Assembly: GCA_964016885.1 (NCBI GenBank)
Contig: OZ024740.1
Span: 316,324,001 to 316,388,000, forward strand
DNA length: 64,000 nt
Reading direction: 5' to 3'
Origin: Eledone cirrhosa
Lineage: Eukaryota
Shown piece by piece: positions 1-64,000 of this stretch; within the stretch, counting starts at the first letter, position 1, and every line of letters starts with the position of its first letter. The notes under the pieces are model-generated. The model ran no database searches and was not told where the DNA came from. It worked only from the letters and a program-made list of their open reading frames with translations. The translations under genes were made by a program, and so were the position numbers.

Positions 1-897
1 ACTGAGAGTGAATCTAGCTAAGACAAAAGTGTTGATGAGTAGAAAAGAGGACAAAACCCTGATTCCGTCAGGGAAATGGCCATGTTCGATATGCAGAAAA
101 GGAACTGGCATAAATTCTATAAAATGCACACAATGCAGATCCTGGGTACACAAGAGATGTAGCGGGATAGCAGGCAAACTAACAGGTAGGGAGAAATATG
201 TATGCAGTAGATGTACAGGGAAATTAGACAGTAGAAGTCGCACTGATAGACACATTTTTCAAATGCAAGAGGGCGCTATAGAAGTGGTGGATAGCTTTCG
301 GTACCTAGGAGATCAGATTAGCATGGGAGGAGGTTGTTCCGAGGCCATTGTATCTAGAATAAGGACGGGTTGGAAGAAGTTTAGGGAGATGCTTCCTCTG
401 TTGACGAAGAAGGGTTTCTCCCTGCGTACGAAAGGCCGGTTGTATGATGCCTGTGTGAGGAGCGCGATGCTGCATGGTAGTGTCATGGGCAGCAACTGCA
501 GAGGATATGCGATGGCTGGAGAGAAATGAGGCAAGCATGCTCCGTTGGATGAGCAGTGTAAATGTGCGTGAACGACCCAGCATAAATGTGTTGAGAGAGA
601 AACTGTCTGAGAGGGATAGAATGTAGTGTACGGGAGAGGAGACTGAGGTGGTATGGACATGTGATGCGCATGGAGGATGACCGATGGGTGAAGAAGTGCC
701 AGGAATTGCCAGTTGAAGGAAGACGTGGTAGAGGTAGACCACGAAAAACATGGGCGGAGGTGGTGAGAGCAGACCTCAGATCATTGAAGCTCACGGTGGA
801 GATGACGAGGGACCGTGACGAGTGGAGAGATGCTGTGCTGAATAAGACCTGTCCCACCCTTGCAAGCAGGGAAAAGCGGACGTAAAATGATGATGAT
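1..897 (+). mobile_element. RTE-clade LINE, 3' part (frameshifted), runs off window start
   Basis: ORFs 8..529 and 661..885 give the RT C-terminus (FRYLG, GRPRKTW) plus a Cys/His finger; ends in an (ATG)n tail running into (TA)n. Confidence 0.9.
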
Positions 898-931
898 ATA
901 TATATATACACATGTATATATATATATACAC

Positions 932-994
<63 letters not shown>

Positions 995-1077
995 CACACA
1001 TGTATATATACACATATACACATGTATATATATATACACATGTATATATACATATATACACATGTATATATATATAT

Positions 1078-1115
<38 letters not shown>

Positions 1116-1662
1116 GTATATATACACATATACACATATATATTATATATATATACACACATATATATATATATATATACACACACATATATATATATAC
1201 ACACACACATATATATATATATATATACACACACATATATATATATACACACACACATATATATATATACACACACACATATATATATACACACATATAT
1301 ATATATACACATATATATATATACACATATATATATATATATATACACACACATATATATACACACATATATATATATATATATACACATATATATATAT
1401 ACACATATATATATATATATACACACATATATATATATATATACACATATATATATATACACACATATATATATATATACACACATATATATATATACAC
1501 ATATATATATATACACATATATATATATACACACACATATATATATATACACACATATATATATATACACATATATATATATACACACATATATATATAC
1601 ACATATATATATATATACACATATATATATATATACACATATATATATATATATATATACAC

Positions 1663-1693
<31 letters not shown>

Positions 1694-1820
1694 TATATAT
1701 ACACATATATATATATATATACACATATATATATATACACATACACACGCATGCAAATACAAATAATATAAAATAAACTTTTTATATATATATATATATA
1801 GACACACACACACATACATA
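898..1820. repeat. (TA)n/(CA)n compound microsatellite
   Basis: ~900 bp of TA/CA dinucleotides. Confidence 0.98.
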
Positions 1821-2169
1821 TGCAATTATTCTCCAAAGGAGGAGGGGGGAAAAGGTGTATTGGGTGCATATTTATTTAATGTTTGATTATTTTATGTACA
1901 CTAGTAATTTTATATCTGCTGGATCGGAACTGACTTAGGGTTGAACAAACAGTAAAGATATAGCTATAAAACTTTATATGTGCTTGATGTAACATTAAAA
2001 CTACTGGTGTGGTGGTGATAAGGCACAACAGGAATTGTAAGGAATGAAGGATATAAGATATGGTGTGCTCAATGAATATATATACATATATATACCAGGT
2101 CTGAACATAATGGAACCAAACTCCCACTGTTACTGACTCAGTCTCTCCCCATTTCTCACTATTAAAAGC

Positions 2170-2600
2170 AAATGGGGGTCCACGCGCTGGCATCATCCAG
2201 CTACCAAACGTTGAAAGGTGCAGTGATGTTCCGACCAATGTCATGTATCCCGAGAGCAAAGAGAAGGGGGTCCAAAGGATCACCCTGTTGAACACTATGA
2301 GCATGTTCAGGGCTCCATATGACAAGTAGGCCAGCAGATAGATAGAGGGGGTTCTGCTGAGGCAGGCTTCGACCAGATGGTCATGGCATAGTCAGTTAAA
2401 GGCATTCTTCACGTCAAGCTTGACAATGAGTTGCCAATTCTGGTGGGCAGCTGTTGAAGAACTGCGTAGCTGCATGTGCGCCCCCTCCCCCCAGACACGC
2501 CAACTCCTTGTTCCACCAGTTCAGGAGTGACAGACCTGCAGACCACCTTGGCAGCCAACCTCCAGAAGACATTGCCCACAGCGATGGGGTGTATGCATTT
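2170..2600 (-). pseudogene. Degenerate CRE-like non-LTR reverse transcriptase fragment
   Basis: Minus-strand pieces read HPIAVGNVFWRLAAK, EQGVGVSGG, QQGDPL and xLDD, i.e. RT motifs in CRE-clade order, with frameshifts. Confidence 0.6.
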
Positions 2601-2639
2601 TGGGGAGAGGGGGGGGGGGGGGGGGGGGTGCACGCACAT

Positions 2640-2812
2640 ACAACACACAGACTACAAACTTCATAGTTTCCTCCTACCAAATTCACTCACAAAGTATTGA
2701 TTAACCTGAAGCTATAGAAGAGAACATTGCCCAGGGTGCGACACAGTAGAATTGAACCCAAAACCATGTGGTTGTAAAGTGAATGTCTTAAACAACACAA
2801 CCAAGTCTGTGT
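2640..2812 (-). mobile_element. tRNA-head SINE (CORE-like family), degenerate
   Basis: Reverse complement resembles 3227-3400 (ctgtgtggtt..ggttcaattc..ccctgggcaa). Confidence 0.55.
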
Positions 2813-3226
2813 CTATATTTCTGAGACAGAAACTTCATTTGATATAACTGGAGTTATTTTATTTATGCCGGTCTGATTGGAAGTGAATGAAGTACTGTAA
2901 CATACCTAGTCTGTTTATTGTCTCTATCATGTCCACAGTCTGAAATAATCAGCAACTGAACTAAATATTATCCACAAAAACAAAAACATGTTGTGGAATG
3001 CTTTTGAGAAAAGGACTAACCAATTTTACATTAATGTTAAATTCCAGAAGAAATACTATAATGAAAGACAAATATAGCTTATGAAGTAAAGTTTAATGTA
3101 GCATTCATTATAACTAAAGGAATCAATACTAACACCCAGTGTTTGCTTTTCATCTGCAAATACAATGTAACATTCTATTCAATCAACATTTCAAATATAA
3201 ATAGCACCAAATGACCAGACATATCA

Positions 3227-3400
3227 GGCACAGACATGACTGTGTGGTTAAATAGTTGGCTTCGCAACCATGTGGTTCTTGGTTTAGTCTCACTGTGTGA
3301 CACTTTTAGGCAAATGTCTTCTACACTCAACCTCAGTAGTGACCAATACAATATGAGTAGAATTTGGTAGATAGAAACTGCAGAAGCCTGTCATATACAT
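3227..3400 (+). mobile_element. tRNA-head SINE (CORE-like family)
   Basis: A-box/B-box-like head followed by a gcaaatgtcttcta core; same family as 2640-2812. Confidence 0.55.
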
Positions 3401-4294
3401 ATATGTATAAATACACGTGTAACTTAGTGGTAAAAAAATAAAAAATAAATCGATAAAACAAGTATCATACTTGAAAAAATAAGTATTGGGATCAATATAA
3501 TCGATTAAATCAAGATGGTGTCCAAGCATGACGACAGACTGATGACTGAAACCAGTAAGAATGAAGAGGAAAAGAAAAATGACAACTTCAACTGTTAGTA
3601 ACTAATAAAATGTTCATGCTAGCAATAAGAACTCCATCAACCTCTCTTATGACTTAGAAGAGAGGTAGCATCCATGACCCTTTTCAGAGACCCTGGGACT
3701 GGGGGGGGGGGGGGGGGTATACTGAGACTGGAAATCTGGCCTGGATAATTGTAACAGAGTGGACCCCATTAAAAGGCACCTATAAGCTAGTTGGTGGTGT
3801 TAAACTGGGTAAATGTTGAAGTCTACCACTCCAAAATACATTTCATCTAATCAACATTTCAAATATAATAACTACCAAGAATTTATCCCTTTCGCATTTA
3901 AATCAGCTGTATCCAGCCAGAATTCTTTCACTTCTTGTCATACAAACCAGCTGTAACTGGCTACTCATACCGACGTTAAAATATAAATAACATCAAAATC
4001 TCATAGATTCGATATTATGTGAGATAACCACAAAAATACAATAGTAATGTAAAGGACCTGTCCAACCCATACAAGCGTGGAAAAAGTGACGTAAAAACAA
4101 TGATGATGATGAAGCTCTGAGAAAGAAAAAGAAAAGTTATAGGTAGTCTATGACTCAACTGAACAGTATAACACTTTTTACAGGCTAGAAAACAAAAACA
4201 ATTTTTCATTAAAAGAAAAAAGATATAAATGTTATAGAGATTAGAGTCTACAACACATTGCCATCCATGTGAACTGCCACTAGACCATATTGTG

Positions 4295-4353
<59 letters not shown>

Positions 4354-4415
4354 AGAGAGTTAATAAATGAAACAAAATACATACAACAGGGTGTTTCTGG
4401 AAATTATATATATAT

Positions 4416-4600
4416 AATTGTTTCTACTTTTTGGCACAAGGCCAGCAATTACCCAGTACATTACTGGTACTTTATTTTATCGACCCCGTAAGGATGAAAG
4501 GCAAAGTTAACCTTGGCGGGATTTGAACTCAGACTGTAAAGAAACGTAACTATGCTGGAAAGCATGGCGGCCGACCCTCTACCGATACTGTCAATCCACC
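4416..4600 (-). mobile_element. SINE, Meta-domain-like family
   Basis: Reverse complement of gttcaaatcccgcc..gcctttcatccttacggggtcgataaaataaagtaccag..agaaacaattat, a motif that recurs across the window. Confidence 0.85.
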
Positions 4601-4721
4601 ACATATATATAATGTGCTCTAATAATGACTTTATATATATATATATCATCATCCGTCTAACCCATGCTAGCTTGGAAGATGGACGTTAAACGAAGATGAT
4701 GATGATATATATATATATATA

Positions 4722-4848
4722 TCATCACCGTTTTACGTCCCTTCTTCCACGCTAGCATGGGTTAGACGGGTTGTCCTGTTGTGGGTGGTGTCTGGTCGGC
4801 TGACCATGCCTTGCTCATACAGGAACTGATTTGGCTTGATTTCTACAT
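4722..4848 (-). mobile_element. Short 5'-truncated RTE 3' end
   Basis: Near-identical to ~4895-5020, with (CAT)n tail. Confidence 0.8.
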
Positions 4849-4887
4849 GATGAATGTATATATAGTGTATTGCAAAATACACTATAT

Positions 4888-6664
4888 CATCATCATCATC
4901 ACCGTTTTACGTCCGTTCTTCCACGCTAGCATGGGTTAGACGGGTTGTCCTGTTGTGGGCAGTGTCTGGTCGGCTGACCATGCCTTGCTCATACAGGAAC
5001 TGATCTGGCTTGATTTCTACAGCTGGATGCCCTTCCTAACACCAACCTCATTTACAGTGAGTGCTGGGTGCTTTTTCGTGGCGCCTACACGTCCACTTTA
5101 CAGTGTGGGCTGGGTGCTTTTTTGCCGTGGCACCTCCACGACCACCTTGCGGTGGGGGGGAGTGGGGGCATATTGTTTATATGCTTCAGCATGTACCCAT
5201 GGGAGGTCGGGTACCCTGTATTACTGCGTGACGCCAGAAGTCACGGTCGTGTGTCATTGTCTTTGAGAGGTGTAGTTGGGTAAGGTCGGCTTTTATCACC
5301 TCATCCCAAGTCATCTTGGGTCTCCCCACTCCGCGGTTTCCATCAACTTGTAGTGCTCTGCACCTTTTTATGCAGCTGTCATCCTTCATACGCATCACAT
5401 GTCCATACCAGCGTAACCGCCTCTCCTGCACGCAGCATTTGATTCCTCTTATGCTCAGTCTCTCTCTCAATTCCTTTATGCTTTGTTGTTCACGTATATT
5501 ACTGTTACACATCCATCGGAGCATGCAGGCTTCGTTTCTCTCTAATCTACGTAAGTCTTCCACCTTCAGCGCCCAGGTCTCACTACCATGCAACATCGCT
5601 GTTCGGATACACGCATCATACAGTCTGCCTTTCATTCTGAGGGAGAAGCCTTTTGCAGCTAGCAGTGGTAGTAGTTCCCTAAACTTCTTCCATCCCGTTC
5701 TTACCCTAGTTATTGTACTTTCTGAGCACCCACCTCCGTTGCTAATTCGGTCACCTAGGTAGCAGAAGCTGTCTACTGTTTCTACAGGGCCCTCCCAGAG
5801 ATTGGTGGTACTTGTTTCCTGTGGCTGTTTGCTTGCTGTTTCAGCACAGCTGCTGCATGTGAATCCTACATTCTTAATTAAGCTTCCTGAGATCCCGCTA
5901 CATCTCTTGTGTACCCATTGTTTGCATTTGGGGCAGAGAATGGAGTTCCTACCTACACCTTTCCTACATACTGAGCAAGGCCATTTCCCTGAGGGGATCT
6001 GGGTTCTGTTTTCTCGTCTACTTACAAGGACCTTAGTCTTTGTCATGTTGACTTTGAGGCCCTTTCTCTCTAGTCCCTGCTTCCAGGTTTGGAATTTATT
6101 CTCTAGTTCTACCATAGATTCAGCTATGAGTGCGAGGTCATCAGCATACAGGAGTTCCCATGGGCATCCGGTCTTAAACTCCTCCGTTATTGCCTGCAGG
6201 ACTATGATGAACAGGAGAGGGCTAAGAACAGAGCCCTGGTGGACCCCAACCTGTACGCTAAATTCCTCGCTATACTCATTGCTAATCCTAACTTTGCTGA
6301 CTGCTCCCCTATACATGGCTTGTACCGCTTTCACAAGCCATTCATCTACTCCTAGTTTTCTAAGAGCCCACCAAATTACTGCACGTGGAACTCTGTCAAA
6401 GGCTTTCTCAAGGTCGACAAATGCCAAGTAGAGTGGCTTACTTTTAGCTAGGTAATTGCCTCACAAGGAAGAGGGCATCAGTGGTGCCTCTCCCTGGTAC
6501 AAACCCAAATTGCATCTCGTCTATATTCACCCGGTCCCTAATCAGCTGTGCTATAACTCTTTCTGTTACTTTCATGACCTGGTCCATCAACTTTATACCT
6601 CTATAGTTTCCTCTCAACTTTATACCTCTATAGTTTCCTCTCAACTTTATACCTCTATAGTTTC
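4888..6664 (-). mobile_element. RTE-clade LINE, 5'-truncated; RT ORF 5186..6427 plus frameshifted upstream part
   Basis: FVDLEKAFD, QGSVLSP and YADD motifs; (CAT)n tail at 4888; apparent TSD CTATAT at 4882-4887 and 6665-6670. Confidence 0.95.
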
Positions 6665-6998
6665 CTATATATACATTCATATATATATAGCTATTTCAGA
6701 GCGCCAATTCTAATTTTCAATTTCTGCTTGACCGGCAACCGCTCTGTATAATCAGTTCCTGATTATTACTAGAAATTCTATAAGAATCAAACATTCATGA
6801 TTTTCAGCAAACAGGTGGGGTACTTGGCTTTGATAAGTACCAATCAGTACGAAACATGGCTCTGTCAGCTTTTTCTCCCCGTTTGCTGAAAATTTAAAGT
6901 AAGTGAGACTGTCACTACTCTAAAACAATAGCATAAGGTCTTCGAAATGCTTTTAATTAAGCATACAGTGTATTGCAAAATACACTATATATACATTC

Positions 6999-7010
<12 letters not shown>
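6665..7010 (+). mobile_element. Non-coding ~320-bp retrozyme-like element, family A, copy 1
   Basis: Direct terminal redundancy (ctatatatacattcat at 6665 and 6985); homologous to 44898-45295 and 49968-50190; contains an HHR; its left end (4851-4887) was split off by the RTE insertion. Confidence 0.8.
6826..6870 (+). ncRNA. Type I hammerhead ribozyme, U3-A8 core variant
   Basis: ggct-TTGATAA-gtac(caatca)gtac-GAAA-ca(tggctc)tg-TC-agct; stem I extends over 6800-6893. Confidence 0.85.
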
Positions 7011-7037
<27 letters not shown>

Positions 7038-9640
7038 CCCCACAGCCAGAAATAAATTTCAAAGCATATTACTTGATGCTTTCGATAGTAAGGAAGAGCA
7101 TCTAGAATCGGACAATATAGAGGGACAGTGGGAATTTCTGAAAGCAAACCTGCTGTTGGCGACAGACGAAGTCTGTGGCTGGAGCAGGCCTGTAGGCAGG
7201 AGGAGAGTAACATGGTGGTGGAACAGTAGGGTGGAGGGGTCAATTAAGGCCAAAAAGCAGGCTTGGAAAGTATGGAGGGATGGGGGAAGTAGAGTAGACT
7301 ATCAAGTGGCCAGGAGGGAAGCTAGGAGTGAAGTGTACTTAGCAAGAAGGGAAGCTGAGGAAAGAAAGTTCAAGCATGTTCTACAACGCGATGACCAAAA
7401 ACGTGAGGTGTTCAGGATTGCCAGGCAATGCGTCAAGGAAAACCGTGATATTGTCGGGGAGAAGTGTGTACTTAACGATGATGGCATACTTGCCATCACC
7501 GACACTGATAAGAAGGTAGCTTGGAAGTGTCACTATGAAAGGCTACTAAATGAGGAGAATAAATGGGAGAAAGACAGTCTCCCCCATATCGACCCGATAG
7601 AGGGACCAGCAGTGTTAGTCGAGGGGAGTATAATAAGTAAGGCAATCAAGGATATGAAGACTGGTAAGGCGGCTGGGCCTTCGGAAATAGTTGCTGAGAT
7701 GCTGAAGGCATCTGGCACGGTGGGACACACCATGGTCACCCGCATAGTTAACCAAGTCGTACAGAATGGGGTTGTTCCGAAGGACTGGCATAGCAGCATC
7801 ATCGTTAACTGTTATAAGGGTAAAGGAGACGCCCTAGATAGGAGTAACTATAGAGGCATAAAATTAATCGACCAGGTCATGAAGGTCACGGAAAAAGTAA
7901 TAGCGCAACTAATCAGAGAGAGAATTGATCTAGATGAAATGCAGTTCGGGTTTGTGTCAGGCAAAAGCACCACAGACGCTCTTTTCATAGTACGACAACT
8001 ACAGGAGAAGTACCTAGCTAAAGGTAAACCCCTCTACTTAGCTTTTGTCGACCTGGAGAAAGCCTTCGACAGAGTCCCCCGCTCCATTATCTGGTGGGCT
8101 CTTAGAAAACTAGGCGTTGACGAATGGCTTGTGAGGGCTATACAAGCCATGTATAAAGAAACAGTCAGCAAGGTTAGAATTAACAACGAATATAGTGAAG
8201 AGTTTAGCGTAAAAGTTGGCGTCCATCAGGGCTCTGTTCTCAGCCCCCTACTATTTATTATTGCCCTTCAGGCTATAACAGAGGATTTCAAGACAGGCTG
8301 CCCATGGGAACTCCTATACGCAGACGACCTGACACTCATAGCGGAATCAATGGCCGAGCTAGAGAAGAAATTCCAAACATGGAAGCACGGCCTAGAGTCA
8401 AAAGGACTTAAAATTAACCTGGCTAAGACCAAAGTTCTAGTTTGTAGGAAAGAAAACAAGGCGGCGGTCCCTTCTGGGAAATGGTCGTGCTCGGTATGTA
8501 GGAAAGGCGTAGGTAGAAACTCCATCTTATGTCCTAAATGCAAAGTATGGGTGCATAAAAGATGTAGTGGGATCACAGGTAAGCTAACTAAGAACATAGA
8601 CTTTACATGTGGCCGATGTTCTGGTGCAATAAGTAGCAGCAAGTGCCCACAAAATACTAGCTCTTTCAATTGCGCAGAGGGTTCTATAGAAATAGTGGAC
8701 GGCTTCCGTTACCTGGGCGATAAAATCAGCAGTGGGGGAGGGTGCTCTGAAAGTACTGTAGCTAGAGTCAGAACTGGTTGGAAAAAGTTCAGAGAGCTTA
8801 TACCACTATTAGCTGCTAAAGGGTTCTCCCTAAAAATGAAAGGCAGGTTGTACGATGCCTGCATACGAACAGCAATGTTGCATGGCAGTGAGACCTGGGC
8901 ATTGTGTGCAGAGGATATACGCAGACTAGAGAGGAACGAAGCTTGCATGCTCCGCTGGATGTGTAACAGTAATATACGTGAACGGCAAAGCATAAACGAA
9001 CTAAGGAAAAAATTAGAGATAAGAGGGATCAGATGTTGTTTACTCGAGAGAAGGCTGCGTTGGTATGGACACGTGATGCGCATGAAAGTCGATAGCTGTA
9101 TTACAAAGTGCAGGGCAATAAAGATAGACGGTAGCCACGGAATAGGCAGACCTAGAAAAACATGGGATGAGCTGATAAACTCCGACCTCACACACTTACA
9201 CCTCTCCAAGACAATGTCACTGGACCGTGACCTTTGGCGGTACTCAGTAACAGAGAAGACCCGCCTTGCCAGTAGGCATCTCTAACAAAATACACCCCGT
9301 CCCGCCACCACCCCCACCCCATCCACACCACCCCGTTCTATGTAAAGTTATGTTGGTGCCGCGCCATCCAGGCCGAAACAAATGAGATCGTGTAGGTGTC
9401 ACGACAAAAAAACACACAGTCCACGCTGTAATGTGGCCGTGTAGGCAACACGGTAAAAACCTCCCAGACCCACACTGTAAATGTGGTTGGTGTTAGGAAG
9501 GGCATCCAACTGTAGAAAACCTGCCAGACAGTCCTATGCGAGCAAGACAATCACTCTTGCCTCAAGTGGGACTACCCCCGTCCAAACCCATGCAAGCGTG
9601 GAACACGGACGTTAAACGTTGATGATGATGATGATGATGA
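7038..9640 (+). mobile_element. RTE-clade LINE, 5'-truncated, with uninterrupted ~750-aa RT region (to 9285)
   Basis: Full RT motif set (YKGKGD, NYRGI, QFGF, DLEKAFD, QGSVLSP, YADD, FRYLG); APE domain missing; (GAT)n tail. Confidence 0.96.
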
Positions 9641-10398
9641 TACATATACATATATACACATACATACACACACACAACCGAGTGTCTCTTCTGGAAAAGT
9701 TGTCACTATTCAAATGTGGTAATAAATTTACATGGAAAGAAGATTAAATTAATCAATGGCAGTTAATGTTTTGATTGGGGAAAAGTCTGTGTTATTTTTA
9801 AAATAATGCGTTAATTAAAATAATAAAAATTAACATAAGTTTCAAGCAGTTGTAAAAACTGTCAACATAAACTGTGGCATCTGTACTATTTGCAACTGTA
9901 TACATGGTCCTGTAACTCCTGATGGAGTTGTAGGGTGCCGTATTGACAGTGTTTTGGGGGCATTTTGAAACCTGGCAGAGCCCATCTCTCTCCAGTATTT
10001 GCAACTATACTAGGTTCCAAAAAAGTCAATGATTAATTTTGAAATAACATTTATTTACAAGGAAATTAATGGAGAGCAATTCAAAAGTTATGATACCCAA
10101 TTAAAAACTTAGATATCTAAATATATTCCTTTAAGCTGATATGACCACCAACTGCTTTCATATCTGTTCGAGGGCTGATATTATAGGACTCTTCAGAATA
10201 ACACAGGGCTATAAATTTATATGGGAAGTCTAAGTCTAGTCTAAAGTCTGTCTCAAGCCAGAAGTCTTGTTCGGCTGGTGCTTATCCTGGTTTCATGGCG
10301 TAAAGTGACTGAGAGAACAAGACTTTCCCCTGGATAGATACCATTGCAGAGTTAAACCCCCAGCTATTGCTGGTACATATTTTCAGCTGAGTATAAAC

Positions 10399-10988
10399 GA
10401 ATTGAGAGAGAGACTGAGCATAAGAGGAATCAAATACTGTGTGCAAGAGAGGAGGTTGTGTTGGTATGGACATGTGATGCGTACGAAGGATGACAGCTGC
10501 ATAAAAAGGTGCAGAGCACTAGAAATCAATGGAAGCCGCAGAGTGGGGAGACCCAAGAAGACCTGGGATGAGGTGATAAAAGCCGACCTTACCCAAATGC
10601 ACATCTCAAAGGCGATGACACACGACCACGATCTGACATCATGCAGTAATACAGAAGATCCGACTTCCCATGGGTACAAGCCGAAGCATATAGACAATAT
10701 GCCCCCACCCCCTCCTACTGCAAAGTGGTCGTGGAGGTGCCATGTCAAAAAAGCAACCAGCCCACACTGTAAAGTGGACGTGTCGGCGCCACGGAGAAAA
10801 AGCACCCACCACTCACTGTAAATGAGGTTAGTGCTAGGAAGGGCATCCAGCTGTAGAAATCAAGCCAAAATCAGTTCCTGTATGAGCAAGACAAGGTCAG
10901 CCGACCAGACACTGCCCACAACAGGACAACCCGTCTAACCCATGTTAGTGTGGAAGAACGGACGTAAAACGGTGATGATGATGATGAT
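10399..10988 (+). mobile_element. RTE 3' fragment, same family as 4888-6664
   Basis: RRLCWYGHVMR and GRPKKTW; 3' UTR and (GAT)n tail match the minus-strand copy. Confidence 0.92.
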
Positions 10989-11020
10989 ATACTGGAGCAA
11001 TGTGAAATGAAGTGTTTTGC

Positions 11021-11241
11021 TTAACTCTTTAATGTTCAAACCGGCCAAAACCGGCCAGAATTCTCTACCTTTTTCTGTTGAATCTGGCTGTAAGTGGTCA
11101 CTCAAACTGATAAGGTATTGTTCTCAAAATAAATACTTTCAAAATCTCATAGATTCGATATTATGTGAGATATGTGAGGTAAAGCCTTTACCATGAAAAT
11201 ATAATAGTATATATAGAGTAAAGTGAATGCTAAAGGGTTAA
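11021..11241. mobile_element. piggyBac-like MITE
   Basis: TTAA at both ends; TIR-like ctctttaatgttc / gaatgctaaaggg; related to 30218-30419 and ~3885-4050. Confidence 0.7.
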
Positions 11242-13484
11242 GAACACAACACACAACCCAGCCCAAGAATCAAATCCACAACATGATCGCAAGTCCAACA
11301 CCCTTACCACTAGACCACACACCTCCATATGGGAAGGCTACATATAAATTAAATCAACACCAGTACAATATATTGTACATATTTTATCAACCCCAGAAAA
11401 ATGAAGAGCAAAGTTGATCCAGACAAGATTTAAACTTGAAATGCAAAAGAATATAACCAATAAATAAGAGACATTAGCCTGGTACACTACCATCTTTAAG
11501 CTGGTACACTACCATCTTTAAGCTGGTACACTACCATCTTTAAGTTCCATAACTGTAAAATATTGACAATGTTAGAAGATGTGTAAGAAGAAGAAATTAT
11601 GAGTTGTCCAAAGACAACTGTAACAAATCAAACTCAAACAAAACAAAAGAACTTCTCATTAAGAACTAATAAAAAATAAATATGAGCTGTTTTGAGAATG
11701 AAACAAACCAGGATATACTTGGTGAAATAGTTGTGATGACATATAAATGTCAAGTGTGTTGGATGAAGAGATGAGGACAATAGAGCTATTGTTAAGGTAT
11801 TAAATAATCCTGTAATTTAAATACTACTAAAACATCTAATATACAGGTCAAACAGAGCATATAATAGCTATTAAAGTTAAGACTGAATTTATCATCAACT
11901 AGATTACAAAGAAAATGATAAAGTTTACAGTCAATAAGTAACTAGGCTCCATATCACCTATTTTCACACCTAAAAGATAATCCTTATTTTATGTCTGCTT
12001 GTCCATGCTGGCATAGGTTGGATTGGTCAACAAGGTCTAAATCAGTTCTTACTCAGAGTTATTGCCTTCCTATATGAGTTAAGGATCATATCCTGCTTCT
12101 ACATTCTACTTTACAGAATGTATTAAGTGTACCTGTACTAGTGTTTTGTTACTGGCAAGACTAATGAGTCCTTTTTACCTGACACTATTCATTCACCTGT
12201 ACTATTATGACTAAAACAGTAGTGTTTAACAAATATTTCCTATTCTTCACTTCAAATCAAACTGGAGTCAACTTTGCCTTTCCTCATTCCAAGGCAAGAT
12301 AAAACAAGTGCCAGGCATGTAAAGTTGATATAATCAACAATACTCTACACATTTATGGTATTGTGCCAATCTAAGAAATCATTTTCACAAGCATTTCCAC
12401 ACCTTTAAAACTATTGGCTCCATCCCAAACCTACTCAAAAATACTAAATACACTTTTCCAGTTCTACTTCAATAATACCAACTAAACTCCCTCCCATACT
12501 TATATGTACTTTTACATTACTACTTCAATAATACCAACTAAAATCCCTCCCTGAGACCACACTTATATAACGAATTATAACACTGTATTATTATGTTGAA
12601 CATCTTGAATAAAACATTAACAACACCAACACTGTCATCACCCCACTCTCTGGACTGGCAATGTCAACTTTCACAGGTAAATAAGGGACAACCTTTGCTG
12701 ACTACAAAATAGAAGAAACAGATTTTTAAAGGATATGTATATGAAATCTTAAAACTTAAATCAAATGTTCTCAAAGTCGGCTATGGAGCGTTGTGTGTGG
12801 GTTGCGATAGATATAATATAATAGTATATTAAATATCAAATGATACATATTATATATAAATATAGTAAAAAAAAGCAGGGATGATCAAAGTAAAATAACG
12901 AAATGATAGTAAATTGTGCAGGTGATATTCATTGTGTAATAATGAACTAGTGTTTAGCACAATCAATTAGTTACTTCAACCAGACAGCATATATCTGTAT
13001 GTCTTTCGTTTGTGAACACCCAATACCTCTCATACCACTCTCCTTCATGATATTTGTTATGCATGTACTTCGATTTATCTTACTTGTATACTTCGAGTAA
13101 GCTAAATCGAAGTATATGAGCTGGTTAATTCTGTAAAAAAGCCATCTAGGCTACCAATAAAAATTAAAAAGCAACTTTTTCACTCTGATGTATCATGCCA
13201 AAAACGGGTCATGATTACATAATAGATATTCCTCCTTTAATAAAATACCAACCCCGGCCCCCGGGGTTTTTCAACAAGTACACCATATCGTAAAGAACCG
13301 ACTAAAAGTGTTGGTGTCAGGAAGTGCATCCAGTTGTAAAACACTGCCTCAAACAATGGTGATGAATTTAAGAATACATATTTATGAGCCGTGACGCTAA
13401 AATAGATAATTGTTTCTACTTTTGGCACAAGGCCAGCAATTATCCCAGTGTATTACTGGTACTTTATGACGCTAAAATAGATAA

Positions 13485-14352
13485 TACTAGCAGAATGGCC
13501 CGACGTTGCTCGGGATTCTAACATAGATTGGCATGTTTATCCCTCCTTTCTGAAACAGTACAGAGAAGTACGGAATACCTCGGCCTGGGGATGGTGTCTA
13601 CATTTTGTGCTTATAAAAACAATTTGTCGTAGATTACCAGGGGTTTAACTTAATTGGGTGCCTAAGAGTAAAATGTTCAACCCACGAAAGCAAAGGCGAT
13701 AGGGTTAAGTAAAAAGGCATTCGACAAACCGAACATGTATTTGTTGTGCTATGGTACAATGAAAGCAATAGTTACAGGGCAGTAAGAATGTGGGACTGCA
13801 GTGGTGGAGAGCATGAAGGAATTTAGTTGGATACTTTTAAGGTTACAGGCCCTAACGCAACCAAAATGCTAAAAAATGCAGTCCCCGGGCAAAAATTTGA
13901 AATCTTTTTCAGTCAAGAAAATTTGTGAAACATAAGTAATGCATATGCAAAGTTTAAAAAAAAAATCGGTTGGGTACTTCTCGAGTTACAGGCCCTAACG
14001 CAACCAAAATGCTTCAAAACATTGGTTTTTCTCCTAATGCAGTCCCTGGGGCAAAAAACGAGAAAATCTTTTTTGCTCGAAACACTTTAAAGGACCTAAG
14101 TAATGCAAATTTTGAAGAAATCGCCTGGATTATTGTTCCGTTATGCCTAAAAAAAAGCCTTTAAAGCCTAAAATATGCGGTTTTTCGCCTAATGCGGTCC
14201 CTAAAGCATTGAAAATTTGAAATATGTTTTGCTCAAAACACTCACACGACCATAAGTATTACATGTGTAAAGTTTGAAAAAAATTGGTTGGGTGGTTCTC
14301 GAGTTTTAGGAAAACAGACAGACATTTTCTGGTTTATATATATATAGAAGAT
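13485..14352 (+). mobile_element. Helitron/Helentron-associated (HINE/DINE-like) non-autonomous element
   Basis: 5' actagc..cccgacgttgctcggg hairpin and 3' acagacagac..tttatatatatagaagat; similar ends at 27698 and 60571. Confidence 0.7.
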
Positions 14353-15292
14353 ATAAGGGTCTCCAGGTTGGTACTTCGCTGAGGTGTCGGGTGATGCCCG
14401 TGAGGGTGCCTGGTTATTTCAGCGCCTTGGCCTCGCCATCACCCGTGGTAATGCTGAGAGTGTGGCGACTTGCCTCAAGCGTTAACCCCTATTTTTATAC
14501 ACGGTTTAGACATTATATTTGTAATGTCCTTTTTAACGAATTGCGAGCAATTTATAATGTTATTTATGTATATATTTAAAACATGTTAGCATATTATTCT
14601 ACTGTAAATTTATACAATTGTAAATTTGTACATAATAAATTGCTTTCACACAAACAGAACCCTCGACTCGTCAAGTACACACCTTGCAATATCTATGTAG
14701 CACACAATGGGCCTTCGCAGCCCCTTAGACCGGCTCTGATTAGTTTCCTTAGATTCTGTTTTACGAAATAATTGACAAATACAGGAACACATTCACACAA
14801 GCTAACAAATATAGGTACAATAACGGATGCTGGCATTTACAAATAAAAAAAAATTCAAGGGACGTGAACAATTGCCAAATGTAAATATAGAGCAATACGA
14901 AGGGCTTCTGATAATACTTTCGTTACATATCTACGTGTATTCGGCATCCTTGTTTTGATCTCATTCCTATATTAGATATGATTAAAATGTTTGACGATGT
15001 ATTCTGTAATTAACGCTGTTGAAATTATTTATTCATTAGCTAATTGAAATGTGTTTTGTGATAGCATATTCCTCAACGTTCGCTGTTATAATTAAATATT
15101 TATTTCTAACACAATGAACGTGTATGTATTTTTTACTTTGAGAATATTAATCTAAATCAACGAACCGTAGTCATTCAGGCGTGATAAATTTACTTTCATT
15201 TTCTGCGTACCAATAACAAAAGATGATCAAATACAGAATAATTATTAGGGCCCTCTGAAATATATTCTATTTTTTCTTCAATTTTAACCGTT

Positions 15293-15323
<31 letters not shown>

Positions 15324-16230
15324 TTCATAAACACTGGGCAATCTTGTTTCTAATTGACTATTTTGTAAAAGAAAAAGAAATTACACCGAAATATATTGTG
15401 AACAAAATAAAATAATGAATGTAAGAATAAAAAAAAAAAGACGGAAATACACATTTGGTTAGTCTTTTTCTAATTGTATATTTTTTAATGTTTGAATTAC
15501 AAGCAAACAGCATCTAATTTCGATAGATGAACTCTAGCGAGGTCACATGTCCTTACCGAAAGGACCTTAGATGCATCTACATCACTACAACTATACCGAA
15601 GATTCTTTCAGTCGGATCATTAAAATACAGAGTACAGAATAATTACGATATCATATTTTGTAAATAGATACTCCCTTCTCGATCGTGCAAAGCATTAAAT
15701 ACGTATAAGGCTTTATATTTATATACAGGAAAGATAATAATACCAAGTTAGACTGTTCATGTCTTTCACAAGGGCATAAAGTATTCACGTGTTCGCTGCT
15801 AACGTTCTCAACGAACAAGTGTACTACTGTCATTCACAAAAAGTCAATAATCCGTAAATACATACATTCCTCTCTTGTATTGTTTATAAATGTATACTAT
15901 TTTGACATAGAAACTAAAGTTATCCAGAGAGGTATGGGAGCCGCTAGGTTTAATTAAATACATTAAAACACGCCGTTTCTATGCATGGTTGAAAGTCTCG
16001 CTTCGTATGTCAGTTCAGAATTGAAAAGTCAGAATAGTATATTATATATGTGTCTCACAATGATAGAGATAAATTTTATTGTTAATTTTCAAGAACATGA
16101 TCATTCGTTTGAATTTAAATGTTGTGTATTTTAATATATATGTTATGAAGTGGCATTTAAAATTTCCTGTATATCCTCATCATTATGGGACACCCTGTGT
16201 GTGTGTATGTATATATATATATATATATAT

Positions 16231-16282
<52 letters not shown>

Positions 16283-16374
16283 TATAAAATTGTATAATTT
16301 TTATAATAAAATGAATAATAAAACTCTACTTAGGTATTAAGTACTCTTTTCTCTCAGCCGTTAATCACACATGG

Positions 16375-16407
<33 letters not shown>

Positions 16408-16409
<2 letters not shown>

Positions 16410-16628
16410 TTAATTTTAGGTTTAATCAATCACATAAGTTTATACTATATACAACAGATATATCAATTGATAAACTGCTAGTATTTTGTACATATAACAG
16501 GACAATTGAAGTACGTATTTTTATTTACATATTTGTCCTGTTATATGTACAAAATACTAGCAGTTTATCAATTGATATATCTGTTGTATATAGTTTAAAC
16601 TTATGTGATTGATTAAACCTAAAATTAA

Positions 16629-16630
<2 letters not shown>
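16408..16630. repeat. Near-perfect inverted repeat (98-bp arms, 27-bp spacer) embedded in (TA)/(CA)
   Basis: 16408-16505 is the reverse complement of 16533-16630 with one mismatch. Confidence 0.95.
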
Positions 16631-16685
<55 letters not shown>

Positions 16686-17880
16686 TATAAAATATTAATT
16701 CAGTTTAGATTTAAAGTCAAATAATGTTCTACAAAATTCATTAACAAGTTAGAAACTAATACAATTGTTTATATCACTGCTATTTAACAAGTGTATAAAT
16801 TGTTCACTTTCTTTTTCTCAGTGTTTGACTAAATATTAAAGTCTTTATTATTATTTATATAATTTTATCCTATAGATAAAAGCTCCCAGTATTATTTATG
16901 TAAAGTCTGATAGTAAATCAACACAACTCGTTTGGGAAACTGGGAGATGGTGGCGTCCATGCAACATCACTTCTATATAAATGTCTTATATCTCATTCTG
17001 TAAGAAATGTTCATTAAGTATCATATATATTATATGAAGTTCTAAGCAGTGGTATAAATTAATATTGTATATACTGTAATAACATAAAATGATATTGCTG
17101 TTGTTTGGCCCCCATGTCAGACTTGACCGAACAAACAGACCTATGATCAAAGACATTCCATCTGTCACCATCAAATATTTTTGTATATTTAGTATATCCT
17201 TTCATTTTAATACGGTGGAGTAGATCTGAGGCAAATTTGGCAGCTATTTTTAGCAAGTTGAGTTATATACAGGTGCTTTTGTTGGTTTAATGTTAATGTA
17301 TTGCTATTTACCGAAAACAGATCATCACTAGTTACAGAACACCGGATTCTACCGTCTTCTATTATATAATTCCATTCACATCTAAAATGATTTACACGAA
17401 TATGATATAAAAATCGATGCAAATACTTGACTAGTGTTTTAGTAATACATAGATACGAATTGTGATTCAGATTACAAATTAAAAAAATAAGTATATTTTT
17501 CTTTCTTTGATAGATAAAATGTCTTAGATTTAGAGAAATTGAGATATGGTTTATGTGAAAATTATAAATATAACCTTTCGGAATAGCATTAGCAATGTAA
17601 ACATAACGAATGAGAAAATAAGGCCGCGAACTCGGCTTCTCGGGAATTTACATCGATTCTTATATATACTCGCCTCTGATAATGGAAAAAAAAATATCAA
17701 TAGATTTGATCGGAAATCGAATTCAATTGCCACATGATAATGTATCGTTGACCGGCTATCTTTTCCAAAGAAAAAAAGATAATGATATGACAGAACTAAA
17801 AATATATTTTTACTGATTCATTATTATTCTTTAATGAATATTTTAAACAAAAATAAAACCGATAATTATATTTAACTTAC

Positions 17881-17912
17881 TGGAAAGTGTGTTCAGATGT
17901 CCATATCCTCAT
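17881..17912 (-). CDS. PRELID3B: First coding exon of a slowmo/PRELI-domain protein 3 (PRELID3A/B-like) gene
   Basis: ATG AGG ATA TGG ACA TCT GAA CAC ACT TTC CA|GTAAGT = MRIWTSEHTF, matching the MKIWTSEHxF N-terminus of slowmo/PRELID3; perfect donor site; no exon 2 (HPWE..KYPNP) found in the window. Confidence 0.85.
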
Positions 17913-17972
17913 GATTAGGAGGAGCGGACGACAGCGATACAGATGTTGTTAACGCTGAAACCACTCTTGGTA

Positions 17973-18009
17973 GAATGACGCAACGGTCATGTGACCAGGT
18001 CAATTTATA
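17973..18009 (-). promoter_or_regulatory. Core promoter of the PRELID3-like gene: TATA box, E-box palindrome, Inr
   Basis: Minus-strand TATAAAT (18009-18003), GGTCACATGACC, then TCATTC Inr with its A 33 nt downstream of the TATA start and 64 nt upstream of the ATG. Confidence 0.65.
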
Positions 18010-18199
18010 GGGCTGTAGCAGTAGTGTAGTGACGAGCACTGAAGATAGCAGATTATATGTTAATTATACATACATACACACATACATATATAATATATAT
18101 AATTTTATTTAGACTGTAGGGGTATTTCCTATTTCAACTTAACATATTCTACAGAGTAGATATATGTTTATTATACGCGCATACACAAACATATCTCTT

Positions 18200-18247
<48 letters not shown>

Positions 18248-18370
18248 AAGAGATATGTTTGTGTATATTATATTATGGAATACTGTTGGCTTCTTGCTAC
18301 AATACTTTCTATACCTTTCATTTATATATATATATGTGTATGTGTGTGTGTGTGTGTGTAATTTTCACAT

Positions 18371-18545
18371 GTAGGCCCCGAACAAGATGTTTGGATAACA
18401 ATAAGCTTGGCTGATCTCGCTTGGGGATCCAGCCGAATCAGATGGAGATATTTGCTTCTGCCAGAACCCGCTGGAAGAATTGTTTGAGGACTGCCCCCAT
18501 GACCTTCTCAGGAATAAGTGAGCGAAAAAGAAGAAAAGAAGAAAT
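18371..18545 (+). mobile_element. 3' fragment of a different RTE family
   Basis: Reads GRPRTRCLDN..RLGIQP..ASARTRW, typical of an RTE C-terminus. Confidence 0.6.
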
Positions 18546-18571
18546 ATATAATTTTATTTAGACATAACATA

Positions 18572-18740
18572 CGAGGGGCGGCTGAAAAGTTCATAGGCTG
18601 ACTATGAAGGATGATGCTATAGCTATGAAATCTTGCATGCCTTATTTCAACTCTTCTTATTAATAACTACATGTTTCTTTATAGGGAGTATGTTGAAAAA
18701 TAAACCTCATTTGGTCGTTCCATGAGAGTATCTTGGTCAA
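18572..18740. mobile_element. Tc1/mariner-like MITE (partial)
   Basis: TA + cgaggggcggctgaaaagttcataggctgac TIR; same family as 29315 and 59113. Confidence 0.7.
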
Positions 18741-18837
18741 TCTATGATTAACATAAATCTATTTTGAACCCTGTATATTCTACAGGGTACAAAATATTTT
18801 ACGCACGCACATGCACACACACACACGCAGGCTCGCG

Positions 18838-18881
<44 letters not shown>

Positions 18882-18886
18882 CACAA

Positions 18887-18923
<37 letters not shown>

Positions 18924-19678
18924 CACATACATATAAGCATAAGGGATATTCAATTTGTTGGTAATTCAACAAATATACATGTTTAAATGTTTATAACTGA
19001 TTCAGAACACTCAATATATATATATCCTTCGTCTGTTTCGTTCCTTGTATCTTTACCACTTCTAGCAGTCTCCCTCTCTGTTACTCTCTCCTCAACTTTC
19101 ACTCACTCATTCTCTGTCACTACCTCTCCTCCTCCTCCTTCAAGTTTGACCTGTGTGTAATTCTTTTCTCGCGCAGTCTTGACCGAGCTGGTATGGAAAT
19201 TTTTTTCTCTCTCTCTTTCGTCTGCGACTTCACAAAAACTTGCGTTTACCGAATTCGTAGACCAGACCCCCTTATCTTCTTCTTCTTCTTCTTCTTCTTC
19301 TTCTTCTTCTTCTTCTTCTTCTTCTTCTTCTTCTTCTTCTTCCTCTTCTCTCCTTTTTCTTTCTCTCTCTCTCTCTTTTTTCCCCCCCCTGTCAAACTTG
19401 GGCGAAATTCTTTCCTTGCTCACATTTCAACCAGGTTTGATGGTCTTTCGTCTCTTGTTCACGATTTCACAGAGTTTATATTCATAGAGATCTGGGACTT
19501 GTCTATTTCTACTCACTTTCCGTTGCTTAAACCTTTTTGTTGTTACTCTAGCGTCCCCCTTTATTTACGTGTCCCAACGACTTTTTTTAGCCGTTGTTCG
19601 CACCAACCTGAGGCATATGGCCCTTAAAGCGATGAAATGCCGAGGACGGTTGGAGGGTCACTGATGAAGGACTCACTT

Positions 19679-19783
<105 letters not shown>

Positions 19784-19804
19784 GAGAGGGAGAGAGAGGG
19801 AGAG

Positions 19805-22800
19805 AGAATTCACAAGAATCAAAGCTATGTTCAAAGCATTTATTCACTTACAATTATTTCATCCAAACCTCAATAGAGTGAGATGGAGGACATTCCATTA
19901 TGATAAAAACAAATCAAACAAAATTGATAATACTAACAAATTCGACTCCTTCGGCTTTAAAACTTTTAGAAGCCCCCCTCACAACACACTACTAAACTCC
20001 TTTGAAAATGACCTAATAAAACTAGTTAAGAACATTAAATACAAAAAGCATCGTAATAGAAACACCTTCTTAAACAAACTTAACTCCTCTATTAAGGGAT
20101 TCAAAACAAGTAGTAAAATTATTGTGCATGCGGACAAAACTAATAACATATACAGCCTAGATTATGATACATATAGAAAGTTTATATATGGTGAACTACA
20201 TAAGAGCTACAAGAAAACTACTATGAAAAACCTAGAAGATATTAATATAGAAGGCTGTAATATAGTGTCCAAACTAGGACTTCAGAGACATACACAACCA
20301 TACACCCCAAACCCCCCTAGATTCTCTCTGAAGGACCGTAAGGAGGATTTCATTAGTAACCCCTCGATTAGACTAATCTGCCCTTCCAAGTCTGACATTG
20401 GCATTATCAGTAAGACAATTTTAGATAAAATCATCCCACAGATTAAACACAAAATATACCTTAAACAATGGGGAAATACGGGTGAAGTTATTGAATGGTT
20501 TAAGGATATCAAGGAAAACAAAAATAAAAAATCTATTCAATTTGATATCAATTCATACTACACCTCTATTTCCCCTATCCTATTAAATAAGGCACTAATT
20601 ATGGCCATGAACAATAGTGACCTGACTAGACCCCAGATTGATGTCATACTTGCGGCCCGTAAAACCGTAATCACTTTTGAAGACCAGTTATGGACCCGCA
20701 AGGATACGCATAGCAACTTCGACATAACCATGGGATCTAGTGACTCGGCGCAGGTCACTGATTTTTGGGCCTATACTTACTAAACGAAATCCATAAGGAC
20801 CTTCCATACCTCAACGGTGGATTGTGCCGCGATGATGCACCTCTCCTTGTAGGCTATAAAAAATTTAATATAGAAAGAACTAGAAAACTATTGCACAAGA
20901 CTTTCAAAAACTATAACCTAAGTATATCACCATAGACAAAAACACTAAAAACGTTAACTTCCTAGAAGCCACCCTTTACCTAGACTCTAAGATATATACA
21001 CCATTCCATAAACCTAACGAAAAACTGATTTACGCAGATACCAAGTCTAACCACCCTAGATCAATATTAAGCTCTATCTCTAAAGGAATATTCAATAGAA
21101 TCTCTAATCTATCTTATGACGAAACCATATTTAGCAAAAACTCACAATACTATAATCAGGCATTAGCTAGATCAGGCCATAATAATGAGATCGAGTTCCT
21201 ACCTATAAAAACACATAGTTACAACATTATTTCGCACAATATGTCCATGAGGAAAAATAGTAATAAGAATAATAACCACACACACACTAGTACGAAGGGT
21301 GGCAACAAACGTAACCCACACCAGGGAGGACACCAAAATACCATAAACGGAAGCATCTCACCAGACATAAAAAACAAAAATAGAAGAAGAAATAATACAT
21401 TTTTCAACCCCCCTTTCAATCTAAACGTCTCTACCAACCTACCTAAAGCTTTCTTCTCACTCCTAGATAAAAACTTCCCATCTGGCCACAAGTACCATAG
21501 TCTTATAAATAAAAACACCATTAAAATCTCCTACTCTACCACGCCTAACATAGCATACCACATAGCTAGTAGCAATAAAAGAAAAATTAATACTTACTTC
21601 CAACAAACTAAAACACAGCAGGGGGTAAACCTTCAAAACAGCGTAATACCTGCAAACCCTAATATCAATAGTAATAATAGTAATAGCACTAGTGAAAGCA
21701 ATAACGCTAGGAGCGACTACCCCCATAGCCATAATGCAATACCTAGCAACCAGACTTCTACACAACATAATAACCGGCAAGTTAACATCCAAAATAATTG
21801 TAACTGTAGATCTAATAGAACCTGCCCTTTAGATAAAAACTGCTTAATCAAGGACATCATATACTCATGCACCGTCAGAACTAGCAACTCTTCTGAAACC
21901 TATATAGGCTCTACTTCGAACTGCTTCAAAACCAGATACAATTCACACCTCCATTCTTTCAAAAAACACAGTCTAGCTACATACACTATCTAAAAACTAG
22001 AAATAGATCTTATACACTTCAATGGGAAGTGATAGGTAAGGCGGCATCGTACAAACCACCTAATAAATTCTGTAACCTCTGTCTACTAGAGACCCATACT
22101 ATAATCTTCTCAAACCATAACCTCCTTAATAAAAAATCGGAAGAGTTTGCGTCGTGCCAGCACCGCTTCCGGCACTCCTTCCAAAACTTTAAACCCAATA
22201 TATAACAATGTCGGACTTGAACCCATCACCACTTCTAACACCACACCTCAAGGGCACACCTTACACCACAACTCCACACTCTCTGATCCACCCTATCTTG
22301 ACACAAATCATTCCATCTATCTATAACTTTATACCCTAGAAATATCCCCATAAACACCTACTTTTAATATAACTACTTTCAATTACTTATAATTATATAA
22401 TGATACAATACAGTCTATATAAACTTTAAATACTGGATACGGAAATGAATTATTTATGCATTTGTAATTAAATGTATGGAGTGATAACATTGGATATATA
22501 TAAGATTAATTTATTAACATAAGAGATCTGTCTAACTTATATGTAGGGTGCTGCAATGAATTATATATGAATTATATATGCAAGTATAACTTGATGGATA
22601 TATTAATGACATTGTAAATGAGGGATGTATTTGTCTGCCCTAGAGATGTATTTTGTTTTGCCATGCAAACAGCCATACGCTGCTCCATAACTTGCCAGGG
22701 GTTATGTAGACAAAATTCTAATAGGTCCCCTGATATGTTCTGAGAGTAGACTGCATTTACAGTGAACTTTGATATATAGGTATGGCACTTTGTATGGAAT

Positions 22801-23753
22801 ATTCAATTGTAGCACTATATAATAGGGAGTAATCAACTTAATATAGATACCTTTAGTACATCATGACTGTATTTAAAATTGGAAACTAGATGTAAATGTA
22901 TAACCGTCTATATAAGAGACTCAATTGAGGCGCCTTATAATGTATGTTAGAACAATGAATTTAGTTATGAGATTCGGCTAGTTACCTCCCCTTACGCATT
23001 AATTCCCCTTAATTACACACATACTTCCGGGTAATAAACCGCTGTAAATTCTCGCAGCAGAATCAACCTATTCTATAAGCTTGGATTAAATAACACTGAG
23101 CCTCAATACGCTAAAATAATTTATTTTAATGCATCAAACATTCAATACGGAATCATCGTTACTTATGTGATGGATGTAGAAACTATATCTTACTTTTTCT
23201 GAATGTGAAAATGGTGGTGGATACGAAAACCATAACTTTCCTTTGCTTCTTCTTTTTATTTCTCTGCACACATACTTTTTTGTTCTATACAAAAAATACC
23301 TTACCACTACAACCACCATAATAATCTTGCTTACCCGCTTAAAGTGCTTGCATTACGTGTAACACCCTGCCACACAATAATAGTATAAAAATGAGACACA
23401 CTTGCATGCTCCATGTGTAACTAACGCATACACTACCTACTAGATCTGACTATCAAACTATCCTCTTGCATTATCTGTGTTATCTGCCGAATGTATTTTA
23501 ATTTTGATTTTGATTTTGATTTTTAATTTGAATTGCTGTACAAAAATAGTATAGTATAATATATGTCACTCCACTTTACATCAATATATATATATATATA
23601 TATATATGTATCTGTATGTCTCTTGCGTTGGAAAGGAGGTCAATTATATGTACAAACATTGAAAAATGCCCCGAAGACTCCAAGCCTAGGTTTGGATGAA
23701 ACAATTGTAAGTGAATAAATGCTTTGAACATAGCTTTTAATCTTGTGAATTCT
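19805..23753 (+). mobile_element. Penelope-like element PLE-1 (YRDD type, C-terminal GIY-YIG), 5'-truncated and frameshifted, with inverted 5' tail
   Basis: DKTNN, QFDINSYY, MGSSDSAQV, GGLCRDD, CNCx5CPL, IIY..YIG; 66-bp inverted repeat 19805-19870 / 23688-23753. Confidence 0.92.
23667..23713 (+). ncRNA. Minimal type I HHR with CCGAAGA core in the PLE-1 3' end
   Basis: CCGAAGA-c-tccaagc(ctag)gtttgga-t-GAAA-caattg-TA followed by AATAAA; stem I is weak. Confidence 0.6.
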
Positions 23754-23910
23754 ATATAACTGCTCTGTAGAACAACTGATGTTATTACATTGAGCTATTT
23801 ATCTTACTGGTAATAAGGTAGTAATAAATTACTGACCTTCACTGTTTAGGGTTTAAAATATACATAACTATAAAAAGTTTTAATATATACATAACCATAA
23901 ATAGTATCCC

Positions 23911-23970
<60 letters not shown>

Positions 23971-24650
23971 AAAATGTTCAACCCCGACGGCAGAGCTCAA
24001 GCAGTTTCGACGGCTATTTATATATATATACATTTTTGTATAAAATTGTATATACATTTTTATTTAGTCCGAGGGGCGATTTCCTATTTCAACTTAACAT
24101 AGATAAATGGGTGAATATTCTATAGGGTACAAAATACCGTTAGCACCTCTCTCATACGGTCTTTTTTCTTTTCAAGTATGTAGGGAGGGAAAGAGTTTGT
24201 TTTATTAAAGTATTCGTTACTTAGGCTTTCACAGATTAGACAAGTCAACAAGCCGGTTTCAATTCCAAATTATAGTTAATTCATTTGATGTATAGAGTTA
24301 ATGAACGCGAAAACGGTGTCAATATAAAGTAATTTTATCTCTTTTCTGTACATACTTGTATAATTTACCTACAAACATTGAAACAAAAAAAAAAGACACG
24401 CAAGTAGGGTATGGCATGGGCCCCACTTGGACTAGGAGCACTTTCTATTAAAGTCAGATAAGCTATTGTCAGAGAGTGAAAAAAGAAACTTTTTCAGATG
24501 TATGTTCTCTCTTTGATTATTATGGGTGAAAAGCACTATGGTGGCTGGATCATTAAACCATTTATATAAATTATTAGATCTATAGGTAAAAATATAGTGC
24601 TGGGAACTACATGACCACATGACTTGTTAAATATTTTAATATGGTCTAAT

Positions 24651-24835
24651 GGTGGATTGGCAGTATCGGTAGAGGGTCGGACGCCATGCTTTCCAGCATA
24701 GTTACGTCCCTTTATGATCTGAGTTCAAATCCCGCCGAGGTTGACTTTGCCTTTCATCCTCACGGGGTCGATAAAATAAAGTACCAGTAATGCACTGGGT
24801 AATTGCTGGCCTTGTGCCTAAAGTAGAAACAATTA
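24651..24835 (+). mobile_element. SINE, Meta-domain-like family
   Basis: Full-length match to the 35068 and 62921 copies. Confidence 0.88.
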
Positions 24836-24938
24836 CACAGATCTCTCGCTTTAAATACACTAACACATTTGCAAATACTTCAGGTATACTTAGGCGTAAA
24901 GGATAGAACAAAGGAAAATGCAGTTTAATACCCTAAAC

Positions 24939-25067
24939 CAGCGTTACTCAACAGGTGCTCCACGGAACGCTAGGGTTCTGCAAGAAACAGAAAAAGAGAT
25001 AGATGATAAATTTTATGCAGGGATTCCCTGAAGCATGAAAACTATTCTACAAGGGTGAGAAACGCTA
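24939..25067. mobile_element. hAT-like MITE
   Basis: TIRs cagcgttactca / tgagaaacgcta; 8-bp TSD ccctaaac / ccctgaac. Confidence 0.7.
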
Positions 25068-25201
25068 CCCTGAACGATCATTTATTTAAACTACGCTGTC
25101 AATCCCATGGTCCAACAACTACTAAATAGCTTGCCGCATGGTCAGGAGTTCAGTTTCACTGCTTACCATAGGCGTTATTTCCCCATACACATTCATGAGA
25201 G

Positions 25202-26172
25202 CAAGGCCGGATTTAATGGGGTGGTGGTGCAAAGAGGGCAATTGGACCGAGCCCCCTGTAGTGGGGGTGGGGGGCACCAGTGATGGCCGTAGCGATTTAT
25301 TTCTGCTCTCAGCTGGGCTTTTTAGTTTTAGGATGGTTGGAATTTTGGCATAGGTTAAGAATAACGTCCGCGAAAATGAAAGTGAATTTTCTGACAAGTG
25401 AATGTGTTTTTTTTTTTTTTTACAATGTAAGTTACGATACACTGTTTGTTTATTTACAACAGGTCTCTATAGTGATATGGTGTTAATTAGTATTGCGTGT
25501 GTGATTATTTTCTCATATATATGTGTGTGGGTGTGTATATGTGTGTATATATATGTGTGTCTGTATGTATATATATATGTGTGTTTGTATATATATATGT
25601 GTTTGTGTCATCATCATCGTTTAGATGTTTTTACCCAAATCCCTTATCATTCTCTGTCCTTCTTATGACCCGGCCTTAATTTGTTTATAGTTGGTGCCAA
25701 CTTTGGTGTTACAAAAACATCTAAACGATGATGATGACACAAACACATATATATATATACAAACACACATATATATATACATACAGACACACATATATAT
25801 ACACACATATACACACCCACACATATATATATAAGAGAAAATAATCACACACGCAATACTAATTAACACCATATCACTATAGAGACCTGTTGTAAATAAA
25901 CAAATAGTGTATCGTAACTTTCATTGTAAAAAAAAACAAAAAACATTCACTTGTCAGAAAATTCACTTTCATTTTCGCGGACGTTATTCTTAACCTATGC
26001 CGGAATTTTTTTAATTTAATACCTGTATTATTTAATTCCAATTACTTGTGCCGAGCTAACTTTGATATGTAAAATTGGGGGGTTTGCTGTGTATTCTAAT
26101 ATTTTGTGTATGAGCCCCCACCCCAAAAGACCTGAAGTGCCCCCGGCCCCTCAAAGTCTAAATCCATCACTG
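25202..26172. mobile_element. hAT-like non-autonomous element containing a ~285-bp internal inverted repeat
   Basis: Ends caaggccggattta / taaatccatcactg; 8-bp TSD catgagag / catgtgag; arms 25347-25632 and 25713-26001. Confidence 0.7.
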
Positions 26173-26899
26173 CATGTGAGGCAGCTTCTTCATATACATC
26201 CCACATGTTTAGTGAAGCAATCACCCCCGCCTCATCAAACTATCTACTTATTATATTTCACAAGTAGAAACAATTATATTTAAATTGCGGATTATTCCGA
26301 CTTTTATGTTTTGGACATCAAGCATTAAAAATCTACAAATAAAAATTTAAATAACTATAAAATATTTCTATTTTTATCAGAACTGATTAGAATTAAAGTA
26401 TTTAACAGCTGCAGTACATTTCTTTTTTGTACAATTATTATATAATCAGCATATAAACACAATTTATATAATAATAATTTAAAAAAACGAAATAAAAGAC
26501 CGAAAACATCCGCACACTCACACACCACAACAAGGAACACTGGAGTGTCTCCAATCATTTTAGAGGCTTCTTTTGATACACACACACCACCACCACCGGC
26601 CAGTAGGACCCTGTGCTTAAGCACACCTAAGCACAATGGTAAATGTTGTGGGGGTGATATATTACGTTTATATTTGAAATTTATAAATATGCTTTGTTTA
26701 TATGAACATAATTTATAAATGAAACAAATCGATACAAATTATATCTTAAGAATGGTCATTTGGTACTCGGTAAGGGTAATTAGACTCATACCAAAGTAAA
26801 GATGATCATCTTCTGAGTATCGAACATCACTTGGTATCGACATCTCCCAGATGGACATCAATACGAGAAACGATAGTTAAACTTGGGCGGATGGTTGGT

Positions 26900-27020
26900 C
26901 TACTCCTTCTCGAGCCATGGCTTAAAAATGTTGACTGAGGGTGCGTCTTGTTTGAGGTTGTTCCAGTGGTTGATCGCATGTGTAGAAAAGAAGTGGTTTC
27001 TAGGACTTGGTTGGTGTTGC
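26900..27020 (-). mobile_element. CR1/L2-like LINE C-terminal relic
   Basis: RNHFFSTHAINHWNNL..SVNIFK motif. Confidence 0.55.
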
Positions 27021-27697
27021 ATCAAGAAAGAGAAAATAATAGAAAACCTGCACACTCCCTCAGTTATACACAACATACACAAAAGAATGCTGTTGTTGCT
27101 CTCAACAAATATTTGAAGCAACCCAAAACCCAGCATTGTATAACCAAGCACCTTCACGAACATCACATTTTGTAAGACGAGCCACCAACGATACCAGAAA
27201 CTCTTTGTCAGTGACCCAGCTTTCACAAAGCATGTCGAATTTATTTTGTTCGTATTAAAAATTACATTTTCATCCTTAATAAAATGAAAATAAAACAACA
27301 GCATTTTGAATTTTCAGAAAACATATTTTCAAATGCCAACAAAATATACAAAAAAAGTACAAACCTTAATCAGTTTCTCAGTAAAGAAAAAAAAAAAGGA
27401 ATTAATTTTTTTTTAATGAAAAAACAAAGGAAAATCTTTCTTTTTTATTAAAAAATATCCGGATTATATATTTGTTGCTCAAAAAAATTCCTAAGACGGT
27501 GTCTTTAATTTTTAAGGCATAAAAAAGACGTTAAAAAGGTTGTTTTTTAAATCTCCGATTAAACAATTATTTTAAGATATATACGATGATAAATCTTCGA
27601 GTTCTATTAAGTATTCAATTGTCTACATTAGTGCTATAAGATGCGCTACTGATCATGAGCAAAGTAGACAGTTACGGCATAATCAACTTTATACAGC

Positions 27698-29131
27698 ACT
27701 AGCAGTAAAGCCCGGCGTTGCTCGGGGTCGCTCAGTAGCTGTGTTAAAGTTACAATGTTAAGTTTCTTTTTTGGCTTAAAAACTGTAGTGTCTACTGTGC
27801 AGACTTGCATGTGGTGTTTTTGATTAATATTCCCTCAACCAACAATATGCCTTATGAAGTTAAGAAAACATAACGATAACCCGAATGTTATAACAAAAGA
27901 GGATGCTGGGGATAAAAACTGCACTGGTTATTTATTAACAAAGATCGAAAATGTAAACACTGCAACGCAGAGAAAAACATTAGCGTAACCAAATTATCAG
28001 TTATGTCTGTCTGCACGCCTATACCACCTCTCTGCACGACTGTCTGTCTGCACGCCTATATCACCTCTCTGCACGACTGTCTGCACGCGTATATCACCTC
28101 TCTGCACGACTATCTGTCTGCACGACTGTCTGTCTGCACGCCTAACGACGAAATATTTGCTTGTTTTACGTAGTCTTTAAATAGACTTGTTTTCAAATAA
28201 AAATATTGTTTTAAAATGCTTTTAAATGGAAATGAAGCAAAACGGAAGCTTAGTGTTCGAACTGATGAATTTTGCAGGTCAATAAAAGTTACAATGTTAA
28301 GTTTCTTTCTTGGCTTAAAAACTGTAGTGTCTACTGTGCAGACTTGCATGTGGTGTTTTTGATTAATATTCCCTCAACCAACAATATGCCTTATGAAGTT
28401 AAGAAAACATAACGATAACCCGAATGTTATAACAAAAGAGGATGCTGGGGATAAAAACTGCACTGGTTATTTATTAACAAAGATCGAAAATGTAAACACT
28501 GCAACGCAGAGAAAAACATTAGCGTAACCAAATTATCAGTTATGTCTGTCTGCACGCCTATATCACCTCTCTGCACGACTGTCTGTCTGCACGCCTATAT
28601 CACCTCTCTGTACGACTGTCTGTCTGCACGCCTATATCACCTCTCTGCACGACTATCTGTCTGCACGCGTATATCACCTCTCTGCACGACTGTCTGTCTG
28701 AACGACTGTCTGTCTGCACGCCTAACGACGAAATATTTGCTTGTTTTACGTAGTCTTTAAATAGACTTGTTTTCAAGTAAAAATATTGTTTTAAAATGCT
28801 TTTAAATGGAAATGAAGCAAAACTGTTCGTGTATTGTGTTAATGTCATTTTTAAACGCTGAGAAAGCCAGCGTAATTTTTTACGTAAGACGCTCAATGTA
28901 AACAGAACAAAGGGAAATAACTGATAACTTACGCTCAAAAATCGATACATTATATTCGATTTCGTCACATAGGGTGGGTCAATTTGAAATTTTTTTTTTC
29001 CGATGTCTTCGCTAGGGCTCAATGTACAAGTATAGCAATTTCGGTGCAATTCCGTGAGAGATTCTAAGAGGAGATGTGTGCCAAAAATCGATAGACAGAC
29101 AGACAACCACAGTTTTATATATATAGAAGAT
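27698..29131 (+). mobile_element. HINE/DINE-like element with 539-bp internal tandem duplication and GTCT-type minisatellite
   Basis: actagc..gcccggcgttgctcggg start; repeat units begin at 27749 and 28288; ctgcacgactgtctgt repeats; tttatatatatagaagat end. Confidence 0.75.
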
Positions 29132-29314
29132 TAAGGTTTTGTGTTTTAATTCGTCTGATTTTCATTTTTGCGTGACCGTACATGTGTTTCTGTTTTAAAA
29201 AGAGGGTTTTACATATGCATGAACCCTCTTTTCGAAAGTGGGTGAAAGTGTGAAGTTGTGATATTAATATTTTCCCCAAAGAACATTAGCACTGTAAAGA
29301 AAGTAATTTTAACT

Positions 29315-29577
29315 AAAAGTTCATAGGCTGACCGAGATTTTTCAACATAGTCCCTGGAAAGAAACAATGCAGTTATTAATAAGAAAAGTTGAAATTATTG
29401 CATGCAAGATTTCACAGCTCTAGCATCAAGGCTGATTATAAAGAAGTGGTGCTAGAGCTGTGAAATCTTGCATGCAAGCATTGTTGCTTTCCAGGGACTA
29501 TGTTGAAAAATAAACCTCTTTTGGTTATTCCATGAGAATATTTTGTTCAGCCTATGAACTTTTCAGGCGAGCCTCAT
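29315..29577. mobile_element. Tc1/mariner-like MITE
   Basis: aaaagttcataggctgac ... cagcctatgaacttttcag TIRs. Confidence 0.65.
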
Positions 29578-30217
29578 ATGTCTGTTCGATCAGAATTGAC
29601 CAGGAATAAAGCAACAATTCATTGTCTTTTTATATGTTTGTATGTCAGAAGCGAAAGCATACTGTCCTTGGTGATTCTCGTGGAGAAGTGTGGAAAATTG
29701 GTAACAATATTTTGATAGATTTATTTATTTACATACATACAAAATATATGACTGGTATCAATTTTGTTGTTGTTGTTATCATTATTATTTAATCCATTTA
29801 GCATCGTTTCCACAGCAAATATCAAGTACCTTACAGAGTGTACTGAGTGCATTTTATTTTGTGACACCCACATTAACACTTTACAGAGTGTACTGGGTGC
29901 ATTTCGTTTTTCTTGGCACCCACACTAACACTCAACAGGGTGTACTGGGTGCGTTTTTTATATGGTACCAACACTCATATTTTACATGATGTATGGGTGT
30001 ATTTTATCATGGCACTAACACTTTACAGGCAGTTTTAGACAGGTTGGTATTGAAAGGGTTAAGCTAGATGCTGAATTAAGTTTACTGGCTAAGAATAATA
30101 ATGATCCCTCAGATGAACTTCCACCTAGTTTCTGTCAACCAAATTTCATTCATGGGGCTTTGGTTGACTCCAAGTTATGGTAGATGACAATATCCAAGGT
30201 GCATTGATATTTTAATC

Positions 30218-30419
30218 TTAATCCTTTAGCATTTGCATTACTCTATATTTACTATTGTATTTCCGTAGTACATAATATTGAATCTATGAGATCTTGATAT
30301 TGTTTATTTTGACAAAAATACCTTAACATCGGTATGAGTGGCCAGTTACAGATGGTTTGAACAGAAAGAAGTGAGAAAGTTCCGACCGGATAAGGCCAGT
30401 TTAAATGCTAAAGAGTTAA
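30218..30419. mobile_element. piggyBac-like MITE
   Basis: TTAA-tcctttagcattt ... aaatgctaaagag-TTAA. Confidence 0.75.
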
Positions 30420-30429
30420 TACCCAAGGG

Positions 30430-30648
30430 CCGGTAGAGTGTCTAAGTTGTTAGAGCATTGGAAAAATGCTTAACAGCATTTGTTCCGGCCTTTTACGTAT
30501 TGAGTTCAAATCCTGCTGAGGTCTGCCTTGCCTTTCATCCTTATGGGGTCGATAAAATAAAGTACCAGTAATGCTCTGGGTTTGATTTAATCAATTTTCC
30601 CCTTCCCTTCAAATTGCTGGCCTTGTGTCAACACATAGAAACAACTAT
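30430..30648 (+). mobile_element. SINE, Meta-domain-like family (diverged)
   Basis: gagttcaaatcc..gcctttcatcc..gtcgataaaataaagtaccag. Confidence 0.75.
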
Positions 30649-31054
30649 CAAATAACCTTTTAAAAAATCTCTTTTCACAGGTTCTCAGCCAGTAGAATGT
30701 GCTCATGCTGTGTCACTGTCTTCAAAATCTGCATAGTTAATAATATTTGGTTTTGTTTATGATTTCTTTTTTTTTTGGGGGGGGGGGGGGGGGATAATTG
30801 GTGTCTATGTAAAGAACTTCATAAAAACTCTCTATAAGTCAATGACATTCAATTTAAAGAAATGTATTCAGCATCCAGGCTATGCCAGATTCCAGTGCTA
30901 CAATAAAATTGTCCCAGTTAACAATGTAAAATGGTAGTGCTAGTGCCACAGTAAAAACACCCAGTCCATCCTCTAAGGCGGTAGTGCATTTGCTAATGCC
31001 CAAGAAACACTATATGTCCCTAGAGTGCTCCTATGACTCCATCAGGAGTTATGC

Positions 31055-31131
<77 letters not shown>

Positions 31132-31186
31132 TAACAGATTAAAGTTTAAGCAAAGAATCGCTGCTTTCACCCTTAAGGGGATCTTC

Positions 31187-34100
31187 TGAAACTAAAAAGG
31201 TCATTCTGTGAACGCAGAAGTAAATATTTCAAAAAAGGTTGCAACCGAAAGAAGACAGGAAGAGGATACTTTGGTTCGTGGAAACGTTCCCTGGCAAAGA
31301 TCGAAAAAAACGAAGATAATACATCATTATTAGGTGCGGTGAAAACAATTACGCGCAAAGACAAAACCACGTTTATGGTATAAATGAAGTCGTAGACTAA
31401 TATTCTATTAAGTGGTTCATGGAGACGTTCTCAGGCACCTATAATAACCCTCCGAGCAACCCAGCATTGCTACCCTCCGAAAATGATGTCTTGGAACTCA
31501 TACGGAGTATCAAATTTCGGAATAGGAGCAATTCCTTCCAGCAGGACCTGAAGAATAGAATTCGTTCTATTAAGGATTCTAATGCCGTGCACCTCCACTC
31601 CGACAAAACTGGCAATCTATATCAAGTGGAGCGCAGTACTTACCATCAACTGCTACATAATGCTGTAATTAAGGATTACTGTAAAACTAAGCGGAACGTC
31701 ATTAATAAAATCAACGATGCTGGATTTAAAATCACCTCTGATCTCAACATCCTGGACCGGACTGAACCTCGGGACCCTATTTCTCCCCACTTTACCCTGA
31801 AGGATCACAAATCCAATTTCCCGAACAACCCCTCTATTCGGCTTATTAACCCTACGAAGTCAGATTTAGGTAGACTTAGTAAAAGGATTTTAGATAGAAT
31901 TATACCTGAAATTAGAAGTTTGGCCCCTGTTGCACTGTGGAACAATTCTTTCGCGGTGATTGATTGGTTCAACGGCATATGCAACAAGGAACATTGCCGT
32001 TTTATCCAATTCGACATCAATAATTACTACTCCTCCATCGCTTTACCACTTCTTGTTAGAGTTATCAATTTCGCTAAAACACTCACAGTGGTTAATTATC
32101 TCTAAGTTGATGTCATCCTCAATGCCCGTAAGTCGGTGATTAATTTCGACGACTCTATTTGGATTAAAAAATCTAATAGTACCCCATTCGACGTGTGTAT
32201 GGGCGCCAGCGATTCTGCGGAGGTTACTGATCTTATCGGCCTTTTCCTTCTTTTCTCTATCAAGGAAGAATTCCCCAACGCGGGTGGTGGTTTGTACCGT
32301 GATGACGGTCTTTTGACCATGACAAAGTGCGGCCCACATGCTTGCGACAGGTTCAGAAAAGAACTCACAGCCTTCTTTAAAGGCTTCAACCTCTCCATAC
32401 AGGTTGAGGCCAACCTCTCGGTCGTTAATTACCTCGACGTTACCCTCAATTTGTCGAATGGCTTGCACTACCCGTATAGAAAGCCGAATGATACGCTTAA
32501 TTATATAAGTAAGCATTCTAACCATCCTGCCAGCATAACCAAGAACCTGGTAAGAAACGTTTCTTTGAGGCTTTCCCGTCTATCTACAAACGAGCATATT
32601 TTCAACGATCATTCCACATATTACAATGAAGCTCTTACTCGGAGTGGATTTGTCGATAAGGTAGCATATACAGAATAGACCAAGGAAAAATAGATCCCGA
32701 CGCATTATATGGTATAACCCACCATATAATATGGAGGTGGCCACACCATTAGCTAAGATCTTTCTCTCCCTTGTTATGAAGCATTTCCCCCCAGCACAAA
32801 AATATAGTAAAATTTTTAATAGAAATACCATTAAAATTTCTTACTCTACGACTCCTAACCTTGCACATAACATCACAGCTTCAAATTTAGCTAAATTGCG
32901 TAGCCGTAAGAACACGTGCAACCCTGTAGCTAGTACTAACTGTAATTGTAGGAATCGGGTTGACTACCCCCTATCCGGGAAATGCCTCTCTAGTAACATT
33001 GTTTACAAATGTAAGGTTAAAACACCCACGCCCCGTAGAGCCTACATAGGGTTAACCGCCACTAGATTCAAGCAGCGTCTTTACATGCATACCCATTCTT
33101 TTCTTAACCCTTTAAGAAGGAATATGACGTCACTTTCAGCTTACATCTGGAGTCTAAAGGACAACCACACCCAATATAAGTTACACTGGAAGATCCTAGG
33201 TAAGGCTAGATCGTATAACGGAAATAAAAGACCATGTGACCTCTATGCCGCTGAGGCCCTGGAAATACTCTACGCCAAAGACCACATCTTAAACAAAAAA
33301 TCTGAGGCAATTTCGGCTTGTAAACATAAATTGCACAAAACTTTCCTGTATTATAGCCCCACGTTATACCCTAACGGATAGTACGAACTATACGTGGATA
33401 TTTTACGTCTTGATGTGGTAGCTAAGTATATGTTATGTTTATACCATTACTTATTTGTATAGGTAAGTATATATTACCTGTATGTTTTGTGAAGGTACGT
33501 ATACTTTCTCGTACGTATATTTGCTTGTTTATGTTATGGCGTATATTATATATACTGGTACATGTGCATATGGTTATGTGAGTTTGCGTCTGTGTGAGTA
33601 TGCGGGTTCGTTCGTATGTAGGGTGTGTGTATATGTGTACTTTGTGTTTTGGTTGACGTACGTCTGCGAACATATGTGTATTTACATGTAGGTGTGTGTG
33701 TGCGCGCGTTATATACGTATTTATGTGTGTATATTTATATACGTTTACTTACTTATGTGTATACACGCACACACACGCACATATATGTATATATATAATT
33801 TTATATTTTTTGTGTATTTGGTGTATACGTTCGTATGTGTGCGGGTACGGGCGTTGCGTGGGTTCTGTACGTGCGTGAGTGTTTTTTTGTGTACGTGCCT
33901 GTATTTGCATACCCATGGCGAGTGTTTTCGCGTATGCTTGTGTATGTACGTATTTGGATACGTGTATGTATATATTTAATTTCAATTACCTCTGTATTTT
34001 ATTTACTTTATTCTTAACTCTGAAGCCGAGAATCACTCGGTTTCCTATATAGAATTTTAGTCTACGACTTCAGTTATACCATTTACGGGGTTTGTCTTTC

Positions 34101-34243
34101 CGTGTAATTGTTCACACCGATCCACATAATGACGTTATGGGAACATTTCCACGAACCAAAGTATCATCTTCCTGTCTTCCTTCGGTTGCAACCTTTTTTG
34201 AAATATTTACTTCTGCGTTCACAGATTGACTTTTTTAGTTTCA
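31187..34243 (+). mobile_element. Penelope-like element PLE-2 (YRDD RT + GIY-YIG), 5'-truncated, with stops, inverted 5' tail
   Basis: ORFs 31419-33381: SDKTGN, QFDINNYY, MGASDSAEV, GGLYRDD, CNCx5(Y)PL, IVY..YIG; 31187-31437 is an inverted copy of the 3' end. Confidence 0.92.
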
Positions 34244-34249
34244 AAATAT

Positions 34250-34975
34250 GAATATTTCAAAAAACGTTGCAACCGAAGGAAGACAGGAAGACGATACTTT
34301 GGTTCGTGGAAACGTTCCCTGGCAAAGAAACGGGAAAAACCGAATATAATACGTCATTATTTGGACCGGTGAAAAAAAATGATACGCAAAGACAAAACCA
34401 CGTTTATGGTATAAAAGAAGTCGTGCACTAATATTCTATTAGGTGGTTCATAGAGACGTTCTCAGGCAATGAACGGAAAAAACGAAGATAATACGTCATA
34501 TATGAAGCGGAGAGAAGAATTGCACGCAAAGACAAAACCACGTAAATGGTATAACTGAAGTCGTAGACTAAAATTCTAACTCCGAAACCGAATGATTCTC
34601 GGCTTCAGAGTTAAGAATAAAGTAAGTAAAATACAGAGGTAATTGAGATAAATAAATACATACACGCATATGTGTGTGCGCTTGTTATATACGTATTTAT
34701 TTATTTATATACGTTTATTTAATTATATGTATACACGCACATACACACAAACACACACACGCACATATATATATATATATATATTTTTTTTTTATGTGTA
34801 TTTGGTGTATACATTCGTATGCGTGCGGGTACATGCGTTGCGTGGGTTCTGTATGCGCGTACGAGTTTTTTTCTTCTGTGTACGTGCGTGTCTTTGTATA
34901 GCTATGGCGAGTTTTTTGCGTATGCTTGTGTATGTACGTATATGGATGCGTGTATGTATTTATTTATCTCAATAA
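34250..34975. mobile_element. Second, inverted-plus-direct copy of the PLE-2 3' UTR
   Basis: 34250-34670 is an inverted copy of the PLE-2 3' end; ~34670-34975 is a direct copy of ~33690-33990. Confidence 0.75.
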
Positions 34976-35067
34976 CTGATATAATTTGCTTTGGTGTCCT
35001 TGAAATATGTATAATGAAATAAATATGGTTTTATAAATATACTTTCCATTTGTTAACATATATATAA

Positions 35068-35256
35068 GGGCGATGGATTGGCAGTATCGGTAGACAGTCG
35101 GACGCCATGCTTTGAAGCATAGAGTTACGTCCCTTTATGATCTGAGTTCAAATCCCGCCGAGGTTAACTTTGCCTTTCATCCTTACGGGGTCGATAAAAT
35201 AAAGTACCAGTAATGTACTGGGTATTTGCTGGCCTTGTGCCTAAAATAGAAACAAT

Positions 35257-35260
<4 letters not shown>
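35068..35260 (+). mobile_element. SINE, Meta-domain-like family
   Basis: Full-length copy ending in (TA)n. Confidence 0.88.
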
Positions 35261-35284
<24 letters not shown>

Positions 35285-35288
<4 letters not shown>

Positions 35289-36654
35289 ATCCTTGAATGG
35301 TTTATTATACTATGATCATTTCAAAGACCGGGTTCCATATGAATCCGGTGATATTGGAATATAACAAAGGAATATGTAAAAAGCCATGGGTCCAAGAAAC
35401 CAGAGACAGAGAGGGCGGCTGACCAACTAGCTTCACAGCCAGCCATCCTCAAAGTGTTGGCAACCGAAAACTACCAGTGAATATCTGGTCAAAGAAGAAG
35501 GAGAGGAAAGAAAAGAAAGGGAGAAAGAAGTGTAGTGTAAGGGTCAAACTACATTCATGTTAGAAAATGCCGCGAAAAAAATGCTACCCAAAGAATCTAT
35601 AGTGGGTGTCTGTATGGTCTAATGTGTGAACCGAAGATTGGAACGCTAAACTTATGTTGCGAGTTATAGGATGAAATAAATTAAATTAAAAATATTATAT
35701 TGCAAAATGGTAAATTGAAAAATAGAGGTAGCGAGATATATTTATTTAACGAACTTACGAAAACATTTTTTTTTAATTAACTCGATAAGATATTAGGATG
35801 GGATATAGAGTAAAGATTTCGATTGGGAGTCCCAGCCAGCACACCCACCACCATGAGTCAGCCAGTCTCGAGTGGTATCGTTTAGCGAAAGAAATGGAAA
35901 TTAATTTTTCCGAGTACTCTAGAAACGTAGCCCCAGGATCGCTAGCGGGAACCCCACAATTTCGACAGGCCATCGTCTATACCACGAATACTATTAAATC
36001 ACACATTAGGGGTTTATTTACATGTCAATAGAGGCATGATACAGCTAATAGTTGTGCCCAAACCTGGAGTTTGTAGATACAGGTACAATTAGGCGGCCAA
36101 AACACGCGGCGCGGTGAGACTGGGACAGAGCAAACCACTCCGAGTAATTTCATTTACCGCAAGAGGAGAAATTTATTTTTCCGAGCACTCAAGGAAGGTT
36201 GAACTTTCCGAGTGCCCAGCGCGCAGCCGGGAAAAAGCCACCACACAAGTCAAACAATGAAAAGTGCAAATAGATCAAAATTATTTTAAATTATTCTAGC
36301 GATCCCGCATTTTTTTCGCGGCATTTTCTAACATGAATGTAGTTTGACCCTTACACTACACTTCTTTCTCCCTTTCTTTTCTTTCTTTCCCTTCTTCTTT
36401 GACGGAGTGGTGGTAGTACATGATAGGCCTGCGCCCCCTTACCAGATATTCACTGGTAGTTTTCGGTTGCCAACACTTTGAGGGTGGCTGGCTGTGAAGC
36501 TAGTTGGTCAGCCGCTCTCTCTGTCTCTGGTTTCTCGGACCCATGGCTTTTTACATATTCCTTTGTTATATTCCAATACCTGATGATATCACCGGATTCA
36601 TATGGAACCCGGTCATTGTAATGATCATAGTATAATAAACCTTTCAAGGATTTA
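35285..36654 (+). mobile_element. Non-coding pLTR-like element with ~300-bp inverted 5' tail and damaged HHR
   Basis: 35285-35582 is an inverted copy of 36310-36654; flanked by (TA)n; HHR plus AATAAA at the 3' end. Confidence 0.65.
36576..36633 (+). ncRNA. Minimal type I HHR (GAAA mutated to GTAA in this copy)
   Basis: atac-CTGATGA-..accgg..ccggt..-GTAA-tgatca-TA-gtat-AATAAA; the inverted copy keeps GAAA but has lost CTGATGA. Confidence 0.6.
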
Positions 36655-36827
36655 CACCAGTCCAGCCTCCTGTTATTTCATATATAATTAACTCCGTATT
36701 CGCACCACCAACTACACAAACGAAGATGGGTGAACTGCACTGCGTTGAGTACTCTTCACAATATTACACCAGGATTGACCATACGGAATGACCAGTTCTA
36801 TCCAGTGGTGAACCAACAAACCTTAAA

Positions 36828-36887
<60 letters not shown>

Positions 36888-36956
36888 TATGAAGAGAGAA
36901 GAAACATTTAGATATAATTAGTAATAAAATGTATCATACCTAAACCGTTCCTAAAT

Positions 36957-37044
36957 TCCTCGACTACGTAGTTTCGTGGCATAAACAAAAACAGTATATC
37001 AAAGATATAGAGTCCTTGCGAGGTCTGCCGACTTATCAAGAGGA
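36957..37044 (-). ncRNA. Type I HHR, U3-A8 core, expanded stem II
   Basis: tcctc-TTGATAA-gt(c)ggca..tgccac-GAAA-ctacgtag-TC-gagga. Confidence 0.8.
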
Positions 37045-37547
37045 TACCTCATTTTACTAGTCTCAAGAACGCGTCTACATGACGTGAGAAAGAATCCCAA
37101 AAGGCGGAGGGGGAGATAGTCACGCGATATAACGGTCGAGAAACAGAGCTAAGCCTCTTATAACCACGAAGAAAATACCACGGAGGCGGAGGGGGTATTC
37201 ATATCGAGGCCGTAGAAGAGGTAGTGAAGAAGGCGAGAAGTATGAGTAATGGAAGCTTTCCAGTTGTCCCCACACTTCAAAGATTGCTCGACCAGAGGGA
37301 GTTATTAATATATTTAGAAACACACAGATACATGCGGACACACACATATATACATGAATGCATCCGCACCCAACTGTGAGTTAAGGGTGCCAACTTCACC
37401 GATGTTGCTCAATGAATGACCGGGACAGACCAATTCAGTTTGAACCAGACTGAACCAGTATCAGAGTTAAAAATACATTATGAAGAGAGAAGAAACATTT
37501 AGATATAATTAGTAATAAAATGTATCATACCTAAACCGTTCCTAAAT

Positions 37548-37635
37548 TCCTCGACTACGTAGTTTCGTGGCATAAACAAAAACAGTATATCAAAGATATA
37601 GAGTCCTTGCGAGGTCTGCCGACTTATCAAGAGGA
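37548..37635 (-). ncRNA. Type I HHR, U3-A8 core, expanded stem II (second unit)
   Basis: Same sequence as 36957-37044, offset by 591 bp. Confidence 0.8.
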
Positions 37636-38031
37636 TACCTCATTTTACTAGTCTCAAGAACGCGTCTACATGACGTGAGAAAGAATCCCAAAAGGCGGAG
37701 GGGGAGATAGTCACGCGATATAATGGTCGAGAAACAGAGCTAAGCCTCTTATAACCACGAAGAAAATACCACGGAGGCGGAGGGGGTATTCATATCGAGG
37801 CCGTAGAAGAGGTAGTGAAGAAGGCGAGAAGTATGAGTAATGGAAGCTTTCCAGTTGTCCCCACACTTCAAAGATTGCTCGACCAGAGGGAGTTATTAAT
37901 ATATTTAGAAACACACAGATACATGCGGACACACACATATATACATGAATGCATCCGCACCCAACTGTGAGTTAAGGGTGCCAACTTCACCGATGTTGCT
38001 CAATGAATGACCGGGACAGACCAATATATAT

Positions 38032-38487
38032 ATATTGTTATACTTGGGGAGGGTCATATTTGTGTAATATTGCCAGAATTAATAACAGAACACACTCACT
38101 GTTTGGTTGGTTTTCGCTTCTCGCTTCTGTGTCTTTTATATCGGTAATCTAATATACTCGGTCCTCAATGTTGCCATTGACTGACCGGCGGTCAAAAATA
38201 ATACAGATACAATATAGACACAAACACATATATATAGTTTATCATAAATCTTTCGTTGCACATCTGCAACATCGTCAGTGGTGCTATATTTTCCTCTCGC
38301 TGCATTGTATGTCTACGCCATTTTTATTCAGTCTGTCTATATATTTATTTATTTATTTGCTTGTTTGTTTATTTTATTTTGTCTTCTTTGCGCATGCGTT
38401 TGCGTGTGTGTATAGTGTTTTGTTTGCTGTGTGATGGGTGACTAGTGTGTGTTTATGTGCTTGCCGTTATTGTGCTTGTGTATGTAT

Positions 38488-38522
<35 letters not shown>

Positions 38523-41500
38523 TTTTATTTTATTTTATTTACTTATTTATACTTCTCTTAGGTCAGTGTTGTTTGTTTAGGTGTTGTTGTTATTCCATTC
38601 ATTCTTTCTGTTTAGCTTTGGCCTTCTAATTTCTATTTCACTGGCCTCTCTGATTTGCCTATCTGCTGGGTCATTTCTATGTTTAGATATTATTCTAATT
38701 TCTATGTTGTCTATGTTACCGTCATGTTGTTGTCTAGCATGTTCGTATAGTACTGACCCTTTTTTCGTCCTTTTAGTTCCCCCCAGTGTTGGTCTATCCT
38801 TTCACCTATGCTACGAGCTGTCTCACCTATGTATGTTGTTGTCATGTTTCTGCAAGTACTCTCTGTACATCTTATGCTATAGACTACGTTTTTAGTTTTA
38901 CAGTTTATCCGGGGGTTCACCTTACATATGATACATTTCCTATTGGTACAGTGGGTTTTCTTAAAAGGGTAGGTTTTGCTGATCAGGAATTTTATGGTGG
39001 TTCCTGGCTTTTCTACCACCTTTATTTTTAAGTGGGTCTTTCTCAGGGCCTTTCTACACTGGTTAGCTAATTTCCCTCCAGGGGTAGCGTCCACAAACAT
39101 GACACTCTGGTATCTCTGGTTGTCGTACCTTGAGGTGGCTTTCCCTATCTTATGTCTAGCCCTATCTAAGCTATTCCATGATTTGCTCCTGTATAATGGG
39201 CAAATTCCTTTCATGTCCAGTTCTATGAGGGTCTTATACTTCTCCATGGCTCCTTCGTATACTCTGACTTTGTCTCTTTGGTTGTAGCCAGAGAACTGCA
39301 TGCGGTTGATGAAGTGTTGGATGTGTCTTTCCATTCTGTTGGGTCGCACATGCGGGACACATTCTTCATCACTCGTACCAAATCTGCGATCAGAATATTA
39401 AACTTAGCACTACTGGACATTGCTGAGTTTTTGAGTATCAGGTATTTGGAGGCCATGGGTTTAGCATAGTGTGAGTGGAGAATTTGGGCTCTCTCGTCTA
39501 TAGTGTTAATCCAGAGTTCTGTGTCTAATACAGGTAGTCTATTGTTGGGGTGTTTGGAAGGGAAGTCGATAGTTACAGTTATACTCTGGTGTATGGAATT
39601 AGCTATCTGCTGGATGCTTTCCATCGTGCTACGTTCTAAATCAAACTTGTTAGTGCTCTCTAGTGGGGGTGTTCTTATAACTATATTAATATCGTCTACA
39701 TAACGAGAGTACATGATGAGGTCTATGGAGCTCTCATTAAGGAGATCTTTAAGTCTCCTTTCCCACCATACCATGAAAAGGTTGGCAACATCACCAGCTA
39801 TGCTGACGCCGATGGCTGCTCCCTCATTTTGGGTGTAGATCTTCTCGTTGAACTTAAATATGTGGCCCTTTAGGGTAGTTTTGATACTAGCCTCTATTGC
39901 ATGTGCGACCATTTTTCTTACCTGATCATTGTTTTGGGGAGTCCGTATAGCTTTGGTCCACCCAATCCACCTTCCCATGGGAGTCTTTTTTGCCATTGAG
40001 GTTATGGTGGGGGGTCTACCTCTTATAGGTCTACTAGGGCAGAAACGTCTAAGGTCATGGCTGTCTAGGTAGTCAGTGTCGTAGGTAAGTCTAAGTAGGA
40101 GGCCCAGTTCGTCTGTGTCGACGTCGCAGAACTCCACCTCACTCTCAATGATCATCTCCACACATCTTTTCACAGCAAAATCAATGTTAATGGATGGGTA
40201 CAGTGACACCACATCCATGCTGCCTATTATGCAGTTGAGTTGGACAGGTTCCTGTTTTTGTTGCACTCACTGATTCTGCTGAGGAGGTCCTCTGTACTGT
40301 CACATACATCTGGGGACATCTTGATTATGGGGCGTATAACCATTGAGAGGAAGTAGGAGATCCTGTAGTTGCTAGCTATATTAGCTCCGCATACGGGTCT
40401 TGTTGGTGGTCCTGTTGTCGGGTCGTCGACTGTCTTGTGGTCTTTGCGGAGCCCATACAAGGGTGGTATGCCATTGTTAGACGCCTGGAAGTTGTTGGCA
40501 GTGCGTCTGCTTGGCTTTAGGATGTCAGTCCAGATCATCTTGTGAGCGTTGAGGATTTTCTCTCTCCCATCGTGTGTTTGTTGTGCAATTTCGCTCGTGT
40601 TGGTGATATGGGGTTGCATAGCCTTGATGTAGTTCGGCATGCTATCTATTGACATCCTACCAGATTTATCCGTGGGTAGACATACTACCTCACCATCCCT
40701 TGTGCGCTGCTTGAGGCTAACCAAGCCTTCTACAGGTTTCCTCCCAAGTTGTTGGGCCTCTGGTCTGCTCTGTCTCTTAGTATACCTGTCTACTATTTGT
40801 CTAATCTTATTTCTAGCTATGGTGAACTGTGCCTCTGTCTCGTCATCTATTTGTTGTGGTATGCAAACTCTTTTATTAAAGAGTAACCTCGTAGGATAGA
40901 TATTACCCATCTTATATGTTTTGTCAGCTGGGTTGAAAAATAGTTTCTCTAAGGGGTTGTCATTATATCTATCGTCATAGTTGTGTGTGTTGCTATTATT
41001 GTTATCATGGTGGTTGTTGTTGTTTCTATCATTAGCATTATTATTATTGTTATGATTGCTAGATGTATTGTTGTTTACTTCACCGTTATTGTTGTTGTTA
41101 CTGTTATTTCTACCATTGTGGTTGTTACTTTTATTATGTTTCTTGTTTTTGTTGTGTCTATCATTGATGTTGCTACATGTACTATTTCCATTATTACCAC
41201 TGTGGTTATTGCTGTTGATGTTCGTATTGTTACCGTTATTACTACTGTGGTTGCTGCTGCTGTGTCTGTGGTTAATGTTTCTATTATTATTATTATTGTG
41301 GTTGTTGTTGTTCTGTCTATCGTTAGTATTATTACCATTATCACTATTTCTCACTTTCCTGCTATTGTTATTGTTATGACTGTTATTTCTATACTCAGAG
41401 TTATTGTTTATATTACTACTACCGTTATTATTGTTGTTGTTGTTGTTGTTTACCTTTGCATTCCAACGTATTTTTGTGAAACACTTTTCCAGCTCCATTT

Positions 41501-43978
41501 TGCACTCCACAGGGTTAATCTTTTTGTAGATGGCAAATTTTGGTGGTAGCCGCAGGATTTGTTGTTCTTGTTCACTGATTAAAGTGTTCCCATAAATATT
41601 TACTGTGTGGTTGTAGCAGTAGCCTCCCTTGTTGTGACTCACAACCTCGATAGATTAACAACATCTAGACGGGAAGTAGAACCCTTTCTGTAACTTCCGG
41701 CAGAGCCCTATAAAACTAACAACTTTAAGTTCTTACCCTCTCATTTGCCCTTCCGGCGCCTGGCCTTAGCCAGGCGTCTCACGTTTGCCTGGCAATCAAA
41801 ACGGTAACTCATTACTTTGCTTCATTCTTTCGTTTATTCTTTGACATGTCAACTATACTGTTAAATTGTTGATTAAATATTATACACACAAACCATGTCT
41901 CCTTGTTACATTCATACAACCCAGTTCTTTGCTATATTGGTAACCCTGACGTGATACGAACACGCAGCCGTTCATTGTTATAAGTGGTCACCCCGAAAAA
42001 AGAAAAAAATAGCAGAATCTGGTGGTGTGTGAGTAACATTACGAATACACAGCAAATTTATTGACAAACTATGAAAATACTCAGTCAAAGAAACGAACAC
42101 ACCACGCACATGTGAAATTTTCGCACAGACAGACTTTTTCTCTCACGCATCAACTAACTGTCGCATTTCACGATATATATATATGTTTCTCGTTTCTTAC
42201 AACGAACACTTTCAAAAAAAAAAAAAAAAAAAAAGAAATTTGCTATTTTTTAAAAAACATTTCAACAGGAACATTTATTTTCGATGAACCATTGCCTTTT
42301 TTTTCATCGTTTTCTTCATCGTTCAAGTTTTTTTTTCAAAAGTTCACACCAATAATTATGCTAAGTGAAGCCTTTCTTTTTCATCATTGTCACTTTCACA
42401 CTTGCACTATCATTTTCTCGCGCGGTAGAAATATTATTTTTTAAACCTAACTTAACCTTGTATTGGCACGTGTAGGCAGCATAAATTCTCGACTCACAGA
42501 GATATCTCGACTCACAGAGATAGCCGCACGCCAGAGATAACGTTTCTCGCCAAGGATTCTTCAGCCTTAAGCTATATTCTCCTATTTGCAGGTTTAAAAA
42601 TTTACCACGTAAATTTGCCGTTGAAAACTGCGCATTTATTCAGAATGCTTATTTCTTTGGTCGCTGGCCTCTTGACCCTTCCAGGTCAACGCATTCTCAA
42701 CATCGACCACCAACTTCGGCTGTTATTTCTAGCACTTTGCGCAACTCATTTTTTCCGAAAAATTTTTTTTTTTTTACTGTGAATTTAAACACCGAATACG
42801 CTCACTCCGCGAGACAACAACATCAACAGCAACACAGCTTCACCAACAACCAAAACCAGCAGAACAATCCAGAGAATTTATTTTTGCAGCACTCTTCCTG
42901 TGAGAAAATCCATTCGGAGGTTGGAAATTTCACGATATACCACAGAACAGAAACCACCTGCATTCATTCTTTGGAACACACTTTCTTTCCTGCTGTCATG
43001 TGATTGCACACCTGTGAACTATATTTTGTACATTAGAGCTTTGAGCTCTTCTCTTACGTTATTACATTGTATCTTTGGGTGATGGATAGATAGATGTCCA
43101 GTCGTTCTCTGGCCAAGAGCGGTTGGCTACCTTGATATCTATCATTGATTTTTGCAAACATTCTTTTGTCGTAATTTTCATGCCTGTTACAACATTCTCG
43201 CCAACTTGCTACATATGTCATTCGATTTTTATATTCTAAAATTCTGGCGGGAGGTTATGTAGCAGTAGCCTCCCTTGTTGTGACTCACAACCCCAATAGA
43301 TTAACAACATCTAGACGGGAAGTGGAACCCTTTCTGTAACTTCCGGCAGAGCCCTATAAAACGAATAGCTTTCGGCTCTCTCCCTCTCATTTGCCCTTCC
43401 GGCGCCTGGCCATTGCCAGGCGTCTTCTGCCAGCCTGCGTTTGCCTGGCAATCAAAACGGTAACTACTAACTTTGCTTCATTCTTTCATCTATTTCATTG
43501 ACATGTCAACTATACTGTTAAATTGTTGATTAAATATTATACACACAAACTATGTCTCCTTGTTACATTCATACACACCGAGTTCTTCGCCATATGGTCA
43601 TTGGTAAATTCTTCCGGTAGTTTTACATCAGTCATACGGATATTGTCGATGTTATCTGGGTATTTTTGAGAATATTCAATTTTCCTTTTTTGTAGTTTTT
43701 TCTTATTCATCCATTCTAATTTCTTATTGAAATGCCTATAGCATTCGTTTCGGGTATATTTCGTTTCACGTCGGATGACGCTCATGAAGTTGTCCCTCTC
43801 GTTTGCTGTGGTGAGATTTCGGACATCCTTACCGTTAATGCGTTTCTGTCTGTAAAGTTCGTTGACTTTTGTGTATGTTGTTCTTTTCAGAAGCGAAAAC
43901 CAACCAAACAGTGAGTGTGTTCTGTTATTAATTCTGGCAATATTACACAAATATGACCCTTCCCAAGTATAACAATAT
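38032..43978 (-). mobile_element. Penelope-like element PLE-3 (YVDD RT + C-terminal GIY-YIG), frameshifted, interrupted by an LTR element
   Basis: PTDKSG, GLRKDHK, SMDVVSLYPSI, QNEGAAIG, RYVDD, LPVLD, VVY..YIGET; 90-bp inverted terminal repeat 38032-38121 / 43889-43978. Confidence 0.9.
41612..43594 (+). mobile_element. Non-autonomous LTR retroelement (TRIM/LARD-like) with tRNA-Trp PBS
   Basis: LTRs 41612-41936 and 43258-43594; TSD TGGT; PBS tggtaaccctgacgtgat at 41938; purine-rich tract ggcgggagg at 43246. Confidence 0.9.
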
Positions 43979-44019
43979 TTGTTTCGACACACGATTTCAT
44001 ATAAAAAACCTCACAAAAC

Positions 44020-44080
<61 letters not shown>

Positions 44081-44114
44081 ATGTATATATATATACATAT
44101 ATATATATACATAT

Positions 44115-44445
<331 letters not shown>

Positions 44446-44514
44446 AAGCTGACATTCCACTACACGGTACATAACACTGTGTCCTGGAAAACATTAATGC
44501 AGTCGTGCATAACC

Positions 44515-44599
<85 letters not shown>

Positions 44600-44631
44600 T
44601 AACAGATTAAAGTTTGGATTTTAGTCTTCAA

Positions 44632-44688
<57 letters not shown>

Positions 44689-44818
44689 ATATATATGTAT
44701 ATATAATGTATTTTGCAATACACTTTATGCTTAATTAAAAGCATTTTGAAGACCGTATGCTATTGTTTTAGAGTAGTGACAAATTCACTTACTTTAATCT
44801 CACCAAACAGGGGAGATA

Positions 44819-44864
44819 AGCCGACAAGGGCCTTGTTTCGCTTTTGTTGAAGCTTATCAAGGCT
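44819..44864 (-). ncRNA. Type I HHR, U3-A8 core
   Basis: Reverse complement of 45089-45134. Confidence 0.85.
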
Positions 44865-45088
44865 AACTACCCCTCCTGTCTACTGAGATTACTGATGTAA
44901 TTAAGCATAAAGTGTATTGCAAAATACATTATATATACATCCATATATATATTGCTATTTCAGAGCTTCAATTCTAATTTTTAATTTCTGCCTGACCAAC
45001 AATCGCTCTGTATAATCAGCTCCTGATTATTTACTAGAATTCTATAAGAATATAACATCAGTAATCTCAGTAGACAGGAGGGGTAGTT

Positions 45089-45134
45089 AGCCTTGATAAG
45101 CTTCAACAAAAGCGAAACAAGGCCCTTGTCGGCT
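45089..45134 (+). ncRNA. Type I HHR, U3-A8 core
   Basis: agcc-TTGATAA-gctt(caacaa)aagc-GAAA-caag(gcc)cttg-TC-ggct; extended stem I 45062-45158. Confidence 0.88.
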
Positions 45135-45289
45135 TATCTCCCCTGTTTGCTGAGATTAAAGTAAGTGAATTTGTCACTACTCTAAAACAATAGCATACGG
45201 TCTTCAAAATGCTTTTAATTAAGAATAAAGTGTATTGCAAAATACATTATATATACATCCATATATATATTGCTATTTCAGAGCTCCAA

Positions 45290-45377
<88 letters not shown>

Positions 45378-45523
45378 ATCAAAATACTTGAGTGTGTTAG
45401 AGTTAATCACACTCGTCGTATTAGAGAAATGATAGTATAAGATATAGCTCAATGTAATCCAACAGAGCCGAAAAATTATAAAAATAAACAAAGAAGCCTT
45501 CAATACATCAAAAGTCTTTATTA

Positions 45524-45564
45524 GCCGACAATGTTTCGTCCCATTAATAAGGACTCATCAGGGC
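45524..45564 (-). ncRNA. Canonical minimal type I HHR of PLE-4
   Basis: gcc-CTGATGA-gtcc(ttattaatg)ggac-GAAA-cattg-TC-ggc followed by AATAAA. Confidence 0.92.
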
Positions 45565-47021
45565 AAGCAAAGAGACAAGAAGCATTAACGGCCAAAACAA
45601 GCCAAAACTCAGAAGAACAGGGAATTTATATCTATGAAAACTTAGGAAGGACATCATGGAAAGACATGCTAAAGTTAAAAGTGAGCATTTGCAAATATAG
45701 ACTATAGGGCAAGAGAGCAAGTAATATGTCAAACCCACGTTGAAAGAACAATATAAGACAAATACATGAAACACAACATGGTAATACAATATGAGAATTA
45801 TAATATGATATAGAATACAATATAATGGATAATAAGAAATAAAAAGCTTTATATATATGTATATATATATATCCATATATATACACATTTACACAAACAC
45901 ATACTAACACTTGTTTAAATATTTAAATATAATAATCATTATAATAGCATAATCACCCTGACGGTGTGCATAAACAATATCAAAAACAATGAAATAATAT
46001 ACTGACATAAAAAATATATAAAACTACATCATACGTATCATTTAAGGTCAACAAATTGTATATAAAGTTTTTCACAAGGTAAGAAAAAATATCATATAAA
46101 AATAAAGTATGGTGAAAGAATATATATAACTATATATAATATTGACAATAAATATCCAGAGGTATATGCAGTTCAAATTCATAAAATATTACAAAACAGT
46201 ACCTCAATAACGGACATGTATATATAATTCAATACCATAAAAATAATAATGTTAATATTACAATAGCAGACAGACAGAATCAATGGAAAATGCTTAAGAC
46301 ATATTTACGCGATGCATACAAATAGACATATCAGGAGACAATAACAAATGATAGGAGAACAGACAGCATGTGGTAGTAAAAATAAATAAATAAATAAATA
46401 AAACGAAGAACAAAAACAAAAACAAGCACAGACGTTACAAGTCCCTAGGTAAATATAGATAATATTACTATTCTGGATCAAAGAATTAAATTGAAAACCT
46501 TATTAAATTAATTAGTACTAAAACTATTTAAAAGACATTATGGGTCACTTCATATGGAATAAAGTTTAAATCATCAAAGACGAATAAAATTAAGATATTT
46601 CAATAAGAAAGCTAAAATATCTATAAAGATTTATTACGATACATCCAGACTAATTACGATATCAAGGAAAAAACTCTAAATAAAACTATGGTAGACCAAT
46701 GGGAACATAAAGAAGTAGAACTATGGAGGGTAGGAAGGAGCATAAAGGTAAAAATTTATATATAATCAATATAAATTGACCATATATAAATTTATATATA
46801 ATATTAAATATAATATTATTTTCATCCCAACCAGGGATGAAAATAAAGATAGAAACTTATAAGGCGACAATGGTGAATAAAAATGTAATAAAGGTAAAGA
46901 TGATAGAAAGAGTAGGATAGCTAAAGAGACTATGAAAACTAAAACTAAATTGAAAAACCGTAGAAAAACAATAATGGTAATAATAATGAACTAAAACCAA
47001 AGAGATAAGGAAATATAGCAG

Positions 47022-49601
47022 CTAATGGATACGGTTTAAACTACCGGAGCTTTTAGGTCTATAATAGAAGAAGGAATTAGAAATAGCATGCGGACAGGAA
47101 GAAAAAATTTCAGATTTTCTATTAAGTAATACGTTCCTAGAGAAAATTATAGAGTGGGTCTCTAGGATACAAAGATTACAGAATTTAGCGTGTGTTGAGA
47201 GGTGATTAGAGTGTGCTACTATACGCCAATTTAGGTTATATGGTATACCAGCCCCTTTTAAATCCCAGATATGGTGTGCTAAAGAAGTAGAGTTCTTAAA
47301 CTTGATATGCTTAAAATTAGAAATATGTGAATTAAACCTAGTTTTAAAAGTATTAGATGTGGAGCCTATATATGTTCTACAAGAAGAATTAGTCTTAACT
47401 TCACATGCATAAACAATATTCCTAGAGAGGCAGTGGCCATTCAAAGGGCAGTTATTACTTAATCTACAGTTACACTTCCGGGTATTAGTGATTAGCTGAT
47501 TACGCGATGCATTATTCCTAGGGTTATTAGAAGATAAGATCTGCTCGGGTGGTAAGTTGTTGATAGAGCTATCTAGATTAGTAGTACGCAAAGAGCAGTA
47601 GCTGTCCCTAATTTTCCTATTATTAGTGCTAGCTAGATGAGAATTAATATTAGGGGTGGTAGAGAAGGAGAGTTTAATTACATTCTTATTAAAGATACTA
47701 TGGTATTTATTAGTAGGAGGGAAATTTTTCTCTAAAATAGAAAAGAAAGATCTAGGGATATTAGTTAATACTTCATGATTATAAAGCGGGTTAAAGTAAG
47801 TATTGAGCCTCCTCCTATTCTTACCTTTACTATTTCTATTTCTATCTCGTATCGTATTAATAGGATTAGGGTTAATACTAGGACCAGTTGAATCAACATT
47901 ATTAGAAGCCGTTAAAACATCACCACTGGGTGAACGTTCAGAGCGCCTATCCTGTTCACTAGAACTAATCTCAAAAAGTGCACCATTAGACTCACTATTA
48001 CGATTATTATTGTGGTAGTTATACATATGGTTCGGTTTGGATGAACCAATAACATTTCTATGATTCCTAGATTTTCTTCTCCCATTCAAGGCCATGTTAT
48101 GGGATATTACGTTATTATTGGTAAACGGAGTCATTCCAAGGTAGTTATCTTTATAGTGTATTCTACCTGAGTAACCAGAGTTAGCTAGGGCATTATTATA
48201 ATACTCAGCATGTGAATTAAATATTCCTATATCTTTAGAGAGTGTGGAGATTCTATTAGATACACCATTAATAATAGAACTAATCATAGATTTAGGGTGG
48301 TTAGAATTAGGATTAACGTAAGAGAGTGTCTCATTAGGCTTGTGGAAGGGTTTATAATTATTAGTGACCAAGTCCAATGTCACATCTAAAAAGTTAACAG
48401 CTCTATCATTCCTATCAATCGTGATCGAAAGGTTAAAATTTTAAAAACATTTATACAACTTCTTCCTATTATGTTCAATGCTATTAGTACTAGAGTTTAT
48501 TACAAATAATGCATCGTCACGATAAAGTCCACCTTTAAGGTGCGGAAAGCTAACATAAAGTTCGTTCAAGAGGTACAGCCCAACAAGATCAGTTACCTGC
48601 GCAGAATCACTTGAACCCATGGTCACGTCAAAGTTGTTGGGTGTGTTTTTACGCGTCCAAAGTGTATCCTCAAATTTGAAGATAGTCTTACGGGCGGCTA
48701 GTATAACATCAATCTGGGGACGCGTAAGACGAGACATTCGCATGGCCATAATTAGGGCTTTATTAAGGAGGATAGGTGAAATCGACGTGTAATAGGCGTC
48801 TATATCAAACTGGATAAACCTACTAGACTTAAGCTTATTTATACCAGAGAACCAATCAATAACATCCATAGTGTTCCCCCATAGATTAAAATGAACCTTT
48901 TCTCTAACGGTGGGTATAATCAGGTCAAGAATTTTCTTACTAATTATAGCTATATCAGACTTAGAAGGACTGATAAGTCTAACAGTAGGATTACTTAAGA
49001 AGTCCACCTTATGATCCTTAAGTGTGAATCTCGGTTCCCTAGGGTAATAAGGTTGGGTATACTTATCAAGACCCAGATCCGAAACTATCTTGAGGACCTC
49101 ATTATTAATTTGATCTAAATTATCCTGCGTTGTCTTTTTGTAATTTTTATGCAACTCCTTATTAATAAAATTACGGTAGGCAATGTAATCCATAGAGTAA
49201 AGATTCTTAGTCTTGTCAGCCGGGACAAGAATAGACCTATTCCCTTTAAAATCCCTAACAATATTCTTAAGTTTAGACTGGAACTTGTCAAATTTATTAT
49301 AGTTCCCATATTTATTATGCGGCTTATATTTAATATTTTTGACAAGGGAAAGTAAATCGTTCTCAAAACTATCTAATAGAACATTATGCGGTGGACTTTT
49401 ATAAGTCTTGAAGCCAAAGTTATTGAATGGAGTCTTACTACTGGGGTTATTCCTATTCCTATTACTATCAAAGTGGAAAGCACGGCATCTAATCCGTTTT
49501 ACGAATGAGTTAACGCTAGCAATCAAGAGTTTTTCATAAGTATTTCTAGAAGGGATGGGAATATTCTTCAGAGATAAAGGCAAGTAGCTCTTTGTTAGCA
49601 T
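47022..49601 (-). pseudogene. PLE-4 RT/GIY-YIG ORF (~859 codons) with one in-frame TAA at 48441-48443
   Basis: ORFs 48441..49601 and 47022..48383 are in the same frame with an open 19-codon gap (NFNLSITID..VNFLD); SLKNIP, ADKT, FDI, YRDD, CNCx5CPL, IVY..YIG. Confidence 0.92.
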
Positions 49602-49701
49602 ACTGTCAGATGTATATAAAGGCCAAAATACCAGTATATAGGATAAAGCTCAACCAATCGGGAACCGTAATAAGATCAAAATACTTGAGATATAGAGATA
49701 T

Positions 49702-49808
<107 letters not shown>

Positions 49809-49835
49809 CATACATATATATATATACATATATAT

Positions 49836-49874
<39 letters not shown>

Positions 49875-49882
<8 letters not shown>

Positions 49883-50178
49883 TTGTAGCTCTGAAATAGC
49901 AATATATATATGGATGTAAATATAATGTATTTTGCAATACACTTTATGCTTAATTAAAAGCATTTTGAAGAATATAACATCATTGATCTCAGCAGACGGG
50001 CGGGGTAGTTGGCCTTGATAAGCTTCAACAAAGCGAAACATGTCATGTCGGCTTATCTCCTCCTGTTTGCTGAGATCGAAGTGAGTGAATTTGTCACTAC
50101 TTTAAAACAATAGCTTACGGTCTTCAAAATGCTTTTAATTAAGCATAAAGTGTATTGCAAAATACATTATATTTACAT

Positions 50179-50190
<12 letters not shown>
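49875..50190. mobile_element. Family A retrozyme: short inverted tail (49875-49970) plus sense partial unit
   Basis: Homologous to 44898-45295; flanked by (TA)n. Confidence 0.8.
50011..50053 (+). ncRNA. Type I HHR, U3-A8 core
   Basis: ggcc-TTGATAA-gctt(caaca)aagc-GAAA-cat(gtc)atg-TC-ggct; extended stem I 49985-50077. Confidence 0.87.
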
Positions 50191-50212
<22 letters not shown>

Positions 50213-51845
50213 CAAGGACACCAAAGCAAATTATATATATACGAATATAAATTATCGAGAATCGTATTTCGGCCCACGAAATAACGAAAAACAACCTCCG
50301 AGATGTGTGGTAAGTGCTCAATGATTCAGATGAACCAGAGCTATAACAAACGTTAAAGGCCAAACACACTGAGACGATGGTTAAACAATCATCCGCATAG
50401 CCAAAAAAACGATCAAGTAATTCGGGTCAAACAAATAAAAATATATATGATTGAAAATTTACCCGGACCCCTGGAAGGTTGGTAAAATCCAGCATTTGGG
50501 TTTCTGCGACTCCTAAATCAAGTACTGTCCGCTTACATAAATAACGAAAAACAAACTCCGAGATGTTTACAGACTTCTCTTTCTGATTTACTTTCATTTT
50601 AAACTTTATTTTTAATTTTATTTTTATTTTTACTTCACATCCACCAATAACCCCCCCCCCCCCCCTCTACTTTTCGATTCACTTACCTAATATCTTCACA
50701 TTCCACATTTCACTTCCCCATTTGCTTTCACGACCTGATAACCTTTGTCACTTGCGTTTTCCACTCCAGATATACTCTGTTGTTTCGCAGCCGATTTTAT
50801 ATTTGTAGTCATTTATTCATACGGCTGGTTTATAATCTGTATCTATGTGTGTGAGTGGCTTATGTGTGTATATGTTTTGTATATGTATACGAACGCCTCC
50901 GTATGTGTGCGTGTGTACGTATATATATGTGTGTGTATGTGTGTTTTTATATCTATGTTTTTTTTATAAATATGTTTTTTACATACTTATTTATACGTGT
51001 GTGTATGCGGGTGAATGTATGTGTATGTGTATGTATATGTGTGTATATGTATATGTATGTATGGGTGTGTATGTATATATGTATATATATATATATATAT
51101 AGTCGCGTACGTACGTGTGATTAGATATACATGTGGCGATATATATATATACGTGCCTCGTGTGTACGTATGTACGCATGCATGCGCTTTTGTCTGTACG
51201 TATTTGTGTGTATAAATATTTTTTTATAGATATATGTGTATGTACGTGCGTACCTATGTTTGTTTTCTTTTCTCTAGTAATAATTGATTACTTTCTCTTT
51301 GATTTAAAACATTTTTTCATTCTCATATATTGTTTAATTTTTATACATATATCGAGAATGACACTTCTTTTCACTATTACACTCCCTTCCCTCTTTATCT
51401 CCCGCATATAAGTGACCGCTCGCGTGTGTGTGTTTATACGCGTGCTTTCATACTCGTATATGTATTTAATACCTGTATCTGGATGCGTGTTATCTTACAA
51501 TTTCTTTTTCAACTCATATTATCTTACAATTTCTTTTTCAACTCATATTATCTTACAATTTCTTTTTCAACTCATATTATATACGTATTTGTGGTCACAT
51601 ATACACAAATATACTTGCCCTCATATATGTACTTACGCACACATTTTCACCATACACATGCATTTGTACATACACACATATGTACATTTGTGAGTGTATA
51701 TACATACATATACACATACCCTAACTATATTTCCTTATTTTTTTATATATCTCTTGCATTACTTTTATTTATATATTTTTTGCCCGTTAAACTCTTGCAT
51801 TTCTTGAGGAGACTTTCCAAATATTTCACTATGTTTTAAATTGCC

Positions 51846-51917
51846 TTGTCCGACGAACGAATGAGGACGTTTTTCGTATTCGTCTTATTCGGGAAACCTC
51901 TGGTAATGAGGTAATTA
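51846..51917 (+). ncRNA. HHR-like motif with CCGACGA core at the end of a TG-rich orphan pLTR-like segment (~50600-51945)
   Basis: CCGACGA-a-cgaatgaggacg..cgtcttattcg-g-GAAA-cctc(tggtaat)gagg-TA; stem I is weak. Confidence 0.6.
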
Positions 51918-51941
51918 ATTATATTGTATTGTTTATTATAC

Positions 51942-52077
<136 letters not shown>

Positions 52078-52450
52078 CTTATATATAAAGTGAAGTTGGG
52101 CGTTCTTTGTTTGTTTGGTGTCCCGAACTTGCAGACTACACCGTTCCTCCGATTTTCATGAACTTGACACATATATAAAACTCGACCCGTAGATTGGAAT
52201 AGGCTACTTGAAATTTTGGAAAAATCGATAATCGGGCCTCCAGAAGCCAAAAATCAATATTTTCAAAAATCGTCCGATTTCGATGAAACTCGACGCAAAT
52301 GTGTATTTCGATCCGGGGATTTCGATAATTGGATCACCAGAGTAAAAAATCAATATTTACGAAATTTGTCCGATTCCAATGAGATTTGACGTAGATATGT
52401 ATTTTGATGTGGGCATCAACGTGGGGTACTTGAAATTTTCAAACAATCGA
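52078..52450 (-). mobile_element. Helitron/HINE-like 3' region
   Basis: Inverted homologue of 44115-44252, followed by repeated ccgatttcgatgaaact subunits. Confidence 0.6.
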
Positions 52451-52499
52451 TATTCAGCAAACCTTTTATACCGATTCTTCCATTTCTTATATAAGGACT

Positions 52500-54720
52500 A
52501 TCAAGACTATACCGCCGCGCACCATCCTGTATTGCGTCCAGTCTTCTCAAGCGATCATCGAGCCTCCATGCGCTCTCTTCATTCCCGTGATCCCACTACC
52601 GTAGCATAATGAGGCATCCGTCAACCCCTGCCCTCTCCCTTCTCTGCACACCGTTGACCCACTGCATCGTTGTGCATCACCATGCGCATCTCTGCCTTGT
52701 CAGCCGCAATTCATTCCTCGGCCCTTTCCATTGCCTGCCCTCTGTGGTCCCTAAGGACTGCCACGGCTGAACATGCCGAATCCCTGCCACCGTCCACCCC
52801 TGCCCATTTCCATTGACTACACTCCGGGATAGCTCAAGACTTCCATGCCTGACCAAGCCGCATCCCTGCCACCGTCAACCCCTGCCCCCTCCGTTCCCTG
52901 TACGCCGTCGTCCCACTGCATCGTCATGCCTCACCATGCCGCATTACTGCCCCGTCGGCCACCATCCCCTCCACAGCCCTTTCTTTTTCCTGCCCGCCGT
53001 GCTCCTTCAAGACTGCCAAATCTAACCAAGCCGCATCCCTGCCACCATCAAGTCCTGCCCTCTCCCTTCCCTGCACGCCGTCGTCCCACTGCATCGTCAT
53101 GCCTCACCATGCCCTGTCAGCCGCGATGCCCTCTCCTTCCCTCTCCCTTACCCGCACGCCTTGATCCTTCACGAATGCTATGGCTCACTATGCGGAATCC
53201 CTGCAACCGTCAATCCCGGCCATTTCCCTTCCCTGCACGCCGTCGACCCACTGCATCGTTATGCCTCACCATACCGCATCCATGATCTGTCAGCCGCCAT
53301 CCCCTCCTCAGTCTTTTATTTTGCCTGCCTGCCGTGCTCCTTCAAGACTGCCATGCCTAACAAAGCCGCATCCCTGCCACCGTCAACCCCTGCCCTCTCC
53401 CTTGCCCGCACGCCTTGGTCTCTCACCACTGCCATGGCTCACCATGCGGCATTCCTGCCCTGTTAGCAACTTGCTCAAATGTCATCAGCATGGTTTATTC
53501 CTGCGCCGCACATAACCGCCCATTACCTCAGACCAAAGACAACACCGAACATGAAGACGATCCTGTGTAAGTCTTTTTACATTCATTTTGACCATATTTA
53601 ACAAAATTAAACAAAAATTCATCCCTTCTCCTCCAAAGCCTACCGATCATGTATGGCCGATAAACATCCTGCCTTGCACCCGGTTTTCTCAAACAATCAT
53701 CGTGCCTTCCGGTGCTCTCTACATTTCCAAGGTGCAACTCAATTGGCATGCCGCATCCACGCCCTGTCAGCCGCCATGCACCCTGCTCTTTCGTCATGCC
53801 TCATCATGTTGCATCCCTGCCCTGTCAGCCGCCATCCACTCCCCGACCCTTTCCACTGCCTAGGCATGGCAGTCTTAAGGGACCAAGTCGCATCCCTGCC
53901 ACCGTCAACCCCTGCCCTCTCCGTTCCCTGCACACAGTCGTCCCACTGCATCGTCATGCATCACCATGCTGCATCAATGCTCTGTCAGCCGCCATCTCCT
54001 CCTCGGCCCTTTCTTTTGCCTGCCCGCAGTGCTCATTCAAGACTACCATGGCTCACCATGCAGCATCCTTGCCACCGTCCACTCCTGCCCTCTTCCTTGC
54101 CTGCTGGCCGTCGTCCCACTGCATCGTCATGCCTCATCCATGCACTGTCAGCCACCATCCCCTCCTCGGCCCTTTCTTTTTCCTGACCGATTTGCTCCTT
54201 CAAGACTCCCATGGCTATCTATGCCGCATCAATTCCTTGCCATCCGCTTAAACGTCATCAGCATGGCACATTGTTGCCCCATTTGACCACCGATTTTCGC
54301 AGGCTAAACACAATACCAACGTGCACGATAGTCCATGGTAAATATTTTTAATTACATGTTCATCATGCTAAGCAAAGGATGAATAGCAACTCTTTCATTT
54401 CTCCTGACATGCCTTTCTGTCAATTATGGCCGAGAAGCATCTTGTGTAGCATCCCGTCTTCTCAAGCGATCAGCGTGCCTTCCACTGTCCTCACAATTGA
54501 CTCACAACGCCGCATCTATTCCCTGCGACGCTCCTAAACATCATCAGCATGGCTTATTTTTCTGCCGCGTTTAACCGACCCTCATTCTAGTCCATAAACA
54601 ACAAAACCGCACGATGATGCTGCGTAGGTCTATTTAAATTAATGGTCAACATGTTCAGCAAAACAATTGTACCAATTCTTCCTCTTCACCTCCAAAGCCT
54701 ATCCATTACATCTTAGAGGT
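52500..54720. repeat. Degenerate C-rich tandem array (~175-bp unit, with higher-order blocks)
   Basis: Recurring gcatccctgccaccgtcaacccctgccctctcc and cccactgcatcgtcatgcctcacc. Confidence 0.8.
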
Positions 54721-55279
54721 CGGGATTCGCAATTTCTACGATTTCAATATTGACACAACAGTCCGTCAGGTTTTTCGGCACATGTTGCTCCGATAGGAAT
54801 CTCAACGTGATTTTCACTTAATTCGTAAGTGTTCAGTCTTCCGTATGCTTTTATTTTTTTATTGATACAACATCGACTACAATCATCTAACTTCACTTTG
54901 TAGGCTAGACGCGAATCACAAGAAAAACAATCCTCTGATATACCCCCCCCCCCCTCATTCTTTGGTCTACCTAGATTTCAATTGCTATATCCTTTGCTTT
55001 TGTACGGCTGTACATTTGACAATGTCGCAAAACATTATTCCACTTGATTCTTACCTTTCAGCTATGAATTGGGCAGTGCCTTAAAATCCCGGTTTATTTG
55101 CGTGCAATTTTTTGGAATCTTATGAATGGAGAATCGAAAACAATTGTTACAATTGTTTCGCCGGCGGACAGCTCGAGACGCGATCATTGTGTGGTTCTGT
55201 CTGATTCTGGACCGGCGGGTTCGACGGACACCTCTAATGATTTCGGAGCATATTCTTCCACTGGGGTATCTGACCCTGT

Positions 55280-55790
55280 GGGCCAGTACTGGCAATAACA
55301 AAACCCATAGGAATAACAAATATAGAACTAAACAGAGAAATAGACAACGACCGCCAGAAATAACCGAACCGAACACTAATATAGGGACCCTCAGGAACTA
55401 CAGAAAATCCAGAGATAGGAAATACTTATGGTTCAATCCAATATTCAACTCCTCTTCAAAAACCAACCTACCCTCTACACTCCCCATTCGGTTCAGTTAT
55501 TTTTGGTACTCGTTGTCTATTTCTGCGTTTAGTTCTATATTTGTTATTCCTATGGGTTATTGTTTCGATTCTCCGATGTATCTATAAATACCAATGCCAT
55601 GTGTTAAACCCTCCAGTGTTCCGATGATTTGATCAGACACACACACTGTATTTAAGGTCGAGTGACACAACTTCGAGTGATTAACGGCCTTTAGACTCAC
55701 CTGATCAATGAAACAATTGTTAATACTATAAATAAAACCCTTTTTGTACAGCCAATCATGTTATTCTTCACTCTTTCACTATTATTATTC
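55280..55790 (+). mobile_element. PLE remnant: linker-coding fragment, ~80-bp inverted repeat and HHR-bearing 3' end
   Basis: RKYLWFNPIFNSSSKTNLP resembles the PLE linker FFNPPFNLNVSTNLP; ~55295-55372 is an inverted copy of ~55487-55564. Confidence 0.6.
55615..55727 (+). ncRNA. Type I HHR with CCGATGA core and ~65-nt stem II insertion
   Basis: agtgtt-CCGATGA-t-ttgatcag..ctgatcaa-t-GAAA-caattg-TT-aatact, then AATAAA. Confidence 0.78.
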
Positions 55791-56169
55791 CAAGAATAAC
55801 CTGCATGGGAATTCTCACGAACTCGCTACCTAACTATGGAAACCTCTTGTTGAGTCAAACAACGCCGTACATTAAAACTATCCACGATACAGAGTACTCA
55901 CAACCTCTAACTGGATTACCTAAAACGATAACTTGTTTTCCCATATATATATACACACATATTAGTAGCATGAGAATGTTTCTATGTGGAAGACAACATT
56001 ATATGGACATTTTATCTGGTCTTTCATTGATTTGGAGTATTTTCAGGAGTTTGATAAATTGAAGGACATTAGAGTGGAAAGTTGTCATGGAGTGGTAATT
56101 ATTTATATGAAGGATTGCATCTAATGTTTAGAGTAGTCTTAGAAGATATGTTTATTTATTTAAGATAAC

Positions 56170-56830
56170 TTTAGACTTAGTGGTTAATCATGGTTCCTGC
56201 TTATGTGTGATCTTGATTGCAAGCTGTTCAAATACCGGCTACTTTCTGATAGGTTTGTTGTTGAATATATAGCAGCAGAAACTTCTGGCATTCTGGGTCT
56301 CCAAACCACCGCCCTACTCACTGCCATCTGGATCACCCACAAGAATAAGCCTTGAGAGTTAAAATGGCTCTTTTCAGCGTGTCTCCCTCGATATCCTCAG
56401 GTGTAACACTTTCGGTATTCCACCTGCTGGAACCATGTTATTGAGCTGCCTCTAGTCAATATCCCCTCAGTTCGGGAGCCAGCTGAATTGTCCAGGTTTG
56501 ATGGGAAGATGTGGACGTTTCATTTGGGAGGCCACAGTTAGTGACGCTTTTGCTCCCCCATACCTTGGATACTGTGGCAAAGGTAAAGTCCACAACATCA
56601 TTTGTCTAGTGGAATGAATAATATACCAGAAAATACTGTCCAACTATTCTTTTCAGCATATGGCGTTCGAGTCATTTGGGGGAGCTAGGGTGCTGACAAC
56701 GAGTTTCTTGTGATTGTTGGCGATTCGCTTTACCAACATATCAGATGATACTCGCACCTTAGCTTCCTTATTACCCGTAGTAATTCTGCAAATGTGTTGA
56801 CTTGTTTCAAAAATTATTAGAAGGAAAGTC
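56170..56830 (+). pseudogene. Degenerate CRE-like C-terminal (restriction-like endonuclease) relic
   Basis: SRFDGK..WEATVSDAFAPPYL-like reading; homologous to 62040-62865. Confidence 0.45.
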
Positions 56831-56964
56831 CAGGGGCTTTTATGGTGTATGATTGAGTGTGCAGGTCTTCTCCCACTCCCCCATCAACAGCTCGCTGAAA
56901 GATACCCCAAATACAAGGTATGGAAAAGATGAAACAAGCTTATTTATTAAGATGAAACAAGGGT

Positions 56965-57108
56965 AGAGCATAGTTACGTCCCTTTACGATCTGAGTTTAA
57001 ATCCCGCCGAGGTTGACTTTGCCTTTCATCCTTACGGGGTCGATAAAATAAAGTACCAGTAATACACTGGGTAATTGCTGGCCTTGTGCCTAAAGTAGAA
57101 ACAATTAT
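56965..57108 (+). mobile_element. SINE, Meta-domain-like family, 5'-truncated
   Basis: Matches the body and tail of the 24651 copy. Confidence 0.85.
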
Positions 57109-59112
57109 TATAGGACCCCACCCTTCGATTTGAGTGGGAAAAAATATTTTTCTGTTTTTGTTTTTTTTCCGTGTTATGAACTAATCTGACCTCCAAGATC
57201 ATCGCAATCGACTCTTTTCCCTCCAGATTAAGGTTTCAGTTTTACGCGAAAAAAAGTCGACTGCGGGCATCTTGGAGGTGAGATTAATTGATAGCATACG
57301 GGAAAAAAAAATTATCATTTACCACTAAACATGAGAAGTGGGTGTAGATCTGCGAAACTCGGATGGTCTTTTCCCCTCTCTTTTTTTCTACAAAGCTAGT
57401 AGTTTCCGGCTGGTTTGGAGGTCACATTCGTTATCAACACGTGAAAAAATAATCGCCGAGAAAACTCCGAGGAAAGAGGGGGGGGGGACACCCACGCACC
57501 CCGCTCCGTTTTCCTGAAAAAAAAATGTCAATTGCTAGCATCTTGGAGGTTAGATTAGTAGATAGACCACGAGAAAAAAAAAAAAAAAAGAGAGGAAATA
57601 TTTTACCCCCCCATTGAAATGGAGAAGGTGGGGGTGTTCTATAAATTTACCTTCACAAGTTTTCAAAGCAAAGAATTTTGTAATCAAAGTGGAAGAAATG
57701 AAGAACAGATACAATAAAATAGTGGATCAAATGTTGAATGTCTTTATCAAACAAAACATGACCCTGCTGAATGTGTGTGTTTATGTTATACATTTTCGAT
57801 TCCAGTTTGCAATTATTTCACTTATGTCTTAAAAATATTTGTCATGTCTTTCCCTACAAATACTAAAGTGCTGTAATTTGAGCCCAGTAGCTGTCAGTGG
57901 AACGAGGATTTCGATACAATATCATTCGCCGGTGTTTACTTATATATATAATCAATAGAATAACACTATTTAGTATTATTACAACGGATGTGATGTCATA
58001 AGAGCTCAGCACTTCACAAAGAATAGGTTGAATAATTCAATAAATGTTAATAATCTTAAATAACTAAATAAACAAATTGGAAAAATCCTTTAAATATTCT
58101 AGCATATAGAATATGGTATAATCAGGGTGAAAATGTTTGTTTACAATTAATAAACAAAAATATATACTCATTACGGTGATCTGCACGGTTAGTTCAGCTG
58201 AAAATATGGTGTGATCTAAAGAATCATTTAATGGACTTTCTTTAAATTATTACCTAATGATACTGTATTTGTTATTTGTAAAAACTTTACCAGCATGAAT
58301 AAATCGAGTGAAAATACTTCCTCCGGGACGAGAGAAACCGACGAAAGGCAAGCGAATTCGCCAAACCACCCTCTTATTCTTGCGACACGGTAAACAAATG
58401 CACACTTACTTGTTTTAAATGTCTTTAAGAACACAATATACAATAATTATCACCTTATTAATCTATTAAGCCTGAAGCCATAATATTTGCTCCACGTTTC
58501 TAGTAATAAGAACTTACGAGTTCTATCGTAACTTTAAATATATTCGATGGATCCAATCCCCCGCCGTCCTTGAATTGTACTCAATTGATATACAGAACAA
58601 TTTGTTAGGTAAATAAAATGTGGAATGCTTTTCAAGATAGCATTTTCATTCAACAAAATATTTTTTTCCTCTTTCCAGTCTGCCCTGGCAAACTAATTTA
58701 TTCCACGTTTGAACTGCTGAATATAATACAGTTAATTTAAGAATGTCTTTAATAATATAAACAACGAACGAAAGTGGTGCTGTATTAATTGTATTAGAGT
58801 CTAATAATTAGACTAAAGGAAAATCATCGAAGATCTCGTGAGCGAGTGAAATGGTGTGAAACTATCTGTTGCAGGTCAACTCTGAAAGAGAACATGTCAA
58901 TTGTGGGTGGCTGTTCCAAGCCCTCCTCCGTCGCTGTACACACCCCTATTAAAGGTTAGGTTAAAGGGTGCGCGTAGATATTATAGCTGAGACATCACAT
59001 CACTCTTCATGCTCCAGAGCAGAGCATGTCTGTGTAAATGAGTTATTTTAAAATGCGAATATTCGGGTAATGATAATTGCAGACTCTGAAACTGTACATA
59101 TATAAACACATA

Positions 59113-59296
59113 CAACGGTCGGCTGGAAAGTTCATAGGTTGACTGACCAAGATACTCTCATGGAATGACCAAAGGAGGTTTATTTTTCAACATAGTCCCT
59201 GGAAAGTAACAATGCAGAAATTAATGCATGCAAGATTTCACAGCTCTAGTATCACTCCTTCATAGTCAGCCTATGAACTATTCAGCCGACCCTCAT
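59113..59296. mobile_element. Tc1/mariner-like MITE, both TIRs present
   Basis: ggtcggctggaaagttcataggttgact ... agtcagcctatgaactattcagccgacc. Confidence 0.75.
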
Positions 59297-59423
59297 GTAT
59301 GTGTGTGTGTATATATATATACACACACACACACTGAATCTAATATTTATATATATATATAGTGCACCTGAGCACTGTACACAATAATTTCATAATTATT
59401 ATTAATACGCTCAAAACGTTTGT

Positions 59424-59448
<25 letters not shown>

Positions 59449-59456
<8 letters not shown>

Positions 59457-59586
59457 CAAAATATTAATAAATGAAGACATTCACATAATCAAAATATATG
59501 TTTTATTATATATATTTCGAAATATATATAATAAAACATATTTTGATTATGTGAATGTCTTCATTTATTAATATTTTGAATAATAT
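59449..59586. repeat. Spacer-less palindrome (~69-bp arms) next to (TA)n
   Basis: Centre tttc|gaaa at 59518/59519; one 2-bp indel between arms. Confidence 0.93.
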
Positions 59587-59680
59587 TAATAACTCCAGAA
59601 AACTTCTTTGTAGAGTGCTTTTAATCTATTGTAAAACTATATTCATTAAGTATTCAATGAACCACATTATCTTTGGTTAA

Positions 59681-59732
<52 letters not shown>

Positions 59733-60570
59733 ACAGATACGGGTTAATTACTGGGACGTAATCCGCGTGAAATTGATATTAATTTATTAAATTGGTAATT
59801 TAATTTTTGTTTTCTCATAACTTTCTTCTTAATATATGTATAATTTTTCATGAATTTTTACTGAAATACATTTTTGAAGGTGTTGATTACGATTATGTTG
59901 ACGAAAACAAATGATTTCTTTATATATTTATAATCCCCTCCGCAATGAAAGTATTTAAACATTTTTTTTTCATCAACATAATCGTAATGTACGCATTGGA
60001 AAATAAATTTTCATTTAAAAATATGCATTATTAAGAAAGTGATATTGTCTAGAGTATCATATAACTTATATGAAGTGTGTCTGTGAAACATGAAGTAACA
60101 AAGTTGAGAGGAGCATTAACTGTAACTCTCCAACATAACCGTATAAAGGAAGAGTTTATTTGTTATTGAGTGAGTCTAATTGTTTAGCCCCAGGTCAACT
60201 CTAATCAAGCGGGTATATGATTTAAAGCGCTTAAATCTTAGTTTTTTCCGCATCGACCACTACATTGTCAATTATCTCCTCTTTTTTTTAAGAATGAAGG
60301 GTGTTATGTAAGCGAGATTTTACACCTAATTCTAACAGGTCGAGACTCCCCTAATTGGTTACTGCCAGTTGTATGTATTCTCGGGTCTCGAATAATCGCA
60401 CCCCCTCGCTTATTAATTTTTCAGATTTTTTTCCAACCCCTCCTGCTCTTATTCCAGCCCCCCCCCCCCTGCTTATTAAATTTTGGTAATCTATCTCCGG
60501 TTAAATTTTATTTTAAGTGGTAGCATTCCTGCTGTGACAATGAATTTTCTTTATACATTAAAAAATATAC

Positions 60571-61297
60571 ACTAGCAGTGGTACTCGGCGTTGAACGGTA
60601 TAAGGTATTTTGGAACGCGGGCCGCCAACAGACCTAATCGTGGAAAAACTGCATGCCTGGACAATATGTAAAGAAAATAAACCGAATACTCTGATGGCTG
60701 GATAATCTTTAAGATTTTCCTCGATGAAGCAGGAAAAATGCAGGTTTTCACCTAATGCGGGCCCTAGGGGAAAATGAATTTTTTTTATGTGCATAATATG
60801 CTTTGAAATTTCGGGAAAATCGGCTAGACGTAACGCCTCCAAAAAGCCCCAAAAAGCTGAAAAAATGAAGTTTTTCACCTAATGCGGGCCCTAGGAGATC
60901 AAAATGTTGAATCTTTTTTATGTGCATAACACTCCCTGAAACATAAGTAATACACATGTAAAGTTTGAAAAACATCGGTTGGGTACTTCTCGAGTTTTAG
61001 GGATTCAAACACACACACACACAGTCATCCTTAGGGAATTGACGTAAATGCAGACATACAGACATATTATAAGGGCTTATATGTATCTTTCTAAAAAGAG
61101 AAAGACTAAGAATTATAGAGAGAGATCGCTAAATCGCCTAATGCGGTCCCTAGGGCATTGAAAAGTGCTCAGAACACTTCCTGAAACATAAGTATTACAT
61201 GTGTAAAGTTTGAAAACAGTCGGTTGGGTGGTTCTCGAGTTTTAGGGATTCAAACTCACACACACAGACAGACATCCTCAGTTTTATATATATAGAT
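60571..61297 (+). mobile_element. HINE/DINE-like element nested in a TIR element (~60377-61512)
   Basis: actagc start; cctaatgcgggccctagg subrepeats similar to the 13485 copy; tttatatatatagat end. Confidence 0.7.
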
Positions 61298-62039
61298 GAC
61301 AAAAAAGTACATTACTAGAAATCCCATTCGTTATAAAATAAATATGATGGATTAGTGGGGCGGGGTCTCAATATGTAAACTAAACGACTAATTGTAGTTT
61401 TTAAAAAATCAACGGAGACAACCTAGAAAAATCACTGATTTTCCACCACCCTCCGTTTATTCTAACTTCCCCGTTTATTCTGCCCACCCCCTATTGTGGG
61501 GGACCCGTGAATATGTGTGGAAACAATGATCTATCTTTTGAATATATACGCAAAATTTGTTTTCCTTTCCCACTCATGTTGTTAATGTAATTACACACAT
61601 ACATTCCATACATTATATACATTTTTGTTGTGTTTATATTCATTTGCAAGTTTGCTGCATTACTTTAAAATCTATATTTATATTTTTAAACGTAATTCTT
61701 ATCGATATGTATTAGAAATTATGCACAATGAGAGTATGTATTGTAAATCTGTATTTATCATAGAATTACCAATTTATATATTTTATGTTCAAATTTCATT
61801 TATAGCTTCTGTATAAGGAAATATAATTTGACCCCACCCTTCTCTCCAAGCTGGCAAACCTTGATCAATTACTCCAAAACATTGATGAAATTGAGCCCCA
61901 TTAAGGTTTTTTTTAAAATACTTATGAATTGTCTATCGATTCCTAAGTTAATGAATATGCTCAGAATCAGTTCCTCATAGAGTCTTAACATATCTGCAAC
62001 CTAATCTTTTGGAAACTTGAATGTTTGGGCAATGTCAGA

Positions 62040-62865
62040 CGTTCTCCAGTGAGGTGAATGAAAATCTAATACAGTGGAGGGCTCTGGGTTTGTCAGTTGC
62101 TGGCACAGAGTGGGATAGATTGAAGCAGAGAGTCTGGAAGACAGTTTCAACTCTCTTTTTGATCAATCTGATCAATACTCAAGATGCTACTTACTTTCTG
62201 TGAGTGCTAAATTCTCGGAATTTGGTTGATGCTTTGCCCATGGCCAACATTGGTAGTTTAGTCTGTCTGGGTGAGCTCAGTATCTGTATTGCACACAGTT
62301 GGAGCCAAAGTCTATGAAGGATTTATATATCGGTCTAACAAGCACCTTGATTCACTGTCTTTATGAGCTGTCTTGGCATCTGAATAAAAGTCACTTTGCT
62401 TGTCATCCCAAGCTGAACCTAATTATCAAGCAAGACCTGGCTCAAATTAATATCCCTTCAATTCTGTAGCCAACCAAATTGTCAAGTGTTGATAGGAAGA
62501 AGCTAAATGGCCTACATTTTGCTACTGGGTAAAAGTAAGATGTCTCATTTAGGACACCACAGTTAGCTTCTTTTTTGCTCCTTCCCACATCCTGGATGCT
62601 ACATTGAAGGTGAAAATCACTGCATCCATAGCTAGACAGAATAAAATTCTAAAATAGCAGGAATTATTGACAAACAAATTTTTCAGTCTATGTCATTAAA
62701 GGCATTTGGGGGAGCTAGGTTGCTGACACTGATATTGTTGGTGGCTCCCTTTACTGATGTATAAGGTGATGCATTCGAGGGTGCTTTGCTATTCCAGCAT
62801 CTTAGCTTCATTATCTCTTCCAGCATTGCTGCAAATGTGTTGGCTTGCCTCAAAAATTATTAAAG
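62040..62865 (+). pseudogene. Degenerate CRE-like C-terminal relic
   Basis: Shares catttgggggagctagg..gctgaca and ctgcaaatgtgttg..caaaaattatta with 56170-56830. Confidence 0.45.
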
Positions 62866-62920
62866 GGACATTTTAGAGTACCTATTCTATGAAGACTAAA
62901 TACACACAATTATTAACAAA

Positions 62921-63112
62921 GGCGGTGAATTGGCAGTATCGGTAGAGGGTTGGACGCCATGCTTTGATGCATAGAGTTACGGCCCTTGCCATTCTGAGTT
63001 CAAATCCTGCCTAGGTTAACTTTGCCTTTCATCCTTACGGGGTCGATAAAATAAAGTACCAGTAATGCACTGGGATAATTGCTGGCCTTGTGCCAAAAGT
63101 AGAAACAATTAT
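62921..63112 (+). mobile_element. SINE, Meta-domain-like family, with flanking direct repeat
   Basis: Full-length; acaattattaacaaagg occurs on both sides. Confidence 0.9.
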
Positions 63113-63802
63113 TAACAAAGGGTTCACTAAAGTTTATAATTTGAGAATTTTGTCATTGAAAAAAGGTTATTTTTTAGAATCCAAACGTCTTGTGATTTAT
63201 CAGAAAATTTATATTTTCCTTACAGAGGCAGAAGACATAGAACTATTCGTCACACAACCCGAAGAGAAGTAATAAAAGCAGTAGATGAGCCCAAAGGTAA
63301 TAATTTAATTATATTGGTTTTAATTTAACCCAAACATAGTGATTTATTTGTAATAGGATTTTTAACACAAAGTTTTGTGTGTGTGTGTGTGGAGGGTGAG
63401 CCAGATAAAGTTCTTTTGAGGCCCTAAGTACTTAGATTATGGTGTGTCTCCTTACCATATATAAATTTTGCAAAAAAAAAAATTGTGTGTGTAGGGGAGG
63501 GGGTAATGACAAATACGTTTAATTTGAATAAAATTGAGCCCCCTTTTTCCTTGGAGCCCTAAACATATATTCATTTTGCTTAATGGTTAATCCAACCCTG
63601 GTGTGGGGTCTATTATTCAATATATTTACTCTAGAATTCAACTAGTATTTATTTTATTGATCCTAAAAGTGAACCATGCTAGGATTTGAACTCAGAATGT
63701 TGACAGTGGTATAGACTTTATTTGGTCTGGCTACATTTAGAAATAACTTGAATGATTTCATTTGAAAACTAATCAGTTGTGTTTATTCTTCTACATGGGC
63801 TG

Positions 63803-63980
63803 TGGATTGGCAGTATTGGTAGAGGGTGGGGGTGGATTGGCAGTATTGTAGGGGGAGGATTGGCAGTATTGGTAAGGGGTGGTGAATTGGTTGTATTGGT
63901 AAGGGGGTGGATTGGCAGTATTGGTAAGAGGGTTGGATTGGCAGTATTGATAAGGGTGGAGGATCGGCAGTATCGGTAAG
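63803..63980 (+). repeat. ~21-25-bp minisatellite derived from the SINE 5' end
   Basis: About 7 copies of ggattggcagtattggta..ggg running into a SINE head at the window edge. Confidence 0.8.
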
Positions 63981-64000
63981 GCATTGGACAATGTGCTTTG

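Follow-up and report, generated by a model that had tools for sequence, protein, structure and literature searches.

A hammerhead-shaped motif with C at core position 4 in a high-copy, likely Hydra-clade Penelope repeat of Eledone cirrhosa

Introduction

Penelope-like elements carry hammerhead motifs with a dimer architecture (accessible sections of PMC4209133 and PMC6765202), and the same sections of PMC4209133 describe their cleavage in vitro as weak. In the Hydra clade (Craig et al. 2021, PMC8557442), the open reading frames (ORFs) contain RWK and DKT motifs and the elements target (TA)n. File S2 of that study, in its available part, holds 25 Hydra-clade families that all read CUGA, 14 of them with U·U and one with U·C at positions 10.1·11.1; the descriptor required CUGANGA, yet it matched 25 of 27 families.

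Departures from the hammerhead core consensus are known from other systems. According to the accessible text of PMC3088659, U4C is a natural, infectious viroid variant whose activity is lowered in vitro, and U10.1-U11.1 is a natural variant too, U·U being the best-tolerated mismatch at 10.1·11.1. A selection in MS2 yielded no inactivating U4 mutants among 50 plaques (PMC4075628), and a pairwise scan, so far as PMC9901934 is available, found single mutants of the CUGA turn to be low in activity, with rescue only by a swap of C3-G8. A CYGANGA descriptor is already in use (PMC13481778, accessible part).

Here we analyse a 64,000-nt stretch of the Eledone cirrhosa genome (the window; all coordinates are positions within it), in which an earlier sequence-only reading had picked out a hammerhead whose core box starts at 55621 and reads CCGAUGA.

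Results

A type I hammerhead layout at 55615-55736

The motif lies on the forward strand and has the type I layout, with three helices around the core and the ends in stem I, stem III being expected only as a dimer. Stem I pairs 55615-55620 with 55722-55727 over 6 bp, including one G·U, at 55618. The core box C3 C4 G5 A6 U7 G8 A9 (CCGAUGA, 55621-55627) has C4 in place of the consensus U4 at 55622. Stem II (55628-55709) begins with U55628·U55709 at 10.1·11.1 and continues with 8 bp (55629-55636/55701-55708, predicted pair probabilities 0.69-0.97) and a 64-nt loop with a 7-bp inner helix (55654-55660/55685-55691, predicted pair probabilities 0.54-1.0). After the 82 nt between the core boxes come G12 A13 A14 (GAAA from 55710), the stem III palindrome ACAATTGT (55713-55720) and H17, which is U55721 and makes a GUU site with a predicted cut after 55721; together these occupy 55710-55721. 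An AATAAA at 55731-55736 resembles a poly(A) signal, its putative function, and the same hexamer stands 3' of the window motifs 23671 and 45561 and of three outside elements (L163, L169, L183), for which the search pattern required it.

All of C3 G5 A6 G8 A9 G12 A13 A14 A15.1 U16.1 H17 are in place, and the departures from the strict hammerhead consensus are at U4 (C55622) and at the paired 10.1-11.1 (U55628·U55709). Because U4C is a published active natural variant, C55622 excludes the motif from the strict consensus only. The anatomy described in the sequence-only reading (6-bp stem I, CCGAUGA, U·U with an 8-bp stem II, inner helix, palindromic stem III, GUU and AATAAA) was found in full, except that its 65-nt stem II insert counts 64 nt between the 8-bp arms; its description of the motif as the best-formed is debatable, as the C4 motif at 51850 outscores it (23 versus 18).

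The score of 18 comes from a descriptor scan of the window in which position 4 was left free. As a chance control, a score of 18 or more was reached in 1 of 100 block-shuffled 64-kb windows, and a stem I of at least 6 together with a stem II of at least 8 was seen in 0 of 40 shuffles. By its whole-fold energy the motif does not stand out (z -0.75), and CCGANGA as a bare heptamer occurs at chance level (12 seen, 10 expected). No hammerhead model of Rfam matched at the motif at E<=1 or E<=10, for which the long stem II insert may be the reason, and Pfam returned nothing useful on the Penelope ORFs of the window except a weak RVT_1 match on the 39-40 kb element. The hammerhead-shaped motif at 55621 is real. 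Elsewhere in the window, the 5' region of the 31.2-kb element recurs at 33958-34669 as nested inverted repeats, whose long hairpins account for spurious Rfam matches to MIR2606 and MIR530.

Predicted folding of the monomer

Folding predictions give the monomer stem III hairpin a probability of 0.01, while the palindrome is predicted to form a self-duplex of 8 bp at -6.4 kcal/mol; the 55621 motif shares with dimer-type Penelope hammerheads a palindromic stem III that is unstable as a monomer. The predicted minimum, in which C4-U7 are paired to the stem III strand with a probability of 0.65-0.70, lies 4.1 kcal/mol below the monomer hammerhead fold. On the idea that C4 locks the monomer through this pairing the two motifs disagree, the predicted opening cost dropping with C4 at 55621 and climbing with C4 at 51850. 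With U at 55622, a hairpin with the stem II arm is predicted that destroys stems I and II (-25.0 versus -22.1 kcal/mol). The folding models hint that C4 may be settled in the 55621 sequence. The U4 revertant suggested earlier as a control is confounded: placed in the exact 55621 sequence, U4 is predicted to fold wrongly with the native stem II arm, which would make a simple revertant a poor control.

A high-copy repeat unit next to a Penelope ORF fragment

We aligned contigs and the reads of four of the seven listed runs to 54900-56300 (X1 and X2 are one sample). Read depth delimits a high-copy terminal repeat unit at about 55560-55953 (+) that holds the hammerhead and ends in (TA)n, with a depth of 3,600-214,000 compared to 7-8 in the unique flank. 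At 55618 the depth is 9,675 and 11,434 against flanks of 7.9 and 6.7, a ratio of about 1,200-1,700-fold that is not a copy number, with several-fold greater depth over the motif's 3' half and close to the unit end. Loose read ends at 55953 continue into TATATA, and the repeat, whose end is about 220 nt away from the hammerhead, directly adjoins (TA)n, an insertion context that the unit shares with the Hydra clade. Read-end pile-ups of run X5 at 55151, 55715-55718 and 55810-55813 were considered as cleavage and rejected, being AATT sites of a reduced-representation DNA library.

At 55297-55479 (+) we found a fragment of a Hydra-type Penelope ORF (…KYLWFNPIFNSSSKTNL…) that covers the WFNP region only and matches L169/L183 at 64% over 22 aa. 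Part of it recurs as an inverted 90% copy at 55487-55564; inverted truncated pieces of this kind are described for Penelope-like elements in the accessible text of PMC8557442. Loose read ends behind 55479 carry the frame on as F-F-K-L-I-D-K-H-F-P (translated by eye). No intact ORF joined to the unit was found, and within the 64-kb window there is neither a second copy of the unit nor the array of tandem units, each with a hammerhead, that marks non-LTR retrozymes. The 55621 unit is presumably part of an intact Hydra-type element, and the high-copy repeat that carries it is likely a Penelope-type element of the Hydra clade.

A second high-copy unit, at 55145-55256 (-) and with a depth of 25,000-98,000, is inserted in the Penelope ORF piece. 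It contains GAAACAATTGTA, a 4-bp stem I candidate, a CCGUCGA-like box and 4 extra bases before a GC-rich stem, and may be a degenerate hammerhead relative.

Other hammerheads in the window

The descriptor scan of the window returned 11 matches at score 9 or more; the one at 58078, AT-rich and likely due to chance, was left out of account. The second C4 hammerhead (23671-23717, +, score 13) has C·U at 10.1·11.1, the same ACAATTGT, a 7-bp stem II and a broken stem I base, and its score was reached by 23 matches in 100 shuffled windows. The Hydra-type element at 19.8-22.2 kb has its stop 1,466 nt before this motif, whose 3' half is repeated inverted at 19805-19870, where the ORF of that element starts. 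The third C4 hammerhead (51840-51915, +, score 23) has A·G at 10.1·11.1 and a stem I of 10-11 bp; (TA)n comes after the motif, and a link to an ORF was not found. Both further C4 sites named by the sequence-only reading are there. A fourth motif, at 31143-31193 (-), which the sequence-only reading did not note, has A4 (CAGAAGA), U·U and a 5-bp stem III and is situated, inverted, at the 5' end of the Hydra-type 31.2-33.4 kb element; its partial second copy near 34230-34249 also reads CA. Outside position 4, all four non-U4 motifs have an intact core, with the catalytic G8 and G12 in place.

Three families keep U4, each with G10.1-C11.1. The motif at 45523-45564 (-) is at the 3' end of the Hydra-type 47.0-49.6 kb element, 1,461 nt past its stop, and this element is the sister of the C4-bearing 19.8-kb element. 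The motif at 38278 (-), with a bulged U, is at the 3' end of the Penelope-like 38.7-41.6 kb element. The U3-A8 (UUGAUAA) family has a variable stem III and four copies (6830, 44860 (-), 45093 and 50015), including those in a 98% inverted pair, 44686-44901 and 45052-45267. The motifs at 23671, 31188, 45561 and 38278 rest on context because their scores, 11-13, are within reach of shuffles.

The 19.8-, 31.2- and 47-kb elements carry DKT, the 19.8-kb element also RWR, and the combination of an RWK-like motif with DKT that typifies Hydra-clade ORFs is found in the 19.8- and 47-kb neighbours. The three elements form one clade against five outside elements (100/99); the placement of L234, which has a long branch and three stops, was not used. 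The C4 sites had been described as lying in apparently unrelated elements, a claim that is not supported: the 23671 motif is part of a Hydra-type Penelope element, a Hydra-like ORF piece stands next to 55621, and ACAATTGT is common to both motifs and to outside Hydra-type elements, so that the motifs may not be independent.

The spacing from stop to hammerhead is about 1.46 kb in the window (22205-23671 and 45561-47022) and 139-327 nt in four outside elements. The window as a whole consists of animal DNA in which (TA)n, LINEs and Penelope-like elements abound. Several reverse-transcriptase ORFs of the LINE type that include a cysteine-rich finger are located at 2-885, 5186-6460, 6961-9285 and 10309-10627, one of them an open frame of 774 aa, and the ORF regions at 5.2-6.5 kb and 8.0-9.3 kb are inverted relatives. 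A 164-nt SINE-like repeat, which presumably resembles a cephalopod SINE, has five copies (24636, 30417, 35059, 56908 and 62911), and at 52600-54300 a degenerate tandem repeat, C-rich and open in several frames, has units of about 81 and 173 nt.

C4 is probably not private to the 55621 copy

The variant table holds the best 40 of 408 variable positions, apparently the sites with another letter at about 90% of the depth or more (an inferred rule). Near the motif it includes A55607C, G55618A (about 99% of family depth), C55638G, A55684G and A55728G. With G55618A the stem I G·U becomes an A-U pair, and with A55728G the stem gains a seventh pair, C55614-G, so that the letters of the family majority improve stem I over the 55621 copy. 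Position 55622 is absent from the best 40 of the 408 differences, and by that rule C would make up at least roughly one in ten of the family's letters at this site. C4 is probably not private to the 55621 copy, because a private change would read about 99% U, as G55618A does for its own letter, and be listed.

We consider it very improbable that C4 is ordinary decay, either of the 55621 copy or of a small sub-lineage in a U4 family. Over 396 nt, 11 positions (about 3%) are listed at which the copy does not have the letter of the family majority. Against decay, however, stand the missing entry for 55622, the alteration of four motifs at the same core position 4, and the prediction that U4 in this sequence would zip onto the stem II arm. 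Independent decay that strikes one core position in three of four motifs has a probability of at most 7e-4, for motifs that are not demonstrably independent. That C4 is unlikely as decay had already been argued from the sequence, and this conclusion is supported by the absence of 55622 from the best 40 of 408 differences and by the figure for repeated change at one position; the accompanying CpG argument is weak, the observed/expected ratio of CpG being 0.73 in the window and 0.99 in the 55621 unit.

Position 4 and the 10.1·11.1 mismatch

In the window, 10.1·11.1 is unpaired in all four non-U4 families, namely 55621 (C4, U·U), 23671 (C4, C·U), 51850 (C4, A·G) and 31188(-) (A4, U·U), and is G10.1-C11.1 in the three U4 families, 45561(-), 38278(-) and U3-A8 (4/4 versus 0/3 families, Fisher p=0.029 with relatedness ignored). 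Furthermore, the sister elements differ at both sites, with C4 and C·U at 19.8 kb and U4 and G-C at 47 kb, and this pair is the best point in favour of coupling. The perfect association within the window fits coupling as well as drift.

Outside the window the two features come apart. A metagenome pattern that allowed C4 or U4 gave 108 stretches (82 U4 and 26 C4 raw matches), of which four, L163, L169, L183 and L184 (three families), lie behind a Hydra-type Penelope ORF; all four are U4 with the same ACAATTGT. L169/L184 and L183 have U·U and L163 has A-U, while L233 and L234, found by protein alone, are U4 with U·U, and U4 with a 10.1·11.1 mismatch is consequently seen in four of five outside families (L169/L184, L183, L233 and L234). 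The one C4 candidate from the metagenomes, L143, sits within coding sequence of bacterial appearance and was discarded as a likely chance match. Among the matches listed for viral contigs, 7 of 122 have the complete type I fold with C4 and G10.1-C11.1 (L244, L252, L300, L305, L328, L343 and L354), and none of 120 combines C4 with U·U. In these contigs the loose stem III pattern gave 120 mostly chance rows and the strict pattern 4 rows, without a Penelope ORF, and no relatives of the window's Penelope ORFs were found there. U4 is kept in only one of four ORF-linked or ORF-adjacent window motifs (one of five with 51850) and elsewhere in 5/5 outside families found here and 25/25 published families, for which the published search demanded CUGANGA.

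These counts bear on the proposal that C4 with an unpaired 10.1·11.1 is a coupled core subtype, one change compensating or permitting the other, which we regard as quite improbable. It would explain the association of the four non-U4 families with unpaired, and the three U4 families with paired, 10.1·11.1, as well as the double difference between the sister elements at 19.8 and 47 kb. However, U4 with a mismatch is the commonest state in the Hydra clade (15/25 in the available part of PMC8557442, besides the outside families above), viral contigs among the matches listed combine C4 with G-C and not with U·U, the three C4 mismatches all differ (U·U, C·U and A·G), and the folding cost of C4 versus U4 moves in opposite directions at 55621 and 51850. 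The core subtype suggested earlier is supported only in part: its association holds within the window, but both U4 with a mismatch and C4 with G-C occur outside it, and the fourth mismatch motif of the window, 31188(-), has A4 instead of C4.

The contigs of L233 and L234 are labelled as prokaryotic and carry eukaryotic-type Penelope ORFs and hammerheads, likely host DNA; L234 has at least four hammerheads within 1.3 kb. L128 (-) is a well-formed U4 hammerhead with the same ACAATTGT on a contig of 52% GC, with no Penelope ORF match.

A proposed slow, dimer-dependent ribozyme and the rival of a retained fold

In our judgement 55621 is moderately likely to be a C4 type I hammerhead of a Hydra-clade Penelope element, with slow, dimer-only cleavage after U55721 and a drifted position 4. 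By folding models and by analogy, two copies would pair through the ACAAUUGU palindrome and slowly self-cleave after U55721. A single copy is predicted to be unable to close stem III, and cleavage would then be confined to tandem or multi-copy transcripts; we infer slow, dimer-dependent cleavage because stem III fails as a monomer and a dimer architecture is published for Penelope hammerheads. Such cleavage may help to define the RNA end of the element. The unpaired 10.1·11.1 would be an inheritance from the Hydra clade, and C4 a tolerated, rate-lowering substitution that is now common in some families of the Eledone cirrhosa genome. Position 4 would be relaxed (C, C, C, A), and C4 would not be a partner change that compensates the mismatch. 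Counting against this explanation are the features that weaken 55621: C4, the U·U, the GUU site and the lack of a visible loop contact.

The main rival is that the fold is kept while catalysis is lost or dispensable, the motif giving the reverse transcriptase a structural signal for the 3' end or for dimerisation, or being a hitch-hiker, with position 4 free to drift; we think this somewhat unlikely. Two non-U letters, C and A, at position 4 within one clade are what it would lead one to expect. We know of no hammerhead in which A4 is a tolerated core letter, and A4 hints at a loss of function in some families. Furthermore, the high-copy unit at 55145-55256 has the same GAAACAATTGTA with a CCGUCGA-like box, Naiad elements proliferate without canonical hammerheads (accessible text of PMC8557442), and Penelope hammerheads cleave poorly even as dimers (accessible text of PMC4209133). 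On the other hand, the rest of the core, with the catalytic G8 and G12, is intact in all four non-U4 motifs, and U4C is the best-tolerated core change in print so far as PMC3088659 and PMC4075628 are available.

A bolder reading, which we hold to be improbable, is that the Hydra-type core has been remodelled, an unpaired 10.1·11.1 and an 8-bp intermolecular palindrome making the U-turn uridine dispensable; thousands of active dimer-only ribozymes per genome would then have been missed by all CUGANGA searches.

Discussion

Taken together, these results describe 55621 as a modest variant of the hammerhead and not a new subtype, because its two odd features are each already known and are separate elsewhere. 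Both deviations, U4C and U10.1·U11.1, are known singly in print, and the chemistry is not new. What is likely new is a lineage-specific relaxation of position 4 in the Hydra-type families of one genome. Lünse et al. (2017) reportedly list about 150,000 Penelope hammerhead variants. In the texts and supplements covered by our literature search, hammerheads of animal retroelements with C4 or A4 are not described; Lünse et al. 2017 could list C4.

If C4 is the norm of the family and cleaves, counts of animal hammerheads obtained with CUGANGA descriptors are too low, and one retroelement clade of a single genome would offer natural U4, C4 and A4 versions, a set that would directly test if Penelope elements depend on hammerhead catalysis or on the fold alone. 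Should the motif fail to cleave, a dead-core family at roughly a thousand-fold flank depth would argue that catalysis is dispensable.

Among known systems, the Hydra-clade hammerheads in the accessible text of Craig et al. 2021 (PMC8557442) resemble 55621 in being type I and 3'-terminal with a short near-palindromic stem III, in having U·U in 14/25, GUH sites including GUU, and in (TA)n insertion. They differ in having CUGA in 25/25 and stem II loops of 3-10 nt, whereas 55621 has C4 and 64 nt, and ACAATTGT with GAA is absent from the available part of the supplement. The min-HHR (Cervera and De la Peña 2014, PMC4209133, accessible sections) is similar in its palindromic stem III, which implies dimer cleavage, and its long helix II; it is characterised by a bulged base following A9 and by conservation of G10.1-C11.1, where 55621 has a symmetric U·U and C4. 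Its consensus is found in the window at 38278(-) and not at 55621. The same sections describe thousands of solo copies of metazoan Penelope hammerheads and the U3-A8 core variant, which is also present in the window.

The non-LTR retrozymes (bioRxiv 10.64898/2026.07.22.740005, accessible part) are, like the 55621 repeat, non-coding and Penelope-related with a type I hammerhead, but they are defined by tandem units, and 55621 is without a tandem copy in the window. The C4 type I hammerheads of viral contigs have CCGAUGA and complete stems as 55621 does, but with G10.1-C11.1 and a long stable stem III (monomeric). The peach latent mosaic viroid U4C and natural U10.1-U11.1 hammerheads (Perreault et al. 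2011, PMC3088659, accessible text) show the same deviations, each of them active. These are single deviations in monomeric ribozymes of viroids and microbes, whereas 55621 combines both in what is likely a high-copy animal retroelement.
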